Assembly: GCA_037444725.1 (NCBI GenBank)
Contig: JBBILW010000003.1
Coordinates: 1-38,804 of the forward strand
Direction of reading: 5' to 3'
Source of the DNA: Candidatus Jorgensenbacteria bacterium
Lineage (GTDB): Bacteria > Patescibacteriota > Minisyncoccia > UBA6257 > GWB1-50-10
Length of the DNA: 38,804 nucleotides
The position numbers and the translations under genes are program-made. Positions 1 to 38,804 of this stretch are shown in pieces (within the stretch, counting starts at the first letter, position 1; every line of letters begins with the position of its first letter). The notes below the pieces were generated by a model. The model was not told the DNA's origin. It worked only from the letters and a program-made list of their open reading frames with translations, and ran no database searches.

Positions 1-2
1 AT

Positions 3-152
3 TACATCGTGCAATGGGTTTTCGCGCCGCTCGCATTTATCATCTTCGGCGCCTTCCCCGCGCTCGACGCACAGACGCGGCTCATGCTGGGAGGAAAATT
101 CAGATTAGGATATTGGAATACGCCGCGTGCCGCGCGCGCGGAACAGAAATAA
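3..152 (+). CDS. C-terminal end of a membrane-associated GT2-like glycosyltransferase (partial, runs off window)
   Basis: Frame 3 reads YIVQWVFAPLAFIIFGAFPALDAQTRLMLGGKFRLGYWNTPRAARAEQK*; PALDAQTRLMLG resembles the C-terminus of a common CPR GT2 family. Confidence 0.6.
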   Translation, partial: YIVQWVFAPLAFIIFGAFPALDAQTRLMLGGKFRLGYWNTPRAARAEQK

Positions 153-159
153 CCGCTTC

Positions 160-702
160 ATGCGAGAATATGTTTCCGATGCGATAGTGTTGGGAATAGA
201 GCCCTCGAGGGAATATGACAGGGCGGTGACATTATTTACGAAAGAGCTCGGCAGAATCCGCGCGCGCGTCACGGGCGGCGCAAAGATTCTTTCCAAGTTC
301 GCGCCGCATCTTGATCCGATGAACCGCGTTCAGGTGCGGTTGGCGCACAAAAAAGGATTTACGCTGACCGATGCGCTCACGGTGAATCGTTTTGCGGCGA
401 TGAAACACGATGCGAACGTATTCGGCGCGGCGCTGCGGATGCTCACGCTCATTGGAGCGCTTGCACCCGAAGCGGAGCCGGATGCGCGTGTGTGGCATGA
501 ACTTGTGCGGGCACTGGAGTGCGGGAAGCCCGACATACAAACGATTGCGTCGCACTTCGGATATGATCTTGACCGCGCGGAATGCGAGCGATGCGGTGCA
601 AGGCCCGCGCCATATTTCGCGTTCGCGACGCACGCGCTACTGTGCGCGAACTGCAGCGTGCGCATTCCGGAAAATGCTCTGCTATTATTAAGTGAGGCAT
701 AA
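160..702 (+). CDS. recO: DNA repair protein RecO (short)
   Basis: MREYVSDAIVL...EYDRAVTLFTKELGRIRA N-terminal OB-fold motif; C-terminal CxxC...CxxC zinc finger; ATG 160 preferred over 127. Confidence 0.85.
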   Translation: MREYVSDAIVLGIEPSREYDRAVTLFTKELGRIRARVTGGAKILSKFAPHLDPMNRVQVRLAHKKGFTLTDALTVNRFAAMKHDANVFGAALRMLTLIGALAPEAEPDARVWHELVRALECGKPDIQTIASHFGYDLDRAECERCGARPAPYFAFATHALLCANCSVRIPENALLLLSEA

Positions 703-705
703 CAT

Positions 706-2451
706 ATGGCACATAAATCTGACGAAGGTATTCGCAAAGTGATTCTCGGCGTTATCGCATTTTTCGTACTCGTCGTGATAGCATCGGGCGCATTTCTTTT
801 CTACCTCATGTTCGGCGGCGGCTCGCAGAACGTGGAACTCACGTTGACTGTACCCGCGGAAACAATCCGTGGTGTTCCGTTTGATGTGAGCGTGGCCATT
901 TCAAATACGCAGGAGCAGGTGCTGAAAGACGCGACGGTGTACCTTGATCTTCCGAAAGGTGCTGTCTATCTCGGGATAACAGCCGATAAGACGAACGGCG
1001 TTACCGAGGATATCGGTGATGTGGGGGCGGGGAGTATTGCGAAGCGCACCTATAAAGTTATTGCGGTTGATCCGGTGGGATCTAAGGAACCGATTCGTGC
1101 AAGTGTTTCCTATACGGGAAGCGGCCGCTCTCGTTTCAATTTTGAAGACAAGAAGGAGGTTGCGGTTACGGGAGACGGCGTCACGGTCAGCACGAAGATG
1201 CCCGACCAGGTCCTCCGCGGTTCCACGTTCGAGTTCGAAGTGGATTATAAAAACATTTCTCAGTACGACTTCCCTGATTTGGCGCTCAAGGCGAACTATC
1301 CCGACACGTTTCATTTTGAGTCCGCATCGTTCCCGCCCGATGAGGCGGACAGTTACTGGCGCCTTGGTGAGTTGCGCGCGAATTCGGCAGGGAAGCTCCT
1401 TATAAAAGGAACATATATGGGCGCAAGCGACGCGCCGCTTGAGATTCCGGTTGTCATGAATGCACAGTATCTCGGACACGATTATCCGATTGCGGAATCA
1501 TCTTCTTCCGCAGCGTTGGCGCCCTCTCCCGTCTCACTCTCGATTACCGTAAATAATTCGGACGGATATGTGGCGCGCGCAGGCGATAAGCTCACGTTCA
1601 CGATTCATTATGAAAACAAGAGCGGCATCGCGCTTGCGGATGCGGTGTTAACCGCGGCGCTCTCCGGCGACATGATTGATTACAACTCGCTGCAAACGAA
1701 CGCGAGCGTGAATGATATTTCCAAAATGCTCACGTGGAACTCCGCGAACATGCCCGTATTCAAATTGCTCGACGCGGGAGCTTCGGGAGATGTGACCGCA
1801 ACGGTCAGTCTCAAGAATCTTTTTCCGATTGAGCGCGTCGGCAACAAGAATTTCTCGGTGAAGGCGTTTGCGGAATTCAGTTCTCCGTCCGTGCCGTATT
1901 ACATGAAAGCGGGGAAGACAATGGCGGCAGCAAAGAGCGAAACAAAAATCGCAGGGCTTGTAGCACTTGAATCAAGACTCTATTTCCGCGATGCGGACGC
2001 GAACATCGTCAATCTCGGCCCATTCCCTCCGAAGGTGGGCATGCCGACCGAATATACGGTGCACTGGCGCATTCGCAATTTCTCGACCGATTTGAGCAAC
2101 GTGGTGGTACACGCACCGCTTGCGCCCAATGTTATTTTTGCCTCGGCAATAAAGAGCACGACGAGCGCTGTGCCTCAGTATGATTCGTCAACGGGATTGG
2201 TGACATGGAACGTAGGAAAAGTTTCGGCAACGAAAGGGGTGGTAGGCGATCCGGTTGAGGCGGTCTTCAAGGTGCGCGCAATGCCCGCAGCAACGGACGC
2301 GCGCCAATTCATGCAAATCTTGGGCGAATCAGCGCTTACCTCAACCGATGACTTCACGGGGCTTGAACTTGATACGCGCGCAGGAAGCCTTTCGACAGTG
2401 CTCTCCGACGACCCGACGGTCGGCCAGGACGGAGGCCGCGTCATTCCTTAG
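706..2451 (+). CDS. Membrane-anchored extracellular beta-rich protein (repeated Ig-like/DUF11-like domains)
   Basis: 581 aa; N-terminal TM helix; repeated GDKLTFTIHYEN / LTWN / VTWNVG motifs. Confidence 0.7.
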   Translation: MAHKSDEGIRKVILGVIAFFVLVVIASGAFLFYLMFGGGSQNVELTLTVPAETIRGVPFDVSVAISNTQEQVLKDATVYLDLPKGAVYLGITADKTNGVTEDIGDVGAGSIAKRTYKVIAVDPVGSKEPIRASVSYTGSGRSRFNFEDKKEVAVTGDGVTVSTKMPDQVLRGSTFEFEVDYKNISQYDFPDLALKANYPDTFHFESASFPPDEADSYWRLGELRANSAGKLLIKGTYMGASDAPLEIPVVMNAQYLGHDYPIAESSSSAALAPSPVSLSITVNNSDGYVARAGDKLTFTIHYENKSGIALADAVLTAALSGDMIDYNSLQTNASVNDISKMLTWNSANMPVFKLLDAGASGDVTATVSLKNLFPIERVGNKNFSVKAFAEFSSPSVPYYMKAGKTMAAAKSETKIAGLVALESRLYFRDADANIVNLGPFPPKVGMPTEYTVHWRIRNFSTDLSNVVVHAPLAPNVIFASAIKSTTSAVPQYDSSTGLVTWNVGKVSATKGVVGDPVEAVFKVRAMPAATDARQFMQILGESALTSTDDFTGLELDTRAGSLSTVLSDDPTVGQDGGRVIP

Positions 2452-2493
2452 TCGGTTGTCAAAGGGTGTTTTTTCAGTGTAAGGTATATCTAC

Positions 2494-3789
2494 ATGGATA
2501 TTTTCGAGACAATAGGCTCGCTTGCGAAACGCAGGGGCTTTATCTTTCCGGGTTCCGACATTTACGGTGGTCTCGCCGGCACGTGGGATTACGGACCCCT
2601 TGGCGCAGAGTTGAAGCGCAATATTAAGAACGAATATTGGAAGACGATGGTACAGCTCCGCAGCGATGTGGTGGGGTTGGATGCTGCTATTATAATGAAC
2701 CCCAAAGTGTGGGAGGCGTCAGGTCATCTTGAATCATTTTCCGATCCGCTTGTGGAGTGCAAGAAATGCCATCACCGTTTTCGTGCGGACCAAGTGGGGC
2801 CGAAGTGCCCCGATTGCGGCGGCGAATTTACCGAGCCGAAAACCTTCAACCTTATGGTGGAGACGTATCTCGGTGTCATCGAGGGGCAGAAACTCAAAAC
2901 ATATTTGCGCGGCGAAATCACCCAGGGTGTGCATGTGAACTTCAAGAATGTGCTTGATTCAACGCGCGTGAAGCTTCCCTTCGGCGTAGCGCAGATCGGC
3001 AAGGCATTCCGCAATGAAATCACGCCGGGAGGTCTTACGTTCCGTTCGCGCGAATTCGAGCAGATGGAGCTCCAGTTTTATGTGAAGCCCGAGGAGGAGT
3101 CCTCAATGGAATGGATGGAGTATTGGAAGAATGAGCGCATGAAGTGGTATCTCTCGCTTGGCATGCGCAAAGAAAACCTCCAGTTCAAGGGCCACGAGCA
3201 GCTGGCGCACTATGCACGCGCGGCATTCGATATCGAATATCATGCGGGTGAGGAATGGAAAGAGATGGAGGGCATCCACCACCGCGGTGACTGGGACGTG
3301 AAGAGGCACCAGGAGTACTCGAAGCAGGACATGACCTATTTCGACGAAGAAACCAAGGAGCGCTACTTACCGTGGATTATCGAAACATCAGGTGGCGTTG
3401 ACCGTGCGACCCTCTTCTTCCTTATGGACGCATATCGCGAGGAAGAGACGAAGCCCGGTGAGACGCGTGTGGTGTTGAAGCTTCATCCGAAGCTTGCACC
3501 TTTCAAGGCAGCAGTCTTCCCCTTGTTACAGAACAAGCCGGAACTCGTGGAACTCGCGGACTCAATATATAAGGACTTAAAGCAGGACTGGATGATTGCG
3601 TGGGACGCACGCGGCAATATCGGTAAGCGTTATCGCACGCAGGATGAGGCAGGAACCCCTTTCTGCTTTACCGTAGACTTCGACAGTTTGGAGAAGAAAG
3701 ACGTTACGGTGCGTGACAGGGACACAATGACCCAGGAGCGCGTGAAGATTGCGGATCTCCGCGACTTCCTGAAGAAGAAGCTTGCCTAA
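2494..3789 (+). CDS. glyQS: Glycine--tRNA ligase, alpha2 type
   Basis: RRGFIFPGSDIYGG, GKAFRNEITP, REFEQMELQ, GNIGKRYRTQDEAGTPF motifs. Confidence 0.97.
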   Translation: MDIFETIGSLAKRRGFIFPGSDIYGGLAGTWDYGPLGAELKRNIKNEYWKTMVQLRSDVVGLDAAIIMNPKVWEASGHLESFSDPLVECKKCHHRFRADQVGPKCPDCGGEFTEPKTFNLMVETYLGVIEGQKLKTYLRGEITQGVHVNFKNVLDSTRVKLPFGVAQIGKAFRNEITPGGLTFRSREFEQMELQFYVKPEEESSMEWMEYWKNERMKWYLSLGMRKENLQFKGHEQLAHYARAAFDIEYHAGEEWKEMEGIHHRGDWDVKRHQEYSKQDMTYFDEETKERYLPWIIETSGGVDRATLFFLMDAYREEETKPGETRVVLKLHPKLAPFKAAVFPLLQNKPELVELADSIYKDLKQDWMIAWDARGNIGKRYRTQDEAGTPFCFTVDFDSLEKKDVTVRDRDTMTQERVKIADLRDFLKKKLA

Positions 3790-3806
3790 ATCTACAGCGT
3801 AGAGCG

Positions 3807-3844
3807 CACAACGGACTGCACAAATCGCAGTCCGTTGTGTTTTT
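3807..3844 (+). terminator. Intrinsic terminator after glyQS
   Basis: 13-bp stem cacaacggactgc/gcagtccgttgtg followed by T tract. Confidence 0.8.
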
Positions 3845-3899
3845 CATAGGCTCCGCGCGGTCAGTTGTGAGTTCACGTCCGGCTCTGTATGATAGATTT

Positions 3900-5168
3900 A
3901 TGCAAGAATTTAAACGGTTAGTCTTGAAAAACGGCATGCGCCTTATTCTGGTTCCTGAGAAGCAGAGCCTTGCCACGCTTGTGGCGGTGCTTGTGGAGGC
4001 GGGTTCGAAATACGAAGTGAAGCAGAATAATGGCATCTCGCACTTCTTAGAACACATGTGCTTCAAGGGCACCACGAAACGTCCCGCGCCAATGGATATT
4101 GCGCGCGACCTCGACAGTCTCGGAGCACAGTACAACGCATTCACAAGCCAGGAGTATACGAGCTACTACGTGAAGGCGCGCAATGAAGTGTTCGATGAGT
4201 CGCTCGAAATAATCGCGGATTTATATCTGAATCCTACACTGCAGACGGAGGAGATAGAAAAAGAGAAGGGGGTTATCGCAGGAGAAATAAATATGTACGA
4301 AGACATGCCTCAGCGCAAAGTCTGGGACGTCTTCGGCGAGCTGCTCTACGGCAATCAGCCGGCAGGGTGGAGCATTACTGGCCCCAAAGAAACGGTGAAG
4401 AAATTCAAGCGCGATGATTTCGTTGCGTATCGCTCCCATCACTACGTTGCACAGGCGACGACGCTCGTTATCGCCGGAGGGTTCAACGAAAAGGGAGTTG
4501 TTGAAAAAATCGAGAGAGAATTTTCCGGCCTTCGCCGTTCGGCGAAGGGTACAAAGCTGAAAGTCATCGAAAAACAATCGCGACCCAAGGAGGCTGCATT
4601 CTTCAAAAAATCAGACCAGACGCATTTGGTCTTGGGTTTCCGCGCATTCGATGCGTATGATGAGCGCAAATACGCGCTTCAGGTCCTCTCGGATATCTTG
4701 GGCGGCGGCATGAGCTCGCGTCTCTGGCAGGTTATCCGTGAGGAGATGGGCGCGGCATACTACATCGGCGCGGCACCCGATCTTTACACCGACCACGGCA
4801 TCATCGCGATGTCTGCGGGCGTGCATCACGAAAAAGCAAAGGCGGTGGTGACCGCAGGCCTCAAGGAGTTCGCAAGAATGAAGAACGAGTTGGTTTCGCC
4901 GAAAGAGCTTGCGCGCGCAAAGGACCATCTTATCGGCAACTTCTTCCTCTCGCTTGAAACGTCGGACCAGATGGGCTATTTCTATGGAGGACAGGAGGTC
5001 ATGCATATGAAGCTGAAGGATCCGAAAAAGGTTGCCGCGAAAATAAAAGGAATCACCGCGGAAGATATCCGCGCTGTCGCCCGGGCTCTTTTCGTAAACA
5101 AATCTTTGAACTTCGCAGTGGTAGGCCCGTTCAAGAAGGATTCGTTCGGTAAACTGCTTACGCTTTAA
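3900..5168 (+). CDS. M16 family (pitrilysin/insulinase-like) zinc peptidase
   Basis: HFLEH inverted zinc motif, NAFTSQEYT, GGGMSSRLWQ; ATG 3900 sits 6 nt after TATGAT. Confidence 0.93.
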   Translation: MQEFKRLVLKNGMRLILVPEKQSLATLVAVLVEAGSKYEVKQNNGISHFLEHMCFKGTTKRPAPMDIARDLDSLGAQYNAFTSQEYTSYYVKARNEVFDESLEIIADLYLNPTLQTEEIEKEKGVIAGEINMYEDMPQRKVWDVFGELLYGNQPAGWSITGPKETVKKFKRDDFVAYRSHHYVAQATTLVIAGGFNEKGVVEKIEREFSGLRRSAKGTKLKVIEKQSRPKEAAFFKKSDQTHLVLGFRAFDAYDERKYALQVLSDILGGGMSSRLWQVIREEMGAAYYIGAAPDLYTDHGIIAMSAGVHHEKAKAVVTAGLKEFARMKNELVSPKELARAKDHLIGNFFLSLETSDQMGYFYGGQEVMHMKLKDPKKVAAKIKGITAEDIRAVARALFVNKSLNFAVVGPFKKDSFGKLLTL

Positions 5169-5171
5169 ACT

Positions 5172-6623
5172 ATGGACTCAAAACACTTCTACATCACAAC
5201 TACATTGCCGTACGTGAACGCTGCGCCGCACATCGGCTTTGCGCTCGAAATCGTGCACGCAGATGTCTTGGCACGGTTCGCCCGTCTTTTAGGGAAGGAA
5301 GTGGTCTTCAATACGGGCACGGACGAGCACGGCATGAAGATTTATGAGAAGGCACGCGAGGAAAAGAAGACACCGCAAGAGTACGTGGACGAATATGCGG
5401 CAAAATTCGATCGCTTGAATTTGGCGCTGAACTTGAGTTACACGAACTTTATCCGTACGACGGACGCGCACCACGTAAAGGCTGCACAGGCGTTCTGGAA
5501 GCGCTGCGACGAGAGCGGAGACATCTATAAGAAGGTGTATAAGGTGAAATATTGCGTGGGGTGCGAACTCGAAAAAACGGACTCGGAACTTGTCGACGGA
5601 AAGTGTCCGATTCATCCGAATCTCACGCTGCAGCAGATTGAAGAAGAGAACTATTTTTTCAAATTCTCAAAATACGAAAAGCCTCTTCTTGCGCTCTATG
5701 AGAAACACCCCGAGTTCGTCGTGCCGGGTTTTCGTTTTAACGAAATTAAGAACTTCGTTGCGAATGGTCTCGCCGATTTCAGCATCTCGCGTCTCAAGGA
5801 AAAGATGCCGTGGGGCATTCCGGTACCGGGTGACGAAAGCCAGGTCATGTATGTGTGGTTTGATGCGCTCATTAACTACATTTCGACACTCGGCTGGCCG
5901 GAAAAAGAAACCGAGTTTACGAATTTTTGGGGAACGGTTGAAAAGCCAAACGCATTGCAGCTCGCGGGCAAGGACAATCTCCGCCAGCAGTCAGCGATGT
6001 GGCAGGCGATGCTTCTCTCGGCGGGCCTTCCTCCCTCAAAACAGATTGTCATTCACGGCTTTATCATGAGTGGGGGAGCCAAGATGTCGAAGAGTGCGGG
6101 CAATGTCATCGACCCATTTGAAGCGGTGGAGCGATACGGCACCGATGCGCTCCGGTATTGGCTGACGCGTGAAATGAACACGTTTGAGGATGGCGACTTC
6201 ACGTGGGAAAAGTTCGCGGAGAGCTACAATAGCGGGCTTGCAAACGGCATTGGTAATCTCACGAGCAGAATTATGAAAATGGCATCGACAAACAGTGTCG
6301 AAGTGTTCCGCGAAATGGATCTTGCGACGCACGAAGAATTTAAATCGTTCCGTGAGCACCTCGCGGTCTACGAAATAAAGAGGGCCGCGGACGAGATTTG
6401 GAAGCTCGTCGGCGCACTCGATAAAAAGATTCAGGAGACCGAGCCTTTCCGTTTGGTAAAGACCGACCCCGACGCTGCAAAAGCAATCATCAAGGAATTG
6501 GTGCGCGAACTCTGGAAAATCGCGTTCATGTTGCAGCCGTTGCTCCCCGAAACGAGCGAGAAGATGCTCGCCATTCTGCGAAATCCGAAAGAGTCATTCT
6601 TACCGCTCTTCCCGAGAATATAA
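5172..6623 (+). CDS. metG: Methionine--tRNA ligase (short form)
   Basis: YITTTLPYVNAAPHIGF, GTDEHG, YVWFDALINY, KMSKS. Confidence 0.97.
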   Translation: MDSKHFYITTTLPYVNAAPHIGFALEIVHADVLARFARLLGKEVVFNTGTDEHGMKIYEKAREEKKTPQEYVDEYAAKFDRLNLALNLSYTNFIRTTDAHHVKAAQAFWKRCDESGDIYKKVYKVKYCVGCELEKTDSELVDGKCPIHPNLTLQQIEEENYFFKFSKYEKPLLALYEKHPEFVVPGFRFNEIKNFVANGLADFSISRLKEKMPWGIPVPGDESQVMYVWFDALINYISTLGWPEKETEFTNFWGTVEKPNALQLAGKDNLRQQSAMWQAMLLSAGLPPSKQIVIHGFIMSGGAKMSKSAGNVIDPFEAVERYGTDALRYWLTREMNTFEDGDFTWEKFAESYNSGLANGIGNLTSRIMKMASTNSVEVFREMDLATHEEFKSFREHLAVYEIKRAADEIWKLVGALDKKIQETEPFRLVKTDPDAAKAIIKELVRELWKIAFMLQPLLPETSEKMLAILRNPKESFLPLFPRI

Positions 6624-6633
6624 GAATAGAAAG

Positions 6634-6667
6634 AAAAGCCCCCTGCACATGTGTCGTGCAGGGGGTT
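6634..6667. terminator. Hairpin terminator between convergent metG and HAD genes
   Basis: ccccctgcac/gtgcaggggg stem with A tract on the left (T tract on minus strand). Confidence 0.7.
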
Positions 6668-6671
6668 CGTG

Positions 6672-7352
6672 TTACGCGGCAAAGCGCATCTTCATGTCGC
6701 CCTTTGCGAGCGAGAGGAGGAAGCGCTGTACGTCGTGGAAGTGGAGCGCGGTGTAGCTGGGTCGCGCCCCGCGAATGCGCCACGCAGGCTGGTAGCCGTA
6801 GAGCACGCCGATGGTCGTCATGCCGAGCGACTTCGCGGCAACGAGACCGTCGGCGCTGTCATCGACGTACACGCACTTGTGAAGGTCCACATCATAGTGC
6901 GCGAAGGAAAGCAGCTTCTTGCGCTTGTCTCCCGCGTCTGGGCAGATGAGGTCGAATCGATTCTTCAGGTCGAACTGCTTGATGCGACGCAACATGATCT
7001 CCCGGTCCTCGCTCGTCACGATGTGAGCGGGGATGCCCAAGTTCTTCAGGCGGGAGACAGTCTCGTCGACTCGCGGGAAGAGCCGGGGCTTCTCCCAGTA
7101 CTTCTCGAAGAACGCCATGCGAATCTTGTTCACGTCCTCCGCAGTGACGCGCTCCGGCACGCCGTGCTTCCAGTAGAAGGAGCTCATGTAGTCGGAGGAG
7201 ATGTCGTTCTGGTACACCGCGAGCGGCGGTGGCTTCAAACCATACGTCTCGAAGATGAGCTTCACGCTGCGGTAGACGATCCCGAGGTCGTTCAAGACCG
7301 TTCCGTTCCAGTCGAAGATTGCGTCGGTGAGCTGCATCGGCTTCTTGGCCAT
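6672..7352 (-). CDS. HAD-superfamily hydrolase
   Basis: AIFDWNGTVLND motif I, VTS motif II, YVDDSADG motif IV; start MAKKPM at 7352 after AGAGGAAG SD. Confidence 0.85.
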   Translation of the reverse strand: MAKKPMQLTDAIFDWNGTVLNDLGIVYRSVKLIFETYGLKPPPLAVYQNDISSDYMSSFYWKHGVPERVTAEDVNKIRMAFFEKYWEKPRLFPRVDETVSRLKNLGIPAHIVTSEDREIMLRRIKQFDLKNRFDLICPDAGDKRKKLLSFAHYDVDLHKCVYVDDSADGLVAAKSLGMTTIGVLYGYQPAWRIRGARPSYTALHFHDVQRFLLSLAKGDMKMRFAA

Positions 7353-7439
7353 AGCTTCCTCTTGGGAGTTGTGAGGGTTAACTGCCGTGTATATGAGCTG
7401 ACCATATGATATAGTAGATGTACATAAAGTGCAATATTT

Positions 7440-8234
7440 ATGAAATTTGTCCATATCGACGCCCATACCCATGTCCAATTCCCCGCATATGATGCGGATA
7501 GAAGCGAAGTTATTGCGCGTGCAAAAAATGCTGGAATAGCGATGGTAAATGTGGGGGCGGACCTTGCCTCATCGCAGGACGCCGTTCGTGTAGCTCATGA
7601 AAACAAGGAGGGTGTTTTTGCGACTATTGGCCTTCACCCAACGGAAGCGGAAGCCGCAGGCGTGTTCGATTACGAGGTATATAAAGCGCTTGCGCAAGAC
7701 AACAAGGTGGTTGGAATCGGTGAGTGCGGCCTCGACTATTTTCATGTGGAGGGGAATCTCGGAGACGCGAAAATCCGGCAGAAAGAGATATTTTTAAAGC
7801 ATGTCGAACTCGCACGAGAGGTCGGGAAACCGCTCATGATTCATTGCCGCAATGCGATGAGCGACCTTGTTGAGATCCTTAACTCACATAAGGACAAATT
7901 GAACCAAAACCCTGGCATTCTGCACTTCTTTACAGGAACGGCCGACGAGGCAGAAGAGCTCGCGCGATTGGGATTTTACTTCACCTTCGGCGGAGTAATT
8001 ACCTTTTCAAACGATTACAATGCGGCGATTGCGCGTGTGCCGCTCGACCGCATCCTCTCGGAGACTGATGCGCCCTACGTAACCCCCGCTCCAAACCGTG
8101 GAAAGCGCAATGAGCCGCTCTACGTACTTGAGGTAGAGAAACGGCTTGCGGAACTGAGGGGTATATCCGTTGAATCAATGGCGGGGCAGATTATGGAAAA
8201 CGCAGCTCGCGTATTCGGACCCATACTCGGATAA
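7440..8234 (+). CDS. tatD: TatD family DNase
   Basis: IDAHTH, GLHP, IGECGLDY, IHCR, SETDAPY, RNEP motifs. Confidence 0.95.
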   Translation: MKFVHIDAHTHVQFPAYDADRSEVIARAKNAGIAMVNVGADLASSQDAVRVAHENKEGVFATIGLHPTEAEAAGVFDYEVYKALAQDNKVVGIGECGLDYFHVEGNLGDAKIRQKEIFLKHVELAREVGKPLMIHCRNAMSDLVEILNSHKDKLNQNPGILHFFTGTADEAEELARLGFYFTFGGVITFSNDYNAAIARVPLDRILSETDAPYVTPAPNRGKRNEPLYVLEVEKRLAELRGISVESMAGQIMENAARVFGPILG

Positions 8235-8285
8235 TCGGCGTGAGCGCGATTGCCCAATCTTAAAGGCTTGAAGTACAATGGGAAT

Positions 8286-10724
8286 ATGAAGAAGTACGAT
8301 TTCGCGAAGATCGAGAAGAAGTGGCAGGCGGCCTGGCAGAAAAAGGGTGTGTATGAGCCGAAGCTCAAGACCGCGAAGAAGCCTTTTTATAATCTCATGA
8401 TGTTCCCGTATCCTTCTGCGGAAGGATTGCACGTGGGTAACATGTACGCGTTTACCGGTACTGATATTTTCGGGCGCGCGAAGCGCATGCAGGGCTACGA
8501 TGTGTTCGAGCCGATTGGATTGGACGGCTTCGGCATCCACTCGGAGAACTACGCGATGAAAATCGGCGCGCACCCCTTAAAGCTTTCCAAAATTTCGGGA
8601 AAGCGTTTTTATAAGCAGCTCGAAATGCTGGGGAACGGATTCGCATGGAAAGAGCGCCTCGAAACATACGACCCTGAGTACTACAAATGGACGCAGTGGC
8701 TCTTCGTGCAGATGTGGAAGCATGGACTCGCGTATCGTAAGAGGCAAGCGGTGAACTGGTGTCCGGGATGCAAAACCGTGCTCGCGGACGAGCAGGTTAT
8801 CGATGGGAAGTGTGAACGATGTTCGAGTGTCGCGGAAAAGAAAGATCTCGAGCAGTGGTTTTTCCGCATTACGAACTACGCCGAGCGTCTCTTGAACAAC
8901 CTCGCAAAAATCGATTGGTCAGAGCGCGTCACTATCGCGCAACGCAACTGGATTGGAAAGTCAGAGGGTGCGCACATTGATTTTCGCATCGACGGCCACG
9001 CGAACCATCTGATTCGCGTCTTTACCACACGCCCCGATACTCTTTTTGGCGCAACGTACGTCGTGCTCTCGCCCGAACACGAACTCATAAAGCATTTGCG
9101 CGAACTCATCGTGAATTACGATGAAGTGCAGAAATACGTGAAGGAGGCCTCACTCCGTTCCGAGGAGGACCGCATCGCGGAGAATAAGGAGAAGACCGGT
9201 ATTGAATTGAAGGGCGTGAAAGCGGTTAATCCGGCGAATGGCGCGCGCATTCCGATATTCGTTGCCGATTATGTGCTCTCGACGTACGGCACGGGCGCTA
9301 TCATGGCGGTGCCTGCACACGATGAGCGCGATTTCGCGTTTGCAAAAAAGTTCCATATCCCTGTAAAAATCGTGGTGAAGGGAGAATCGATTAAGCTCGA
9401 GGAACATCTTACGGAGGCATACACAGGCGAGGGGAGACTCGTGAATTCCGATAAGTTCGACGGCATGACCATCGAAGATGCAAAGTGGGCAATCACGAAA
9501 TTCGTGGGAGGTGAGCGCAAGGTGCAGTTTCGTCTCCGCGACTGGCTCGTCTCGCGGCAGCGGTACTGGAGCCCTCCTATCCCCATGATTTTTTGCGAAC
9601 ACTGCGCATTCAATAATCTTGGCGAACAGCGCGAAATGCCGGGTTGGTATGCGGTGCCGGAGAAGGATTTGCCGGTGAAATTGCCGTATGTAAAGGAATT
9701 CAGGCCCGAAGGAAAGGGAGAGTCTCCGCTTGCATCGGTTTCGTCCTTTTATAAGGTGAAATGTCCGCACTGCGGAAAAATCGCGCGCCGCGAAACCGAT
9801 GTGTCCGACACTTTCCTCGATTCAGCATGGTACTTCCTCCGTTATCCGAGCGTGGGCAATAAGAAAGCGGCATGGGATAAAGCGCTCACGAAGCGTTGGC
9901 TGCCCGTCAATATGTATATTGGCGGCGCGGAGCACTCTGTGTTGCATCTTCTGTATTCGCGTTTCGTAACGATGGTGATGAACGATCTCGGCTACGTGAA
10001 TTTCGATGAGCCGTTCACGAAATTCCGCGCGCACGGACTTCTCATAAAGGAGGGTGCGAAGATGTCGAAGTCAAAGGGTAATGTGGTGAACCCCGACGAG
10101 TACGTAAAAAAATTCGGCGCCGATTCGCTCCGCATGTACCTCATGTTTTTGGCTCCCTTCGAGCAGGGAGGTGATTTCCGCGACGCAGGAATCTTGGGTG
10201 TTACCCGTTTCCTCGACCGCGTATGGAAACTGGGCCAGCGCGTGATAGAAAAGAAACGTGCGAAGTCCGATGAACAGGTTGTCCGCGCGCTTCACAAAAC
10301 AATCAAGAAGGTAACCGAAGATATTGAGGCATTGCAGTACAACACGGCGGTCAGTGCGCTTATGGTATTCATGAACGAAGCGGAATCGCAGAGCGTCGGC
10401 AGGAAGGAATTTGAATCGCTCTTGAAGCTTATTGCGCCGTTCTCTCCGCACATCACTGAGGAGCTATGGACCGCGCTCGGCAACACGTCGTCAATTCATC
10501 GTTCTGCGTGGCCGAAATCCGACGCGAAATTCCTCAAGGAAGACACGTTTGACCTCATCATTCAGGTAAATGGTAAGTTGAGGGGCCGCATAAAAGCGCC
10601 GCTGAACGCGAGCGAAGCCCAGGCGCGCACGCTTGCAGAAAAAGAGATTCACGAATCGCTGAAAGGAGGAAAGATTCGCAAGGTGATATACGTGGCAAAC
10701 CGGCTTATCAATTTCGTTATATAG
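8286..10724 (+). CDS. leuS: Leucine--tRNA ligase
   Basis: MFPYPSAEGLHVGN, FTTRPDTLFG editing domain, SRQRYW, KMSKS; start MKKYDF at 8286. Confidence 0.97.
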   Translation: MKKYDFAKIEKKWQAAWQKKGVYEPKLKTAKKPFYNLMMFPYPSAEGLHVGNMYAFTGTDIFGRAKRMQGYDVFEPIGLDGFGIHSENYAMKIGAHPLKLSKISGKRFYKQLEMLGNGFAWKERLETYDPEYYKWTQWLFVQMWKHGLAYRKRQAVNWCPGCKTVLADEQVIDGKCERCSSVAEKKDLEQWFFRITNYAERLLNNLAKIDWSERVTIAQRNWIGKSEGAHIDFRIDGHANHLIRVFTTRPDTLFGATYVVLSPEHELIKHLRELIVNYDEVQKYVKEASLRSEEDRIAENKEKTGIELKGVKAVNPANGARIPIFVADYVLSTYGTGAIMAVPAHDERDFAFAKKFHIPVKIVVKGESIKLEEHLTEAYTGEGRLVNSDKFDGMTIEDAKWAITKFVGGERKVQFRLRDWLVSRQRYWSPPIPMIFCEHCAFNNLGEQREMPGWYAVPEKDLPVKLPYVKEFRPEGKGESPLASVSSFYKVKCPHCGKIARRETDVSDTFLDSAWYFLRYPSVGNKKAAWDKALTKRWLPVNMYIGGAEHSVLHLLYSRFVTMVMNDLGYVNFDEPFTKFRAHGLLIKEGAKMSKSKGNVVNPDEYVKKFGADSLRMYLMFLAPFEQGGDFRDAGILGVTRFLDRVWKLGQRVIEKKRAKSDEQVVRALHKTIKKVTEDIEALQYNTAVSALMVFMNEAESQSVGRKEFESLLKLIAPFSPHITEELWTALGNTSSIHRSAWPKSDAKFLKEDTFDLIIQVNGKLRGRIKAPLNASEAQARTLAEKEIHESLKGGKIRKVIYVANRLINFVI

Positions 10725-10727
10725 ACA

Positions 10728-11657
10728 ATGAAGAATCTCTCAATAATCTTCGTCCTCTTTCTCATTGTGTTCGGAATATTTGTCGTTGCGCAGGTATTGA
10801 GAGGCGATGGCCTCCTTACGTGGATTCATCTTCCCAAGCTCGGCGCAGGCTCGACATTGGGCTCGTATATTGAGATGCCAAAAAACGGCGATCGCGTGCT
10901 CTATCCAAAGGAGTCCGGCCCGGTATCGGGAGGTGCGGCAACTGCGCTACCGCAGGAAGCAACCGCATCGAATAACTCTCCCTATTATAAAAAAGTGTAT
11001 TTCGGTTCCATGCAGCGCCCGTATACGGCGAATGATACGCGTGCTTCTTTTACGCTCTATGCGGATTCGTCGCTCAGTGCTCCGATTGATATAACGGGTT
11101 GGAAAGTGAAGGGGAATGGCGCGTACGGATTTGTACTCCCTACGGCAGTCGCAAGTTTTGAACGCACCATGATTATGTACACCTCCGCATTCCACGGCAC
11201 GGACCATATTGTGTTGCGCTCCGGCGATTACGCGACATTTTACAGTGCCGCGAGCCCCATGAGCGGCGTGAGCTTGCGCCTCAATAAGTGCACGGGGTAT
11301 CTCAATGAAAACTACAGTTTTTCACCGAGCCTGCCGTATGAGTGTCCGCGCATTGAGAGTCCTCGCACGGCGTATTTTACGGGTAAGTGTCAGGAATATT
11401 TGAGGACAATTAGTTCGTGCCATACGCCGACGCAGGAATCGATAAACGCCTCGCTTGATGTGAGTGATGTCGAGTGCCGCGCGTTTATAAGCAGGCTGAC
11501 CTACGACGGCTGCTTTGCGGACCATCGTGCCGATGCGGATTTCTACTCGCGCGAGTGGCGGGTATGGTTAAACCAGTTATTGCCGTTTGATGTATTGCAC
11601 GACAGAATCGTGCTCTATGACAATCAGGGGCTCGTGGTAAACGAGTACACGTACTAG
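10728..11657 (+). CDS. Secreted/membrane-anchored Cys-rich hypothetical protein (lamin-tail-like segments)
   Basis: N-terminal TM; IDITGWKV and DRIVLYDNQGLVV lamin-tail-like motifs; several Cys. Confidence 0.6.
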   Translation: MKNLSIIFVLFLIVFGIFVVAQVLRGDGLLTWIHLPKLGAGSTLGSYIEMPKNGDRVLYPKESGPVSGGAATALPQEATASNNSPYYKKVYFGSMQRPYTANDTRASFTLYADSSLSAPIDITGWKVKGNGAYGFVLPTAVASFERTMIMYTSAFHGTDHIVLRSGDYATFYSAASPMSGVSLRLNKCTGYLNENYSFSPSLPYECPRIESPRTAYFTGKCQEYLRTISSCHTPTQESINASLDVSDVECRAFISRLTYDGCFADHRADADFYSREWRVWLNQLLPFDVLHDRIVLYDNQGLVVNEYTY

Positions 11658-12700
11658 GAGCGTTCGGTGAGCGTAACTGAAATTTTCTCTTCAGCTTCAT
11701 CACGGAGAAGCGTGAGAGTTACCACTTCACCCACAGCACTTGTCTCGAGATAGTCCTGGATACTCATGTCCGGGACTATTTTTTTACCATTCCAGGCGAG
11801 AATGATGTCGTTCTCGCGGATGCCCGCTCTGTCCGCTGGGCTTGATGCGACCACCGCGCTGTCCATCGGGTGTTCTTTCGTGATGAGCGCTCCGTAATCT
11901 ACGGGAAGATGAAGTTTTTCTTTGAAATCGGGATTAATCATGAGGTAGCGCACGCCAAACAGTGGACGGCGGATGCGCCCGTATTTTTTGACGTCGGCAA
12001 GATCGCGCGCGGCGGCATTAATAGGAATGGCAAAGCTGATATTTTCTGCGCCGGTGACTACAGCCGCGTTAATGCCGATAACTTCGCCGAAAATATTGAC
12101 GAGCGGTCCGCCCGAGTTGCCGGGGTTGATTGCGGCATCGGTCTGGATGAGGCCGCGCATTTCCTGTGCGGGCGCCTTGGGGTCGGCATGCGCCGAAACG
12201 GCACGGGAGAGACCCGATACAAGCCCCATCGATACGGTGTTTTTAAAAATGCCGAGCGCGTTGCCGAATGCGAGCACGGTCTGCCCGAGCTCGATTTCGT
12301 TGGAATTACCGAGGCGCACAGTGGGGAGTGACTTGTTCGCGGAAATGCTTAAAATTGCCACGTCGTCTACCGGATCGCGGGCGAGAAGTGTTGCGGGGTA
12401 GGTTACGCCGTCATTCGTGATAACGGAATAAGCCACGTTGGGCTCTTCTATTACGTGCCGATTGGTGAGGATGATACCTTTTTTGTCTACTATAAAGCCG
12501 GACCCTCCGCCAACTTCCACCATGCCGTGCGCATCCACCTTTTCCGGAGGGATATTGAAGTGTGCTTGGGCGGATTTCCGTTTGTGCGCGCTCTCAAACT
12601 CCTTTTCCAGGTCCTCAAGTTTGCGCGTTAAAACTACCGACACGACCGCCGGCATTACGTTGCGTACTGTTTTTACAATTCTCGAATTCTCGCGTCTCAT
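11654..12700 (-). CDS. HtrA/DegP-like serine protease with PDZ domain
   Basis: GSGF, TNRHV, QTDAAINPGNSGGPL, C-terminal PDZ; no obvious signal peptide. Confidence 0.93.
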   Translation of the reverse strand: MRRENSRIVKTVRNVMPAVVSVVLTRKLEDLEKEFESAHKRKSAQAHFNIPPEKVDAHGMVEVGGGSGFIVDKKGIILTNRHVIEEPNVAYSVITNDGVTYPATLLARDPVDDVAILSISANKSLPTVRLGNSNEIELGQTVLAFGNALGIFKNTVSMGLVSGLSRAVSAHADPKAPAQEMRGLIQTDAAINPGNSGGPLVNIFGEVIGINAAVVTGAENISFAIPINAAARDLADVKKYGRIRRPLFGVRYLMINPDFKEKLHLPVDYGALITKEHPMDSAVVASSPADRAGIRENDIILAWNGKKIVPDMSIQDYLETSAVGEVVTLTLLRDEAEEKISVTLTERS

Positions 12701-12744
12701 GCATTCATTGTATCAAACAATGGGGCGCGAGCGTTGCGGGAATA

Positions 12745-13299
12745 TTACTTTTTACAGATGTATACAAACGCAGGGGGCAGGTTCTGCCATGCGATGCGCG
12801 AAGTGCTGACCGATGCAAAGGTTTGTTTCAGAAGTTTTTTGAAGCGCACACCACCGGGCAAAAATTGACTGTGCACGTAGGCAAAAGTGACGAATGTCCC
12901 GCCATCGCACAATGAGCGATGAGCGGCGCTCAGCGTTTCTTTTTGAATGTCCTCGCTGAAAATGGTCCAAGGAAGCCCAGAAATAATGCGGTCGCAGCAT
13001 GTTTTGCCGTTTTCTGCGAGATGGCGCTCAATTGAAGATGCAGAATCTTCATAAAAGTGCACTGAAGGGAAATGAGCGCGCAATTGCTCCATAAAATCAT
13101 GGTCCCGCTCTATCGCAAGATAGAAAGCGTCGCGGGGAAGCTTTTGAAGTGCGGCATGTGTAAACACACCCGTGCCGGGGCCGAATTCAACAACGGCATG
13201 AGCGGAGCGGAGATCTGCGAGGTCGGTAATGAGTTCCGACAATTCGTTTCCCGAAGCGGCGATTGCCCCCGCGATGTGAGGTTTTCTAAAGAAGTCCAA
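12745..13299 (-). CDS. Class I SAM methyltransferase, phospholipid N-methyltransferase (PmtA)-like
   Basis: VVEFGPGTGVFT, IISGLPW, NLPPAFVY motifs; TTG start. Confidence 0.8.
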   Translation of the reverse strand: MDFFRKPHIAGAIAASGNELSELITDLADLRSAHAVVEFGPGTGVFTHAALQKLPRDAFYLAIERDHDFMEQLRAHFPSVHFYEDSASSIERHLAENGKTCCDRIISGLPWTIFSEDIQKETLSAAHRSLCDGGTFVTFAYVHSQFLPGGVRFKKLLKQTFASVSTSRIAWQNLPPAFVYICKK

Positions 13300-13377
13300 T
13301 ACGCTCCATTATACGGCGGAATGTCGCGCGGGTAAATAAAAACGCCCGCGTGCGATGCGCGGGCGTCTATATCGTTT

Positions 13378-13947
13378 CTACTCCTCGAATCTCGGCATGC
13401 CGCTTGCAGAATCAATCGAGAGCATCAGCGGGTACTTCCATTCCCGCATGAGCTCCTTGATCCGCGAGAGCTCGAGCGGGGGGATTGGCGCCACGTCGGG
13501 CGGCAGCGCAACGAGTGTGCCATTCTTGCGTACGTACTTCTTGCCGTCAATCACCTCGACTTCGTAAGTGTTGTGAGCCCGATGTTCCGGATCGCATTCT
13601 CTGGCTCGTCGCGAGTAGTCGCGGATTGCATTGCCATGTTCACCGCAAAGGAGGTGCAGCTCCGCGACGTCGCACCCCTTTTCGTGCGCGAAGCCTTCGA
13701 AAAACAGCAAGTACAACTGGCGCAGCGGCACAATCTTCATGCAGCGCGAGCAGTAACCGAGCTTCCGCTCAGCAAGCTCCGCCTTGAAGAGCTCGAGCCA
13801 CTTCGCATTGTACTTCTCCACAAACTGGCGCAATTCCCGCTGGCGCGCGTCAAGCTTCTGCCGCAGATGTCCGATGATGCGCTCGGCCTCTCGTGTCTGA
13901 TGTATCAGAAAGTTGAGCTCGCAGTTGCATGTATCTCTGCCTTGCAT
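13378..13947 (-). CDS. Hypothetical protein (coiled coil + CxxC...CxxH)
   Basis: Open frame with AAAGGGG SD before ATG 13947; terminator at about 13338-13367. Confidence 0.6.
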   Translation of the reverse strand: MQGRDTCNCELNFLIHQTREAERIIGHLRQKLDARQRELRQFVEKYNAKWLELFKAELAERKLGYCSRCMKIVPLRQLYLLFFEGFAHEKGCDVAELHLLCGEHGNAIRDYSRRARECDPEHRAHNTYEVEVIDGKKYVRKNGTLVALPPDVAPIPPLELSRIKELMREWKYPLMLSIDSASGMPRFEE

Positions 13948-14051
13948 AAACGCCCCTTTTGGGTTGGAGATATGTACTGCGGACATCCTACGCCTCAAAT
14001 ATTAGAAAAGCAACATAAACAAAAAAGCGCCTTTCGGCGCCTTTTTTTGTG

Positions 14052-14138
14052 CGGAGGGGGAGAGATTTGAACTCTCGAGGGACTTTCATCCCTGCACGAT
14101 TTCGAGTCGTGTGCCTTCGACCACTCAGCCACCCCTCC
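14052..14138 (-). tRNA. tRNA-Ser(CGA)
   Basis: GGAGGGG acceptor, anticodon arm CACGA-CTCGAAA-TCGTG, long variable arm, GTTCAAATC T loop. Confidence 0.95.
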
Positions 14139-14160
14139 TTATGTGCTGCGCATTCTTGTG

Positions 14161-14232
14161 TGCCCTCGCGAGGAATCGAACCTCGATCGACTCGTTAGGA
14201 GTGAGCCGTTCTATCCATTGAACTACAAGGGC
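14161..14232 (-). tRNA. tRNA-Arg(CCT)
   Basis: GCCCTTG...GAGGGCA; anticodon arm GCTCA-CTCCTAA-CGAGT with one A-C mismatch. Confidence 0.9.
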
Positions 14233-14285
14233 TCCCATGCACGGCAATCTATTTATACGATAAGTCGGAGGCGGTGTAAAGAATA

Positions 14286-14314
14286 TTGCCGTTTTTAAAA
14301 GGTTTCGGTATGAT
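14286..14314 (+). promoter_or_regulatory. Sigma70-type promoter for tRNA-Val/tRNA-Ala
   Basis: TTGCCG-17 nt-TATGAT, 11 nt upstream of tRNA-Val. Confidence 0.65.
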
Positions 14315-14325
14315 AGTTGAGTTCA

Positions 14326-14397
14326 GGGCGTTTAGCTCAGTGGTAGAGCGTCACATTGACATTGTGAAGGTCGCAGGTTCAATCCCTGCAACGCCCA
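14326..14397 (+). tRNA. tRNA-Val(GAC)
   Basis: GGGCGTT/AACGCCC acceptor; TCACA-TTGACAT-TGTGA. Confidence 0.95.
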
Positions 14398-14408
14398 CAG
14401 AAATTTCC

Positions 14409-14479
14409 GGGCCTATAGTAAAGTGGCATTACGCCTCCATGGCATGGAGGAGGTCGGGGTTCGATTCCCCGTAGGTCCA
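14409..14479 (+). tRNA. tRNA-Ala(GGC)
   Basis: G3-U70 acceptor GGGCCTA/TAGGTCC; CCTCC-ATGGCAT-GGAGG. Confidence 0.95.
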
Positions 14480-14654
14480 CAATCATTAAACACCGCTCTT
14501 GTGAGCGGTGTTTTGATTTGTCATACTAAGGGGAATCGAACGGGAAGGGGGTCGGGGAAACGGGAGTTTCCCCGTGGCGGAGCACACGAACCGCTGGGTT
14601 CGTGAGAGGCGAGTAATATGCGCGAGCCGACGTTCGCTTCCCCGTAGGTCCACA
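14480..14654 (+). repeat. tRNA-trailing element, copy A (terminator, inverted tRNA-Ala 3' end, 62-nt core, direct tRNA-Ala 3' end)
   Basis: Inverted copy 14518-14541 (19/24); core 14542-14603; direct copy gttcgcttccccgtaggtccaca 14632-14654 (22/23 vs 14459-14481). Confidence 0.9.
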
Positions 14655-14655
14655 C

Positions 14656-14967
14656 ATGAAAAAGTACCAGGAAGAACTGGACAAATGGTTCAAGGAACAT
14701 AACTGGGAATACTGGTCGCCCCTTTCTATCCTTGCGCGCTTATTTGAAGAGGGAGGAGAATTCGCTCGTCTCGTGAATCATCTCTACGGCGACAAGCCAA
14801 AAAAGAGCAGCGAAAAAGAACAGGAGCTCGAAGAGGAGATAGGAGACATTCTTTATACGCTTATCTGCTTCGCGAATGCGAATAATGTTGATCTCGACCG
14901 AGCGATACGGAAGAGCATCGACAAAGTGACGGTGCGGGATAAAGATAGATTTAACAAAACAAAATGA
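14656..14967 (+). CDS. MazG-like nucleotide pyrophosphohydrolase (YpjD-like)
   Basis: ARLFEEGGEFAR...EEEIGDILY...VRDKDRF. Confidence 0.9.
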   Translation: MKKYQEELDKWFKEHNWEYWSPLSILARLFEEGGEFARLVNHLYGDKPKKSSEKEQELEEEIGDILYTLICFANANNVDLDRAIRKSIDKVTVRDKDRFNKTK

Positions 14968-15278
14968 AGAAAAACGAATATATTTTGAAAAGCTTTATGC
15001 GCGCGGGCGGAGTTTTTGCATATGTATCCGCGCTCGTTTCTATTGCCTTCCTTACACAGGGAATGTCAAAAAACTTTCCGGATATTCTTGCGCCGGTTTT
15101 CATGCTGACCATATTCATCATCTCGGCATCAGTAACGGGCTATCTCGTTCTTGGAAAACCTATCGAGCTCTATCTTGGCGGAGCAAAGCGTGAAGCGGTC
15201 AAAATGCTCTTCGCGACCATAGCGTGGCTCGCCCTCTTCCTTATTGTTGTGGCTGGAGTGCTTATTCTCGCTCAGTAG
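14964..15278 (+). CDS. Small membrane protein (about 3 TM)
   Basis: Three hydrophobic stretches; 4-nt overlap with the MazG gene. Confidence 0.75.
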   Translation: MKKNEYILKSFMRAGGVFAYVSALVSIAFLTQGMSKNFPDILAPVFMLTIFIISASVTGYLVLGKPIELYLGGAKREAVKMLFATIAWLALFLIVVAGVLILAQ

Positions 15279-15282
15279 AAAT

Positions 15283-15317
15283 AAAAAACCGCCCAATGTA
15301 GCAAGGGGCGGTTTTTT
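15283..15317. terminator. Bidirectional intrinsic terminator
   Basis: aaaaaaccgcc...ggcggtttttt. Confidence 0.8.
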
Positions 15318-15318
15318 G

Positions 15319-15396
15319 TTATCGGTGGCGCAAGCTTACCTTCTTGCCTGCCTTTTTTGCGTGCTTCTTGCGCGCTACCTTTCGCTTCTTATTCAT
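15319..15396 (-). CDS. 25-aa Lys/Arg-rich peptide MNKKRKVARKKHAKKAGKKVSLRHR
   Basis: ATG..TAA frame, preceded by TTGTGC-17-TATAAT and ending at the bidirectional terminator; not in ORF track. Confidence 0.6.
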   Translation of the reverse strand: MNKKRKVARKKHAKKAGKKVSLRHR

Positions 15397-15481
15397 GTAC
15401 GCCTATTATAGAACAAATACTTCATAGGCACAAGTTTTGTTTACAGAGCGCCGGCTTTCGGGTAGACTGGAATTCATAAAT

Positions 15482-15566
15482 GGAAGGTTGGCAGAGTGGT
15501 CGAATGCGCCGCACTTGAAATGCGGTATGCCGCAAGGCATCGGAGGTTCGAATCCTCCACCTTCCG
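15482..15566 (+). tRNA. tRNA-Ser(TGA)
   Basis: GGAAGGT/ACCTTCC; CCGCA-CTTGAAA-TGCGG; long variable arm; terminator follows. Confidence 0.95.
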
Positions 15567-15700
15567 CACAGAACAAAAAGACGCCGAAAGGCGCTCTTTT
15601 TTGTTGCGCGCAGATTCCGAAGAATTGTCAGTTTTTTGGAGTTGCCTCGTCATACTTATGTCTCACATAAAACACACAGCGATAGAAGGGAGAAGGCGCC

Positions 15701-16165
15701 ATGCGCGAGACACAGAAGGTAATTGGGAGGATAGCGCTCAAGAAGGCAGCGAGACCGGAATACGCCACAGAAATTTGGATAACTGTATCTCCGAGTCTCA
15801 CGGAAGCAATGGTGAGAGATGCCTTAAAGAGCGGTGCGTTTACCGCCACCATGCGATTTGGTGACCGCACCGCGGAAACCATGGATCGGAAAGGAGGGTA
15901 TGTCGTAGGTCGGCCCGTGCGTTTACGCATTCAGTATGCGGACGGGACATTCGCACCGAATGATTGCCGCATTGTCATCACTCGCACCGAAAAGAAGGAA
16001 ATGCGCGAGATAACAGATGCTGATGTGGCAAGGACGATGTTTACGGGCACAACGAAGAAGATGTTTGCAGAGAAGTTTGGCGCAATCTACAAAAGAACCA
16101 TTCATGAAAGCGAAATTATCACCATCGTTACTTTCACGCGAGGAGAACGCAATGAAATCAATTAA
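15701..16165 (+). CDS. Hypothetical protein, ASCH/PUA-like
   Basis: SG-F-TATMRFG ... EITDADVAR ... ITIVTF pattern typical of ASCH domains; SD present. Confidence 0.55.
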   Translation: MRETQKVIGRIALKKAARPEYATEIWITVSPSLTEAMVRDALKSGAFTATMRFGDRTAETMDRKGGYVVGRPVRLRIQYADGTFAPNDCRIVITRTEKKEMREITDADVARTMFTGTTKKMFAEKFGAIYKRTIHESEIITIVTFTRGERNEIN

Positions 16166-17168
16166 GGATTTGCTGGACGTAGGCGGCTGCACGATTGCAG
16201 AAATGCCCGCGGAGAATCCGCGCGAAATAACGGCGCCGCGATATACGGTGGCGCTTATCGAGCACGATTATCCCGCGAGAACGGCGGTCATGTGGAATGC
16301 GGCATATCGTGCATTCGATTTTCCTTTGCAGAACGTGATGCTGGTGGGTTCGGCGTCCGACGCACGACACACCCTTGCGGCTCTCAAGGCCGACCAGGGG
16401 TATCTTGGCGGCGGTGCGGGTGTCGGCTTCAAGGACGAAGTGGTAGAACACCTTGATGAGCTCGACGAGACGGCAAAGCGAGTGGGTGCGGTGAATTTCA
16501 TTTTGAAGACGCACGCAGGGAATCTGCGCGGCTACAACACCGACGGCCTCGGCTTTGCTGAGGGGCTCGAATCGGTCTTCCTTCGGGATGATGAGATGAT
16601 TGCCGGCAAGAAAGTTGTGTTCCTAGGAGCCGGCGCCACGGGAAACGCAATCGCGTTTGCGCTCGCAAACAAAGGCGTGCGTATGACGATTCTGAACCGG
16701 ACAGAGGCAAAAGCGAAGCAGCTTGCCGAGCGCGTGAATAGCGCGTACGGAAGAAAGCTCGCAGCTTTCGGCGGCGAAGACGATGTGGCGCGCGAGATTC
16801 AGACGGCGCACGCAATCGTGAACGTTTCTACGAAGGGAGCGGCAGGCGAGTTCGAGCAGTACTCGGCTCTTGCGCCAGCTCGTCTTCCCGCGAATGCGGA
16901 CAACATCGCCGCAAACCACAAGGCAGCTTCTAAGCTGTTTAGTCTCGTGCCGGTGCGCGCGGTCGTGTGCGACATCGTGCTCGGCACAAAGCCGACTCCG
17001 TTTATCGAAGAGGCGACTCAGCGCGGCTACCGCACGATGGACGGCATTCCCATGGTGGTGAATCAGGGAGTGGAAGCGTTTTGGATTCTGCACAGCGAGG
17101 ATCTGAAACGCAAAGGTCTCACAAAGCGCGATGTGCGCGAGGTGATGGCAGGCGCAGCCAAGAAGTAG
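16152..17168 (+). CDS. aroE: Shikimate dehydrogenase-like oxidoreductase
   Basis: GAVNF, GYNTDGLGF, GAGATG, NRT, DGIPMVVNQG; start MKSIK after AGGAG. Confidence 0.8.
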   Translation: MKSIKDLLDVGGCTIAEMPAENPREITAPRYTVALIEHDYPARTAVMWNAAYRAFDFPLQNVMLVGSASDARHTLAALKADQGYLGGGAGVGFKDEVVEHLDELDETAKRVGAVNFILKTHAGNLRGYNTDGLGFAEGLESVFLRDDEMIAGKKVVFLGAGATGNAIAFALANKGVRMTILNRTEAKAKQLAERVNSAYGRKLAAFGGEDDVAREIQTAHAIVNVSTKGAAGEFEQYSALAPARLPANADNIAANHKAASKLFSLVPVRAVVCDIVLGTKPTPFIEEATQRGYRTMDGIPMVVNQGVEAFWILHSEDLKRKGLTKRDVREVMAGAAKK

Positions 17169-17286
17169 CTTATATTTATTCAACACCGCTCCGGCGGTGT
17201 TTTTTTGACTTATGATCGTAGGGAGTGCTAGGGTGGCACGGTAAGTGGCTCCTTAACATCACGTACTTCGCACAAGGGGGTTCAGC

Positions 17287-17979
17287 ATGGCAGACCTGAG
17301 GAAGTTGGCCGAGCGATTCGTCGTGTTCGAGCGGGAATGGATGCTGAAGAAGGAGTCGGGCATTCTCGTCGATTCTGATGCGAAAATGCTCACGGCGCTT
17401 CTCAACGCGGCCGGATTCGAAGTTGAGCGCGTAGAGATAGGTGTGCTGAACGTGCACGACTACGGGCTTCGGTCACGCATGATGCCCATCAACGTCTCGT
17501 GTCCTTTCCGCGCCAAAGAAGGGCGTGTTACGTATGTGGCAACTTCGTGGCTGAATCAGCTCTGGGAGTTGGTGGCTTCCTCACAGGACGGCGAGTCGAC
17601 AACGTCCGCAGTTGAGATGGTGGAGAAGGAGATTGCGCGGAGCGTTCCTCTCACGCCCATCCCTATCGGTCCGGACGGAGAAGAATTCATCGAGTTCGAG
17701 CCGAACTGCTACGGATTCCTCCATGCAGAGCACGTGCGAGACAATGGCCTGCTCACGTATGGTCCAATTGGGAAACACAAGTACTGCACGGGTAGCATAA
17801 AACGCATCCACGTTTCGGAAGGGTATGATGCGCTGACCTGCGAAAGGTGCAACCTGCGCGTTACCTTTCCGCGGTCCATCGTTGAGGGAAATGTGCGGCG
17901 AGTTGTACTAACATTCGGCGATCTGCGCTTCGCGATGGCGAGGTTGAAGAGGAACGGATGGCGCTGGACGAAGGAATAA
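17287..17979 (+). CDS. Hypothetical protein (C-terminal HxxC...CxxC)
   Basis: 230-aa ORF with its own TTGACT promoter-like site, SD and downstream hairpin. Confidence 0.65.
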   Translation: MADLRKLAERFVVFEREWMLKKESGILVDSDAKMLTALLNAAGFEVERVEIGVLNVHDYGLRSRMMPINVSCPFRAKEGRVTYVATSWLNQLWELVASSQDGESTTSAVEMVEKEIARSVPLTPIPIGPDGEEFIEFEPNCYGFLHAEHVRDNGLLTYGPIGKHKYCTGSIKRIHVSEGYDALTCERCNLRVTFPRSIVEGNVRRVVLTFGDLRFAMARLKRNGWRWTKE

Positions 17980-18045
17980 ACATGGGGAGCGGGCGAGTAA
18001 ATCGCGCTGCTCCTTTTTATTTGCGCAAAATACGTGCGCGTTCTT

Positions 18046-18354
18046 TTAATTCAGTTGATTCAGTTCTTCGAGGGCGTCCTGCAAGTTATTCAGCGCAGAT
18101 TCCTTTTCTTGTTCATCACCCGCATTCCGGTACTCCTCAATAAGACGCACGCCCTTCTCCGTTCCGCTCAATTCACGGAAAGGACCCGCGAACTGACCAA
18201 TCCAACTCATAGCAAGCTCATTCCTTTGGTTCTGTTTAGCGCCGTGCGTTTTGCCAAATTCTTCAATGAGCGCTTTTTGAATCGCGTTGTGTTCAGCAAG
18301 AGGCAATACACCTTCCTGTTCGGGCTCGCTTGGCTTGAATTGTTCCAAGTTCAT
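18046..18354 (-). CDS. Hypothetical acidic helical protein
   Basis: 102-aa ORF directly downstream of the glycosyltransferase, same strand. Confidence 0.6.
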   Translation of the reverse strand: MNLEQFKPSEPEQEGVLPLAEHNAIQKALIEEFGKTHGAKQNQRNELAMSWIGQFAGPFRELSGTEKGVRLIEEYRNAGDEQEKESALNNLQDALEELNQLN

Positions 18355-18369
18355 AGTATGAGAATATAA

Positions 18370-19461
18370 CTATTTCAAATCCGCAACAAATTGCACGATT
18401 GCCTGCGTGGTATTGCGTGGGAAAAGCGCTCGCATAGCGCGTGAGCGCTCAAGTTTTACTTTTGCGGGTTCATCCCGCAAGGCGAGGATACGCTTCATCG
18501 CGCGCACCGCCGTTTTCTCAACGAATCCAAAACCGCGTTTCGTAAATATATCTACATTCCCTTCTTCCTGAGGTTTCAGATATTTTGTGATGACGACGGG
18601 ACAACCCATCGCGGCCGCTTCCATGACGAATCCGGTGCCCGCCTTGCCAATCGCTACGTCAGCAACGCGGAAGTATTCATCCATGTTATCAATAAAGCCA
18701 AGCACGTGTGCTCGCGGCAGTTCGCGCGCGAGTTTTTCTTTAAGCGCATCATTTTTTCCGCACACGATGATAGGGGTGATGCCGCCGGTCTTTTCAAGAA
18801 GCCATGCGAGGTCCTCGACGAAAGGGTCGGGCGCGGTATGCGCCATGTAGAGCGCGGTATAGGTGTTTGCAGGGATAGAAAGTTTTTTGCGGAGCGCATC
18901 GGCGTCTTTGGATTCGAAGAATGCCGCGCGCAAGGGATACCCCAGCTGAAAAATAGTTTCGGGAGAAGCGCCGAGTTCCTCGAGCGCTGCAACCGTCTCG
19001 GGAAGGGGTGCGATGTGCGCATCGGTGCCCGGTGCATACCAATAGGCATGTAGCGTTTCAAGGTCAGTCACAACGGAGACGAGCTGAAACGTGTGTTTTG
19101 ATTTGAGTTCGGCTATCACGCGATTCGCGGCAGGGAAGGTGGTCACAATCGTATCCGGGCGCATCTGTGAGATGTACGCATCAAGATTTGCGGAGACTTT
19201 TGCGGGCGCTATGGCGACGATGGCATCAAGAACGGTATTCGAGTCGGTAGCGGCAGCGAGTCCGCGATGGAGGAGGGGAACGTGCGTGGTTGCAAAATTG
19301 AAAAGTTCTTTTGTGATGCGTTCGGTGAAGGTGCCGATGATGTCTTTGAAATCAAAAATCTCGGCGCTATGGCCCTGACGCACGAACTCGGCGCGCAACG
19401 CTTCCGCGGGCGTTTTGTGCCCGCTGCCGTATTCGGATGTAACGATAAGAATCTTTTTCAC
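18370..19461 (-). CDS. MGDG synthase/UgtP-like diacylglycerol glycosyltransferase
   Basis: YGSGHKTPAEAL, VVTD...HAYW, VCGKND, GKAG, QEEGN; GTG start at 19461 (the longer ORF overlaps tRNA-Leu). Confidence 0.85.
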   Translation of the reverse strand: MKKILIVTSEYGSGHKTPAEALRAEFVRQGHSAEIFDFKDIIGTFTERITKELFNFATTHVPLLHRGLAAATDSNTVLDAIVAIAPAKVSANLDAYISQMRPDTIVTTFPAANRVIAELKSKHTFQLVSVVTDLETLHAYWYAPGTDAHIAPLPETVAALEELGASPETIFQLGYPLRAAFFESKDADALRKKLSIPANTYTALYMAHTAPDPFVEDLAWLLEKTGGITPIIVCGKNDALKEKLARELPRAHVLGFIDNMDEYFRVADVAIGKAGTGFVMEAAAMGCPVVITKYLKPQEEGNVDIFTKRGFGFVEKTAVRAMKRILALRDEPAKVKLERSRAMRALFPRNTTQAIVQFVADLK

Positions 19462-19463
19462 GG

Positions 19464-19549
19464 TGCCTAGGGCCGGACTCGAACCGGCAAGACCTGTTAC
19501 GGTCAAGGGATTTTAAGTCCCTCGTGTATACCAATTTCACCACCTAGGC
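19464..19549 (-). tRNA. tRNA-Leu(TAA)
   Basis: GCCTAGG/CCTAGGC; AGGGA-CTTAAAA-TCCCT; long variable arm. Confidence 0.95.
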
Positions 19550-19708
19550 TTTTGTGCTTGCACCAATAAAGCACTGTATGATGCTACCCCAAATTAAAAA
19601 ACCCGACAATTACTATAGTGTATTATCGCATATGCATTGACAAAACACAAGAAAAATGTGAAGATATAAACAGTTCTTCATCCCCCTTACCGAATGCGGA
19701 GGTACGAC

Positions 19709-20137
19709 ATGAAGATTGTCGCGAAGTTCATCGAAGAATTCGTCGCTCTCCTCATCTTTGCGTTCTTGCCCTCGTTTCTCATCACCGAGATGTTCGCGAG
19801 GAATTATGAGCACAAGTGGTTGCTCATGTTCGTCATCGCGTGCGTCGCCCTCTCCATCGTCCTCTTCTTCAAGATGTATATGGAATACAAACGGGCCGCA
19901 CGGGCGCTCGTGCTCTCGCACGATCTGAAAAAGCTCGCAATGCATCCCGCGGTGTCCGCACGCACGAAGTCCGCGCTTCTGCATACCATCGCGCACTGCA
20001 CAGAAGCGGAACGCGAGATCGCCGCCGGCAGACCTCTTGCGGAGGTGTATGATTTCAACCGTCTTCGCGAGAAAGTCAAAGAAGGGAGAAAGTGCGCGCT
20101 GCGCGAGATTCGCCTCGCGGAGCGAGAGCGGACGTAA
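19709..20137 (+). CDS. Hypothetical membrane protein (2 TM + helical domain)
   Basis: GGAGG SD before ATG 19709; TTGACA at 19637; terminator at about 20146-20183. Confidence 0.7.
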   Translation: MKIVAKFIEEFVALLIFAFLPSFLITEMFARNYEHKWLLMFVIACVALSIVLFFKMYMEYKRAARALVLSHDLKKLAMHPAVSARTKSALLHTIAHCTEAEREIAAGRPLAEVYDFNRLREKVKEGRKCALREIRLAERERT

Positions 20138-20269
20138 TCCGCTCACCCCCCCTCGGAACCTACGGGTTTCGCAGGGGGTTTTCATTTTCCACGAAACTCA
20201 TTGACAATGTTCCAGGGAAATGAGTTAATAGCCAAGCTCATTTCCACAAAAAATAGAAAGGACCCCCAC

Positions 20270-20806
20270 ATGAAGCGCATTGGATTGGTATTCGCGGCGT
20301 TTGGCGTCGTCACGTTGTATGCGGAACATGAACACATGCCGGTAGTTGCGCGCGTGTTCGGTGTCGCGAACGCGCAAGCGGCGCCGGTTGTGGCGGAGGC
20401 GCCTCCCGACTTTGGAAAGGTGGCATTGTTTTCCGGGGGCGTGTTCATCACGCTTCTTGTTCTCGAGTTGTTCGCCCGTACAATCGCCGCGCGGAAAATC
20501 CGCAAGGAAAACGAAAAGGAATTCCGCAGGTTGTTGAAAGACCTTCCGCAGAGGTTCAAGGATGCGCGCGCGGCACTCGGCCACTCCCACGTGACCGAGA
20601 GCACGAAGAGAATGCTCGATCTGGCCAAGTGGGAGTTCAATGCCGTGAACGCAGAGGCGAAGAATCCGCCTGACGTGGCTCGCTCGCTCTCACTGTTGCG
20701 GCACATCAATTCGGTAATCGACGTGGTGCTCGAAAATGCGCAGCATGAGAAGAAGTTCGCGTTGGCGTCCTTCATCGGAACTCCAGGCTACGTGGACGAG
20801 GGATAG
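20270..20806 (+). CDS. Hypothetical membrane protein related to the C-terminal part of the adjacent TPM protein
   Basis: GAAAGGA SD; TTGACA at 20201; LLKDLPQRFKDARAALGHSHVTESTK aligns with LLASLPAHLKKARAAVNRDDVGDRAK. Confidence 0.7.
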   Translation: MKRIGLVFAAFGVVTLYAEHEHMPVVARVFGVANAQAAPVVAEAPPDFGKVALFSGGVFITLLVLELFARTIAARKIRKENEKEFRRLLKDLPQRFKDARAALGHSHVTESTKRMLDLAKWEFNAVNAEAKNPPDVARSLSLLRHINSVIDVVLENAQHEKKFALASFIGTPGYVDEG

Positions 20807-20966
20807 CCTCGTTCTGTGGCGTGTGTCACATTCAAACCCCCTGAATATCTACGGATGTTGAGGGGGCTTTTTATTACATCAAAATATGATTGACAAAAGC
20901 CAAAAAAAGTGCTTAAATACTAGCAGTTTCTTCACAACCCAAACCAACACAGAAAGGCGGGAAGTC

Positions 20967-22217
20967 ATGAAGAACTTGAACGGCAAGGCGCTGTTGCATT
21001 GGACACTTCTCATCGCCGTGTCGGCCCTCTTCGGGCTCGTGAGCTGTCACGCACACGCGCAGGAGTTCCCGAAGCCGAAGGGCTACATGAACGACTTCGC
21101 CCACATCCTCTCGGAGGATGAGGCGGTGAAGCTCGAGGTCGAGCTCGCGAAGTTCGACGCCCGGATGGGCGTAGAAATCGCGGTCGTCTCCGTGAAGTCG
21201 CTCAACGGTTACTCCGTCGAGGAGTACACGAAGCGGCTCAGCAACGCCTGGGGCGTCGGGAAGAAGAGCGCGAACAACGGCATCATGTTCCTTGTGGCGC
21301 CAAGCGAGCGGAAGATCCGCATCGCCGTCGGGGACGGCCTCACGGCGCAGTTCTCCGACGGTGAGGTAAAGCGCATCATCGAGAACGAAGTCGTTCCTCG
21401 GTTCCGCAAGAACCAGCTGAACGAGGGGCTAGTTGCCGGCGCGCGCAGCATCATGAGTGTGCTGACGGAAGAGCGCGCCTCGTCCGTGCAGGCGCCGAAG
21501 CGCAGCGAGGATAAGGCCCCGGTTTACATCATGGGCGGCATCTTTGCGGCGTTGCTGCTGTCGTTTGGCGGCACGATGATAATCGGTGCCATCTACGATC
21601 GGAGGAAGGAGCGGAAGGAGACCGAAGAGCTGCTCGCGTCGCTTCCGGCGCACCTCAAGAAGGCGCGGGCCGCGGTGAACCGCGACGACGTCGGCGACAG
21701 GGCGAAGGAGCTCTTTTCGAAAGCCTCCGAGCTTTTCGAAGAGGCGACGCAGAAGCCCACTCTGCTCACCAGGTACGGGATTCTCAAGAAGCTGAGGGAC
21801 GCTTCGTCCGCGGCGAACAGAGCGGAGATGGCCGCGGAGAGCGACAGGAAGCAAGCCGCAGTGGCGCGCGAGAAGGGTCCGGAACTTTTTGCAAAGCTTC
21901 CGGAGCAATTTGCGGCCGCGAAGGAGAAGGCGGCGGGTGACGAGCAGAAGTTGCAGCGCATCGCGTCTGACGAGATGAAGTATCACGATCTGCGCGCGAG
22001 CTCCGTCAGCGGACTCGTGCCCGACTGGGTCGTCTGGTACGTCGTTCTCTCGGCCATGAGCTCTCACTGCGAGAGCGTCGTGAATCCGGAGCCGCCGCGT
22101 TCGAGTGGCGATGATGGGAGACGCTCCTCCTACGACAGCGACTCCACGAGCTCAAGCTCGTTCCCCAGCTTCAGCGGCGGAAGCATGGGCGATGGCGGCG
22201 CTTCCGGCGGCTGGTAG
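20967..22217 (+). CDS. TPM-domain (YgcG-like) membrane protein with extended helical region
   Basis: GYMNDFAHIL, WGVGKKSANNGIMFLVAPSERKIRIAVGDGL, C-terminal FSGGSMGDGGASGGW. Confidence 0.9.
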   Translation: MKNLNGKALLHWTLLIAVSALFGLVSCHAHAQEFPKPKGYMNDFAHILSEDEAVKLEVELAKFDARMGVEIAVVSVKSLNGYSVEEYTKRLSNAWGVGKKSANNGIMFLVAPSERKIRIAVGDGLTAQFSDGEVKRIIENEVVPRFRKNQLNEGLVAGARSIMSVLTEERASSVQAPKRSEDKAPVYIMGGIFAALLLSFGGTMIIGAIYDRRKERKETEELLASLPAHLKKARAAVNRDDVGDRAKELFSKASELFEEATQKPTLLTRYGILKKLRDASSAANRAEMAAESDRKQAAVAREKGPELFAKLPEQFAAAKEKAAGDEQKLQRIASDEMKYHDLRASSVSGLVPDWVVWYVVLSAMSSHCESVVNPEPPRSSGDDGRRSSYDSDSTSSSSFPSFSGGSMGDGGASGGW

Positions 22218-22228
22218 CAGACATCACA

Positions 22229-22262
22229 CCCCTTGGAATCTACGGATTCCAAGGGGTTTTTC
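22229..22262 (+). terminator. Terminator with C(UACG)G tetraloop
   Basis: accccttggaatc-tacg-gattccaaggggt followed by T tract; related hairpins at about 20146 and 20835. Confidence 0.85.
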
Positions 22263-22331
22263 TTTTGACAAAATTGGCGAAAAAGATGATAAGTATACAC
22301 GCACCTTGAAACCCTAAGAACGGAGGCAGTC

Positions 22332-22538
22332 ATGAAAAAGTCGCTGCGAAGTAGAAGAGCGGGGAGTAATGTCCGCAGAGTGGCAAGAACGGTCGCGTCG
22401 CCCATCTTCATGCAGATGCAAACGGCAGTGAACCGTCCGAGTCGACCCGCAAGGCTCGATCCGTCGATGCGCGACGTGAGTCGGCGCCGTCTTCCATTCG
22501 CTCCGCGCAAGAAGCGGTTCGAGAAGCCGAAGAAGTAA
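22332..22538 (+). CDS. Small very basic hypothetical protein (68 aa)
   Basis: TTGACA at 22265, GGAGG SD, own terminator at about 22545-22580. Confidence 0.6.
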   Translation: MKKSLRSRRAGSNVRRVARTVASPIFMQMQTAVNRPSRPARLDPSMRDVSRRRLPFAPRKKRFEKPKK

Positions 22539-22586
22539 ATACGCAACCCCCGAATGTCTATAAGACATTCGGGGGTTTTTCTTATG

Positions 22587-22658
22587 AGGCCGCGGTGAGA
22601 ATTGAACTCACGCATAAGGGTTTTGCAGACCCTTGCCTTACCACTTGGCTACGCGGCC
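22587..22658 (-). tRNA. tRNA-Cys(GCA)
   Basis: GGCCGCG/CGCGGCC, U73 discriminator; AGGGT-CTGCAAA-ACCCT. Confidence 0.95.
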
Positions 22659-22972
22659 GGCTCTTCTTTCACTTCTTCCGATTTTCCTGGCTCTACTATT
22701 TCGAACTTGAGAAACGGCACGGGCTTGATGTTTAACTTGCGCACCAACTGGTGGTGGAGGTCCGCCGCGTGGCGGGTCAACATGCCATATACCCCCGGTC
22801 CTTTCTCAAAGGGAATAATACCAAGACGCACATTCGCATGCAATAATTTCTCGTCGACATCAACGCCGAGGATGGTTACGAGCGCTCCTTCGAAATTGAA
22901 GTCACGCGCAAACATTTTGCCGAGCTCTATCTCGATAAGGGCTCCCGCTTTGAGGTTGCGATAGGGTTTCAT
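22649..22972 (-). CDS. rbfA: Ribosome-binding factor A
   Basis: Directly downstream of infB; LVTILGVDV...LLHANV...LNIKPVPFLKF pattern. Confidence 0.8.
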   Translation of the reverse strand: MKPYRNLKAGALIEIELGKMFARDFNFEGALVTILGVDVDEKLLHANVRLGIIPFEKGPGVYGMLTRHAADLHHQLVRKLNIKPVPFLKFEIVEPGKSEEVKEEPAA

Positions 22973-22979
22973 TCCTTAG

Positions 22980-24422
22980 TTAGATAATCGGAAACAAAAG
23001 TTTGTTGCCGACGCGTATCGGGTCTTCTGATTCCACGCGCATGCCGACCTCAACGCCCGTGGGCGCCTCGGCAACATCTTTGCGCATCGACTGAAGGTTG
23101 ATGATGTGACCCTTGCCGATGAGTTTCATGTCCTGCCAAATCTCGAACGCTTCCTTGTTTTTGATAGGGCCGAGCGCAACCTTGCCTCCCACGACGCGCT
23201 CCTTGCCTTTTGCAGCGCCGAAGACGCCCAAGATTTCGATGGTGCGGTACTCCTTCGTGGAGAATTTCTCCGCGTACTCCTTCATCTGCTTCTCAAGCTC
23301 ATAAATGATGGGGGAGAGGAGCATATTAATCTTTCTCGAAATCGCCATATTTTCCGCAGCGCGGTCCGTTTTCACGCGGAAGCCCACCACGATGGCGTTC
23401 ATGCTCTCCGCATCTTTCACATCGCCCTCCGTAATAGGGCCGATACTCGCCTTAACGACTGCGAGCGGAAGTTTCTGCGCAAGGCGCTGCGTTACTTCCA
23501 CAAGTACTTCGAGTGAACCCGCCTCATCCGCTTTTAAGAATACCGGAAGCTGTTTCTTCTTTTCGAACGTGCTCGCGGCACGCGGTGCAGCGGCTGCTTG
23601 CTTCTCCATTGCCTCAAGTGATTCGCGAAGCATTGCCTCCTCCTTATGCGCGCAGAATACTTCTCCTATCTGAGGAGCTTTTTCAAAACCGATGATAGTC
23701 GCGGGAGCGCTGGGGCTCAATTCTTTTGCCGCCTTACCCGCAAAGTCTTCCAAGATGCGCACTTTTCCACTCGCGCTGTGCGTTGCAATCATTGCGCCCT
23801 GTTTCAACACGCCTTGTTTAATGATTACGCTCGCCAGCGTACCGCGTTTCGGGTCCATGCGAACGGAAATAACGACGCCCGAGGCAATGTTGTTGCCCAC
23901 GCAATGAATGTCTTCAAGTTCGGAAGCGAGTAATACCAAATCAAGAAGTTCGTTCACGCCCTCGCCCGTTTTTGCGGAAATCGCGTGCCACGACACATCG
24001 CCGCCTCGTCCTTCGAGGAAGACGTTCAACTGCATGAGGTCGTTTGCCACACGGTCTACGTCGGCTCCGGGCTTATCGATTTTATTTACCGCGACGATAA
24101 ACGGAACTTTTTCTTCCTGGATGTATTTCAGGGCATCCTTCGTCTGCGGTTTTACACTGTCGTCAGCCGCAACCACCAAAATGGCGAGGTCGGCGACGTT
24201 TGCGCCGCGCTTGCGCATCTGCGAAAACGCCTCGTGTCCAGGCGTATCGATAAACGTAATCTTTTTTCCGTTGTGGGCAATCTCATAGGCACCCATAGAC
24301 TGGGTAATGCCTCCCGCCTCCTTGCTCGCCACGTTCGATTTACGGATATAATCAAGAAGCGTGGTCTTTCCGTGGTCCACATGACCCATAATAACGACGA
24401 TTGGAGGGCGCGATTGCTTCAT
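22980..24422 (-). CDS. infB: Translation initiation factor IF-2 (short, lacking the N-terminal domain)
   Basis: RPPIVVIMGHVDHGKTTLLD, DTPGHEAF, NKID; start MKQSRPP. Confidence 0.96.
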   Translation of the reverse strand: MKQSRPPIVVIMGHVDHGKTTLLDYIRKSNVASKEAGGITQSMGAYEIAHNGKKITFIDTPGHEAFSQMRKRGANVADLAILVVAADDSVKPQTKDALKYIQEEKVPFIVAVNKIDKPGADVDRVANDLMQLNVFLEGRGGDVSWHAISAKTGEGVNELLDLVLLASELEDIHCVGNNIASGVVISVRMDPKRGTLASVIIKQGVLKQGAMIATHSASGKVRILEDFAGKAAKELSPSAPATIIGFEKAPQIGEVFCAHKEEAMLRESLEAMEKQAAAAPRAASTFEKKKQLPVFLKADEAGSLEVLVEVTQRLAQKLPLAVVKASIGPITEGDVKDAESMNAIVVGFRVKTDRAAENMAISRKINMLLSPIIYELEKQMKEYAEKFSTKEYRTIEILGVFGAAKGKERVVGGKVALGPIKNKEAFEIWQDMKLIGKGHIINLQSMRKDVAEAPTGVEVGMRVESEDPIRVGNKLLFPII

Positions 24423-24510
24423 TTGTATTGTAAAACTAGCAGAGAAGTGGTATAAATACAAGGTTTTTCACGCATTTATGAGGGTTAGTTGCAGTCGTTT
24501 ATCAGTGATT

Positions 24511-24597
24511 GGAGGCGTGGCTGAGCGGTCGAAAGCGGCTTCCTGCTAAGAAGTCGTGGGGGGAACCCCACCGAAGGTTCGAATCCTTCCGCCTCCG
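24511..24597 (+). tRNA. tRNA-Ser(GCT)
   Basis: GGAGGCG/CGCCTCC; GCTTC-CTGCTAA-GAAGT; long variable arm. Confidence 0.95.
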
Positions 24598-24867
24598 CAT
24601 AAAAAACAAAAACACCGAAAGGTGTTTTTTGTTCGCGGAGCTGGAAGGATTCGAACAGGAGTGGGGTCGGGAGAACACTTGGTCTCCCGTATAGGAAATA
24701 GCTCCGCGGGAGCGTTTAGAAACCGTGGGCTTCTAAAGAGCGAGACCGTTGCGGTTGAGCGACGTTCGATTACCTTCCGCCTCCGCAAAAATAAACGGGA
24801 AACCTTTCTGGTGTCCCGTTTTATATTCGTTGCAGTTGAGTGATGCTCGATTCATTTCCGCCTCCGC
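24598..24867 (+). repeat. tRNA-trailing element, copy C (diverged core; two direct 3'-end copies)
   Basis: Inverted copy gcggagctggaaggattcgaac 24635-24656 (20/22); direct copies at 24764-24787 and about 24845-24867. Confidence 0.85.
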
Positions 24868-24926
24868 GAATGAAGAAAGTTGTCCCCTCTTGCAATGCGG
24901 CTTCATGACATTATTATGATATCTAT

Positions 24927-25223
24927 ATGGCTACACTTAACCAAATAACGTCAGTGGTGAGCAAAATGTCAGAGAGGCTTGACGGCGACCGGAGCGTGCA
25001 AAGCAAGCTGTTAAACTTAAATTTTGACGTTGCTAAGCTGTGGCTCGCTACCCAAAAAGAAGATAAACAAGAATTGCAGAAACGGGTAGCCAACCTTTTT
25101 GTCGGCAGTTTTATTATGGCTGATGTATTGGGGTATAAAGACATTGAAGCCGTCATTTCTCAAAGATTAGCGGAACTTAAACAACACCACGTTCTTGGAA
25201 ACGAAGAGAACGAGTTAGTATAA
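24927..25223 (+). CDS. Hypothetical protein, possibly a degenerate MazG-like fold
   Basis: Helix pattern KLL...DVAKL...DKQELQKRVANL...MADVLGYKDIE; lacks the catalytic EE/D. Confidence 0.55.
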   Translation: MATLNQITSVVSKMSERLDGDRSVQSKLLNLNFDVAKLWLATQKEDKQELQKRVANLFVGSFIMADVLGYKDIEAVISQRLAELKQHHVLGNEENELV

Positions 25224-25307
25224 GTGCGGCAAGTATAAAATGGGACGCCTTTGAGGCGCCTCATTTTATATTCATGGTGCGAGGGCTTCGTGTGTTAATA
25301 TTCGAAT

Positions 25308-26156
25308 ATGAAAAAGATTCACATTGGTATGACTGCCGCGGGAATTATTTTTGCGATTGCAGTGGGGGTATATGCGTGGGGGAGACTTGAAAAGCCACAA
25401 CCTATCGGCGGACAAAAAGATGCACATGGATGCCTTGTCGCGGCTGGTTACTCCTGGTGCGATGCGCGAAAGGAATGCGAGCGGCCGTGGGAACGATATT
25501 GCACCACCGCAACGCCGAAGGCGGCCACGTTTATCTGCGCTGACGAAAAATCAATTTCCGCTATTTTTTACCCCAGTGACGACAAGTACGTTGACTTAGT
25601 GTTGAGCGACGGAAGAGCATTGTCTGTGCCTCATGCCATTTCGGCTTCAGGTGCGCGCTATGCAAAAGCAGATGAATCATTTGTCTTTTGGAATAAGGGC
25701 GACACTGCTTTCATAACAGAAAAAGGAACAACCACATTTTCTGGCTGCGCGATAACGACGCAAAACAAGGTACAGTTCACGAACTCGAAAGGGGGATACG
25801 GCTTTGATTATCCGCCTGTATGGAAAGTAGCGATTAATCAGTACAACAATAGCAATTCTTTATTTGGCCCGAACGCTGATAGCGCTTCAGGTCTCGGCGG
25901 TGTTGAGGTATTTCCCAATCAGAAATCAATTGATTCATTCCTCGCGGGCGTGGCAGCACAATACGATAACAAAATTACCATCGCGGTTGATGGAGTGCCC
26001 GGAGTCCGCGTTCATTATAAAGGCACACCGGTGAGCGGTACGGCTTTTGTAGTGCTCAAAGACGGCAACATTTTTAATATCTATATTAACAGCGAAAAAG
26101 GTGAAAACGTCAGCTTGCTCGACCAGCTCGTTTCTACTTTCAAGTTTGTCCGTTAG
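25308..26156 (+). CDS. Exported protein with MliC/PliC lysozyme-inhibitor-like domain and C-terminal PsbP-like domain
   Basis: N-terminal TM; GGQKDAHGCLVAAGYSWC; SASGARY...FWNKGDTA MliC signature; GFDYPPVW. Confidence 0.8.
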   Translation: MKKIHIGMTAAGIIFAIAVGVYAWGRLEKPQPIGGQKDAHGCLVAAGYSWCDARKECERPWERYCTTATPKAATFICADEKSISAIFYPSDDKYVDLVLSDGRALSVPHAISASGARYAKADESFVFWNKGDTAFITEKGTTTFSGCAITTQNKVQFTNSKGGYGFDYPPVWKVAINQYNNSNSLFGPNADSASGLGGVEVFPNQKSIDSFLAGVAAQYDNKITIAVDGVPGVRVHYKGTPVSGTAFVVLKDGNIFNIYINSEKGENVSLLDQLVSTFKFVR

Positions 26157-26442
26157 GCGCACGACCTCCAACAGCTCGGCAATGTCGGCCTTAGCACCCG
26201 CGCGCTGTTGAATGTGGAGTAGCTCTTATATATCGGCACGCCCTACGAAATTTCTTCTCTGTCAGCTCTCAATGAAACAGATTGATGAAAGCATTGATAT
26301 TTAAGTTTGCGGGCTTTTAGGGTGGGGCGCTCCGTCATTTGTTAAATAGCGATAACGCTGAATGTTAAATAGCAAAATAGTATGTTATAATAAAAACATT
26401 GATTTATGCATGCTTGTAGTGTATTATTGTTAAATAACGAAT

Positions 26443-27636
26443 ATGGAAGAAGTAAATAAAAAAGCCTTCAAATACGTCCCGCTTAAGCTTTATGATCCAA
26501 AGTGGGGAAGTCGGCTAGCAAATACTATTATTGAGTTAGAAAAACTGCGAGTAAAAAAACTTGGGGGGCCCGTTCCACCATATATATTTTTCCAATTAAA
26601 GGACATTTTTCAGATGTTTGAGAGTCTTGGTTCTGCGCGTGTTGAGGGTAACAACACCACATTGGCTGAGTTTGTTGAGAAGATCATCGAAGATCCATCA
26701 AAAACAGCGAAAGATGAGGGATTGAGAGAGATATACAATATCGAACGCGCGATTGCGTTCATTGATAAAAATGTTGGGAAAACGACTCAGTTCAACCGCG
26801 GTTTAATTTCCGAAATTCACAAAATTATAGTGGACGGCCTAGTGCCACCACCGACGGGTGAAGGATCTCGTCACCCAGGGGAATTGCGCCAAATTAATGT
26901 TTCTATCCAACGATCAAGTCACATTCCTCCGGATAAGACGAAGGTTCAGGAGTATTTTGATGAATTGCTTAAGTTTGTTAATCAATCCATTGATGAGCAA
27001 TATCATTTGTTGGCCATAGCATTATCTCACCATCGAATGGCGTGGATCCACCCCTTTGATAACGGCAACGGGCGTATGGTGCGTATGTTCACGTACGCGC
27101 TTCTTATAAAGCAGGGATTTCAAGTGAAAAGTGGTCGCATTTTGAATCCGACCGCGATATTTTGCATGGACAGAGATAAATATTATGACATGCTTTCACT
27201 TGCCGACTCAGGGGAAGAGGATAAGGTTTTAGAGTGGTGTTTATACGTGTTAGATGGTTTACGTCTCGAAATAGAAAAGATCGATAAATTGCTCGATCTC
27301 GGGTATATTACCAATACCATTTTACTACCAATGCTTTCTTACGCTCTGGAGCAGAAGCACATCACACCACGTGAGCACAAAATACTTTCAACTCTTGTGA
27401 GGGCTGAGGATATGACCATAAAATCCGCAGATTTAGTGGAAATTATTGGCAACGAATCATCGGTGCAGCGCTCAAGAATACTAAAAAAATTAAAAGATAA
27501 AAAAATGCTCATTCCTCTTGAAGAAAATGGTCGCGTGTACACAATAGGATTCGCGAATAACTATTTATTACGTGGTATCGCATATATTCTAGAAAAAAAT
27601 AGCTTTGTGCCAGAATCACTAAATAAGAAATACTAA
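26443..27636 (+). CDS. Fic family protein with probable C-terminal wHTH
   Basis: HPFDNGNGRMVR Fic motif; SARVEGN inhibitory-type motif; AT-rich. Confidence 0.92.
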   Translation: MEEVNKKAFKYVPLKLYDPKWGSRLANTIIELEKLRVKKLGGPVPPYIFFQLKDIFQMFESLGSARVEGNNTTLAEFVEKIIEDPSKTAKDEGLREIYNIERAIAFIDKNVGKTTQFNRGLISEIHKIIVDGLVPPPTGEGSRHPGELRQINVSIQRSSHIPPDKTKVQEYFDELLKFVNQSIDEQYHLLAIALSHHRMAWIHPFDNGNGRMVRMFTYALLIKQGFQVKSGRILNPTAIFCMDRDKYYDMLSLADSGEEDKVLEWCLYVLDGLRLEIEKIDKLLDLGYITNTILLPMLSYALEQKHITPREHKILSTLVRAEDMTIKSADLVEIIGNESSVQRSRILKKLKDKKMLIPLEENGRVYTIGFANNYLLRGIAYILEKNSFVPESLNKKY

Positions 27637-27717
27637 CGATTACTCAAAGCGCCCCTCCTGGCGTTTTGTGTTAGTAGGGGTTGGAATTATCGTAAGAAGT
27701 TCGACATAATTTCGGTA

Positions 27718-28635
27718 ATGGAACTCCCCGAAAATCTGAAAGAACTTTATCGGCATTGGGAGGGGCATGCGGGCGCAAGCTCGGGCGTGGGAACGGATAG
27801 CGTTACCAGCGACAAAGAGCTATTTGAGCGCATCACGTGGTTCATCAATGAGCGTCTAGAGATTTGGAAAAAGAAAACGGCGGGAGAGAAACCGCCATAC
27901 ACGCAGGATGCGATTCTCTCGCACTATCGTTTCTGCAACATCTTCAGAGAGTTTGATAGGCAGACGATTGAGCTTCATACACTTCTTAATCCGCTGAGGG
28001 ATAATTTTCCTCTGTGGTTGTTAAACATGTTCTACTGCCGGATGATTGCGAGGCCAGAAACAATTCACGCGGTGGGCTTACTCTCGTTCAACGCAAAAGA
28101 AAACGAGGAGCTGTATAAACGACTCATAGCTTTGCCGCGTCCGCGCTACGGCACACCGTATGTGTTTCCGATAAGCGTGATTCAAAAAAGTAAAACGCCG
28201 ACGAGAGAATTATTTATAACAGACTTCTTACCACGCGTGATGGAGTCGGTAGCGAAGGAGATTGAGACGTGGGAGCGTGTGTCCGTATACGAAGGAGTGA
28301 AGAAGGTTATTCCTATTTTTGACTACAACTTGAACTTCCTCTGGACCGAGGCGCTTATCGATGTAGCATATCAGTTTCCACAGTACACAAATCTTTTTGA
28401 GCGGTTTCCTGTCGGCCCTGGGGCATTGCCGACATTGAGACGCATTAATGAAGAGAAAGAGCCGTCGGAGCTTGTGGTGGAGCTCGCGAAGATAAATATA
28501 GATATGTACATCACATTCAACGGGAAGCCGTTACGGCTCTCGGCGGAAAATTGGGAGGGAGTGGCGTGCGAATTCAGGAAATACACGAATTTGAGTGCGG
28601 GGAGGGGGAGGAAGAGAATATTCTCTCATTATTAG
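27718..28635 (+). CDS. aGPT-Pplase1 / 5-hmdU DNA kinase helical-domain-like protein (DNA base hypermodification family)
   Basis: ERLEIW...PPYTQDAILSHYRFCNIFREFDR and C-terminal EGVACEFRKY motifs. Confidence 0.75.
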   Translation: MELPENLKELYRHWEGHAGASSGVGTDSVTSDKELFERITWFINERLEIWKKKTAGEKPPYTQDAILSHYRFCNIFREFDRQTIELHTLLNPLRDNFPLWLLNMFYCRMIARPETIHAVGLLSFNAKENEELYKRLIALPRPRYGTPYVFPISVIQKSKTPTRELFITDFLPRVMESVAKEIETWERVSVYEGVKKVIPIFDYNLNFLWTEALIDVAYQFPQYTNLFERFPVGPGALPTLRRINEEKEPSELVVELAKINIDMYITFNGKPLRLSAENWEGVACEFRKYTNLSAGRGRKRIFSHY

Positions 28636-28706
28636 ACAACTGCGCGGGTCTGCGCTAGTCTGCAATCAGTAACTCAAACAACCCGAAACAGGAAAGGGAG
28701 GGGCAT

Positions 28707-29228
28707 ATGGGACTCTTGAAGCGCATCGCAGACTTGTTCCGAGGGCGGAAGAGCAACAATCCCGCATCAGTTGAAGCGCCCGATACGAGGGTGGAGATTG
28801 AGGAGGGTGAAGACCCCATTCCGAGGCTCTGCTTCCCGAACGGACGTGGCTGTCCGCATGGGCCCACAAAGGGCGTGGTTGCCTTGGTCATCCACGGCAA
28901 GCCATTCGAGATCGACTCACCTCCGATGTGCAAGGAGTGCAGTGAGAAGTATTTGAACGCGAATGCGACAAAGTGCGCCGTCTGCAAGATGCCGATTTTC
29001 CCCGGTGACGCCGTGGGCGACCCGAGCGGGTCAATCCTCACCATCGGGAAGAAGTTCGTTCATCTTACGCACGGGTGTTGCGAGGACGGCGGGTACTTCT
29101 GTGGGTACTGGGGAGAGGGCAGGCTCGTGAGGCTTCACGAGGTCGACCCGAAGCAGTTCCCCGAGGGCACGACAACGGTAATGGCGCACGCCTTCACGAG
29201 TGGTGAGACAGTTATCTCGCGTCCGTAG
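28707..29228 (+). CDS. Cys-rich (zinc-binding) hypothetical protein
   Basis: Strong SD; CxxC pairs, CC...C. Confidence 0.65.
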   Translation: MGLLKRIADLFRGRKSNNPASVEAPDTRVEIEEGEDPIPRLCFPNGRGCPHGPTKGVVALVIHGKPFEIDSPPMCKECSEKYLNANATKCAVCKMPIFPGDAVGDPSGSILTIGKKFVHLTHGCCEDGGYFCGYWGEGRLVRLHEVDPKQFPEGTTTVMAHAFTSGETVISRP

Positions 29229-29241
29229 TCTCGGAGAGCGT

Positions 29242-29421
29242 ATGGAGAAAGTCACACAGGAGGAGCTTGCGCTCATCAACGCGCGGGCGAATGCCGGTTG
29301 CTGCCCCAAGTGCAAGAGCCTCAGTACGGGGTGGGACCCTCGCGAGGAGTGGAAGCGTGAGTGCTTCCGCTGCGGACGAAGGTGGGAGAACGAGCACCTT
29401 CGCGCGCTTCTCAAGAAGTGA
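29242..29421 (+). CDS. Small zinc-ribbon protein
   Basis: GGAGAG SD; CPKC...CFRC; terminator at about 29432-29460. Confidence 0.6.
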   Translation: MEKVTQEELALINARANAGCCPKCKSLSTGWDPREEWKRECFRCGRRWENEHLRALLKK

Positions 29422-29538
29422 GCAACATAGAGGGTCGCACAACACGTGCGACCCTTTTTTATTTGACGAGCGCAGTAAATTGGAGTGTACTGACAGAGTT
29501 CTTTCACAACGAATCGAACGAAAGGAGGTGAGTGGCAG

Positions 29539-30324
29539 ATGGGAGAGCTCATATTGCTAAGCGATGTATGGCTCACGAGACGTGTGAGAGACAAGACGTA
29601 CGCCGATGAAGAGGGAGGAATCTCGACCGACGTTCGCGGATACTTTTCGGGTCACACGCCGCGTCCGCTCTGCGAGCAGACCGATGTGCTCCGCAAATAC
29701 TTTCCGCGCGCGGGTTATGCGAACTTCTCGCTTGTCGAAAACGTGCCGTTGCCGGAGGGCGCGGAGGGCTGGTTCGCCATTCCTCGCTGGGAGCGCATTG
29801 CGCCGACATACTGTGGAGCGGTCGAGAAGGTATTTCGCATGCTTCTGAGGGAACGCGCCGGCAATTTCAGGAATAGCGGCGAGAGGGCGCTTACGTCCCT
29901 CAATCTTCGCGAGTCGGAAAAAACGCGGCATGCCTTTGTTGATATTGAGCATGCGCAGGCCGGATGCGGGATTCTCATTGTGCCCGCACAGTTCGGCATG
30001 CGGCATCGATACCGTTCGGTGCGCCGTGCGCGGGCAATAATGCCGGAGCGCGAGTTCGGGCTTGGTGCATTCGCGGTAGGGGTGATGCTTCTCACGCACC
30101 CCGCGCGTCTTGCGGATTACCGCGACCTCGGCATCGAATGCGCGGGCGATGAGGTGGGAGTGAATCCTCCCGGTACGCCGACGCTTGGCGAGTTCAACGA
30201 CGCGGACCCAGGTCTGCCGTGCGTGCCTCATTTCCGGTTCCTCTATAACGCGCTCGAGTTCGGTGTCGGCAATACGGACATCGTAAGTCCCCACGCCGGT
30301 TCCGCGTCTGCGTTCAGACTGTAA
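29539..30324 (+). CDS. Hypothetical protein
   Basis: AAGGAGGTGA SD; 261 aa; AEGWFAIPRW, AQFGMRHR, GSASAF motifs; terminator follows. Confidence 0.75.
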   Translation: MGELILLSDVWLTRRVRDKTYADEEGGISTDVRGYFSGHTPRPLCEQTDVLRKYFPRAGYANFSLVENVPLPEGAEGWFAIPRWERIAPTYCGAVEKVFRMLLRERAGNFRNSGERALTSLNLRESEKTRHAFVDIEHAQAGCGILIVPAQFGMRHRYRSVRRARAIMPEREFGLGAFAVGVMLLTHPARLADYRDLGIECAGDEVGVNPPGTPTLGEFNDADPGLPCVPHFRFLYNALEFGVGNTDIVSPHAGSASAFRL

Positions 30325-30370
30325 TCCCCGCAGTATCTATAGGATTCGGCGGGTTTTTTTATTTCTCTTT

Positions 30371-30560
30371 GTAGTCCCGGGGAGAATCTCCTTCGCCTCT
30401 CGCCCCGCTCGTCAGCGGGGCTCGGACTAGGCACCGCCTCACGTGCCTCGCTGCTGCTTGGCACATGCTCCGGCGTTCGATTCACCCGCGCGAGCCAAGT
30501 AGTTGGCTCGCTTGGGGCTATAAAAATATCCCTCCTTGCGGGTGGGATATTTTTCTTTAG
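30371..30560 (-). repeat. tRNA-trailing element, copy D (different core)
   Basis: Terminator 30522-30554; inverted tRNA-Glu 3' end 30475-30520 split by a hairpin; direct copy 30371-30388 (16/18). Confidence 0.75.
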
Positions 30561-30632
30561 TAGCCCCAGGGAGAATCGAACCCCCGTTTATGCCGTGAAA
30601 GGGCATTGTCCTAACCACTAGACGATAGGGCC
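30561..30632 (-). tRNA. tRNA-Glu(TTC)
   Basis: GGCCCTA/TGGGGCT; ATGCC-CTTTCAC-GGCAT. Confidence 0.95.
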
Positions 30633-30740
30633 AACCGGTACGGCGCTGCGCGCGCCATTGCTATCGGACATAGCATAAAACATCCCTGACTTTTTTTCCA
30701 GCCACAGCGCACGTAGTGTATAATAGTACTAACGTTCGTT

Positions 30741-31223
30741 ATGGAGATAAAGAAAAAAAGGGAATCGGTTACATGGCACGCAGCCGAACATCATCACGCT
30801 GAAAAAAATACGGGATGGTACGCAATCATCGGCGGTGCGGCATTATTGCTGTTCGTTATTGCATTATTTTCAAGAAATTTCTTTTTCGCCGTACTCATTT
30901 TGCTTGCAACGGCTCTTATTATGATATTCGGCAGCCTGGAGCCGAGAGTATACGAATTCCACGTAGGCGAGCATGGCGTGACTGTCGACAAGAAGCGGTA
31001 CCTCTACAACGAATTCGAGAGTTTTTCGCTCCGCAGGCATGGACACAATCATGAGCCGCGCGAAATTGTGCTTCACATGAAGAAAAAAGTGAATCCCTTT
31101 CTTCATCTGCCTATGGAATCAAGGGGCATCTCCGACGTCCACGCGATTTTGCACTCGAAACTCAAAGAAACCGAGTTCGAAGAATCGTTTGCGGACATCG
31201 TTGCTGACATTCTCGGGTTTTGA
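30741..31223 (+). CDS. Hypothetical membrane protein (2 TM + beta domain)
   Basis: W-A-EH...WY, two TM helices, C-terminal LGF. Confidence 0.75.
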   Translation: MEIKKKRESVTWHAAEHHHAEKNTGWYAIIGGAALLLFVIALFSRNFFFAVLILLATALIMIFGSLEPRVYEFHVGEHGVTVDKKRYLYNEFESFSLRRHGHNHEPREIVLHMKKKVNPFLHLPMESRGISDVHAILHSKLKETEFEESFADIVADILGF

Positions 31224-31267
31224 TTTTTTGGTGAAGACGTGTCATAATCCTGCTCGTACGTAAATAT

Positions 31268-31339
31268 GCCCTTGTCGTTCAACGGATAGGACGCAAGATT
31301 GCGGATCTTGTAATCGAGGTTCGATTCCTCGCGAGGGCA
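31268..31339 (+). tRNA. tRNA-Arg(GCG)
   Basis: GCCCTTG/CGAGGGC; CAAGA-TTGCGGA-TCTTG. Confidence 0.93.
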
Positions 31340-31555
31340 CAAAAAAGAAAACACCCATGACGGGTGTTTTCTTGTATTTGTGCTCGCGAGGAATCGAACG
31401 GGAAGGGGGTCGGGGAAACGGTAGTTTCCCCGTGGCGGAGCATACGAACCGCTGGGTTCGTAAAAGCGAGCGACGAGCGAGCTTTGTTCGCTTCCTCGCG
31501 ACGACCGAGCAAGAGCGAGGAAGTACTGAGCGCAGCAGCGCGAACGTAGGGCACA
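31340..31555 (+). repeat. tRNA-trailing element, copy B
   Basis: Inverted copy 31377-31399; core 31400-31461 is 60/62 identical to 14542-14603; direct copy 31486-31501 plus 31548-31555. Confidence 0.9.
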
Positions 31556-31623
31556 TCAATTGACTAAATACGTATTTTACGTTATTCTGTCAAGCAGAAC
31601 ATTTAACTCTAAGCGGAGGACAT

Positions 31624-32253
31624 GTGCAAAAAAAGTGTGTGTGGTGCAACCGGCGAAGCTTCGCGAACCGTATCATTCATGAAACAAAGGAGTGGTACGT
31701 GGTCGCAGCTCTTGGCCAGATTACGGATGGCGGGCACGTGCTCGTGATTCCGAAGCGACACCTGCTCTGCATGGGTGAGATACGTGAGACGTCTTCGTTA
31801 AATCATTTCGTCACACGCGTTCGCCATGCGGTGACGTGGGGATACGGCAAAAATAATGGAAGGGACCAGCCGTTCTTCTCGACCATGATGTTCGAGGACG
31901 CGAGTCAGCGGGGAAGTACGAATCATGCTTGTTTCCACATTGTGCCGACAAGCTTGAAAATCGAAGACGCGTTTTTCGATCGTTACCCCTGCATGACGCC
32001 AAAGAAGATGCGGCCGCGCGAGACTCTGCAGAGCATTTTCCAGGGCCGTCCCTATCCCTACCTCTACTGGGCGTATGACTACGGGCAGAGGATGATTCTC
32101 TGGGACCCGCCGCCCACCGTGCAGAGTCTTCGGAAGGTCGTGGCAACGCTCCATGGATGCCCCGAACGCGGCGATTGGCGTACGGTCAATCCCGCCGACG
32201 ACGAAGTCTTGTGGCGGAGAACCACGGCACGCCTCAAGGCGTATTTCGTATAG
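31624..32253 (+). CDS. HIT-family protein, diverged paralog
   Basis: CVWC, GHVLVIPKRH, degenerate HACFH; GGAGGA SD. Confidence 0.75.
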   Translation: MQKKCVWCNRRSFANRIIHETKEWYVVAALGQITDGGHVLVIPKRHLLCMGEIRETSSLNHFVTRVRHAVTWGYGKNNGRDQPFFSTMMFEDASQRGSTNHACFHIVPTSLKIEDAFFDRYPCMTPKKMRPRETLQSIFQGRPYPYLYWAYDYGQRMILWDPPPTVQSLRKVVATLHGCPERGDWRTVNPADDEVLWRRTTARLKAYFV

Positions 32254-32383
32254 TACGCAGCCCCTTCGGGGGCTTTTTATTTTCGTACGTTTTTAAAAAA
32301 CTGCGCTATCGTTCTTGTTTGACTTCGGGAGTGTTTCCGCATAATCTGCCAATAGAACTTTCACCTGGAAACTCGGAGGCTGT

Positions 32384-33007
32384 ATGGAAAACGGTTGCGC
32401 GTTTTGCGACAAGAAGAATTTCGAGGAGCGCATCATCAAAGAGACCGAGCATTGGTACGTGGTTGCCTCACTCGGCCAGATTACGGATGGCGGGCACGTG
32501 CTCGTGGTCCCGAAGCGACACCTGCTCTGCATGGGCGAGGTGCGGGAGCTGAAGTCCTTGAGGTGCATTTCTGCGGCCGTGCATCGTGCGCTCATCAGGG
32601 TGTACGCGAACGGACTCATGTCGCGGTACGATTCGGTGATGGCATTCGAACACGGCATCGTAGGACAGACCGTGTTTCACGCGCATCTCCATTTCCTGCC
32701 GGCGAGGCTCTACATCACCGACAAAATTCGGAGGGATTTCCCCGCAGCGGAAATCGAGAGCATTCCGGTGGGAGGCTCTCTGCAGGAGCTCTACCTCGCG
32801 CGCCGCAAGCCGTACCTTTATTGGATGATGCCCAACGGCCAGGAGATGGTGTGCTGGAATCCTCCCGCATCGCCGCGTTACTTCCGCGAACTCTTCGCGA
32901 AACGTCTCGGCCACCTTGAGCGCGTTGATTGGAAGCAGGTGGACCCTGCACACGACCGCATGCTCTGGAGTACCACCGTTGCGGCATTGAAGCCGGAACT
33001 GCAGTAG
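32384..33007 (+). CDS. HIT-family nucleotide hydrolase
   Basis: CAFC, GHVLVVPKRH, FEHG, GQTVFHAHLHF. Confidence 0.88.
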   Translation: MENGCAFCDKKNFEERIIKETEHWYVVASLGQITDGGHVLVVPKRHLLCMGEVRELKSLRCISAAVHRALIRVYANGLMSRYDSVMAFEHGIVGQTVFHAHLHFLPARLYITDKIRRDFPAAEIESIPVGGSLQELYLARRKPYLYWMMPNGQEMVCWNPPASPRYFRELFAKRLGHLERVDWKQVDPAHDRMLWSTTVAALKPELQ

Positions 33008-33065
33008 CATGAGGCCCCCTATGGGGGCCTTTTTATTGGTATACTTAGCATACGATTACACTCAT

Positions 33066-34379
33066 ATGCCGACCCATGAAGAAAAAGTAGTGCGTATTGC
33101 GAAGATTTTGAAAGCACGTACGGGCACGACGCCCGTTTCATTTAAAAAGAAGGCGGTGTCGCATCAGGTACCGAAGCCGGAAGACATGCGCTACGATGAC
33201 GAGAAAATAGACCTCACTGACCTCAACGAGATTTTGAAAATCGATGCGGAGGCACGTGTGTGCACCGCAGAGCCCGGTGTCACGTTTGTCGATCTGGTCC
33301 GTGAAACCTTGAAGGTGGGACTTGTACCGGTTACCGTGCCGGAGCTCAAGACCATCACGATTGGTGGTGCGGTGGCAGGGTGTTCGTTGGAATCAATGTC
33401 TTACAAGTACGGCGGATTTCACGACAGCTGCGTGGAATATGAAATTATCACGGCGGCAGGTGACGTGCTCACGTGTACGCCGAACAACGAAAACAAACTT
33501 CTATTCCAGATGGTGCACGGGACATTCGGCACCCTTGGCATTATTGCGAAACTCACGTTCAAACTTCTTCCCGCAAAAGCCTACGTGCACATGACGTACG
33601 AAAAGTACGGCGCGCTTGAGGAATATAAAGCAGCAACACTGCGCCACTACACAGCGAAAGATGCAGACTTTATGGACGGCATCATTCATTCGCCGGAAGA
33701 ATACGTACTCTCAATCGGCAACTTCGTGGATGCGGCACCCTATGCGCATCGCTACGATTGGTTGAGGGTTTATTATCAAAGCACAAAAGAGCGGAAAGAG
33801 GATTACTTGAAGACCGCCGATTATTTTTTCAGATATGAAAATGGCGTGACGAATGTAACACCGAAAACGTTTCTTGGTCGGCTCTTGTTTGGAAAATTGC
33901 TCGGCTCGACGAATGTATTGAAGCTCGTGGAGCTTTTTCACTCATTCATTCCCTCCGACTACATTCCCATAACCATTGACCTCTTTTTGCCGTTTTCAAA
34001 AGTGAGCGATTTCTTTGCGTGGTACAACAAAGAAATGAATCACTATCCGCTTTGGTGGGTGCCGTACAAAATTGTGCGGAGATACGAGTGGATTAACCCC
34101 GCGCTCATCGAAAAAACAAACGACGAGTTCTTCATCGATATCGCGATTTACGGCATGAAGAAGCGGAGCGACAAAAATTACTATCGCATGCTCGAGGAGA
34201 AACTCATGGAATTAGGCGGCATCAAAACGCTTATTTCAAACAACTTTTATTCGGAAGAAGAATTTTGGAAGAGCTGGAATAAAGAAAATTATGAGGCAGT
34301 GAAACGCATCACGGACCCGAAGAATATTTTCAGGGGCCTTTACGAGAAGACGTGCAGGACGGTGCGGGGGCTCAAATAG
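33066..34379 (+). CDS. FAD-binding (PCMH-type) oxidoreductase, DHCR24-like
   Basis: AEPGVT, PELKTITIGGAVAG, GTFGTLG, C-terminal DPKNIFRGLYEK. Confidence 0.85.
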   Translation: MPTHEEKVVRIAKILKARTGTTPVSFKKKAVSHQVPKPEDMRYDDEKIDLTDLNEILKIDAEARVCTAEPGVTFVDLVRETLKVGLVPVTVPELKTITIGGAVAGCSLESMSYKYGGFHDSCVEYEIITAAGDVLTCTPNNENKLLFQMVHGTFGTLGIIAKLTFKLLPAKAYVHMTYEKYGALEEYKAATLRHYTAKDADFMDGIIHSPEEYVLSIGNFVDAAPYAHRYDWLRVYYQSTKERKEDYLKTADYFFRYENGVTNVTPKTFLGRLLFGKLLGSTNVLKLVELFHSFIPSDYIPITIDLFLPFSKVSDFFAWYNKEMNHYPLWWVPYKIVRRYEWINPALIEKTNDEFFIDIAIYGMKKRSDKNYYRMLEEKLMELGGIKTLISNNFYSEEEFWKSWNKENYEAVKRITDPKNIFRGLYEKTCRTVRGLK

Positions 34380-34401
34380 TCCGATTTAGTACAATAAGTA
34401 T

Positions 34402-34578
34402 ATGAAAGAGTGGCTCGCTATCGCGGTTATTGTAATTATTACGATTTTTGCTATTATAGCCCTTGCGGTTCCAAGGTTGAAAAACACCGGAATGGCACCG
34501 GAGGCGAGCACTTTTAAAGGTCCGACAGGAACGCCGTACGTAAAGGGTCCGACGGGGCTTCCACCGGGTCCACAATAA
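34402..34578 (+). CDS. 58-aa membrane-anchored peptide with KGPTG repeats
   Basis: MKEWLAIAVIVIITIFAIIALAVPRLKNTGMAPEASTFKGPTGTPYVKGPTGLPPGPQ; TACAAT 6 nt upstream; below ORF-track cutoff. Confidence 0.7.
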   Translation: MKEWLAIAVIVIITIFAIIALAVPRLKNTGMAPEASTFKGPTGTPYVKGPTGLPPGPQ

Positions 34579-34585
34579 TATTTTC

Positions 34586-34659
34586 GCGGGCATGGTTTAG
34601 TGGTAGAACACGACCTTGCCAAGGTTGAGACGGGAGTTCGATTCTCCCTGCCCGCACCA
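34586..34659 (+). tRNA. tRNA-Gly(GCC), CCA encoded
   Basis: GCGGGCA/TGCCCGC; CGACC-TTGCCAA-GGTTG. Confidence 0.95.
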
Positions 34660-34664
34660 GATTC

Positions 34665-35303
34665 ATGCAAACCGTTATTCGAGTCATTGTTACGCTCTTT
34701 TTCCTGGGACTCATCATTCTCGGTATTGTCTTTTTCAGCATCGTTGCGGTAGTACCGAAAGAAAAGCTCGCCCGCATTAAGTCGGGTGACTTAAAGGCGG
34801 CGACTTCAACCGTACAAGTGACGACCGAAGTCCCGCAAGGCTTCTTTGATAAATATTTCCTGACTCCGTTGCAGGCCGTGTTTACGCCGAAGGAGACGAC
34901 GCAACAGCCTGTGCCCGAGGAGATTACGGTAAAATCGACAGAGCCGGTCACGGCTCCCGGACCCGTAGAGGCGCCGAAGCAATCGAGTCCAGTCGCCCCG
35001 TCTCAGATTCCAAGGGGAGTAATCACACTCGTGGTTTCTTCTGCGGGTTTTTCGCCGAATTCATTCACAGTGAATGCGGGCGCCGATGTTGCGGTGGCGC
35101 TCGAAGCAAGCGATGCGTTCTCGCACGTCATGATGTTCGACGATGCATCGTTAAGCCAAGTGGTTATCGGTGCCTCACCGCAGGGGAGTGGCGCGCGCAT
35201 TATTGCATTTAAGGCTCCCGCGCAGCCCGGAACATACGTGTTCCGCTGCGGCATTCCCGGCCACGCAGACCGCGGTGAAGTGGGGAGAATGATTGTAAAA
35301 TAA
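34665..35303 (+). CDS. Membrane-anchored cupredoxin-domain protein
   Basis: N-terminal TM, Pro-rich linker, FSPNSFTV, H...YVFRCGIPGHADRGEVG (axial Met replaced by Glu). Confidence 0.8.
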   Translation: MQTVIRVIVTLFFLGLIILGIVFFSIVAVVPKEKLARIKSGDLKAATSTVQVTTEVPQGFFDKYFLTPLQAVFTPKETTQQPVPEEITVKSTEPVTAPGPVEAPKQSSPVAPSQIPRGVITLVVSSAGFSPNSFTVNAGADVAVALEASDAFSHVMMFDDASLSQVVIGASPQGSGARIIAFKAPAQPGTYVFRCGIPGHADRGEVGRMIVK

Positions 35304-35309
35304 GCGAAT

Positions 35310-35346
35310 CAAAAAACCGCCTCATCGTCATGATAGGGCGGTTTTT
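35310..35346. terminator. Bidirectional terminator
   Basis: aaaaaaccgcc...ggcggttttt between convergent genes. Confidence 0.75.
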
Positions 35347-35348
35347 AG

Positions 35349-36572
35349 TTATGCGATTTCAAAGAATCTGTGCTTACCGATGCGGACAATGTCGCCCGCG
35401 TGGAGCGTGACCGTGGCGGAACCTTCTGAATGCACCGCATCATTGATTTTCACCGCTTTCTGCTCGATAAGTCTGCGCGCCTCGCTCTTGCTTTCCACGC
35501 CCGCCGCAAGAAGAAGCTCAATGACGGTAAGTTTGTTATTCGAGAGTGCGAGCTTCGGTGCGTCCTCGGGGCGTTCCTTCTTCGAGAAGACCCGCACCCA
35601 TTCTTCTTTTGCTGTTTTCGCTTCTTCTCTCGAGTGGTAGAGGGCGACCGTCTCTTCCGCAATAACGAGTTTCGCATCGCGCGGGTTCACGCCTTTCTTC
35701 ACTTCATTGTAAAGTTCGCGCACCTTGTCCGTCGGCATCGTTGTCGAAAGTTCCGCAACGGTGAATGCGAGTCCGTCGGGGAGCGCCATCATTTTGCCGA
35801 ACATGTCGTTCGGAGCGTCGTCGAGGTTCACTACGGTGCCTTCCGTCTTGCTCATCTTCTTGCCCGTTACGGGGTCCTCGATGAGGCGGTTCGCAATCAC
35901 GAACTTTTCTTTGTTGCGCATTGATTTCATAAGCGTGCGCCCTGCGAGCATATTAAAGGTCTGGTCGGTGCCGCCGATTTCAAGGTCGACGTCCATTGCT
36001 ACCGAATCGTATCCCTGCATGAGCGGATAAAAGAATTCGTGGAGGCCGATTGGCTTTCCCGCCTTGATGCGTTCCTGGAACATGCTCCGCTCAATCATCT
36101 GCTGTACGGTGAAGTTCGCGGCAAGGCGGATGACGTCTTCAAACGTAAGTTTGGCGTTCCAATCCGCATTAAACTTTATTTTTGCGGCATTGGTGCCCGT
36201 GAAGCGCAACACTTTTGATGCTTGCGCCTTAAATGTCTTTAAATTTTCTTTAACCTGCGCTTCGGTAAGCTGCGTGCGTGCGGCCATCTTGTCGGTGGGG
36301 TCGCCGATGCGCCCCGTGAAGTCGCCCATGAGGAGAATGACTTCGTGGCCGAGATCCTGAAAACGGCGGAGCATGAGGATATTTTCCGCGTGGCCGAGGT
36401 GAAGGTGCGGACTTGTGGGGTCGATGCCGAGATAGAGACGGATGCGTTTCCCGGAGAGGAGCACTTTTTCGAGCGCCTCTTTGGTCGGATAGACCATATC
36501 TACGCTGCGCGTTAAAAGTTCCTCAATTGCCGCCTTATTGGTACTTACGGTCGGTGCTTTGCCCCAGTTCAT
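35349..36572 (-). CDS. tyrS: Tyrosine--tRNA ligase
   Basis: GIDPTSPHLHLGH, YPLMQGYDS, GGTDQTFN, KMSKT, C-terminal S4 domain. Confidence 0.97.
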   Translation of the reverse strand: MNWGKAPTVSTNKAAIEELLTRSVDMVYPTKEALEKVLLSGKRIRLYLGIDPTSPHLHLGHAENILMLRRFQDLGHEVILLMGDFTGRIGDPTDKMAARTQLTEAQVKENLKTFKAQASKVLRFTGTNAAKIKFNADWNAKLTFEDVIRLAANFTVQQMIERSMFQERIKAGKPIGLHEFFYPLMQGYDSVAMDVDLEIGGTDQTFNMLAGRTLMKSMRNKEKFVIANRLIEDPVTGKKMSKTEGTVVNLDDAPNDMFGKMMALPDGLAFTVAELSTTMPTDKVRELYNEVKKGVNPRDAKLVIAEETVALYHSREEAKTAKEEWVRVFSKKERPEDAPKLALSNNKLTVIELLLAAGVESKSEARRLIEQKAVKINDAVHSEGSATVTLHAGDIVRIGKHRFFEIA

Positions 36573-36691
36573 ATGGGTTCATAGTACCACGGGACAAACG
36601 CGCTCTTCAACGATTTGCTCCGCTTTACACATTTTGACTGTCATATTAAGTTGGTGATAGCAACTCAAATCGGGGGAGGGAGGTGACTACC

Positions 36692-36853
36692 GTGTCGAGA
36701 ACCAAGTATACCGAGAAGGATGCCGCGAATGAGACGGGCGCCGGTGGCAAGGAAACGGCCCGTGCGTGGCATCAGGCGCGCGAAGATGCGCGGGAAATCG
36801 GGGAGATCCCCCCGAAAAGGGACGACGACAAGGAGGATGACGAGAAGAAGTAG
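36692..36853 (+). CDS. 53-aa hydrophilic small protein MSRTKYTEKDAANETGAGGKETARAWHQAREDAREIGEIPPKRDDDKEDDEKK
   Basis: GGAGGTGA SD, GTG start, terminator gcggaggtc/gacctccgc right after the stop; not in ORF track. Confidence 0.75.
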   Translation: MSRTKYTEKDAANETGAGGKETARAWHQAREDAREIGEIPPKRDDDKEDDEKK

Positions 36854-36929
36854 TTCAGCGGAGGTCGTGATGACCTCCGCCTTTTGTTTTGCTATGCCTG
36901 CCAACGAGTACTATAATCCAATCAACATC

Positions 36930-38192
36930 ATGAAAATCCAAGAAACAGTACGGCATGACGGTTTGCGGATAATTTCGTGTAACTTCCCATCGCAGACGAA
37001 GGTGCTCGTGGGGCTTTCGGCGCTTGTGGGTTCGGCGCATGACCCAGAAAGCCAACAGGGGTTATTTCACTTTTTTGAGCATATGGCATTTAAGGGAACG
37101 AAAAAGAGAAATGCAAGACAAATTAGGGATTTCATGAACAGGAATCTGTTGAATTCCAACGCGACAACCTTTAGAACGCAAACGGAGTATTGGGGCACGG
37201 CGATTGCAAGAAAATTGCATTTGCTCTGCGACATAGTCACTGATATGTACTCGCATTCTACGTTTCCCGCAGCGGAACTGAAGAAGGAAAAGGGGACCGT
37301 GCTGCTTGAATCGGCGCGGAACAGGGATAATGATGCATTTACGGCATATCAGGCACTTCGAGAGCTGTTGTATGCAAAAAATCCTCTTCGTCAATTCAGC
37401 ACTGGTACCGAGGATGGCATCGCGCGCATAACGAGAAAACACCTTTTAAAGGAAAAAGAACGATGGTATGTGCCGTCGAATACTCTAGCAATTGCGATTG
37501 GAAAAGTTTCACATTCCGCATTCGTCCGCGAGATGTCCGAGCACATTCCGGAAAATGCGGCGACGGTGATGCAGCCCGCATGGAACAACGAAATCGATGC
37601 GGTTCCTGAAATAAACCGCCGCATCATTGAACGAAAGGAAATAAAAAAATCGACGATTGTAATGGGATGCAAAATCGCCGACATAGTCAGCGAGCGTGAA
37701 AGTGATATTGAGGATTTTTTAATTCTTCTTCTCGTGAAGGGTTGGAGTTCACGTCTTTGGCACGAAGTGCGGGAAAAGAGAGGATTGGCATATTCGGTTA
37801 CCGGGGGTATTACCAGAATCCGCGGTTTAGGAGCGTATCTTTATGCATATGCCGAGACAAAACCGGGGAAAGAAAAGCTCGTTGAGTCACTGATGAGAAA
37901 AGCATTATTAAGTCCATTAACAGGCAAAGATAAAGCAATATTTGAGGACGCGAGAGAGACGATACTTGATGCGATTGACGCAGGATTTGGAGATAATTTG
38001 GATAAGTGGAATGACATAATCATTGAAACAATAATGAAAGGCGAGTCACTCGCGAGCATAAAGAAATTTTTCCCGAGACACCGGAAGATAGTGAGGTCAT
38101 TGTCGTTAAGCGATGCCGAAAAAATGAGAAAGGAATTATTGAGTTCGGAGCGCCTTGTGACCGTGGTTGTTAAGCCTGAGAGGGTAAAATGA
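36930..38192 (+). CDS. M16 family zinc peptidase (second copy)
   Basis: HFFEHMAFKGT, SSRLWHEVREKRGLAYSV; start MKIQE after TATAAT. Confidence 0.9.
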   Translation: MKIQETVRHDGLRIISCNFPSQTKVLVGLSALVGSAHDPESQQGLFHFFEHMAFKGTKKRNARQIRDFMNRNLLNSNATTFRTQTEYWGTAIARKLHLLCDIVTDMYSHSTFPAAELKKEKGTVLLESARNRDNDAFTAYQALRELLYAKNPLRQFSTGTEDGIARITRKHLLKEKERWYVPSNTLAIAIGKVSHSAFVREMSEHIPENAATVMQPAWNNEIDAVPEINRRIIERKEIKKSTIVMGCKIADIVSERESDIEDFLILLLVKGWSSRLWHEVREKRGLAYSVTGGITRIRGLGAYLYAYAETKPGKEKLVESLMRKALLSPLTGKDKAIFEDARETILDAIDAGFGDNLDKWNDIIIETIMKGESLASIKKFFPRHRKIVRSLSLSDAEKMRKELLSSERLVTVVVKPERVK

Positions 38193-38668
38193 CGCATATG
38201 CAAAAAGCACGCGACAATCACATTTCCTGGGACGAGTGCTTTATGCGCATTGCGCGCGTCATTGCAGACCGTTCGAAGGACCCTTCAACGCAAGCGGGAG
38301 CGCTTGTCGTGGATGGAAACAACGTGGTGGTGGGGCTTGGATATAACGGTTGGCCGAGGGGCATTGAGGCGAACGATTTGCCCTGGGAAAGAGAAGGGGG
38401 GTTTCTCGAAACGAAATACGCGTATGTGTGCCACGCCGAAGAGAATGCAATCTATAATTCCAATAAATCAACGCACGGATGCAAAATATACTGTACATTG
38501 TTTCCGTGCAATGAATGCGCAAAAACCATCATTCAGAATGGCGTGAAAGAGGTGATATACGAGAACGATAAGTATCACGACGAAAAAGAATGCGTCGCAT
38601 CACGCAGATTGTTCGAGGCTGCGGGCATCCCGTGCCGCCAGTACGGCTGTGAGTGGGGAAAGAAATAA
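38189..38668 (+). CDS. dCMP deaminase
   Basis: WDECFM, RSKDPSTQAG, GYNG, HAEENAI, PCNECAK. Confidence 0.93.
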   Translation: MTHMQKARDNHISWDECFMRIARVIADRSKDPSTQAGALVVDGNNVVVGLGYNGWPRGIEANDLPWEREGGFLETKYAYVCHAEENAIYNSNKSTHGCKIYCTLFPCNECAKTIIQNGVKEVIYENDKYHDEKECVASRRLFEAAGIPCRQYGCEWGKK

Positions 38669-38708
38669 AACGCCCGAGGGGGGGGTGCATCAATCTTCAA
38701 TGCACAAA

Positions 38709-38804
38709 ATGACCGACGAATACGGTGGAATAGATAAGAATATTCAGGGAATTGTTACTGCACTCAATGAGCGGGGCATTCTCACGAGTGGATCCTGCGA
38801 GGGG
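38709..38804 (+). CDS. N-terminus of a hypothetical protein (partial)
   Basis: MTDEYGGIDKNIQGIVTALNERGILTSGSCEG, open to the window end. Confidence 0.55.
   Translation, partial: MTDEYGGIDKNIQGIVTALNERGILTSGSCEG

What the first reader, a model, noticed from the sequence alone, without database searches (positions are those of the whole stretch)
14459..14654. tRNA-tailored repeat element: inverted and direct copies of the host tRNA 3' end around a shared structured core (four loci in 39 kb)
Seen: four different tRNAs (Ala 14409, Ser 24511, Glu 30632 minus, Arg 31268) are each followed by the same layout. It runs terminator hairpin, reverse complement of that tRNA's own T-loop/acceptor 3' strand, a hairpin-rich core, then a direct copy of that tRNA's 3' end. 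At the Ala locus 14459-14541 forms one long imperfect palindrome centred on the terminator loop. The core GGGAAGGGGGTCGGGGAAACGG(G/T)AGTTTCCCCGTGGCGGAGCA(C/T)ACGAACCGCTGGGTTCGT is 60/62 identical at the Ala and Arg loci 17 kb apart, yet the flanks match only the local tRNA. Established: an integrase att scar gives one direct repeat, not an additional inverted copy. Inference: either a non-autonomous element whose insertion copies the target tRNA end in both orientations (template switch or RT-like), or a two-state RNA in which the anti-T-arm strand pairs with the tRNA or with the distal copy, controlling tRNA maturation or read-through, or acting as a decoy att site. I do not recognise this as a described family, and no mobilising enzyme is in the window.
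Basis: partly seen in the sequence, partly recalled or inferred. Interest (0 to 1): 0.92.

Follow-up and report, generated by a model that had tools for sequence, protein, structure and literature searches.

The report
tRNA-tailored structured repeat in CPR bacteria
A small folded DNA/RNA element with no gene of its own sits behind about half of this tiny bacterium's tRNA genes, each copy flanked by an inverted and a direct copy of its own tRNA's end, and it matches no described family.

Summary
A covariance model finds 20 copies of the Ala/Arg/Ser-type core ("family A") in this 651-kb genome. Nineteen follow tRNA genes. Four more tRNAs carry a second core, family B, which includes the Glu locus. 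The same model hits 59 of 151 sampled genomes of the order, and titled records place it in Parcubacteria/Paceibacteria.

The core is a four-way junction whose helices covary (23 of 26 pairs with double changes; 0 of 500 shuffles reach this). It matches no Rfam family at threshold.

- The inverted arm copies the local tRNA T-loop and T-stem.
- The first 4-10 nt of the distal arm travel with the element; the rest copies the local tRNA, usually ending at its 3' end.
- Orthologous tRNA loci in congeners are empty.
- Copies also follow tmRNA genes, and ectopic copies lie at EF-G/LepA 5' ends with 45-90-nt duplications.
- Cores cluster by genome, not by tRNA.

No reverse transcriptase, HUH, IS110, serine recombinase or TnpB gene was found. 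The one tyrosine recombinase looks Xer-like.

Best reading (about 0.45): a non-autonomous mobile structured repeat that spreads within genomes through T-loop homology, with target-templated arms, probably by template switching. A host RNA role is not excluded.

The parts
14409..14480 (+). tRNA-Ala(GGC), the host gene. Its T-loop to 3' end (14459-14481) is the copied segment, called P here.
14488..14513 (+). Terminator-like hairpin between the tRNA and the element (segment 'a').
   Evidence: Inverted repeat I2, 11-nt arms, 100% complementary, followed by a T-run.
14526..14541 (+). Inverted arm X': reverse complement of the tRNA-Ala T-loop and T-stem 3' strand. It forms the 5' strand of the closing helix.
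14542..14631 (+). Family-A core. Purine-rich joiner 14542-14552; P1 hairpin 14553-14574 with loop GGGA; joiner 14575-14584; P2 hairpin 14585-14604; variable P3 region 14605-14631.
   Evidence: Covariance model R1 at 114 bits; covariation; fold.
14632..14654 (+). Distal direct copy D of the tRNA-Ala 3' end, forming the 3' strand of the closing helix. Its T-loop part carries the element-type change.
24634..24787 (+). Family-A copy (variant with an extra hairpin) behind tRNA-Ser(GCT): X' 24634-24656, core 24657-24763, D 24764-24787.
   Evidence: R1 at 81 bits; sequence.
24845..24868 (+). A third, degenerate direct copy of the tRNA-Ser 3' end, lying after a second terminator.
   Evidence: Read.
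30370..30520 (-). Family-B element behind tRNA-Glu(UUC): a split inverted arm with an inserted hairpin, a different core, and distal copy D at 30370-30387.
   Evidence: Sequence; nhmmer finds 4 family-B copies, all behind tRNAs; one independent contig bridges the locus.
31379..31501 (+). Family-A copy behind tRNA-Arg(GCG): X' 31379-31399, core 31400-31485, and the first part of D at 31486-31501.
   Evidence: R1 at 114 bits; sequence; fold.
31502..31555 (+). A 47-nt small repeat (31502-31548) inserted into the Arg distal copy, followed by the rest of D (31549-31555).
   Evidence: Sequence; related copies on contigs C22 and C9.

Best explanation
This is a previously undescribed family of non-autonomous, structure-bearing mobile repeats, about 95-130 nt long, found in Parcubacteria/Paceibacteria (CPR).

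What moves is the core plus a short T-loop-like right end. In each insertion the core is preceded by an inverted copy, 9-20 nt long, of the local target starting at T-loop position 53. It is followed by a direct copy of the target from the T-loop onward. The two arms pair and close a four-way junction.

Targets are the T-loop to 3' end of any tRNA or tmRNA gene. More rarely the target is a look-alike sequence, such as the antisense strand of the AHIDxGK codons of EF-G and LepA.

Inferred mechanism, not shown: spread happens inside a genome by copy-choice. A nascent plus strand leaves the target after the gene, often at the terminator hairpin. It copies the target T-loop region backwards, which makes X'. 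It enters a donor copy through the shared T-loop complement and copies the core. It returns to the target through T-loop homology and copies the tRNA end a second time, which makes D. Homologous recombination between the two direct copies can then delete or amplify the unit.

The strongly conserved fold most likely acts in a single-stranded plus-strand form, DNA or RNA, that this cycle needs. What that form binds is unknown.
For: SHOWN
- Copy number and range: 20 copies in this genome, 19 behind tRNA genes; 59 of 151 genomes of the order; 4-14 copies in five congeners.
- Empty orthologous sites: the tRNA-Ala(GGC) locus is empty in three congeners and holds a truncated remnant in a fourth. tRNA-Val(GAC) carries family B in two congeners but not here.
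- Context in other genomes: of 60 hits fetched, 42 have a same-strand tRNA ending no more than 75 nt upstream and 2 more have one farther upstream. Four follow tmRNA-like ends, one of them confirmed by Rfam. Five are ectopic, with 45-90-nt direct repeats and 10-13-nt inverted arms.
- EF-G is the commonest neighbouring protein, at 9 of 114 loci, and no integrase or transposase cluster appears.
- The nearest relative of a core lies in the same genome at a different tRNA for 31 of 78 copies. It lies in another genome at the same tRNA for only 2 of 78.
- Recent pairs share the core but not the arms: 100% identical His/Phe, 96% tRNA-Asp/LepA, 97% Val/Arg.
- X' follows the local gene at 143 of 157 informative positions. 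In 5 of 5 copies whose tRNA has the rare GTCC T-loop start, X' carries GTCC and D carries GTTC.
- Remnants keep X' plus the first 3-30 nt of the core.
- Structure: 91% of cells are paired, 23 of 26 pairs show double changes, and 0 of 500 shuffles reach this. Tandem G.A pairs occur in about 40 of 82 copies. G.U outnumbers A.C 53 to 29 on the plus strand.
- No RVT_1, Y1_Tnp, IS110, resolvase or TnpB-type match in a genome that is 96.7% complete.

INFERRED: the order of template switches, and that no dedicated enzyme is needed.
Against: - No insertion was caught in the act. An exact search for an empty-site allele in metagenomes found nothing.
- A multi-step template switch is a rare kind of event, yet one genome holds 20 copies.
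- More than 90% conservation of unpaired purine-rich joiners across families of an order is more than copy-choice alone would require. It points to a bound factor or an RNA function.
- The distal copy ends within -2 to +6 nt of the tRNA end in 35 of the 42 copies where I could measure it. The model does not predict this. It suggests selection on D, or involvement of the tRNA transcript.
- X' is not always continuous with the terminator palindrome (His locus and ectopic sites), so simple snap-back at the terminator is not general.
- Reverse transcriptases occur somewhat more often in genomes with the element: 35 of 59 against 39 of 92, odds ratio 2.0, p=0.047, not corrected for kinship.
- An unrecognised enzyme cannot be excluded.
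Confidence: 0.45

Rival explanations
1. A host-useful non-coding RNA family, dedicated one per tRNA. The four-way junction binds a conserved factor. X' (antisense to the T-loop and T-stem) and D (sense copy of the tRNA 3' end) act on read-through tRNA transcripts in processing, quality control or a two-state switch. Under this reading mobility is only how the family was seeded. This can coexist with the best explanation.
For: - Covariation in P1, P2 and the closing helix, with invariant unpaired purines.
- A GNRA-like P1 loop and tandem G.A pairs, which make sense only on the plus strand.
- P3 varies in sequence but keeps a hairpin, even between orthologous copies.
- D keeps the tRNA 3' end and stops there in 35 of 42 measured copies, although neighbouring sequence is unrelated.
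- P and D share a species-specific substitution in the tRNA-Ala(UGC) acceptor strand.
- Two copies abut their tRNA with no terminator between them.
Against: - A terminator normally lies between the tRNA and the element, and there is no room for a separate promoter.
- No RNA holder was available, so expression is unknown.
- The same arm logic is used by family B, a 47-nt repeat and mini-hairpins.
- Copies are missing at orthologous tRNAs of congeners and from 92 of 151 genomes of the order.
- There are truncated, nested and tandem copies, and insertions at EF-G/LepA genes in antisense orientation.
- Wobble pairs are rare in P1 and P2, about 1%, which is low for an RNA family.
Confidence: 0.25
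2. A folded single-strand recombination substrate, in the manner of integron attC or CTX-phage attP. The X':D helix mimics the double-stranded T-arm region. It would be recombined with tRNA genes by the single Xer-like recombinase or by an unrecognised enzyme.
For: - A strand-specific fold.
- A conserved ...AAC / GTT... base of the closing helix, with a conserved mismatch, bulge or tandem G.A a few pairs in.
- The layout 'site, spacer, inverted site, body, site'.
- The only tyrosine recombinase gene lies next to the tRNA-Leu(UAG) copy.
- ComEC and DprA are present, so single-stranded DNA does enter the cell.
Against: - In recent jumps X' matches the new target and not the donor. A site carried by the element would not do that.
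- Duplication length varies from about 15 to 90 nt.
- No recombinase recurs near 114 loci.
- The recombinase looks like an ordinary Xer protein (my reading of its translation; not tested further).
Confidence: 0.1
3. A retro-element copied through RNA. A reverse transcriptase acting in trans switches templates between the core RNA and tRNA transcripts and snaps back, producing X'-core-D hairpin cDNAs that then integrate.
For: - The distal copy usually ends at the tRNA 3' end.
- Some distal copies carry CCA where the neighbouring gene does not; I read five such cases.
- RTs are frequent in the order (74 of 151 genomes) and mildly enriched with the element.
Against: - No RVT_1 match in this genome, which has the most copies of those searched.
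- 24 of 59 element-positive genomes lack an RT match.
- Most distal copies carry the gene's own trailing bases and not CCA, and I read three opposite cases as well.
- Long duplications run through terminators and gene 5' regions.
Confidence: 0.07
4. Decayed att-site scars of integrase-borne islands or prophages that had integrated at tRNA genes.
For: Direct repeats of tRNA 3' ends starting in the T-loop, and tandem arrays of such repeats.
Against: - The same roughly 100-nt covarying core sits at 19 different tRNAs.
- There is an inverted arm.
- There is no cargo and no integrase.
- Cores cluster by genome.
- The core pattern gave no hit in IMG/VR viral contigs.
Confidence: 0.03

Closest known systems
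Small non-autonomous interspersed repeats of bacteria (MITEs, REP/BIME, Correia, ERIC, RUP-type elements). Names recalled, not searched.
   Same: Short, non-coding, many copies per genome, hairpin-forming, variable in number between relatives, and a cause of assembly breaks.
   Different: The terminal inverted repeats are made from each target instead of belonging to the element. The duplication runs from about 15 to 90 nt and is not a fixed length. The element is specific for the T-loop of tRNA and tmRNA genes. It has a covarying four-way junction with invariant unpaired bases. No parent IS or transposase was found.
tRNA-gene-targeting integrative elements with tyrosine integrases that cross over in the T-loop. 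General knowledge, recalled.
   Same: The insertion starts in the T-loop. The tRNA 3' end is kept intact and repeated directly downstream. Tandem accretion is seen. tmRNA genes are also targets.
   Different: The element is about 110 nt with no integrase or cargo. It has an additional inverted arm. One core family occupies 19 different tRNAs of one genome. The arms are re-made at each jump.
Folded single-strand recombination sites: integron attC and CTX-phage attP(+). Recalled.
   Same: Function tied to one strand. An imperfect hairpin with conserved irregularities. An AAC...GTT motif at the helix base. The integrated layout is site, spacer, inverted site, body, site.
   Different: No IntI-type enzyme was identified. 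The inner sequence is conserved, not only the shape. The arms follow the new target.
Quasipalindrome and template-switch mutagenesis during replication. A recalled concept, used as the analogy for the mechanism.
   Same: Inverted copies templated from nearby sequence at hairpins. No dedicated enzyme.
   Different: As known, it corrects a few bases. Here it would have to carry a 100-nt cassette between loci.
Rfam RAGATH-28 RNA
   Same: One copy aligns at 23 bits over the P1 hairpin and the following purine-rich stretch.
   Different: The score is far below the gathering score of 45.3, and the match was not seen again in 20 other loci at E up to 1. I treat it as chance.

Membership tests
MITE (miniature inverted-repeat transposable element) | Element-borne terminal inverted repeats shared by all copies | tested here: not met
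   Only 4-10 nt at the right end and the ...GAAC junction are shared. The rest of both arms follows each target.
MITE (miniature inverted-repeat transposable element) | Target-site duplication of fixed length | tested here: not met
   Direct repeats run from about 15 to about 90 nt.
MITE (miniature inverted-repeat transposable element) | A related autonomous IS with a transposase | tested here: not met
   No Y1_Tnp, IS110, resolvase or TnpB-type match in the genome. No transposase cluster near 114 loci. DDE families were not searched.
Integrase att scar at a tRNA gene | Direct repeat of the tRNA 3' end | tested here: met
Integrase att scar at a tRNA gene | An integrase and island cargo between the repeats, or their remains | tested here: not met
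   There are 95-130 nt of structured non-coding core between the repeats. The genome has one Xer-like recombinase.
Integron attC / folded ssDNA site | Imperfect hairpin with conserved extrahelical or mismatched bases and an AAC...GTT base | tested here: inconclusive
   GAAC is present at 73-74 of 81 distinct copies. The partner is GTTC in some copies and GTGA (tandem G.A) in about 40 of 82.
Integron attC / folded ssDNA site | An IntI-type integrase and a cassette array | tested here: not met
   One tyrosine recombinase of Xer type and no array.
IS200/IS605-derived or REP/RAYT repeats | A Y1 HUH transposase in the genome | tested here: not met
Retroelement (group II intron, retron, DGR) | A reverse transcriptase in the genome | tested here: not met
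   No RVT_1 match in G000. Across the order, 35 of 59 element-positive genomes against 39 of 92 element-negative genomes have one.
Any Rfam 15 family (including T-box, ribozymes, tmRNA and tRNA-like families) | A score at or above the family's gathering threshold | tested here: not met
   Only tRNA, tmRNA and group I intron hits in the flanks.

The most novel reading that the evidence does not exclude
A new kind of mobile genetic element that needs no enzyme of its own. A compact four-way-junction cassette uses the universal tRNA T-loop as its homology handle in both orientations. At every jump it rebuilds target-matched arms by polymerase template switching. This would let it colonise almost every tRNA and tmRNA gene of ultra-small CPR genomes. 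Alternatively, or in addition, the folded plus strand is an RNA, one per tRNA, that a conserved host factor reads.
Probability: 0.35. Interest if true: 0.9.

Novelty: new variant of a known kind. Interest (0 to 1): 0.8.

Why it matters
- It would add a mode of mobility to the known ones: arms rebuilt from the target, and no transposase, integrase or reverse transcriptase in the genome.
- It occurs in a lineage whose genomes are otherwise stripped to about 0.6 Mb.
- It gives a testable case of how far replication template switching can move DNA.
- For annotation: the distal copies look like att sites or tRNA fragments. The cores break assemblies. The element duplicates the 5' ends of EF-G and LepA genes.
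- A one-per-tRNA structured RNA in CPR bacteria, if expressed, would be a new layer of tRNA biology.
- The conserved core is also a handy marker for Parcubacteria-type genomes.

Tried and rejected
1. Rfam. No family reaches threshold at gathering scores on the window, at E up to 10 on the Ala element, at E up to 1 on 20 other loci, or on four more loci. The one sub-threshold RAGATH-28 match did not recur.

2. Literature. The searches used combinations of candidate phyla radiation, Patescibacteria, Parcubacteria, tRNA genes, inverted repeat, miniature inverted-repeat, structured RNA, mobile element, hairpin, 'downstream of tRNA genes' and RAGATH-28. I saw only the listings and abstract starts, and none describes this element. 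No paper was read. Supplements are closed and may hold motif lists I could not see.

3. Expression. No RNA holder was listed, so nothing can be said about transcription.

4. Logan contigs. They serve only as a check on the assembly.

5. Empty-site allele of the Ala locus in metagenome contigs: 0 matches.

6. Core pattern in IMG/VR viral contigs: 0 matches.

7. The idea that the cassette spreads mainly between genomes by transformation and homologous recombination, using the tRNA gene as both homology arms. ComEC and DprA are present. But the nearest relative of a core is at the same tRNA in another genome in only 2 of 78 cases, against 31 of 78 in the same genome at another tRNA. I reject it as the main route.

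8. X' as a simple continuous snap-back at the terminator. This fits the Arg and Gly(UCC) loci. It does not fit the His locus or the ectopic sites.

9. An adenine-specific (DGR-like) pattern of differences between the gene and the distal copy. It is not consistent, because non-A changes occur too.

10. Counting 5'- against 3'-truncated copies with the model. The search reports full-length alignments only, so it was uninformative.

11. K-turn, C/D-box, tRNA-like cloverleaf and minihelix readings of the core. I considered these from the sequence and could not make them fit. They were not tested with tools.

12. Rows dropped:
- The 60 hits fetched came from the top of the 150 listed, leaving out G000 and hits within about 300 nt of a contig end.
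- L066 reached a contig end and was left out of later counts.
- could fix the repeat boundary in only 42 copies.
- One search used 62 of 78 copies.

Full report
WHAT IS THERE

The window is contig C3 of a 651-kb, 37-contig genome that is 96.7% complete.

At the Ala locus the last 23 nt of the gene (14459-14481) recur at 14632-14654 with one change. Their first 16 nt recur inverted at 14526-14541. A perfect 11-bp terminator stem lies between the gene and the inverted copy. The Ala and Arg cores differ at 2 of 62 positions.

Over the whole genome, the last 20 nt of a tRNA recur at 15 or more of 20 positions within 450 nt downstream for 19 of 44 tRNAs. They do so upstream for only 2 of 44. The layout is therefore far beyond chance and far more common than four loci.

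INVENTORY

A covariance model built from 19 copies (A2, R1) finds 20 copies in the genome.
- Nineteen follow a tRNA gene. One of these is a tRNA-Phe that ARAGORN finds only when a 214-nt intron is allowed.
- One follows a protein gene on contig C7.
- A second core, family B, has four copies.
- Mini-hairpins, solitary arms and truncated cores lie behind further tRNAs.

By my reading, 27 of 45 tRNA genes carry something of this kind.

Contigs of an independent assembly of the same sample end inside the cores. Depth there is about 15-20 times that of unique sequence. One contig bridges the Glu locus. This is not an artefact.

STRUCTURE

Single sequences fold into a closing helix plus three hairpins.

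On 82 copies from 30-odd genomes (A3):
- 91% of cells are paired;
- 23 of 26 pairs show changes on both sides;
- none of 500 shuffles, and none of the slid controls, comes near this.

The joiners between helices are purine-rich and more than 90% conserved. P3 keeps a hairpin but not its sequence, even between orthologous copies.

About 40 of 82 copies replace two Watson-Crick pairs of the closing helix with tandem G.A pairs. G.U outnumbers A.C 53 to 29. The P1 loop is GNRA-like. These points favour the strand of the tRNA. Wobble pairs are rare in P1 and P2, about 1%, so single-stranded DNA is as possible as RNA.

No Rfam family reaches threshold.

DISTRIBUTION

The model hits 59 of 151 sampled genomes of the order, with 1-20 copies each. 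Hits are all-or-none by family: for example 7 of 7 and 6 of 6 in two families, and 0 of 7 in several others. Five congeners have 4-14 copies.

An exact core pattern finds at least 114 contigs. Their titles are Parcubacteria-group lineages: Paceibacteria or Minisyncoccia, and Lipton-, Colwell-, Jorgensen-, Morani-, Yanofsky-, Uhr- and Harrisonbacteria. A few carry other labels. The pattern finds none in IMG/VR.

TARGETS

Of 60 hits fetched from other genomes:
- 42 have a same-strand tRNA ending no more than 75 nt upstream, and 2 more have one farther upstream;
- 4 follow tmRNA-like 3' ends, one of them confirmed by Rfam;
- 3 follow tRNA-like ends that ARAGORN missed;
- 3 show no upstream copy;
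- 1 was unusable;
- 5 are ectopic.

The ectopic sites are the antisense strand of the N-terminal AHIDxGK codons of EF-G (twice, once as a tandem array) and of LepA, another gene's 5' end, and the antisense strand of a tRNA-Leu 5' half. The EF-G and LepA sites resemble the T-loop motif. Their complement resembles the left end of the core.

EF-G is the commonest neighbour, at 9 of 114 loci.

HOW THE ARMS ARE BUILT

Recent pairs are the most telling. These are the 100%-identical cores at tRNA-His and tRNA-Phe here, a 96% pair at tRNA-Asp and LepA in another genome, and a 97% pair at Val and Arg in a third. In each pair the cores are identical from the first joiner to a short T-loop-like right end. 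They are different outside that span.

Across 62 copies, the first ten positions show 157 differences between the gene and the distal copy. The inverted arm agrees with the gene at 143 of these and with the distal copy at 12. In the five copies whose tRNA has a rare T-loop start, the inverted arm has the rare form and the distal copy has the common one.

So the inverted arm is templated by the target. The first 4-10 nt of the distal arm come with the element, and the rest comes from the target.

The direct repeat ends within -2 to +6 nt of the tRNA end in 35 of 42 measurable copies. It can also run 9-50 nt further, through the terminator. Ectopic copies have 45-90-nt repeats.

MOBILITY

The tRNA-Ala(GGC) locus is empty in three congeners and holds a truncated remnant in a fourth. 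tRNA-Val(GAC) is filled in two congeners and empty here.

Cores cluster by genome and not by tRNA: 31 of 78 against 2 of 78 nearest neighbours. Tandem, nested and truncated copies are common.

ENZYMES

The genome has no match to RVT_1, Y1_Tnp, IS110 DEDD, resolvase or the TnpB zinc ribbon. It has one tyrosine recombinase, whose translation looks to me like an ordinary Xer protein. That gene lies beside the tRNA-Leu(UAG) copy.

No integrase or transposase family recurs near 114 loci.

Reverse transcriptases are common in the order and slightly enriched in genomes with the element: 35 of 59 against 39 of 92, p=0.047 uncorrected. Yet 24 positive genomes, including this one, have none. ComEC and DprA are present.

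READING

The data fit a non-autonomous mobile repeat that spreads inside genomes and rebuilds its arms from each target. I propose template switching as the mechanism.
- The shared T-loop complement gives entry into a donor copy.
- The T-loop-like right end gives the return to the target.
- The second pass over the tRNA end gives the direct repeat.

This order of events is inferred, not shown.

The conserved unpaired bases, and the way the distal copy stops at the tRNA end, are not explained by this model. They keep alive a role for a bound factor or an expressed RNA. I therefore give the mobile-repeat reading 0.45 and a host-RNA reading 0.25. These two can overlap. A folded-ssDNA recombinase route gets 0.1, a retro-route 0.07, att scars 0.03, and the remaining 0.10 is unassigned.

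COMPARISON AND NOVELTY

The element works somewhat like a MITE or REP-type repeat, and somewhat like a tRNA-targeting integrative element. It fails the defining tests of both, and of attC-type sites, HUH repeats and retroelements (see the membership table).

I found no description of it in Rfam 15 or in six full-text searches (listings only).

I file it as a new variant of the known kind 'small non-autonomous interspersed repeats'. I put the probability at about one third that it is a new kind of element altogether.

Noticed in passing
window 31502-31548; also G000 C22:4158-4205, C9:22267-22315, C9:20381-20463: A separate 47-55-nt GC-rich small repeat. One copy splits the distal tRNA-Arg copy. 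Another sits directly after the inverted arm behind tRNA-Glu(CUC).
   Followed up: partly
window 24788-24868: Behind the Ser element there is a second terminator and then a third, degenerate direct copy of the tRNA-Ser 3' end (24845-24868). This looks like an older layer of the same process.
   Followed up: partly
L020 (G000 C2, downstream of tRNA-Asn at 51342-51414) and G000 C4, downstream of tRNA-Lys(CUU) at 28034-28106: Two to three tandem mini-hairpins, each ending in a copy of the tRNA's acceptor 3' strand and preceded by its complement. They have almost no core.
   Followed up: no
G000 C9:16919-17205, just upstream of L010: tRNA-Phe(GAA) is found only when a 214-nt intron in the anticodon loop is allowed. 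A group I intron was also hit next to tRNAs in another genome (L049:2-205).
   Followed up: partly
L041 (G000 C1:28891-32403): The only tyrosine recombinase gene of the genome, Xer-like by my reading, lies convergent to and directly after the tRNA-Leu(UAG) element.
   Followed up: partly
L084, L095 (EF-G) and L092 (LepA) in other genomes: The ectopic insertions duplicate the 5' untranslated region, the start codon and about 15-17 codons of translational GTPase genes. This leaves a pseudo N-terminus upstream of the real gene. L095 holds two tandem units of 190 nt.
   Followed up: partly
L046, L053, L054, L056, L077 (other genomes of the order): Several tRNAs there start the T-loop region with GTCC where GTTC is usual.
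   Followed up: no
order-wide: RVT_1 reverse transcriptases, mostly 300-400-aa open frames, occur in 74 of 151 sampled genomes of the order but not in this one.
   Followed up: partly
window 14051-14480: A tight four-tRNA cluster: Ser and Arg on the minus strand, Val and Ala on the plus strand. Only the last gene of the plus-strand pair carries an element.
   Followed up: no

Follow-up and report, generated by a model that had tools for sequence, protein, structure and literature searches.

The window analysed here is contig C3, a stretch of 38,804 nucleotides, of a Jorgensenbacteria genome (G000; 651 kb, 37 contigs, 44 tRNA genes, 96.7% complete). The features found behind tRNA-Arg(GCG) and behind three other tRNA genes of this window are collected in Table 1. 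As evident from the table, the tRNA-Arg gene was followed by a spacer, an inverted copy of its own 3' end, a conserved core and a direct copy of the same end; this unit is termed copy B, and the corresponding unit behind tRNA-Ala(GGC) is termed copy A. The units were 167 nt (copy B) and 173 nt (copy A) long, and neither contained a gene. Read from the sequence, G53 of tRNA-Arg(GCG) is 31319 and its T-loop, ttcgatt, occupies 31320-31326. Apart from two missing C, the inverted copy was the reverse complement of the stretch that starts at G53 and ends three bases beyond the tRNA gene; its T-loop complement was wild-type, as the initial annotation had stated and as can be read directly. The direct copy started with GTTCGCTTCC, and the substitution that the annotation had reported as shared with copy A (A58-to-C) was indeed found at both loci.

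Table 1. Features of copy B and of the other units in the window.
Feature	Position	Strand	Evidence
tRNA-Arg(GCG), target gene	31268..31340	+	ARAGORN; Rfam tRNA, 59 bits
Proximal (functional) site copy, from the T-loop to about 3 nt past the tRNA 3' end	31319..31343	+	Repeated at 31486-31501/31549-31555
Palindromic spacer; centre is a terminator-like hairpin (AAAACACCC-ATGA-CGGGTGTTTT)	31344..31376	+	31319-31399 folds as one continuous hairpin
Inverted copy of tRNA-Arg 3' end, TTTGTGCTCGCGAGGAATCGAAC	31377..31399	+	Sequence comparison
Conserved core, copy B	31400..31485	+	Shuffle test, covariation; without Rfam family
Core part J1, GGGAAGGGGGT		+	
Core part P2 (loop GGTA)	31411-31432	+	
Core part J2, GTGGCGGAGCA		+	
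Core part P3 (loop GCTG)	31443-31462	+	
Core part P4, variable	~31466-31482	+	
Core junction, TTT		+	
Direct (displaced) copy, first part, GTTCGCTTCCTCGCGA; A58-to-C at 31491	31486..31501	+	Sequence
Nested 47-nt copy of second small repeat family (GACCGAGC..GAGGAAGTACTGAGCGCAGCAGCGCGAACGT), splitting the direct copy	31502..31548	+	Copies elsewhere
Direct copy, second part, GGGCACA, end of displaced tRNA 3' end	31549..31555	+	Sequence
Copy A at tRNA-Ala(GGC)	14459..14654	+	Sequence
Copy A, T-loop to end (followed by spacer hairpin)	14459-14481	+	
Copy A, inverted arm GGGGAATCGAAC	14530-14541	+	
Copy A, core	14542-14631	+	
Copy A, direct copy GTTCGCTTCCCCGTAGGTCCACA; A58-to-C at 14637	14632-14654	+	
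Third copy in window, behind tRNA-Ser(GCU)	24599..24786	+	Second copy of tRNA end
tRNA-Ser(GCU) copy, inverted arm	24635-24656	+	
tRNA-Ser(GCU) copy, diverged core with one extra hairpin	24657-24763	+	
tRNA-Ser(GCU) copy, direct copy GTTCGATTACC..	24764-24786	+	
Element behind tRNA-Glu(UUC); unrelated core (family 3), same architecture	30371..30559	-	Second copy of tRNA end
tRNA-Glu(UUC) element, inverted arm, interrupted by small hairpin	30520-30475	-	
tRNA-Glu(UUC) element, direct copy	30388-30371	-	

The interruption of the direct copy had been described as about 46 nt long, with gcgaggaag...gcgaac complementary to the direct copy. Both words were present (31515-31523 and 31540-31545), in an insert of 47 nt; however, they belong to the consensus of an independent small repeat (~46 nt, GACCGAGC..GAGGAAGTACTGAGCGCAGCAGCGCGAAYGT) whose copies elsewhere had no link to tRNA-Arg. 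In G000, this repeat was found at C22:4158-4205, behind tRNA-Glu(CUC) and an inverted T-arm copy, at C9:20381-20463, where it was tandem and intergenic, and at C9:22268-22318. Copies were also present in four genomes of the same genus (G002, G003, G005 and G006), and two units of the repeat precede CGAGCTTTGTTCGCTTCC at the orthologous tRNA-Arg locus of G006. Copy B is a worn, decayed member of its insertion family, with this nested insert and a 2-nt deletion in the inverted arm.

A Pfam scan of the genes around copy B revealed two HIT-like paralogues and an FAD-binding protein, and nothing related to recombination. The paralogues adjoin each other at 31624-32253 and 32384-33007, between tRNA-Arg(GCG) and tRNA-Gly(GCC), and 32420-32548 shares 82% DNA identity with a segment of the first gene. 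The gap between these tRNA genes was only about 380-470 nt in three genomes of the same genus, so that about 3 kb was seemingly gained at this hotspot in G000.

Copies and fold of the core

The first 22 nt of the core occurred twice in the window, while the number expected from 100 shuffles was 0.00. A BLAST search of G000 with a 63-nt core gave 12 matches of at least 40 nt, and a fuzzy scan gave 15 matches at 14 tRNA genes, all just downstream of the tRNA and on its strand. Elements with diverged or unrelated cores, which were found by searching for second copies of the last 17 nt of each tRNA, were located behind tRNA-Ser(GCU), tRNA-Ser(GGA), one tRNA-His, tRNA-Glu(UUC), tRNA-Trp and tRNA-Thr(UGU). 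The core was therefore present behind at least 14 of the 44 tRNA genes, and some such element behind about 20. The family 3 core of tRNA-Glu(UUC) (GCCGGAGCATG..GGTGCC..GAGAGGCGA) was also found behind tRNA-Trp (C5) and tRNA-Thr(UGU) (C17) of G000 and behind tRNA-Arg(GCG) of G003. At tRNA-Ser(GCU), a further terminator was followed by a third partial copy of the tRNA 3' end (24843-24868), which is probably the remnant of another insertion. The ATG of the gene downstream of copy A is at 14656. Contigs from three DNA runs of one study were compared with positions 13800-32400; they broke at repeats and showed no joint that skipped an element, and since contigs are blind to rare forms, this mapping is uninformative on mobility. 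One contig from a second sample contained 31428-31578 unchanged.

Covariation supported a folded structure of the core. In an alignment of 42 sequences, one of the nine pairs of P2 showed 15 compensatory changes, and four pairs of P3 showed 18-22 each. Additionally, the stretch from tRNA G53 to the inverted arm formed one continuous hairpin in 46 of 54 copies (median 79% paired, z -8.5), so that the apparent terminator is the centre of a long palindrome. Folding of copy B, which the initial annotation had proposed for 31319-31555, gave two alternative pairings of the inverted arm: a rod followed by P2, P3 and P4 over 31319-31501 (-66.4 kcal/mol, z -11.5), and a fold over 31377-31555 (-44.6 kcal/mol, z -4.2) in which the inverted copy was paired, apart from a T-C mismatch, to the split direct copy. 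Among Rfam families, only tRNAs reached the gathering score in the window; the best non-tRNA match at 31330-31600 was ylbH, with 24 bits against a gathering score of 50, and no family passed the E-value threshold there.

These properties raise the question of whether the units are structured non-coding RNAs (tRNA trailers or small RNAs) that are not mobile, with arms matching the tRNA for alternate pairing with, for example, the tRNA 3' half and the direct copy in processing, quality control or regulation. The covariation is consistent with this explanation, as is the tRNA-sense (+) strand, on which G-U pairs were clearly more numerous than A-C mismatches, and so are the P2 loops, which by eye were mostly of the GNRA type, and the two alternative pairings of the inverted arm. 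In particular, the direct copy of tRNA-Thr(GGU) tracked T-stem differences of the tRNA between genomes, and two copies in G000 followed their tRNA with no intervening terminator. Most copies, however, stood behind a terminator-like hairpin, and the core was without an Rfam family. The evidence from protein genes, sister genomes and an empty site, described below, also argues against a stationary RNA gene, an explanation that we regard as improbable.

Distribution across genomes and target genes

The core was matched in 31 of 61 related genomes, including all seven others of the genus, and its exact 26-base pattern was found in at least 117 places in contigs that represented one genome per species. 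Nearly all of the pattern-bearing contigs listed were from Patescibacteria (Paceibacterota/Parcubacteria groups and MAGs labelled Saccharibacteria), and a few carried other labels. The 80 loci that were fetched contained 81 pattern matches, which stood after a tRNA gene (45), elsewhere (31) or too close to a contig end for assignment (5). Another set of fetched loci gave, together with G000, a sample of 84 core hits; the T-loop and junction counts below refer to 57 tRNA-linked copies.

In 65 of the 84 hits, a tRNA gene on the same strand ended at most 450 nt upstream. The other 19 included five behind tmRNA genes, as identified by ARAGORN, one at the 5' end of a tRNA-Leu gene on the opposite strand (L024), and several at the 5' ends of protein genes, namely those for an RNase H-like protein (L007), an aminoacyl-tRNA-synthetase-like protein (L009), fusA (L046) and rplK (L059). 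In a wider sample, three genomes had a copy at the stop codon of an S21-like gene and two had one at the start of a lepA-like gene; at one locus (L155), an identical repeat of 41 nt ran up to a start codon. In all, the targets of a single core family comprised at least 30 different tRNAs, tmRNA and a number of protein genes. The core lay on the strand opposite to the gene in the copies at protein-gene 5' ends, so that no single strand rule for replication or transcription is evident; as the folded strand is antisense there, this orientation is also at odds with the RNA explanation.

The order of the parts was the same in every copy: gene body, site S with the gene end, short spacer, inverted S, core, altered S* with a second gene end, and flank. 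The arms differed at every locus, and the repeat was 18 to about 75 nt long. It mostly stopped where the gene ended or only a few bases away, whether this gene end was a tRNA 3' end, a start codon or a stop codon, and was longer in some copies.

We also observed related modules in other contexts. In other Patescibacteria (L143, L163, L175, L149; L146, L177, L185, L194, L219, L220, L183, L195), the P2 module (GGGAARGGGGTCGGGRAAAC..GTTTYCCCGTGG) was joined on its left to other conserved hairpin modules, which were not copied from a neighbouring gene. The core seems to be one component in a broader range of composite repeats. A search of IMG/VR with the 26-base pattern gave 0 matches, and the single match to a looser pattern was rejected as a chance P2-like hairpin with no other feature of the core. 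Separately, an insert of about 185-200 nt split tRNA-Thr(GGU) downstream of its anticodon in G009 (L132), G012 (L131) and G022 (L138), and also in G008, G013 and G002 (L019). This insert contained conserved blocks such as CGAACGACTGACAAGGG and AGATACAGTCTA and received an intron call from ARAGORN, i(36,185); it looks like a small intron of the self-splicing type, and the L132 insert matched no Rfam family at threshold.

Empty sites, displaced gene ends and the altered T-loop

A true empty site was found at tRNA-Thr(GGU). In G007, this gene was joined directly to AGTAATTCTTTACA, which was followed by the L33 gene, while in G000 the same flank followed the distal copy, with 134 nt inserted and a direct repeat of 18 nt that ran from T59 to two bases past the tRNA. 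The G006 locus had kept the spacer and part of the inverted arm and had lost the core and distal copy by a deletion between short AATT/TAATT repeats. Behind tRNA-Thr(CGU) and tRNA-Thr(UGU), a native terminator or gene start followed the distal copy.

Protein genes revealed which of the two gene ends is native. The working fusA of G028 started with MARNYPIEKV, and the displaced fragment, which adjoined rpsG, read MPRQYPIKKV; in 13 other loci, fusA started with MPR in eight and MAR in two. Likewise, the working rplK of G028 started with MSKPVKTVIK and the displaced fragment with MAKPIKTTLK, and among 13 other loci ten started with MAK and 0 with MSK. As the displaced ends are typical of their families and the working ends are atypical, the working end was imported with the element and the displaced end is native. 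The empty site and the protein genes show that insertion imports a replacement gene end. By analogy, the part 3' of the T-loop in 31319..31343 is read as element-borne at the tRNA-Arg(GCG) locus, where copy B would have supplied the present tRNA end. The clean empty site and the displaced native N-termini are signs of insertion that would be unexpected for an RNA gene.

Two further sites gave a more local picture. At tRNA-Ala(UGC), where G006 lacks an element, its terminator was homologous to the proximal terminator of G000 and G003, and at tRNA-Thr(UGU) the first 13 nt of the proximal spacer resembled the native downstream gene start; in both cases the carried segment looks locally derived. 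In G013, a displaced N-terminal fusA fragment (MSREYPIEKVRDIGIIAHID; L270) adjoined rpsG and the working start lay 163 nt further on. No match to the core was found in G013, and this site seems to have been used by an element of another family.

We compared the T-loop region of the 57 tRNA-linked copies, an alignment that the initial annotation had proposed on a genome-wide scale. From position 61 to the 3' end, the direct copy was identical to the tRNA in 38 copies and differed by one mismatch in 7 and by two to four in 12. Positions 53-60, in contrast, were altered in 54 copies and unchanged in only three. The inverted arm (median length 14 nt) was the exact wild-type complement of 53-60 in 40 of the 57 and had one mismatch in 12, and it always ended exactly at G53, adjoining the core. 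The T-loop alteration is therefore systematic and one-sided. Uninterrupted identity with the tRNA started at position 57 (8 copies), 58 (3), 59 (15), 60 (16), 61 (12) or 53 (3), so that tRNA-type sequence takes over from element-type sequence within the 3' half of the T-loop or immediately behind it; the crossover that had been suggested there is thus borne out by a consistent junction at 57-61 in 54 of 57 copies.

The suggestion that GTTCGCTTCC is constant element sequence was not upheld, as base 57 followed the tRNA and A58-to-C was present in only 17 of the 57 copies (direct-copy base 58: A 24, C 17, T 14, G 2). The changes depended on the tRNA: T-loops of the type TTCGATT mostly had A58-to-C, AAT loops had one extra base, and others had TC-to-GA at 55-56. 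In one subfamily, GTGA replaced GTTC, which would form tandem G-A pairs with the inverted GAAC. Two other ideas were rejected. A diversity-generating retroelement with adenine-specific changes did not fit, as the changes were not limited to A and no reverse transcriptase was found, and the R-boxes of attC sites did not fit, as AAC/GTT was absent from the protein-gene copies.

It had also been proposed that copy B reflects recent spread or gene conversion between loci, so that the A-to-C change common to copies A and B would stem from recent copying of one locus to the other or from conversion of one by the other. The two copies are indeed alike at 60 of the first 62 core bases, and both have GTTCGCTTCC. 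Among the 17 copies with GTTCGATT in their tRNA, however, 10 from many genomes showed the same change by eye, and the P4 hairpins of A and B differ. The cores nearest to copy B, by our own count with four differences in 86 positions, were those at tRNA-Leu(GAG) and tRNA-Arg(UCG) of G005, another species. Moreover, the orthologous locus of G006 keeps the junction of copy B (CGAGCTTTGTTCGCTTCC) as a remnant, and copy B itself is decayed. A recent common origin of A and B is largely refuted by these observations and must be considered very unlikely.

Within the genus, the tRNA-Arg(GCG) locus contained the remnant in G006, an unrelated core in G003 and a third core type in G007, G004 and G001. The locus is an old hotspot with core turnover and not a recent copy of locus A. 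Such unrelated cores at the same site in sister genomes are also difficult to reconcile with an RNA gene. At tRNA-Leu(GAG), G000 and G005 shared the spacer, arm and altered T-loop, and their cores were from different sublineages. A tree of 59 cores was poorly resolved and clustered neither by genome nor by tRNA; the number of label changes was 38 for genome (shuffled mean 42.8, minimum 38) and 50 for tRNA (51.0). Over a longer time scale, cores seem to have been exchanged among loci.

The insertions could have arisen with no site-specific recombinase, by DNA uptake and homologous recombination with the conserved gene body and displaced end as homology arms; the palindrome and inverted arm would then stem from fold-back at the hairpins, or from template switching there, while DNA is replicated or repaired. 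The identity blocks (14-24 nt at tRNAs, 29 nt at fusA, 41 nt at L155) are about the size of minimal substrates, and the variable repeat length and the tandem or truncated units, which were seen at tRNA-Ala(UGC) of G000, at L053 and at tRNA-Arg of G003, are as expected of such a process. The loss of the G006 tRNA-Thr(GGU) element between short repeats, the choice of the most conserved genes as targets and the failure to find a dedicated enzyme in G000 point in the same direction. This explanation leaves three things unaccounted for: the conservation of the core in sequence and structure across families, the exact end of the inverted arm at G53 beside the core, and the T-loop change in 54 of 57 direct copies. 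We consider it unlikely.

Possible mechanisms and relation to known mobile elements

With moderate confidence, we interpret copy B as a member of a family of 165-250-bp non-coding insertions in Patescibacteria that lie inside the last 18-75 bp of conserved genes, each being a miniature integrative element with a replacement gene end. Such an element would follow the logic of tRNA-integrating islands without any gene of its own, and its spacer would supply a terminator or a ribosome-binding site. In single-stranded form, the inverted copy may pair with the carried gene end into a long rod capped by the core, and this pairing would present the attachment site as a hairpin. The first 5-8 bases of the site, in the T-loop, would be mismatched on the exchanged strand, and the other strand would be perfectly complementary to the target. 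If strands are exchanged at the T-loop or immediately 3' of it (57-61), this would keep the wild-type T-loop in the working tRNA and leave the altered T-loop and the host's old 3' end on the far side.

By analogy with CTX phage and IMEX, we infer a single-stranded intermediate and catalysis by the only tyrosine recombinase of the host. A search of the 96.7%-complete G000 genome for members of the RVT_1, Y1_Tnp, Resolvase, IS110, TnpB-type and Nop families gave no match. A single gene for a tyrosine recombinase was identified, a Xer-like gene at C1:30331-31377 with a Phage_integrase domain (PF00589, 154 bits) and SAM_1. This gene adjoins tRNA-Leu(UAG), as it does in G006, where no element sits there, and the adjacency is therefore synteny and not linkage. 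Against a miniature integrative element, each copy must carry a matching gene end and inverted arm, and there is no obvious route by which it would switch targets. Furthermore, cleavage by tyrosine recombinases usually takes place at the 5' edge of the overlap region, to which an exchange 3' of the T-loop is a poor fit. The locally derived segments at tRNA-Ala(UGC) and tRNA-Thr(UGU), the variable repeat length and the missing strand rule count against it as well.

A protein-less, self-addressed insertion system may also be considered, in which the folded core and the target-complementary arm would direct a host activity, either the lone Xer protein or a repair pathway, to almost any conserved gene end and bring a spare gene end along. 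The arms would then act as programmable guides, and the mismatched T-loop would drive strand exchange forward. We regard this as a tentative and rather doubtful possibility. Like guide-programmed elements (the bridge RNA of IS110, EBS/IBS of group II introns and, as far as the account of it goes (PMC12045711), TIGR-Tas), the units have two segments that match both strands of the target. Unlike in those systems, a search of G000 for IS110, TnpB-type, Nop and reverse-transcriptase genes was negative, and a guide role of the arms is conjectural.

The nearest parallels to a miniature integrative element are islands and single-stranded phage elements. As described for Islander (PMC4383910), islands and prophages in tRNA and tmRNA genes use a tyrosine integrase, are bounded by attL and attR, and leave a restored gene and a displaced fragment. 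As far as that description extends, the present elements are similar in that the target is split, element sequence restores the gene and the displaced fragment lies at the far end, and also in that the junction is in or beside the T-loop and tRNA and tmRNA genes are the main targets. They differ in their size (165-250 bp), in having no gene and no integrase, and in their extra inverted site copy and conserved folded core. Additionally, islands of one lineage use one target, whereas here one core was found at more than 30 tRNAs, at tmRNA and at protein-gene starts and stops. The restored gene with a displaced fragment, the hallmark of islands in that account (PMC4383910), would also suit an origin as decayed attL/attR scars, left at these tRNA genes by former, ordinary islands or prophages that carried an integrase. 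We found no copies of tRNA 3' ends kilobases from their own tRNA in G000, and a 100-nt core serves more than 30 targets. The units are complete at 165-190 bp, the genome has one integrase-family gene, and IMG/VR contained no true match to the core; an origin as island scars is thus extremely improbable.

CTX phage and IMEX integrate through the host XerCD recombinases by means of a folded single-stranded attP(+) hairpin, as outlined in the sources consulted (PMC3442271, PMC3089051). As in those outlines, the present elements have no recombinase of their own, and a host Xer-type protein is present in G000, its presence alone being established. With two inverted copies of the site some 100 nt apart, a hairpin resembling a duplex target with an unpaired centre could be formed, and the integrated form reads as inverted copy, spacer and hybrid direct copy. 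In silico, a rod was predicted for 46 of 54 copies, and the T-loop was mismatched in 54 of 57. Relative to what these sources describe, the targets are many gene ends and not dif, the elements are 40 times smaller, and they carry a replacement gene end. The expected polarity of cleavage is not an obvious fit either, and the element is known from sequence alone.

Two other classes share some of these features. Integron attC sites are folded single-stranded recombination sites with R''/R' boxes (RYYYAAC / GTTRRRY) that are used by IntI and occur in cassette arrays. Like them, the units form an imperfect hairpin with conserved defects and a covarying structure, and the tRNA-linked copies read ..AAC [core] GTT... 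In contrast to attC, AAC/GTT was absent at the protein-gene junctions, the core sequence was conserved, and no IntI, cassette ORF or array was present. MITEs and REP/REPIN sequences have constant terminal inverted repeats, a short fixed target duplication and a cognate RAYT/Y1 transposase. They resemble the present elements in being small, non-coding, hairpin-forming, present in many copies per genome and often located behind genes. The arms of the present elements, however, were copied from the neighbouring gene, the flanking repeat of 18-75 nt ended at the gene end, and no RAYT/Y1 transposase match was found in G000. A full-text literature search outside subscription journals and supplements revealed no published description of such elements.

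Taken together, we consider it somewhat probable that Patescibacteria harbour a small, non-coding, strongly folded DNA insertion that enters the ends of many essential genes and brings its own spare gene end. Some Saccharibacteria can be cultured and transformed, which makes the family testable. If this interpretation is true, a gene-less element has entered nearly half of the tRNA genes in a 650-kb genome, as well as many essential genes of Patescibacteria. The element would escape harm to essential genes by importing a replacement end, with one folded core that fits dozens of targets, and no known class of mobile DNA would unite these properties. Many breaks in the assemblies of these genomes, and their odd 'pseudo-tRNA' fragments, would be explained by it. 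Should insertion be directed by the arms, the element would also constitute a very small programmable insertion module. More generally, a very large and little-understood radiation of bacteria would have a new route for replacing gene ends and for horizontal exchange.
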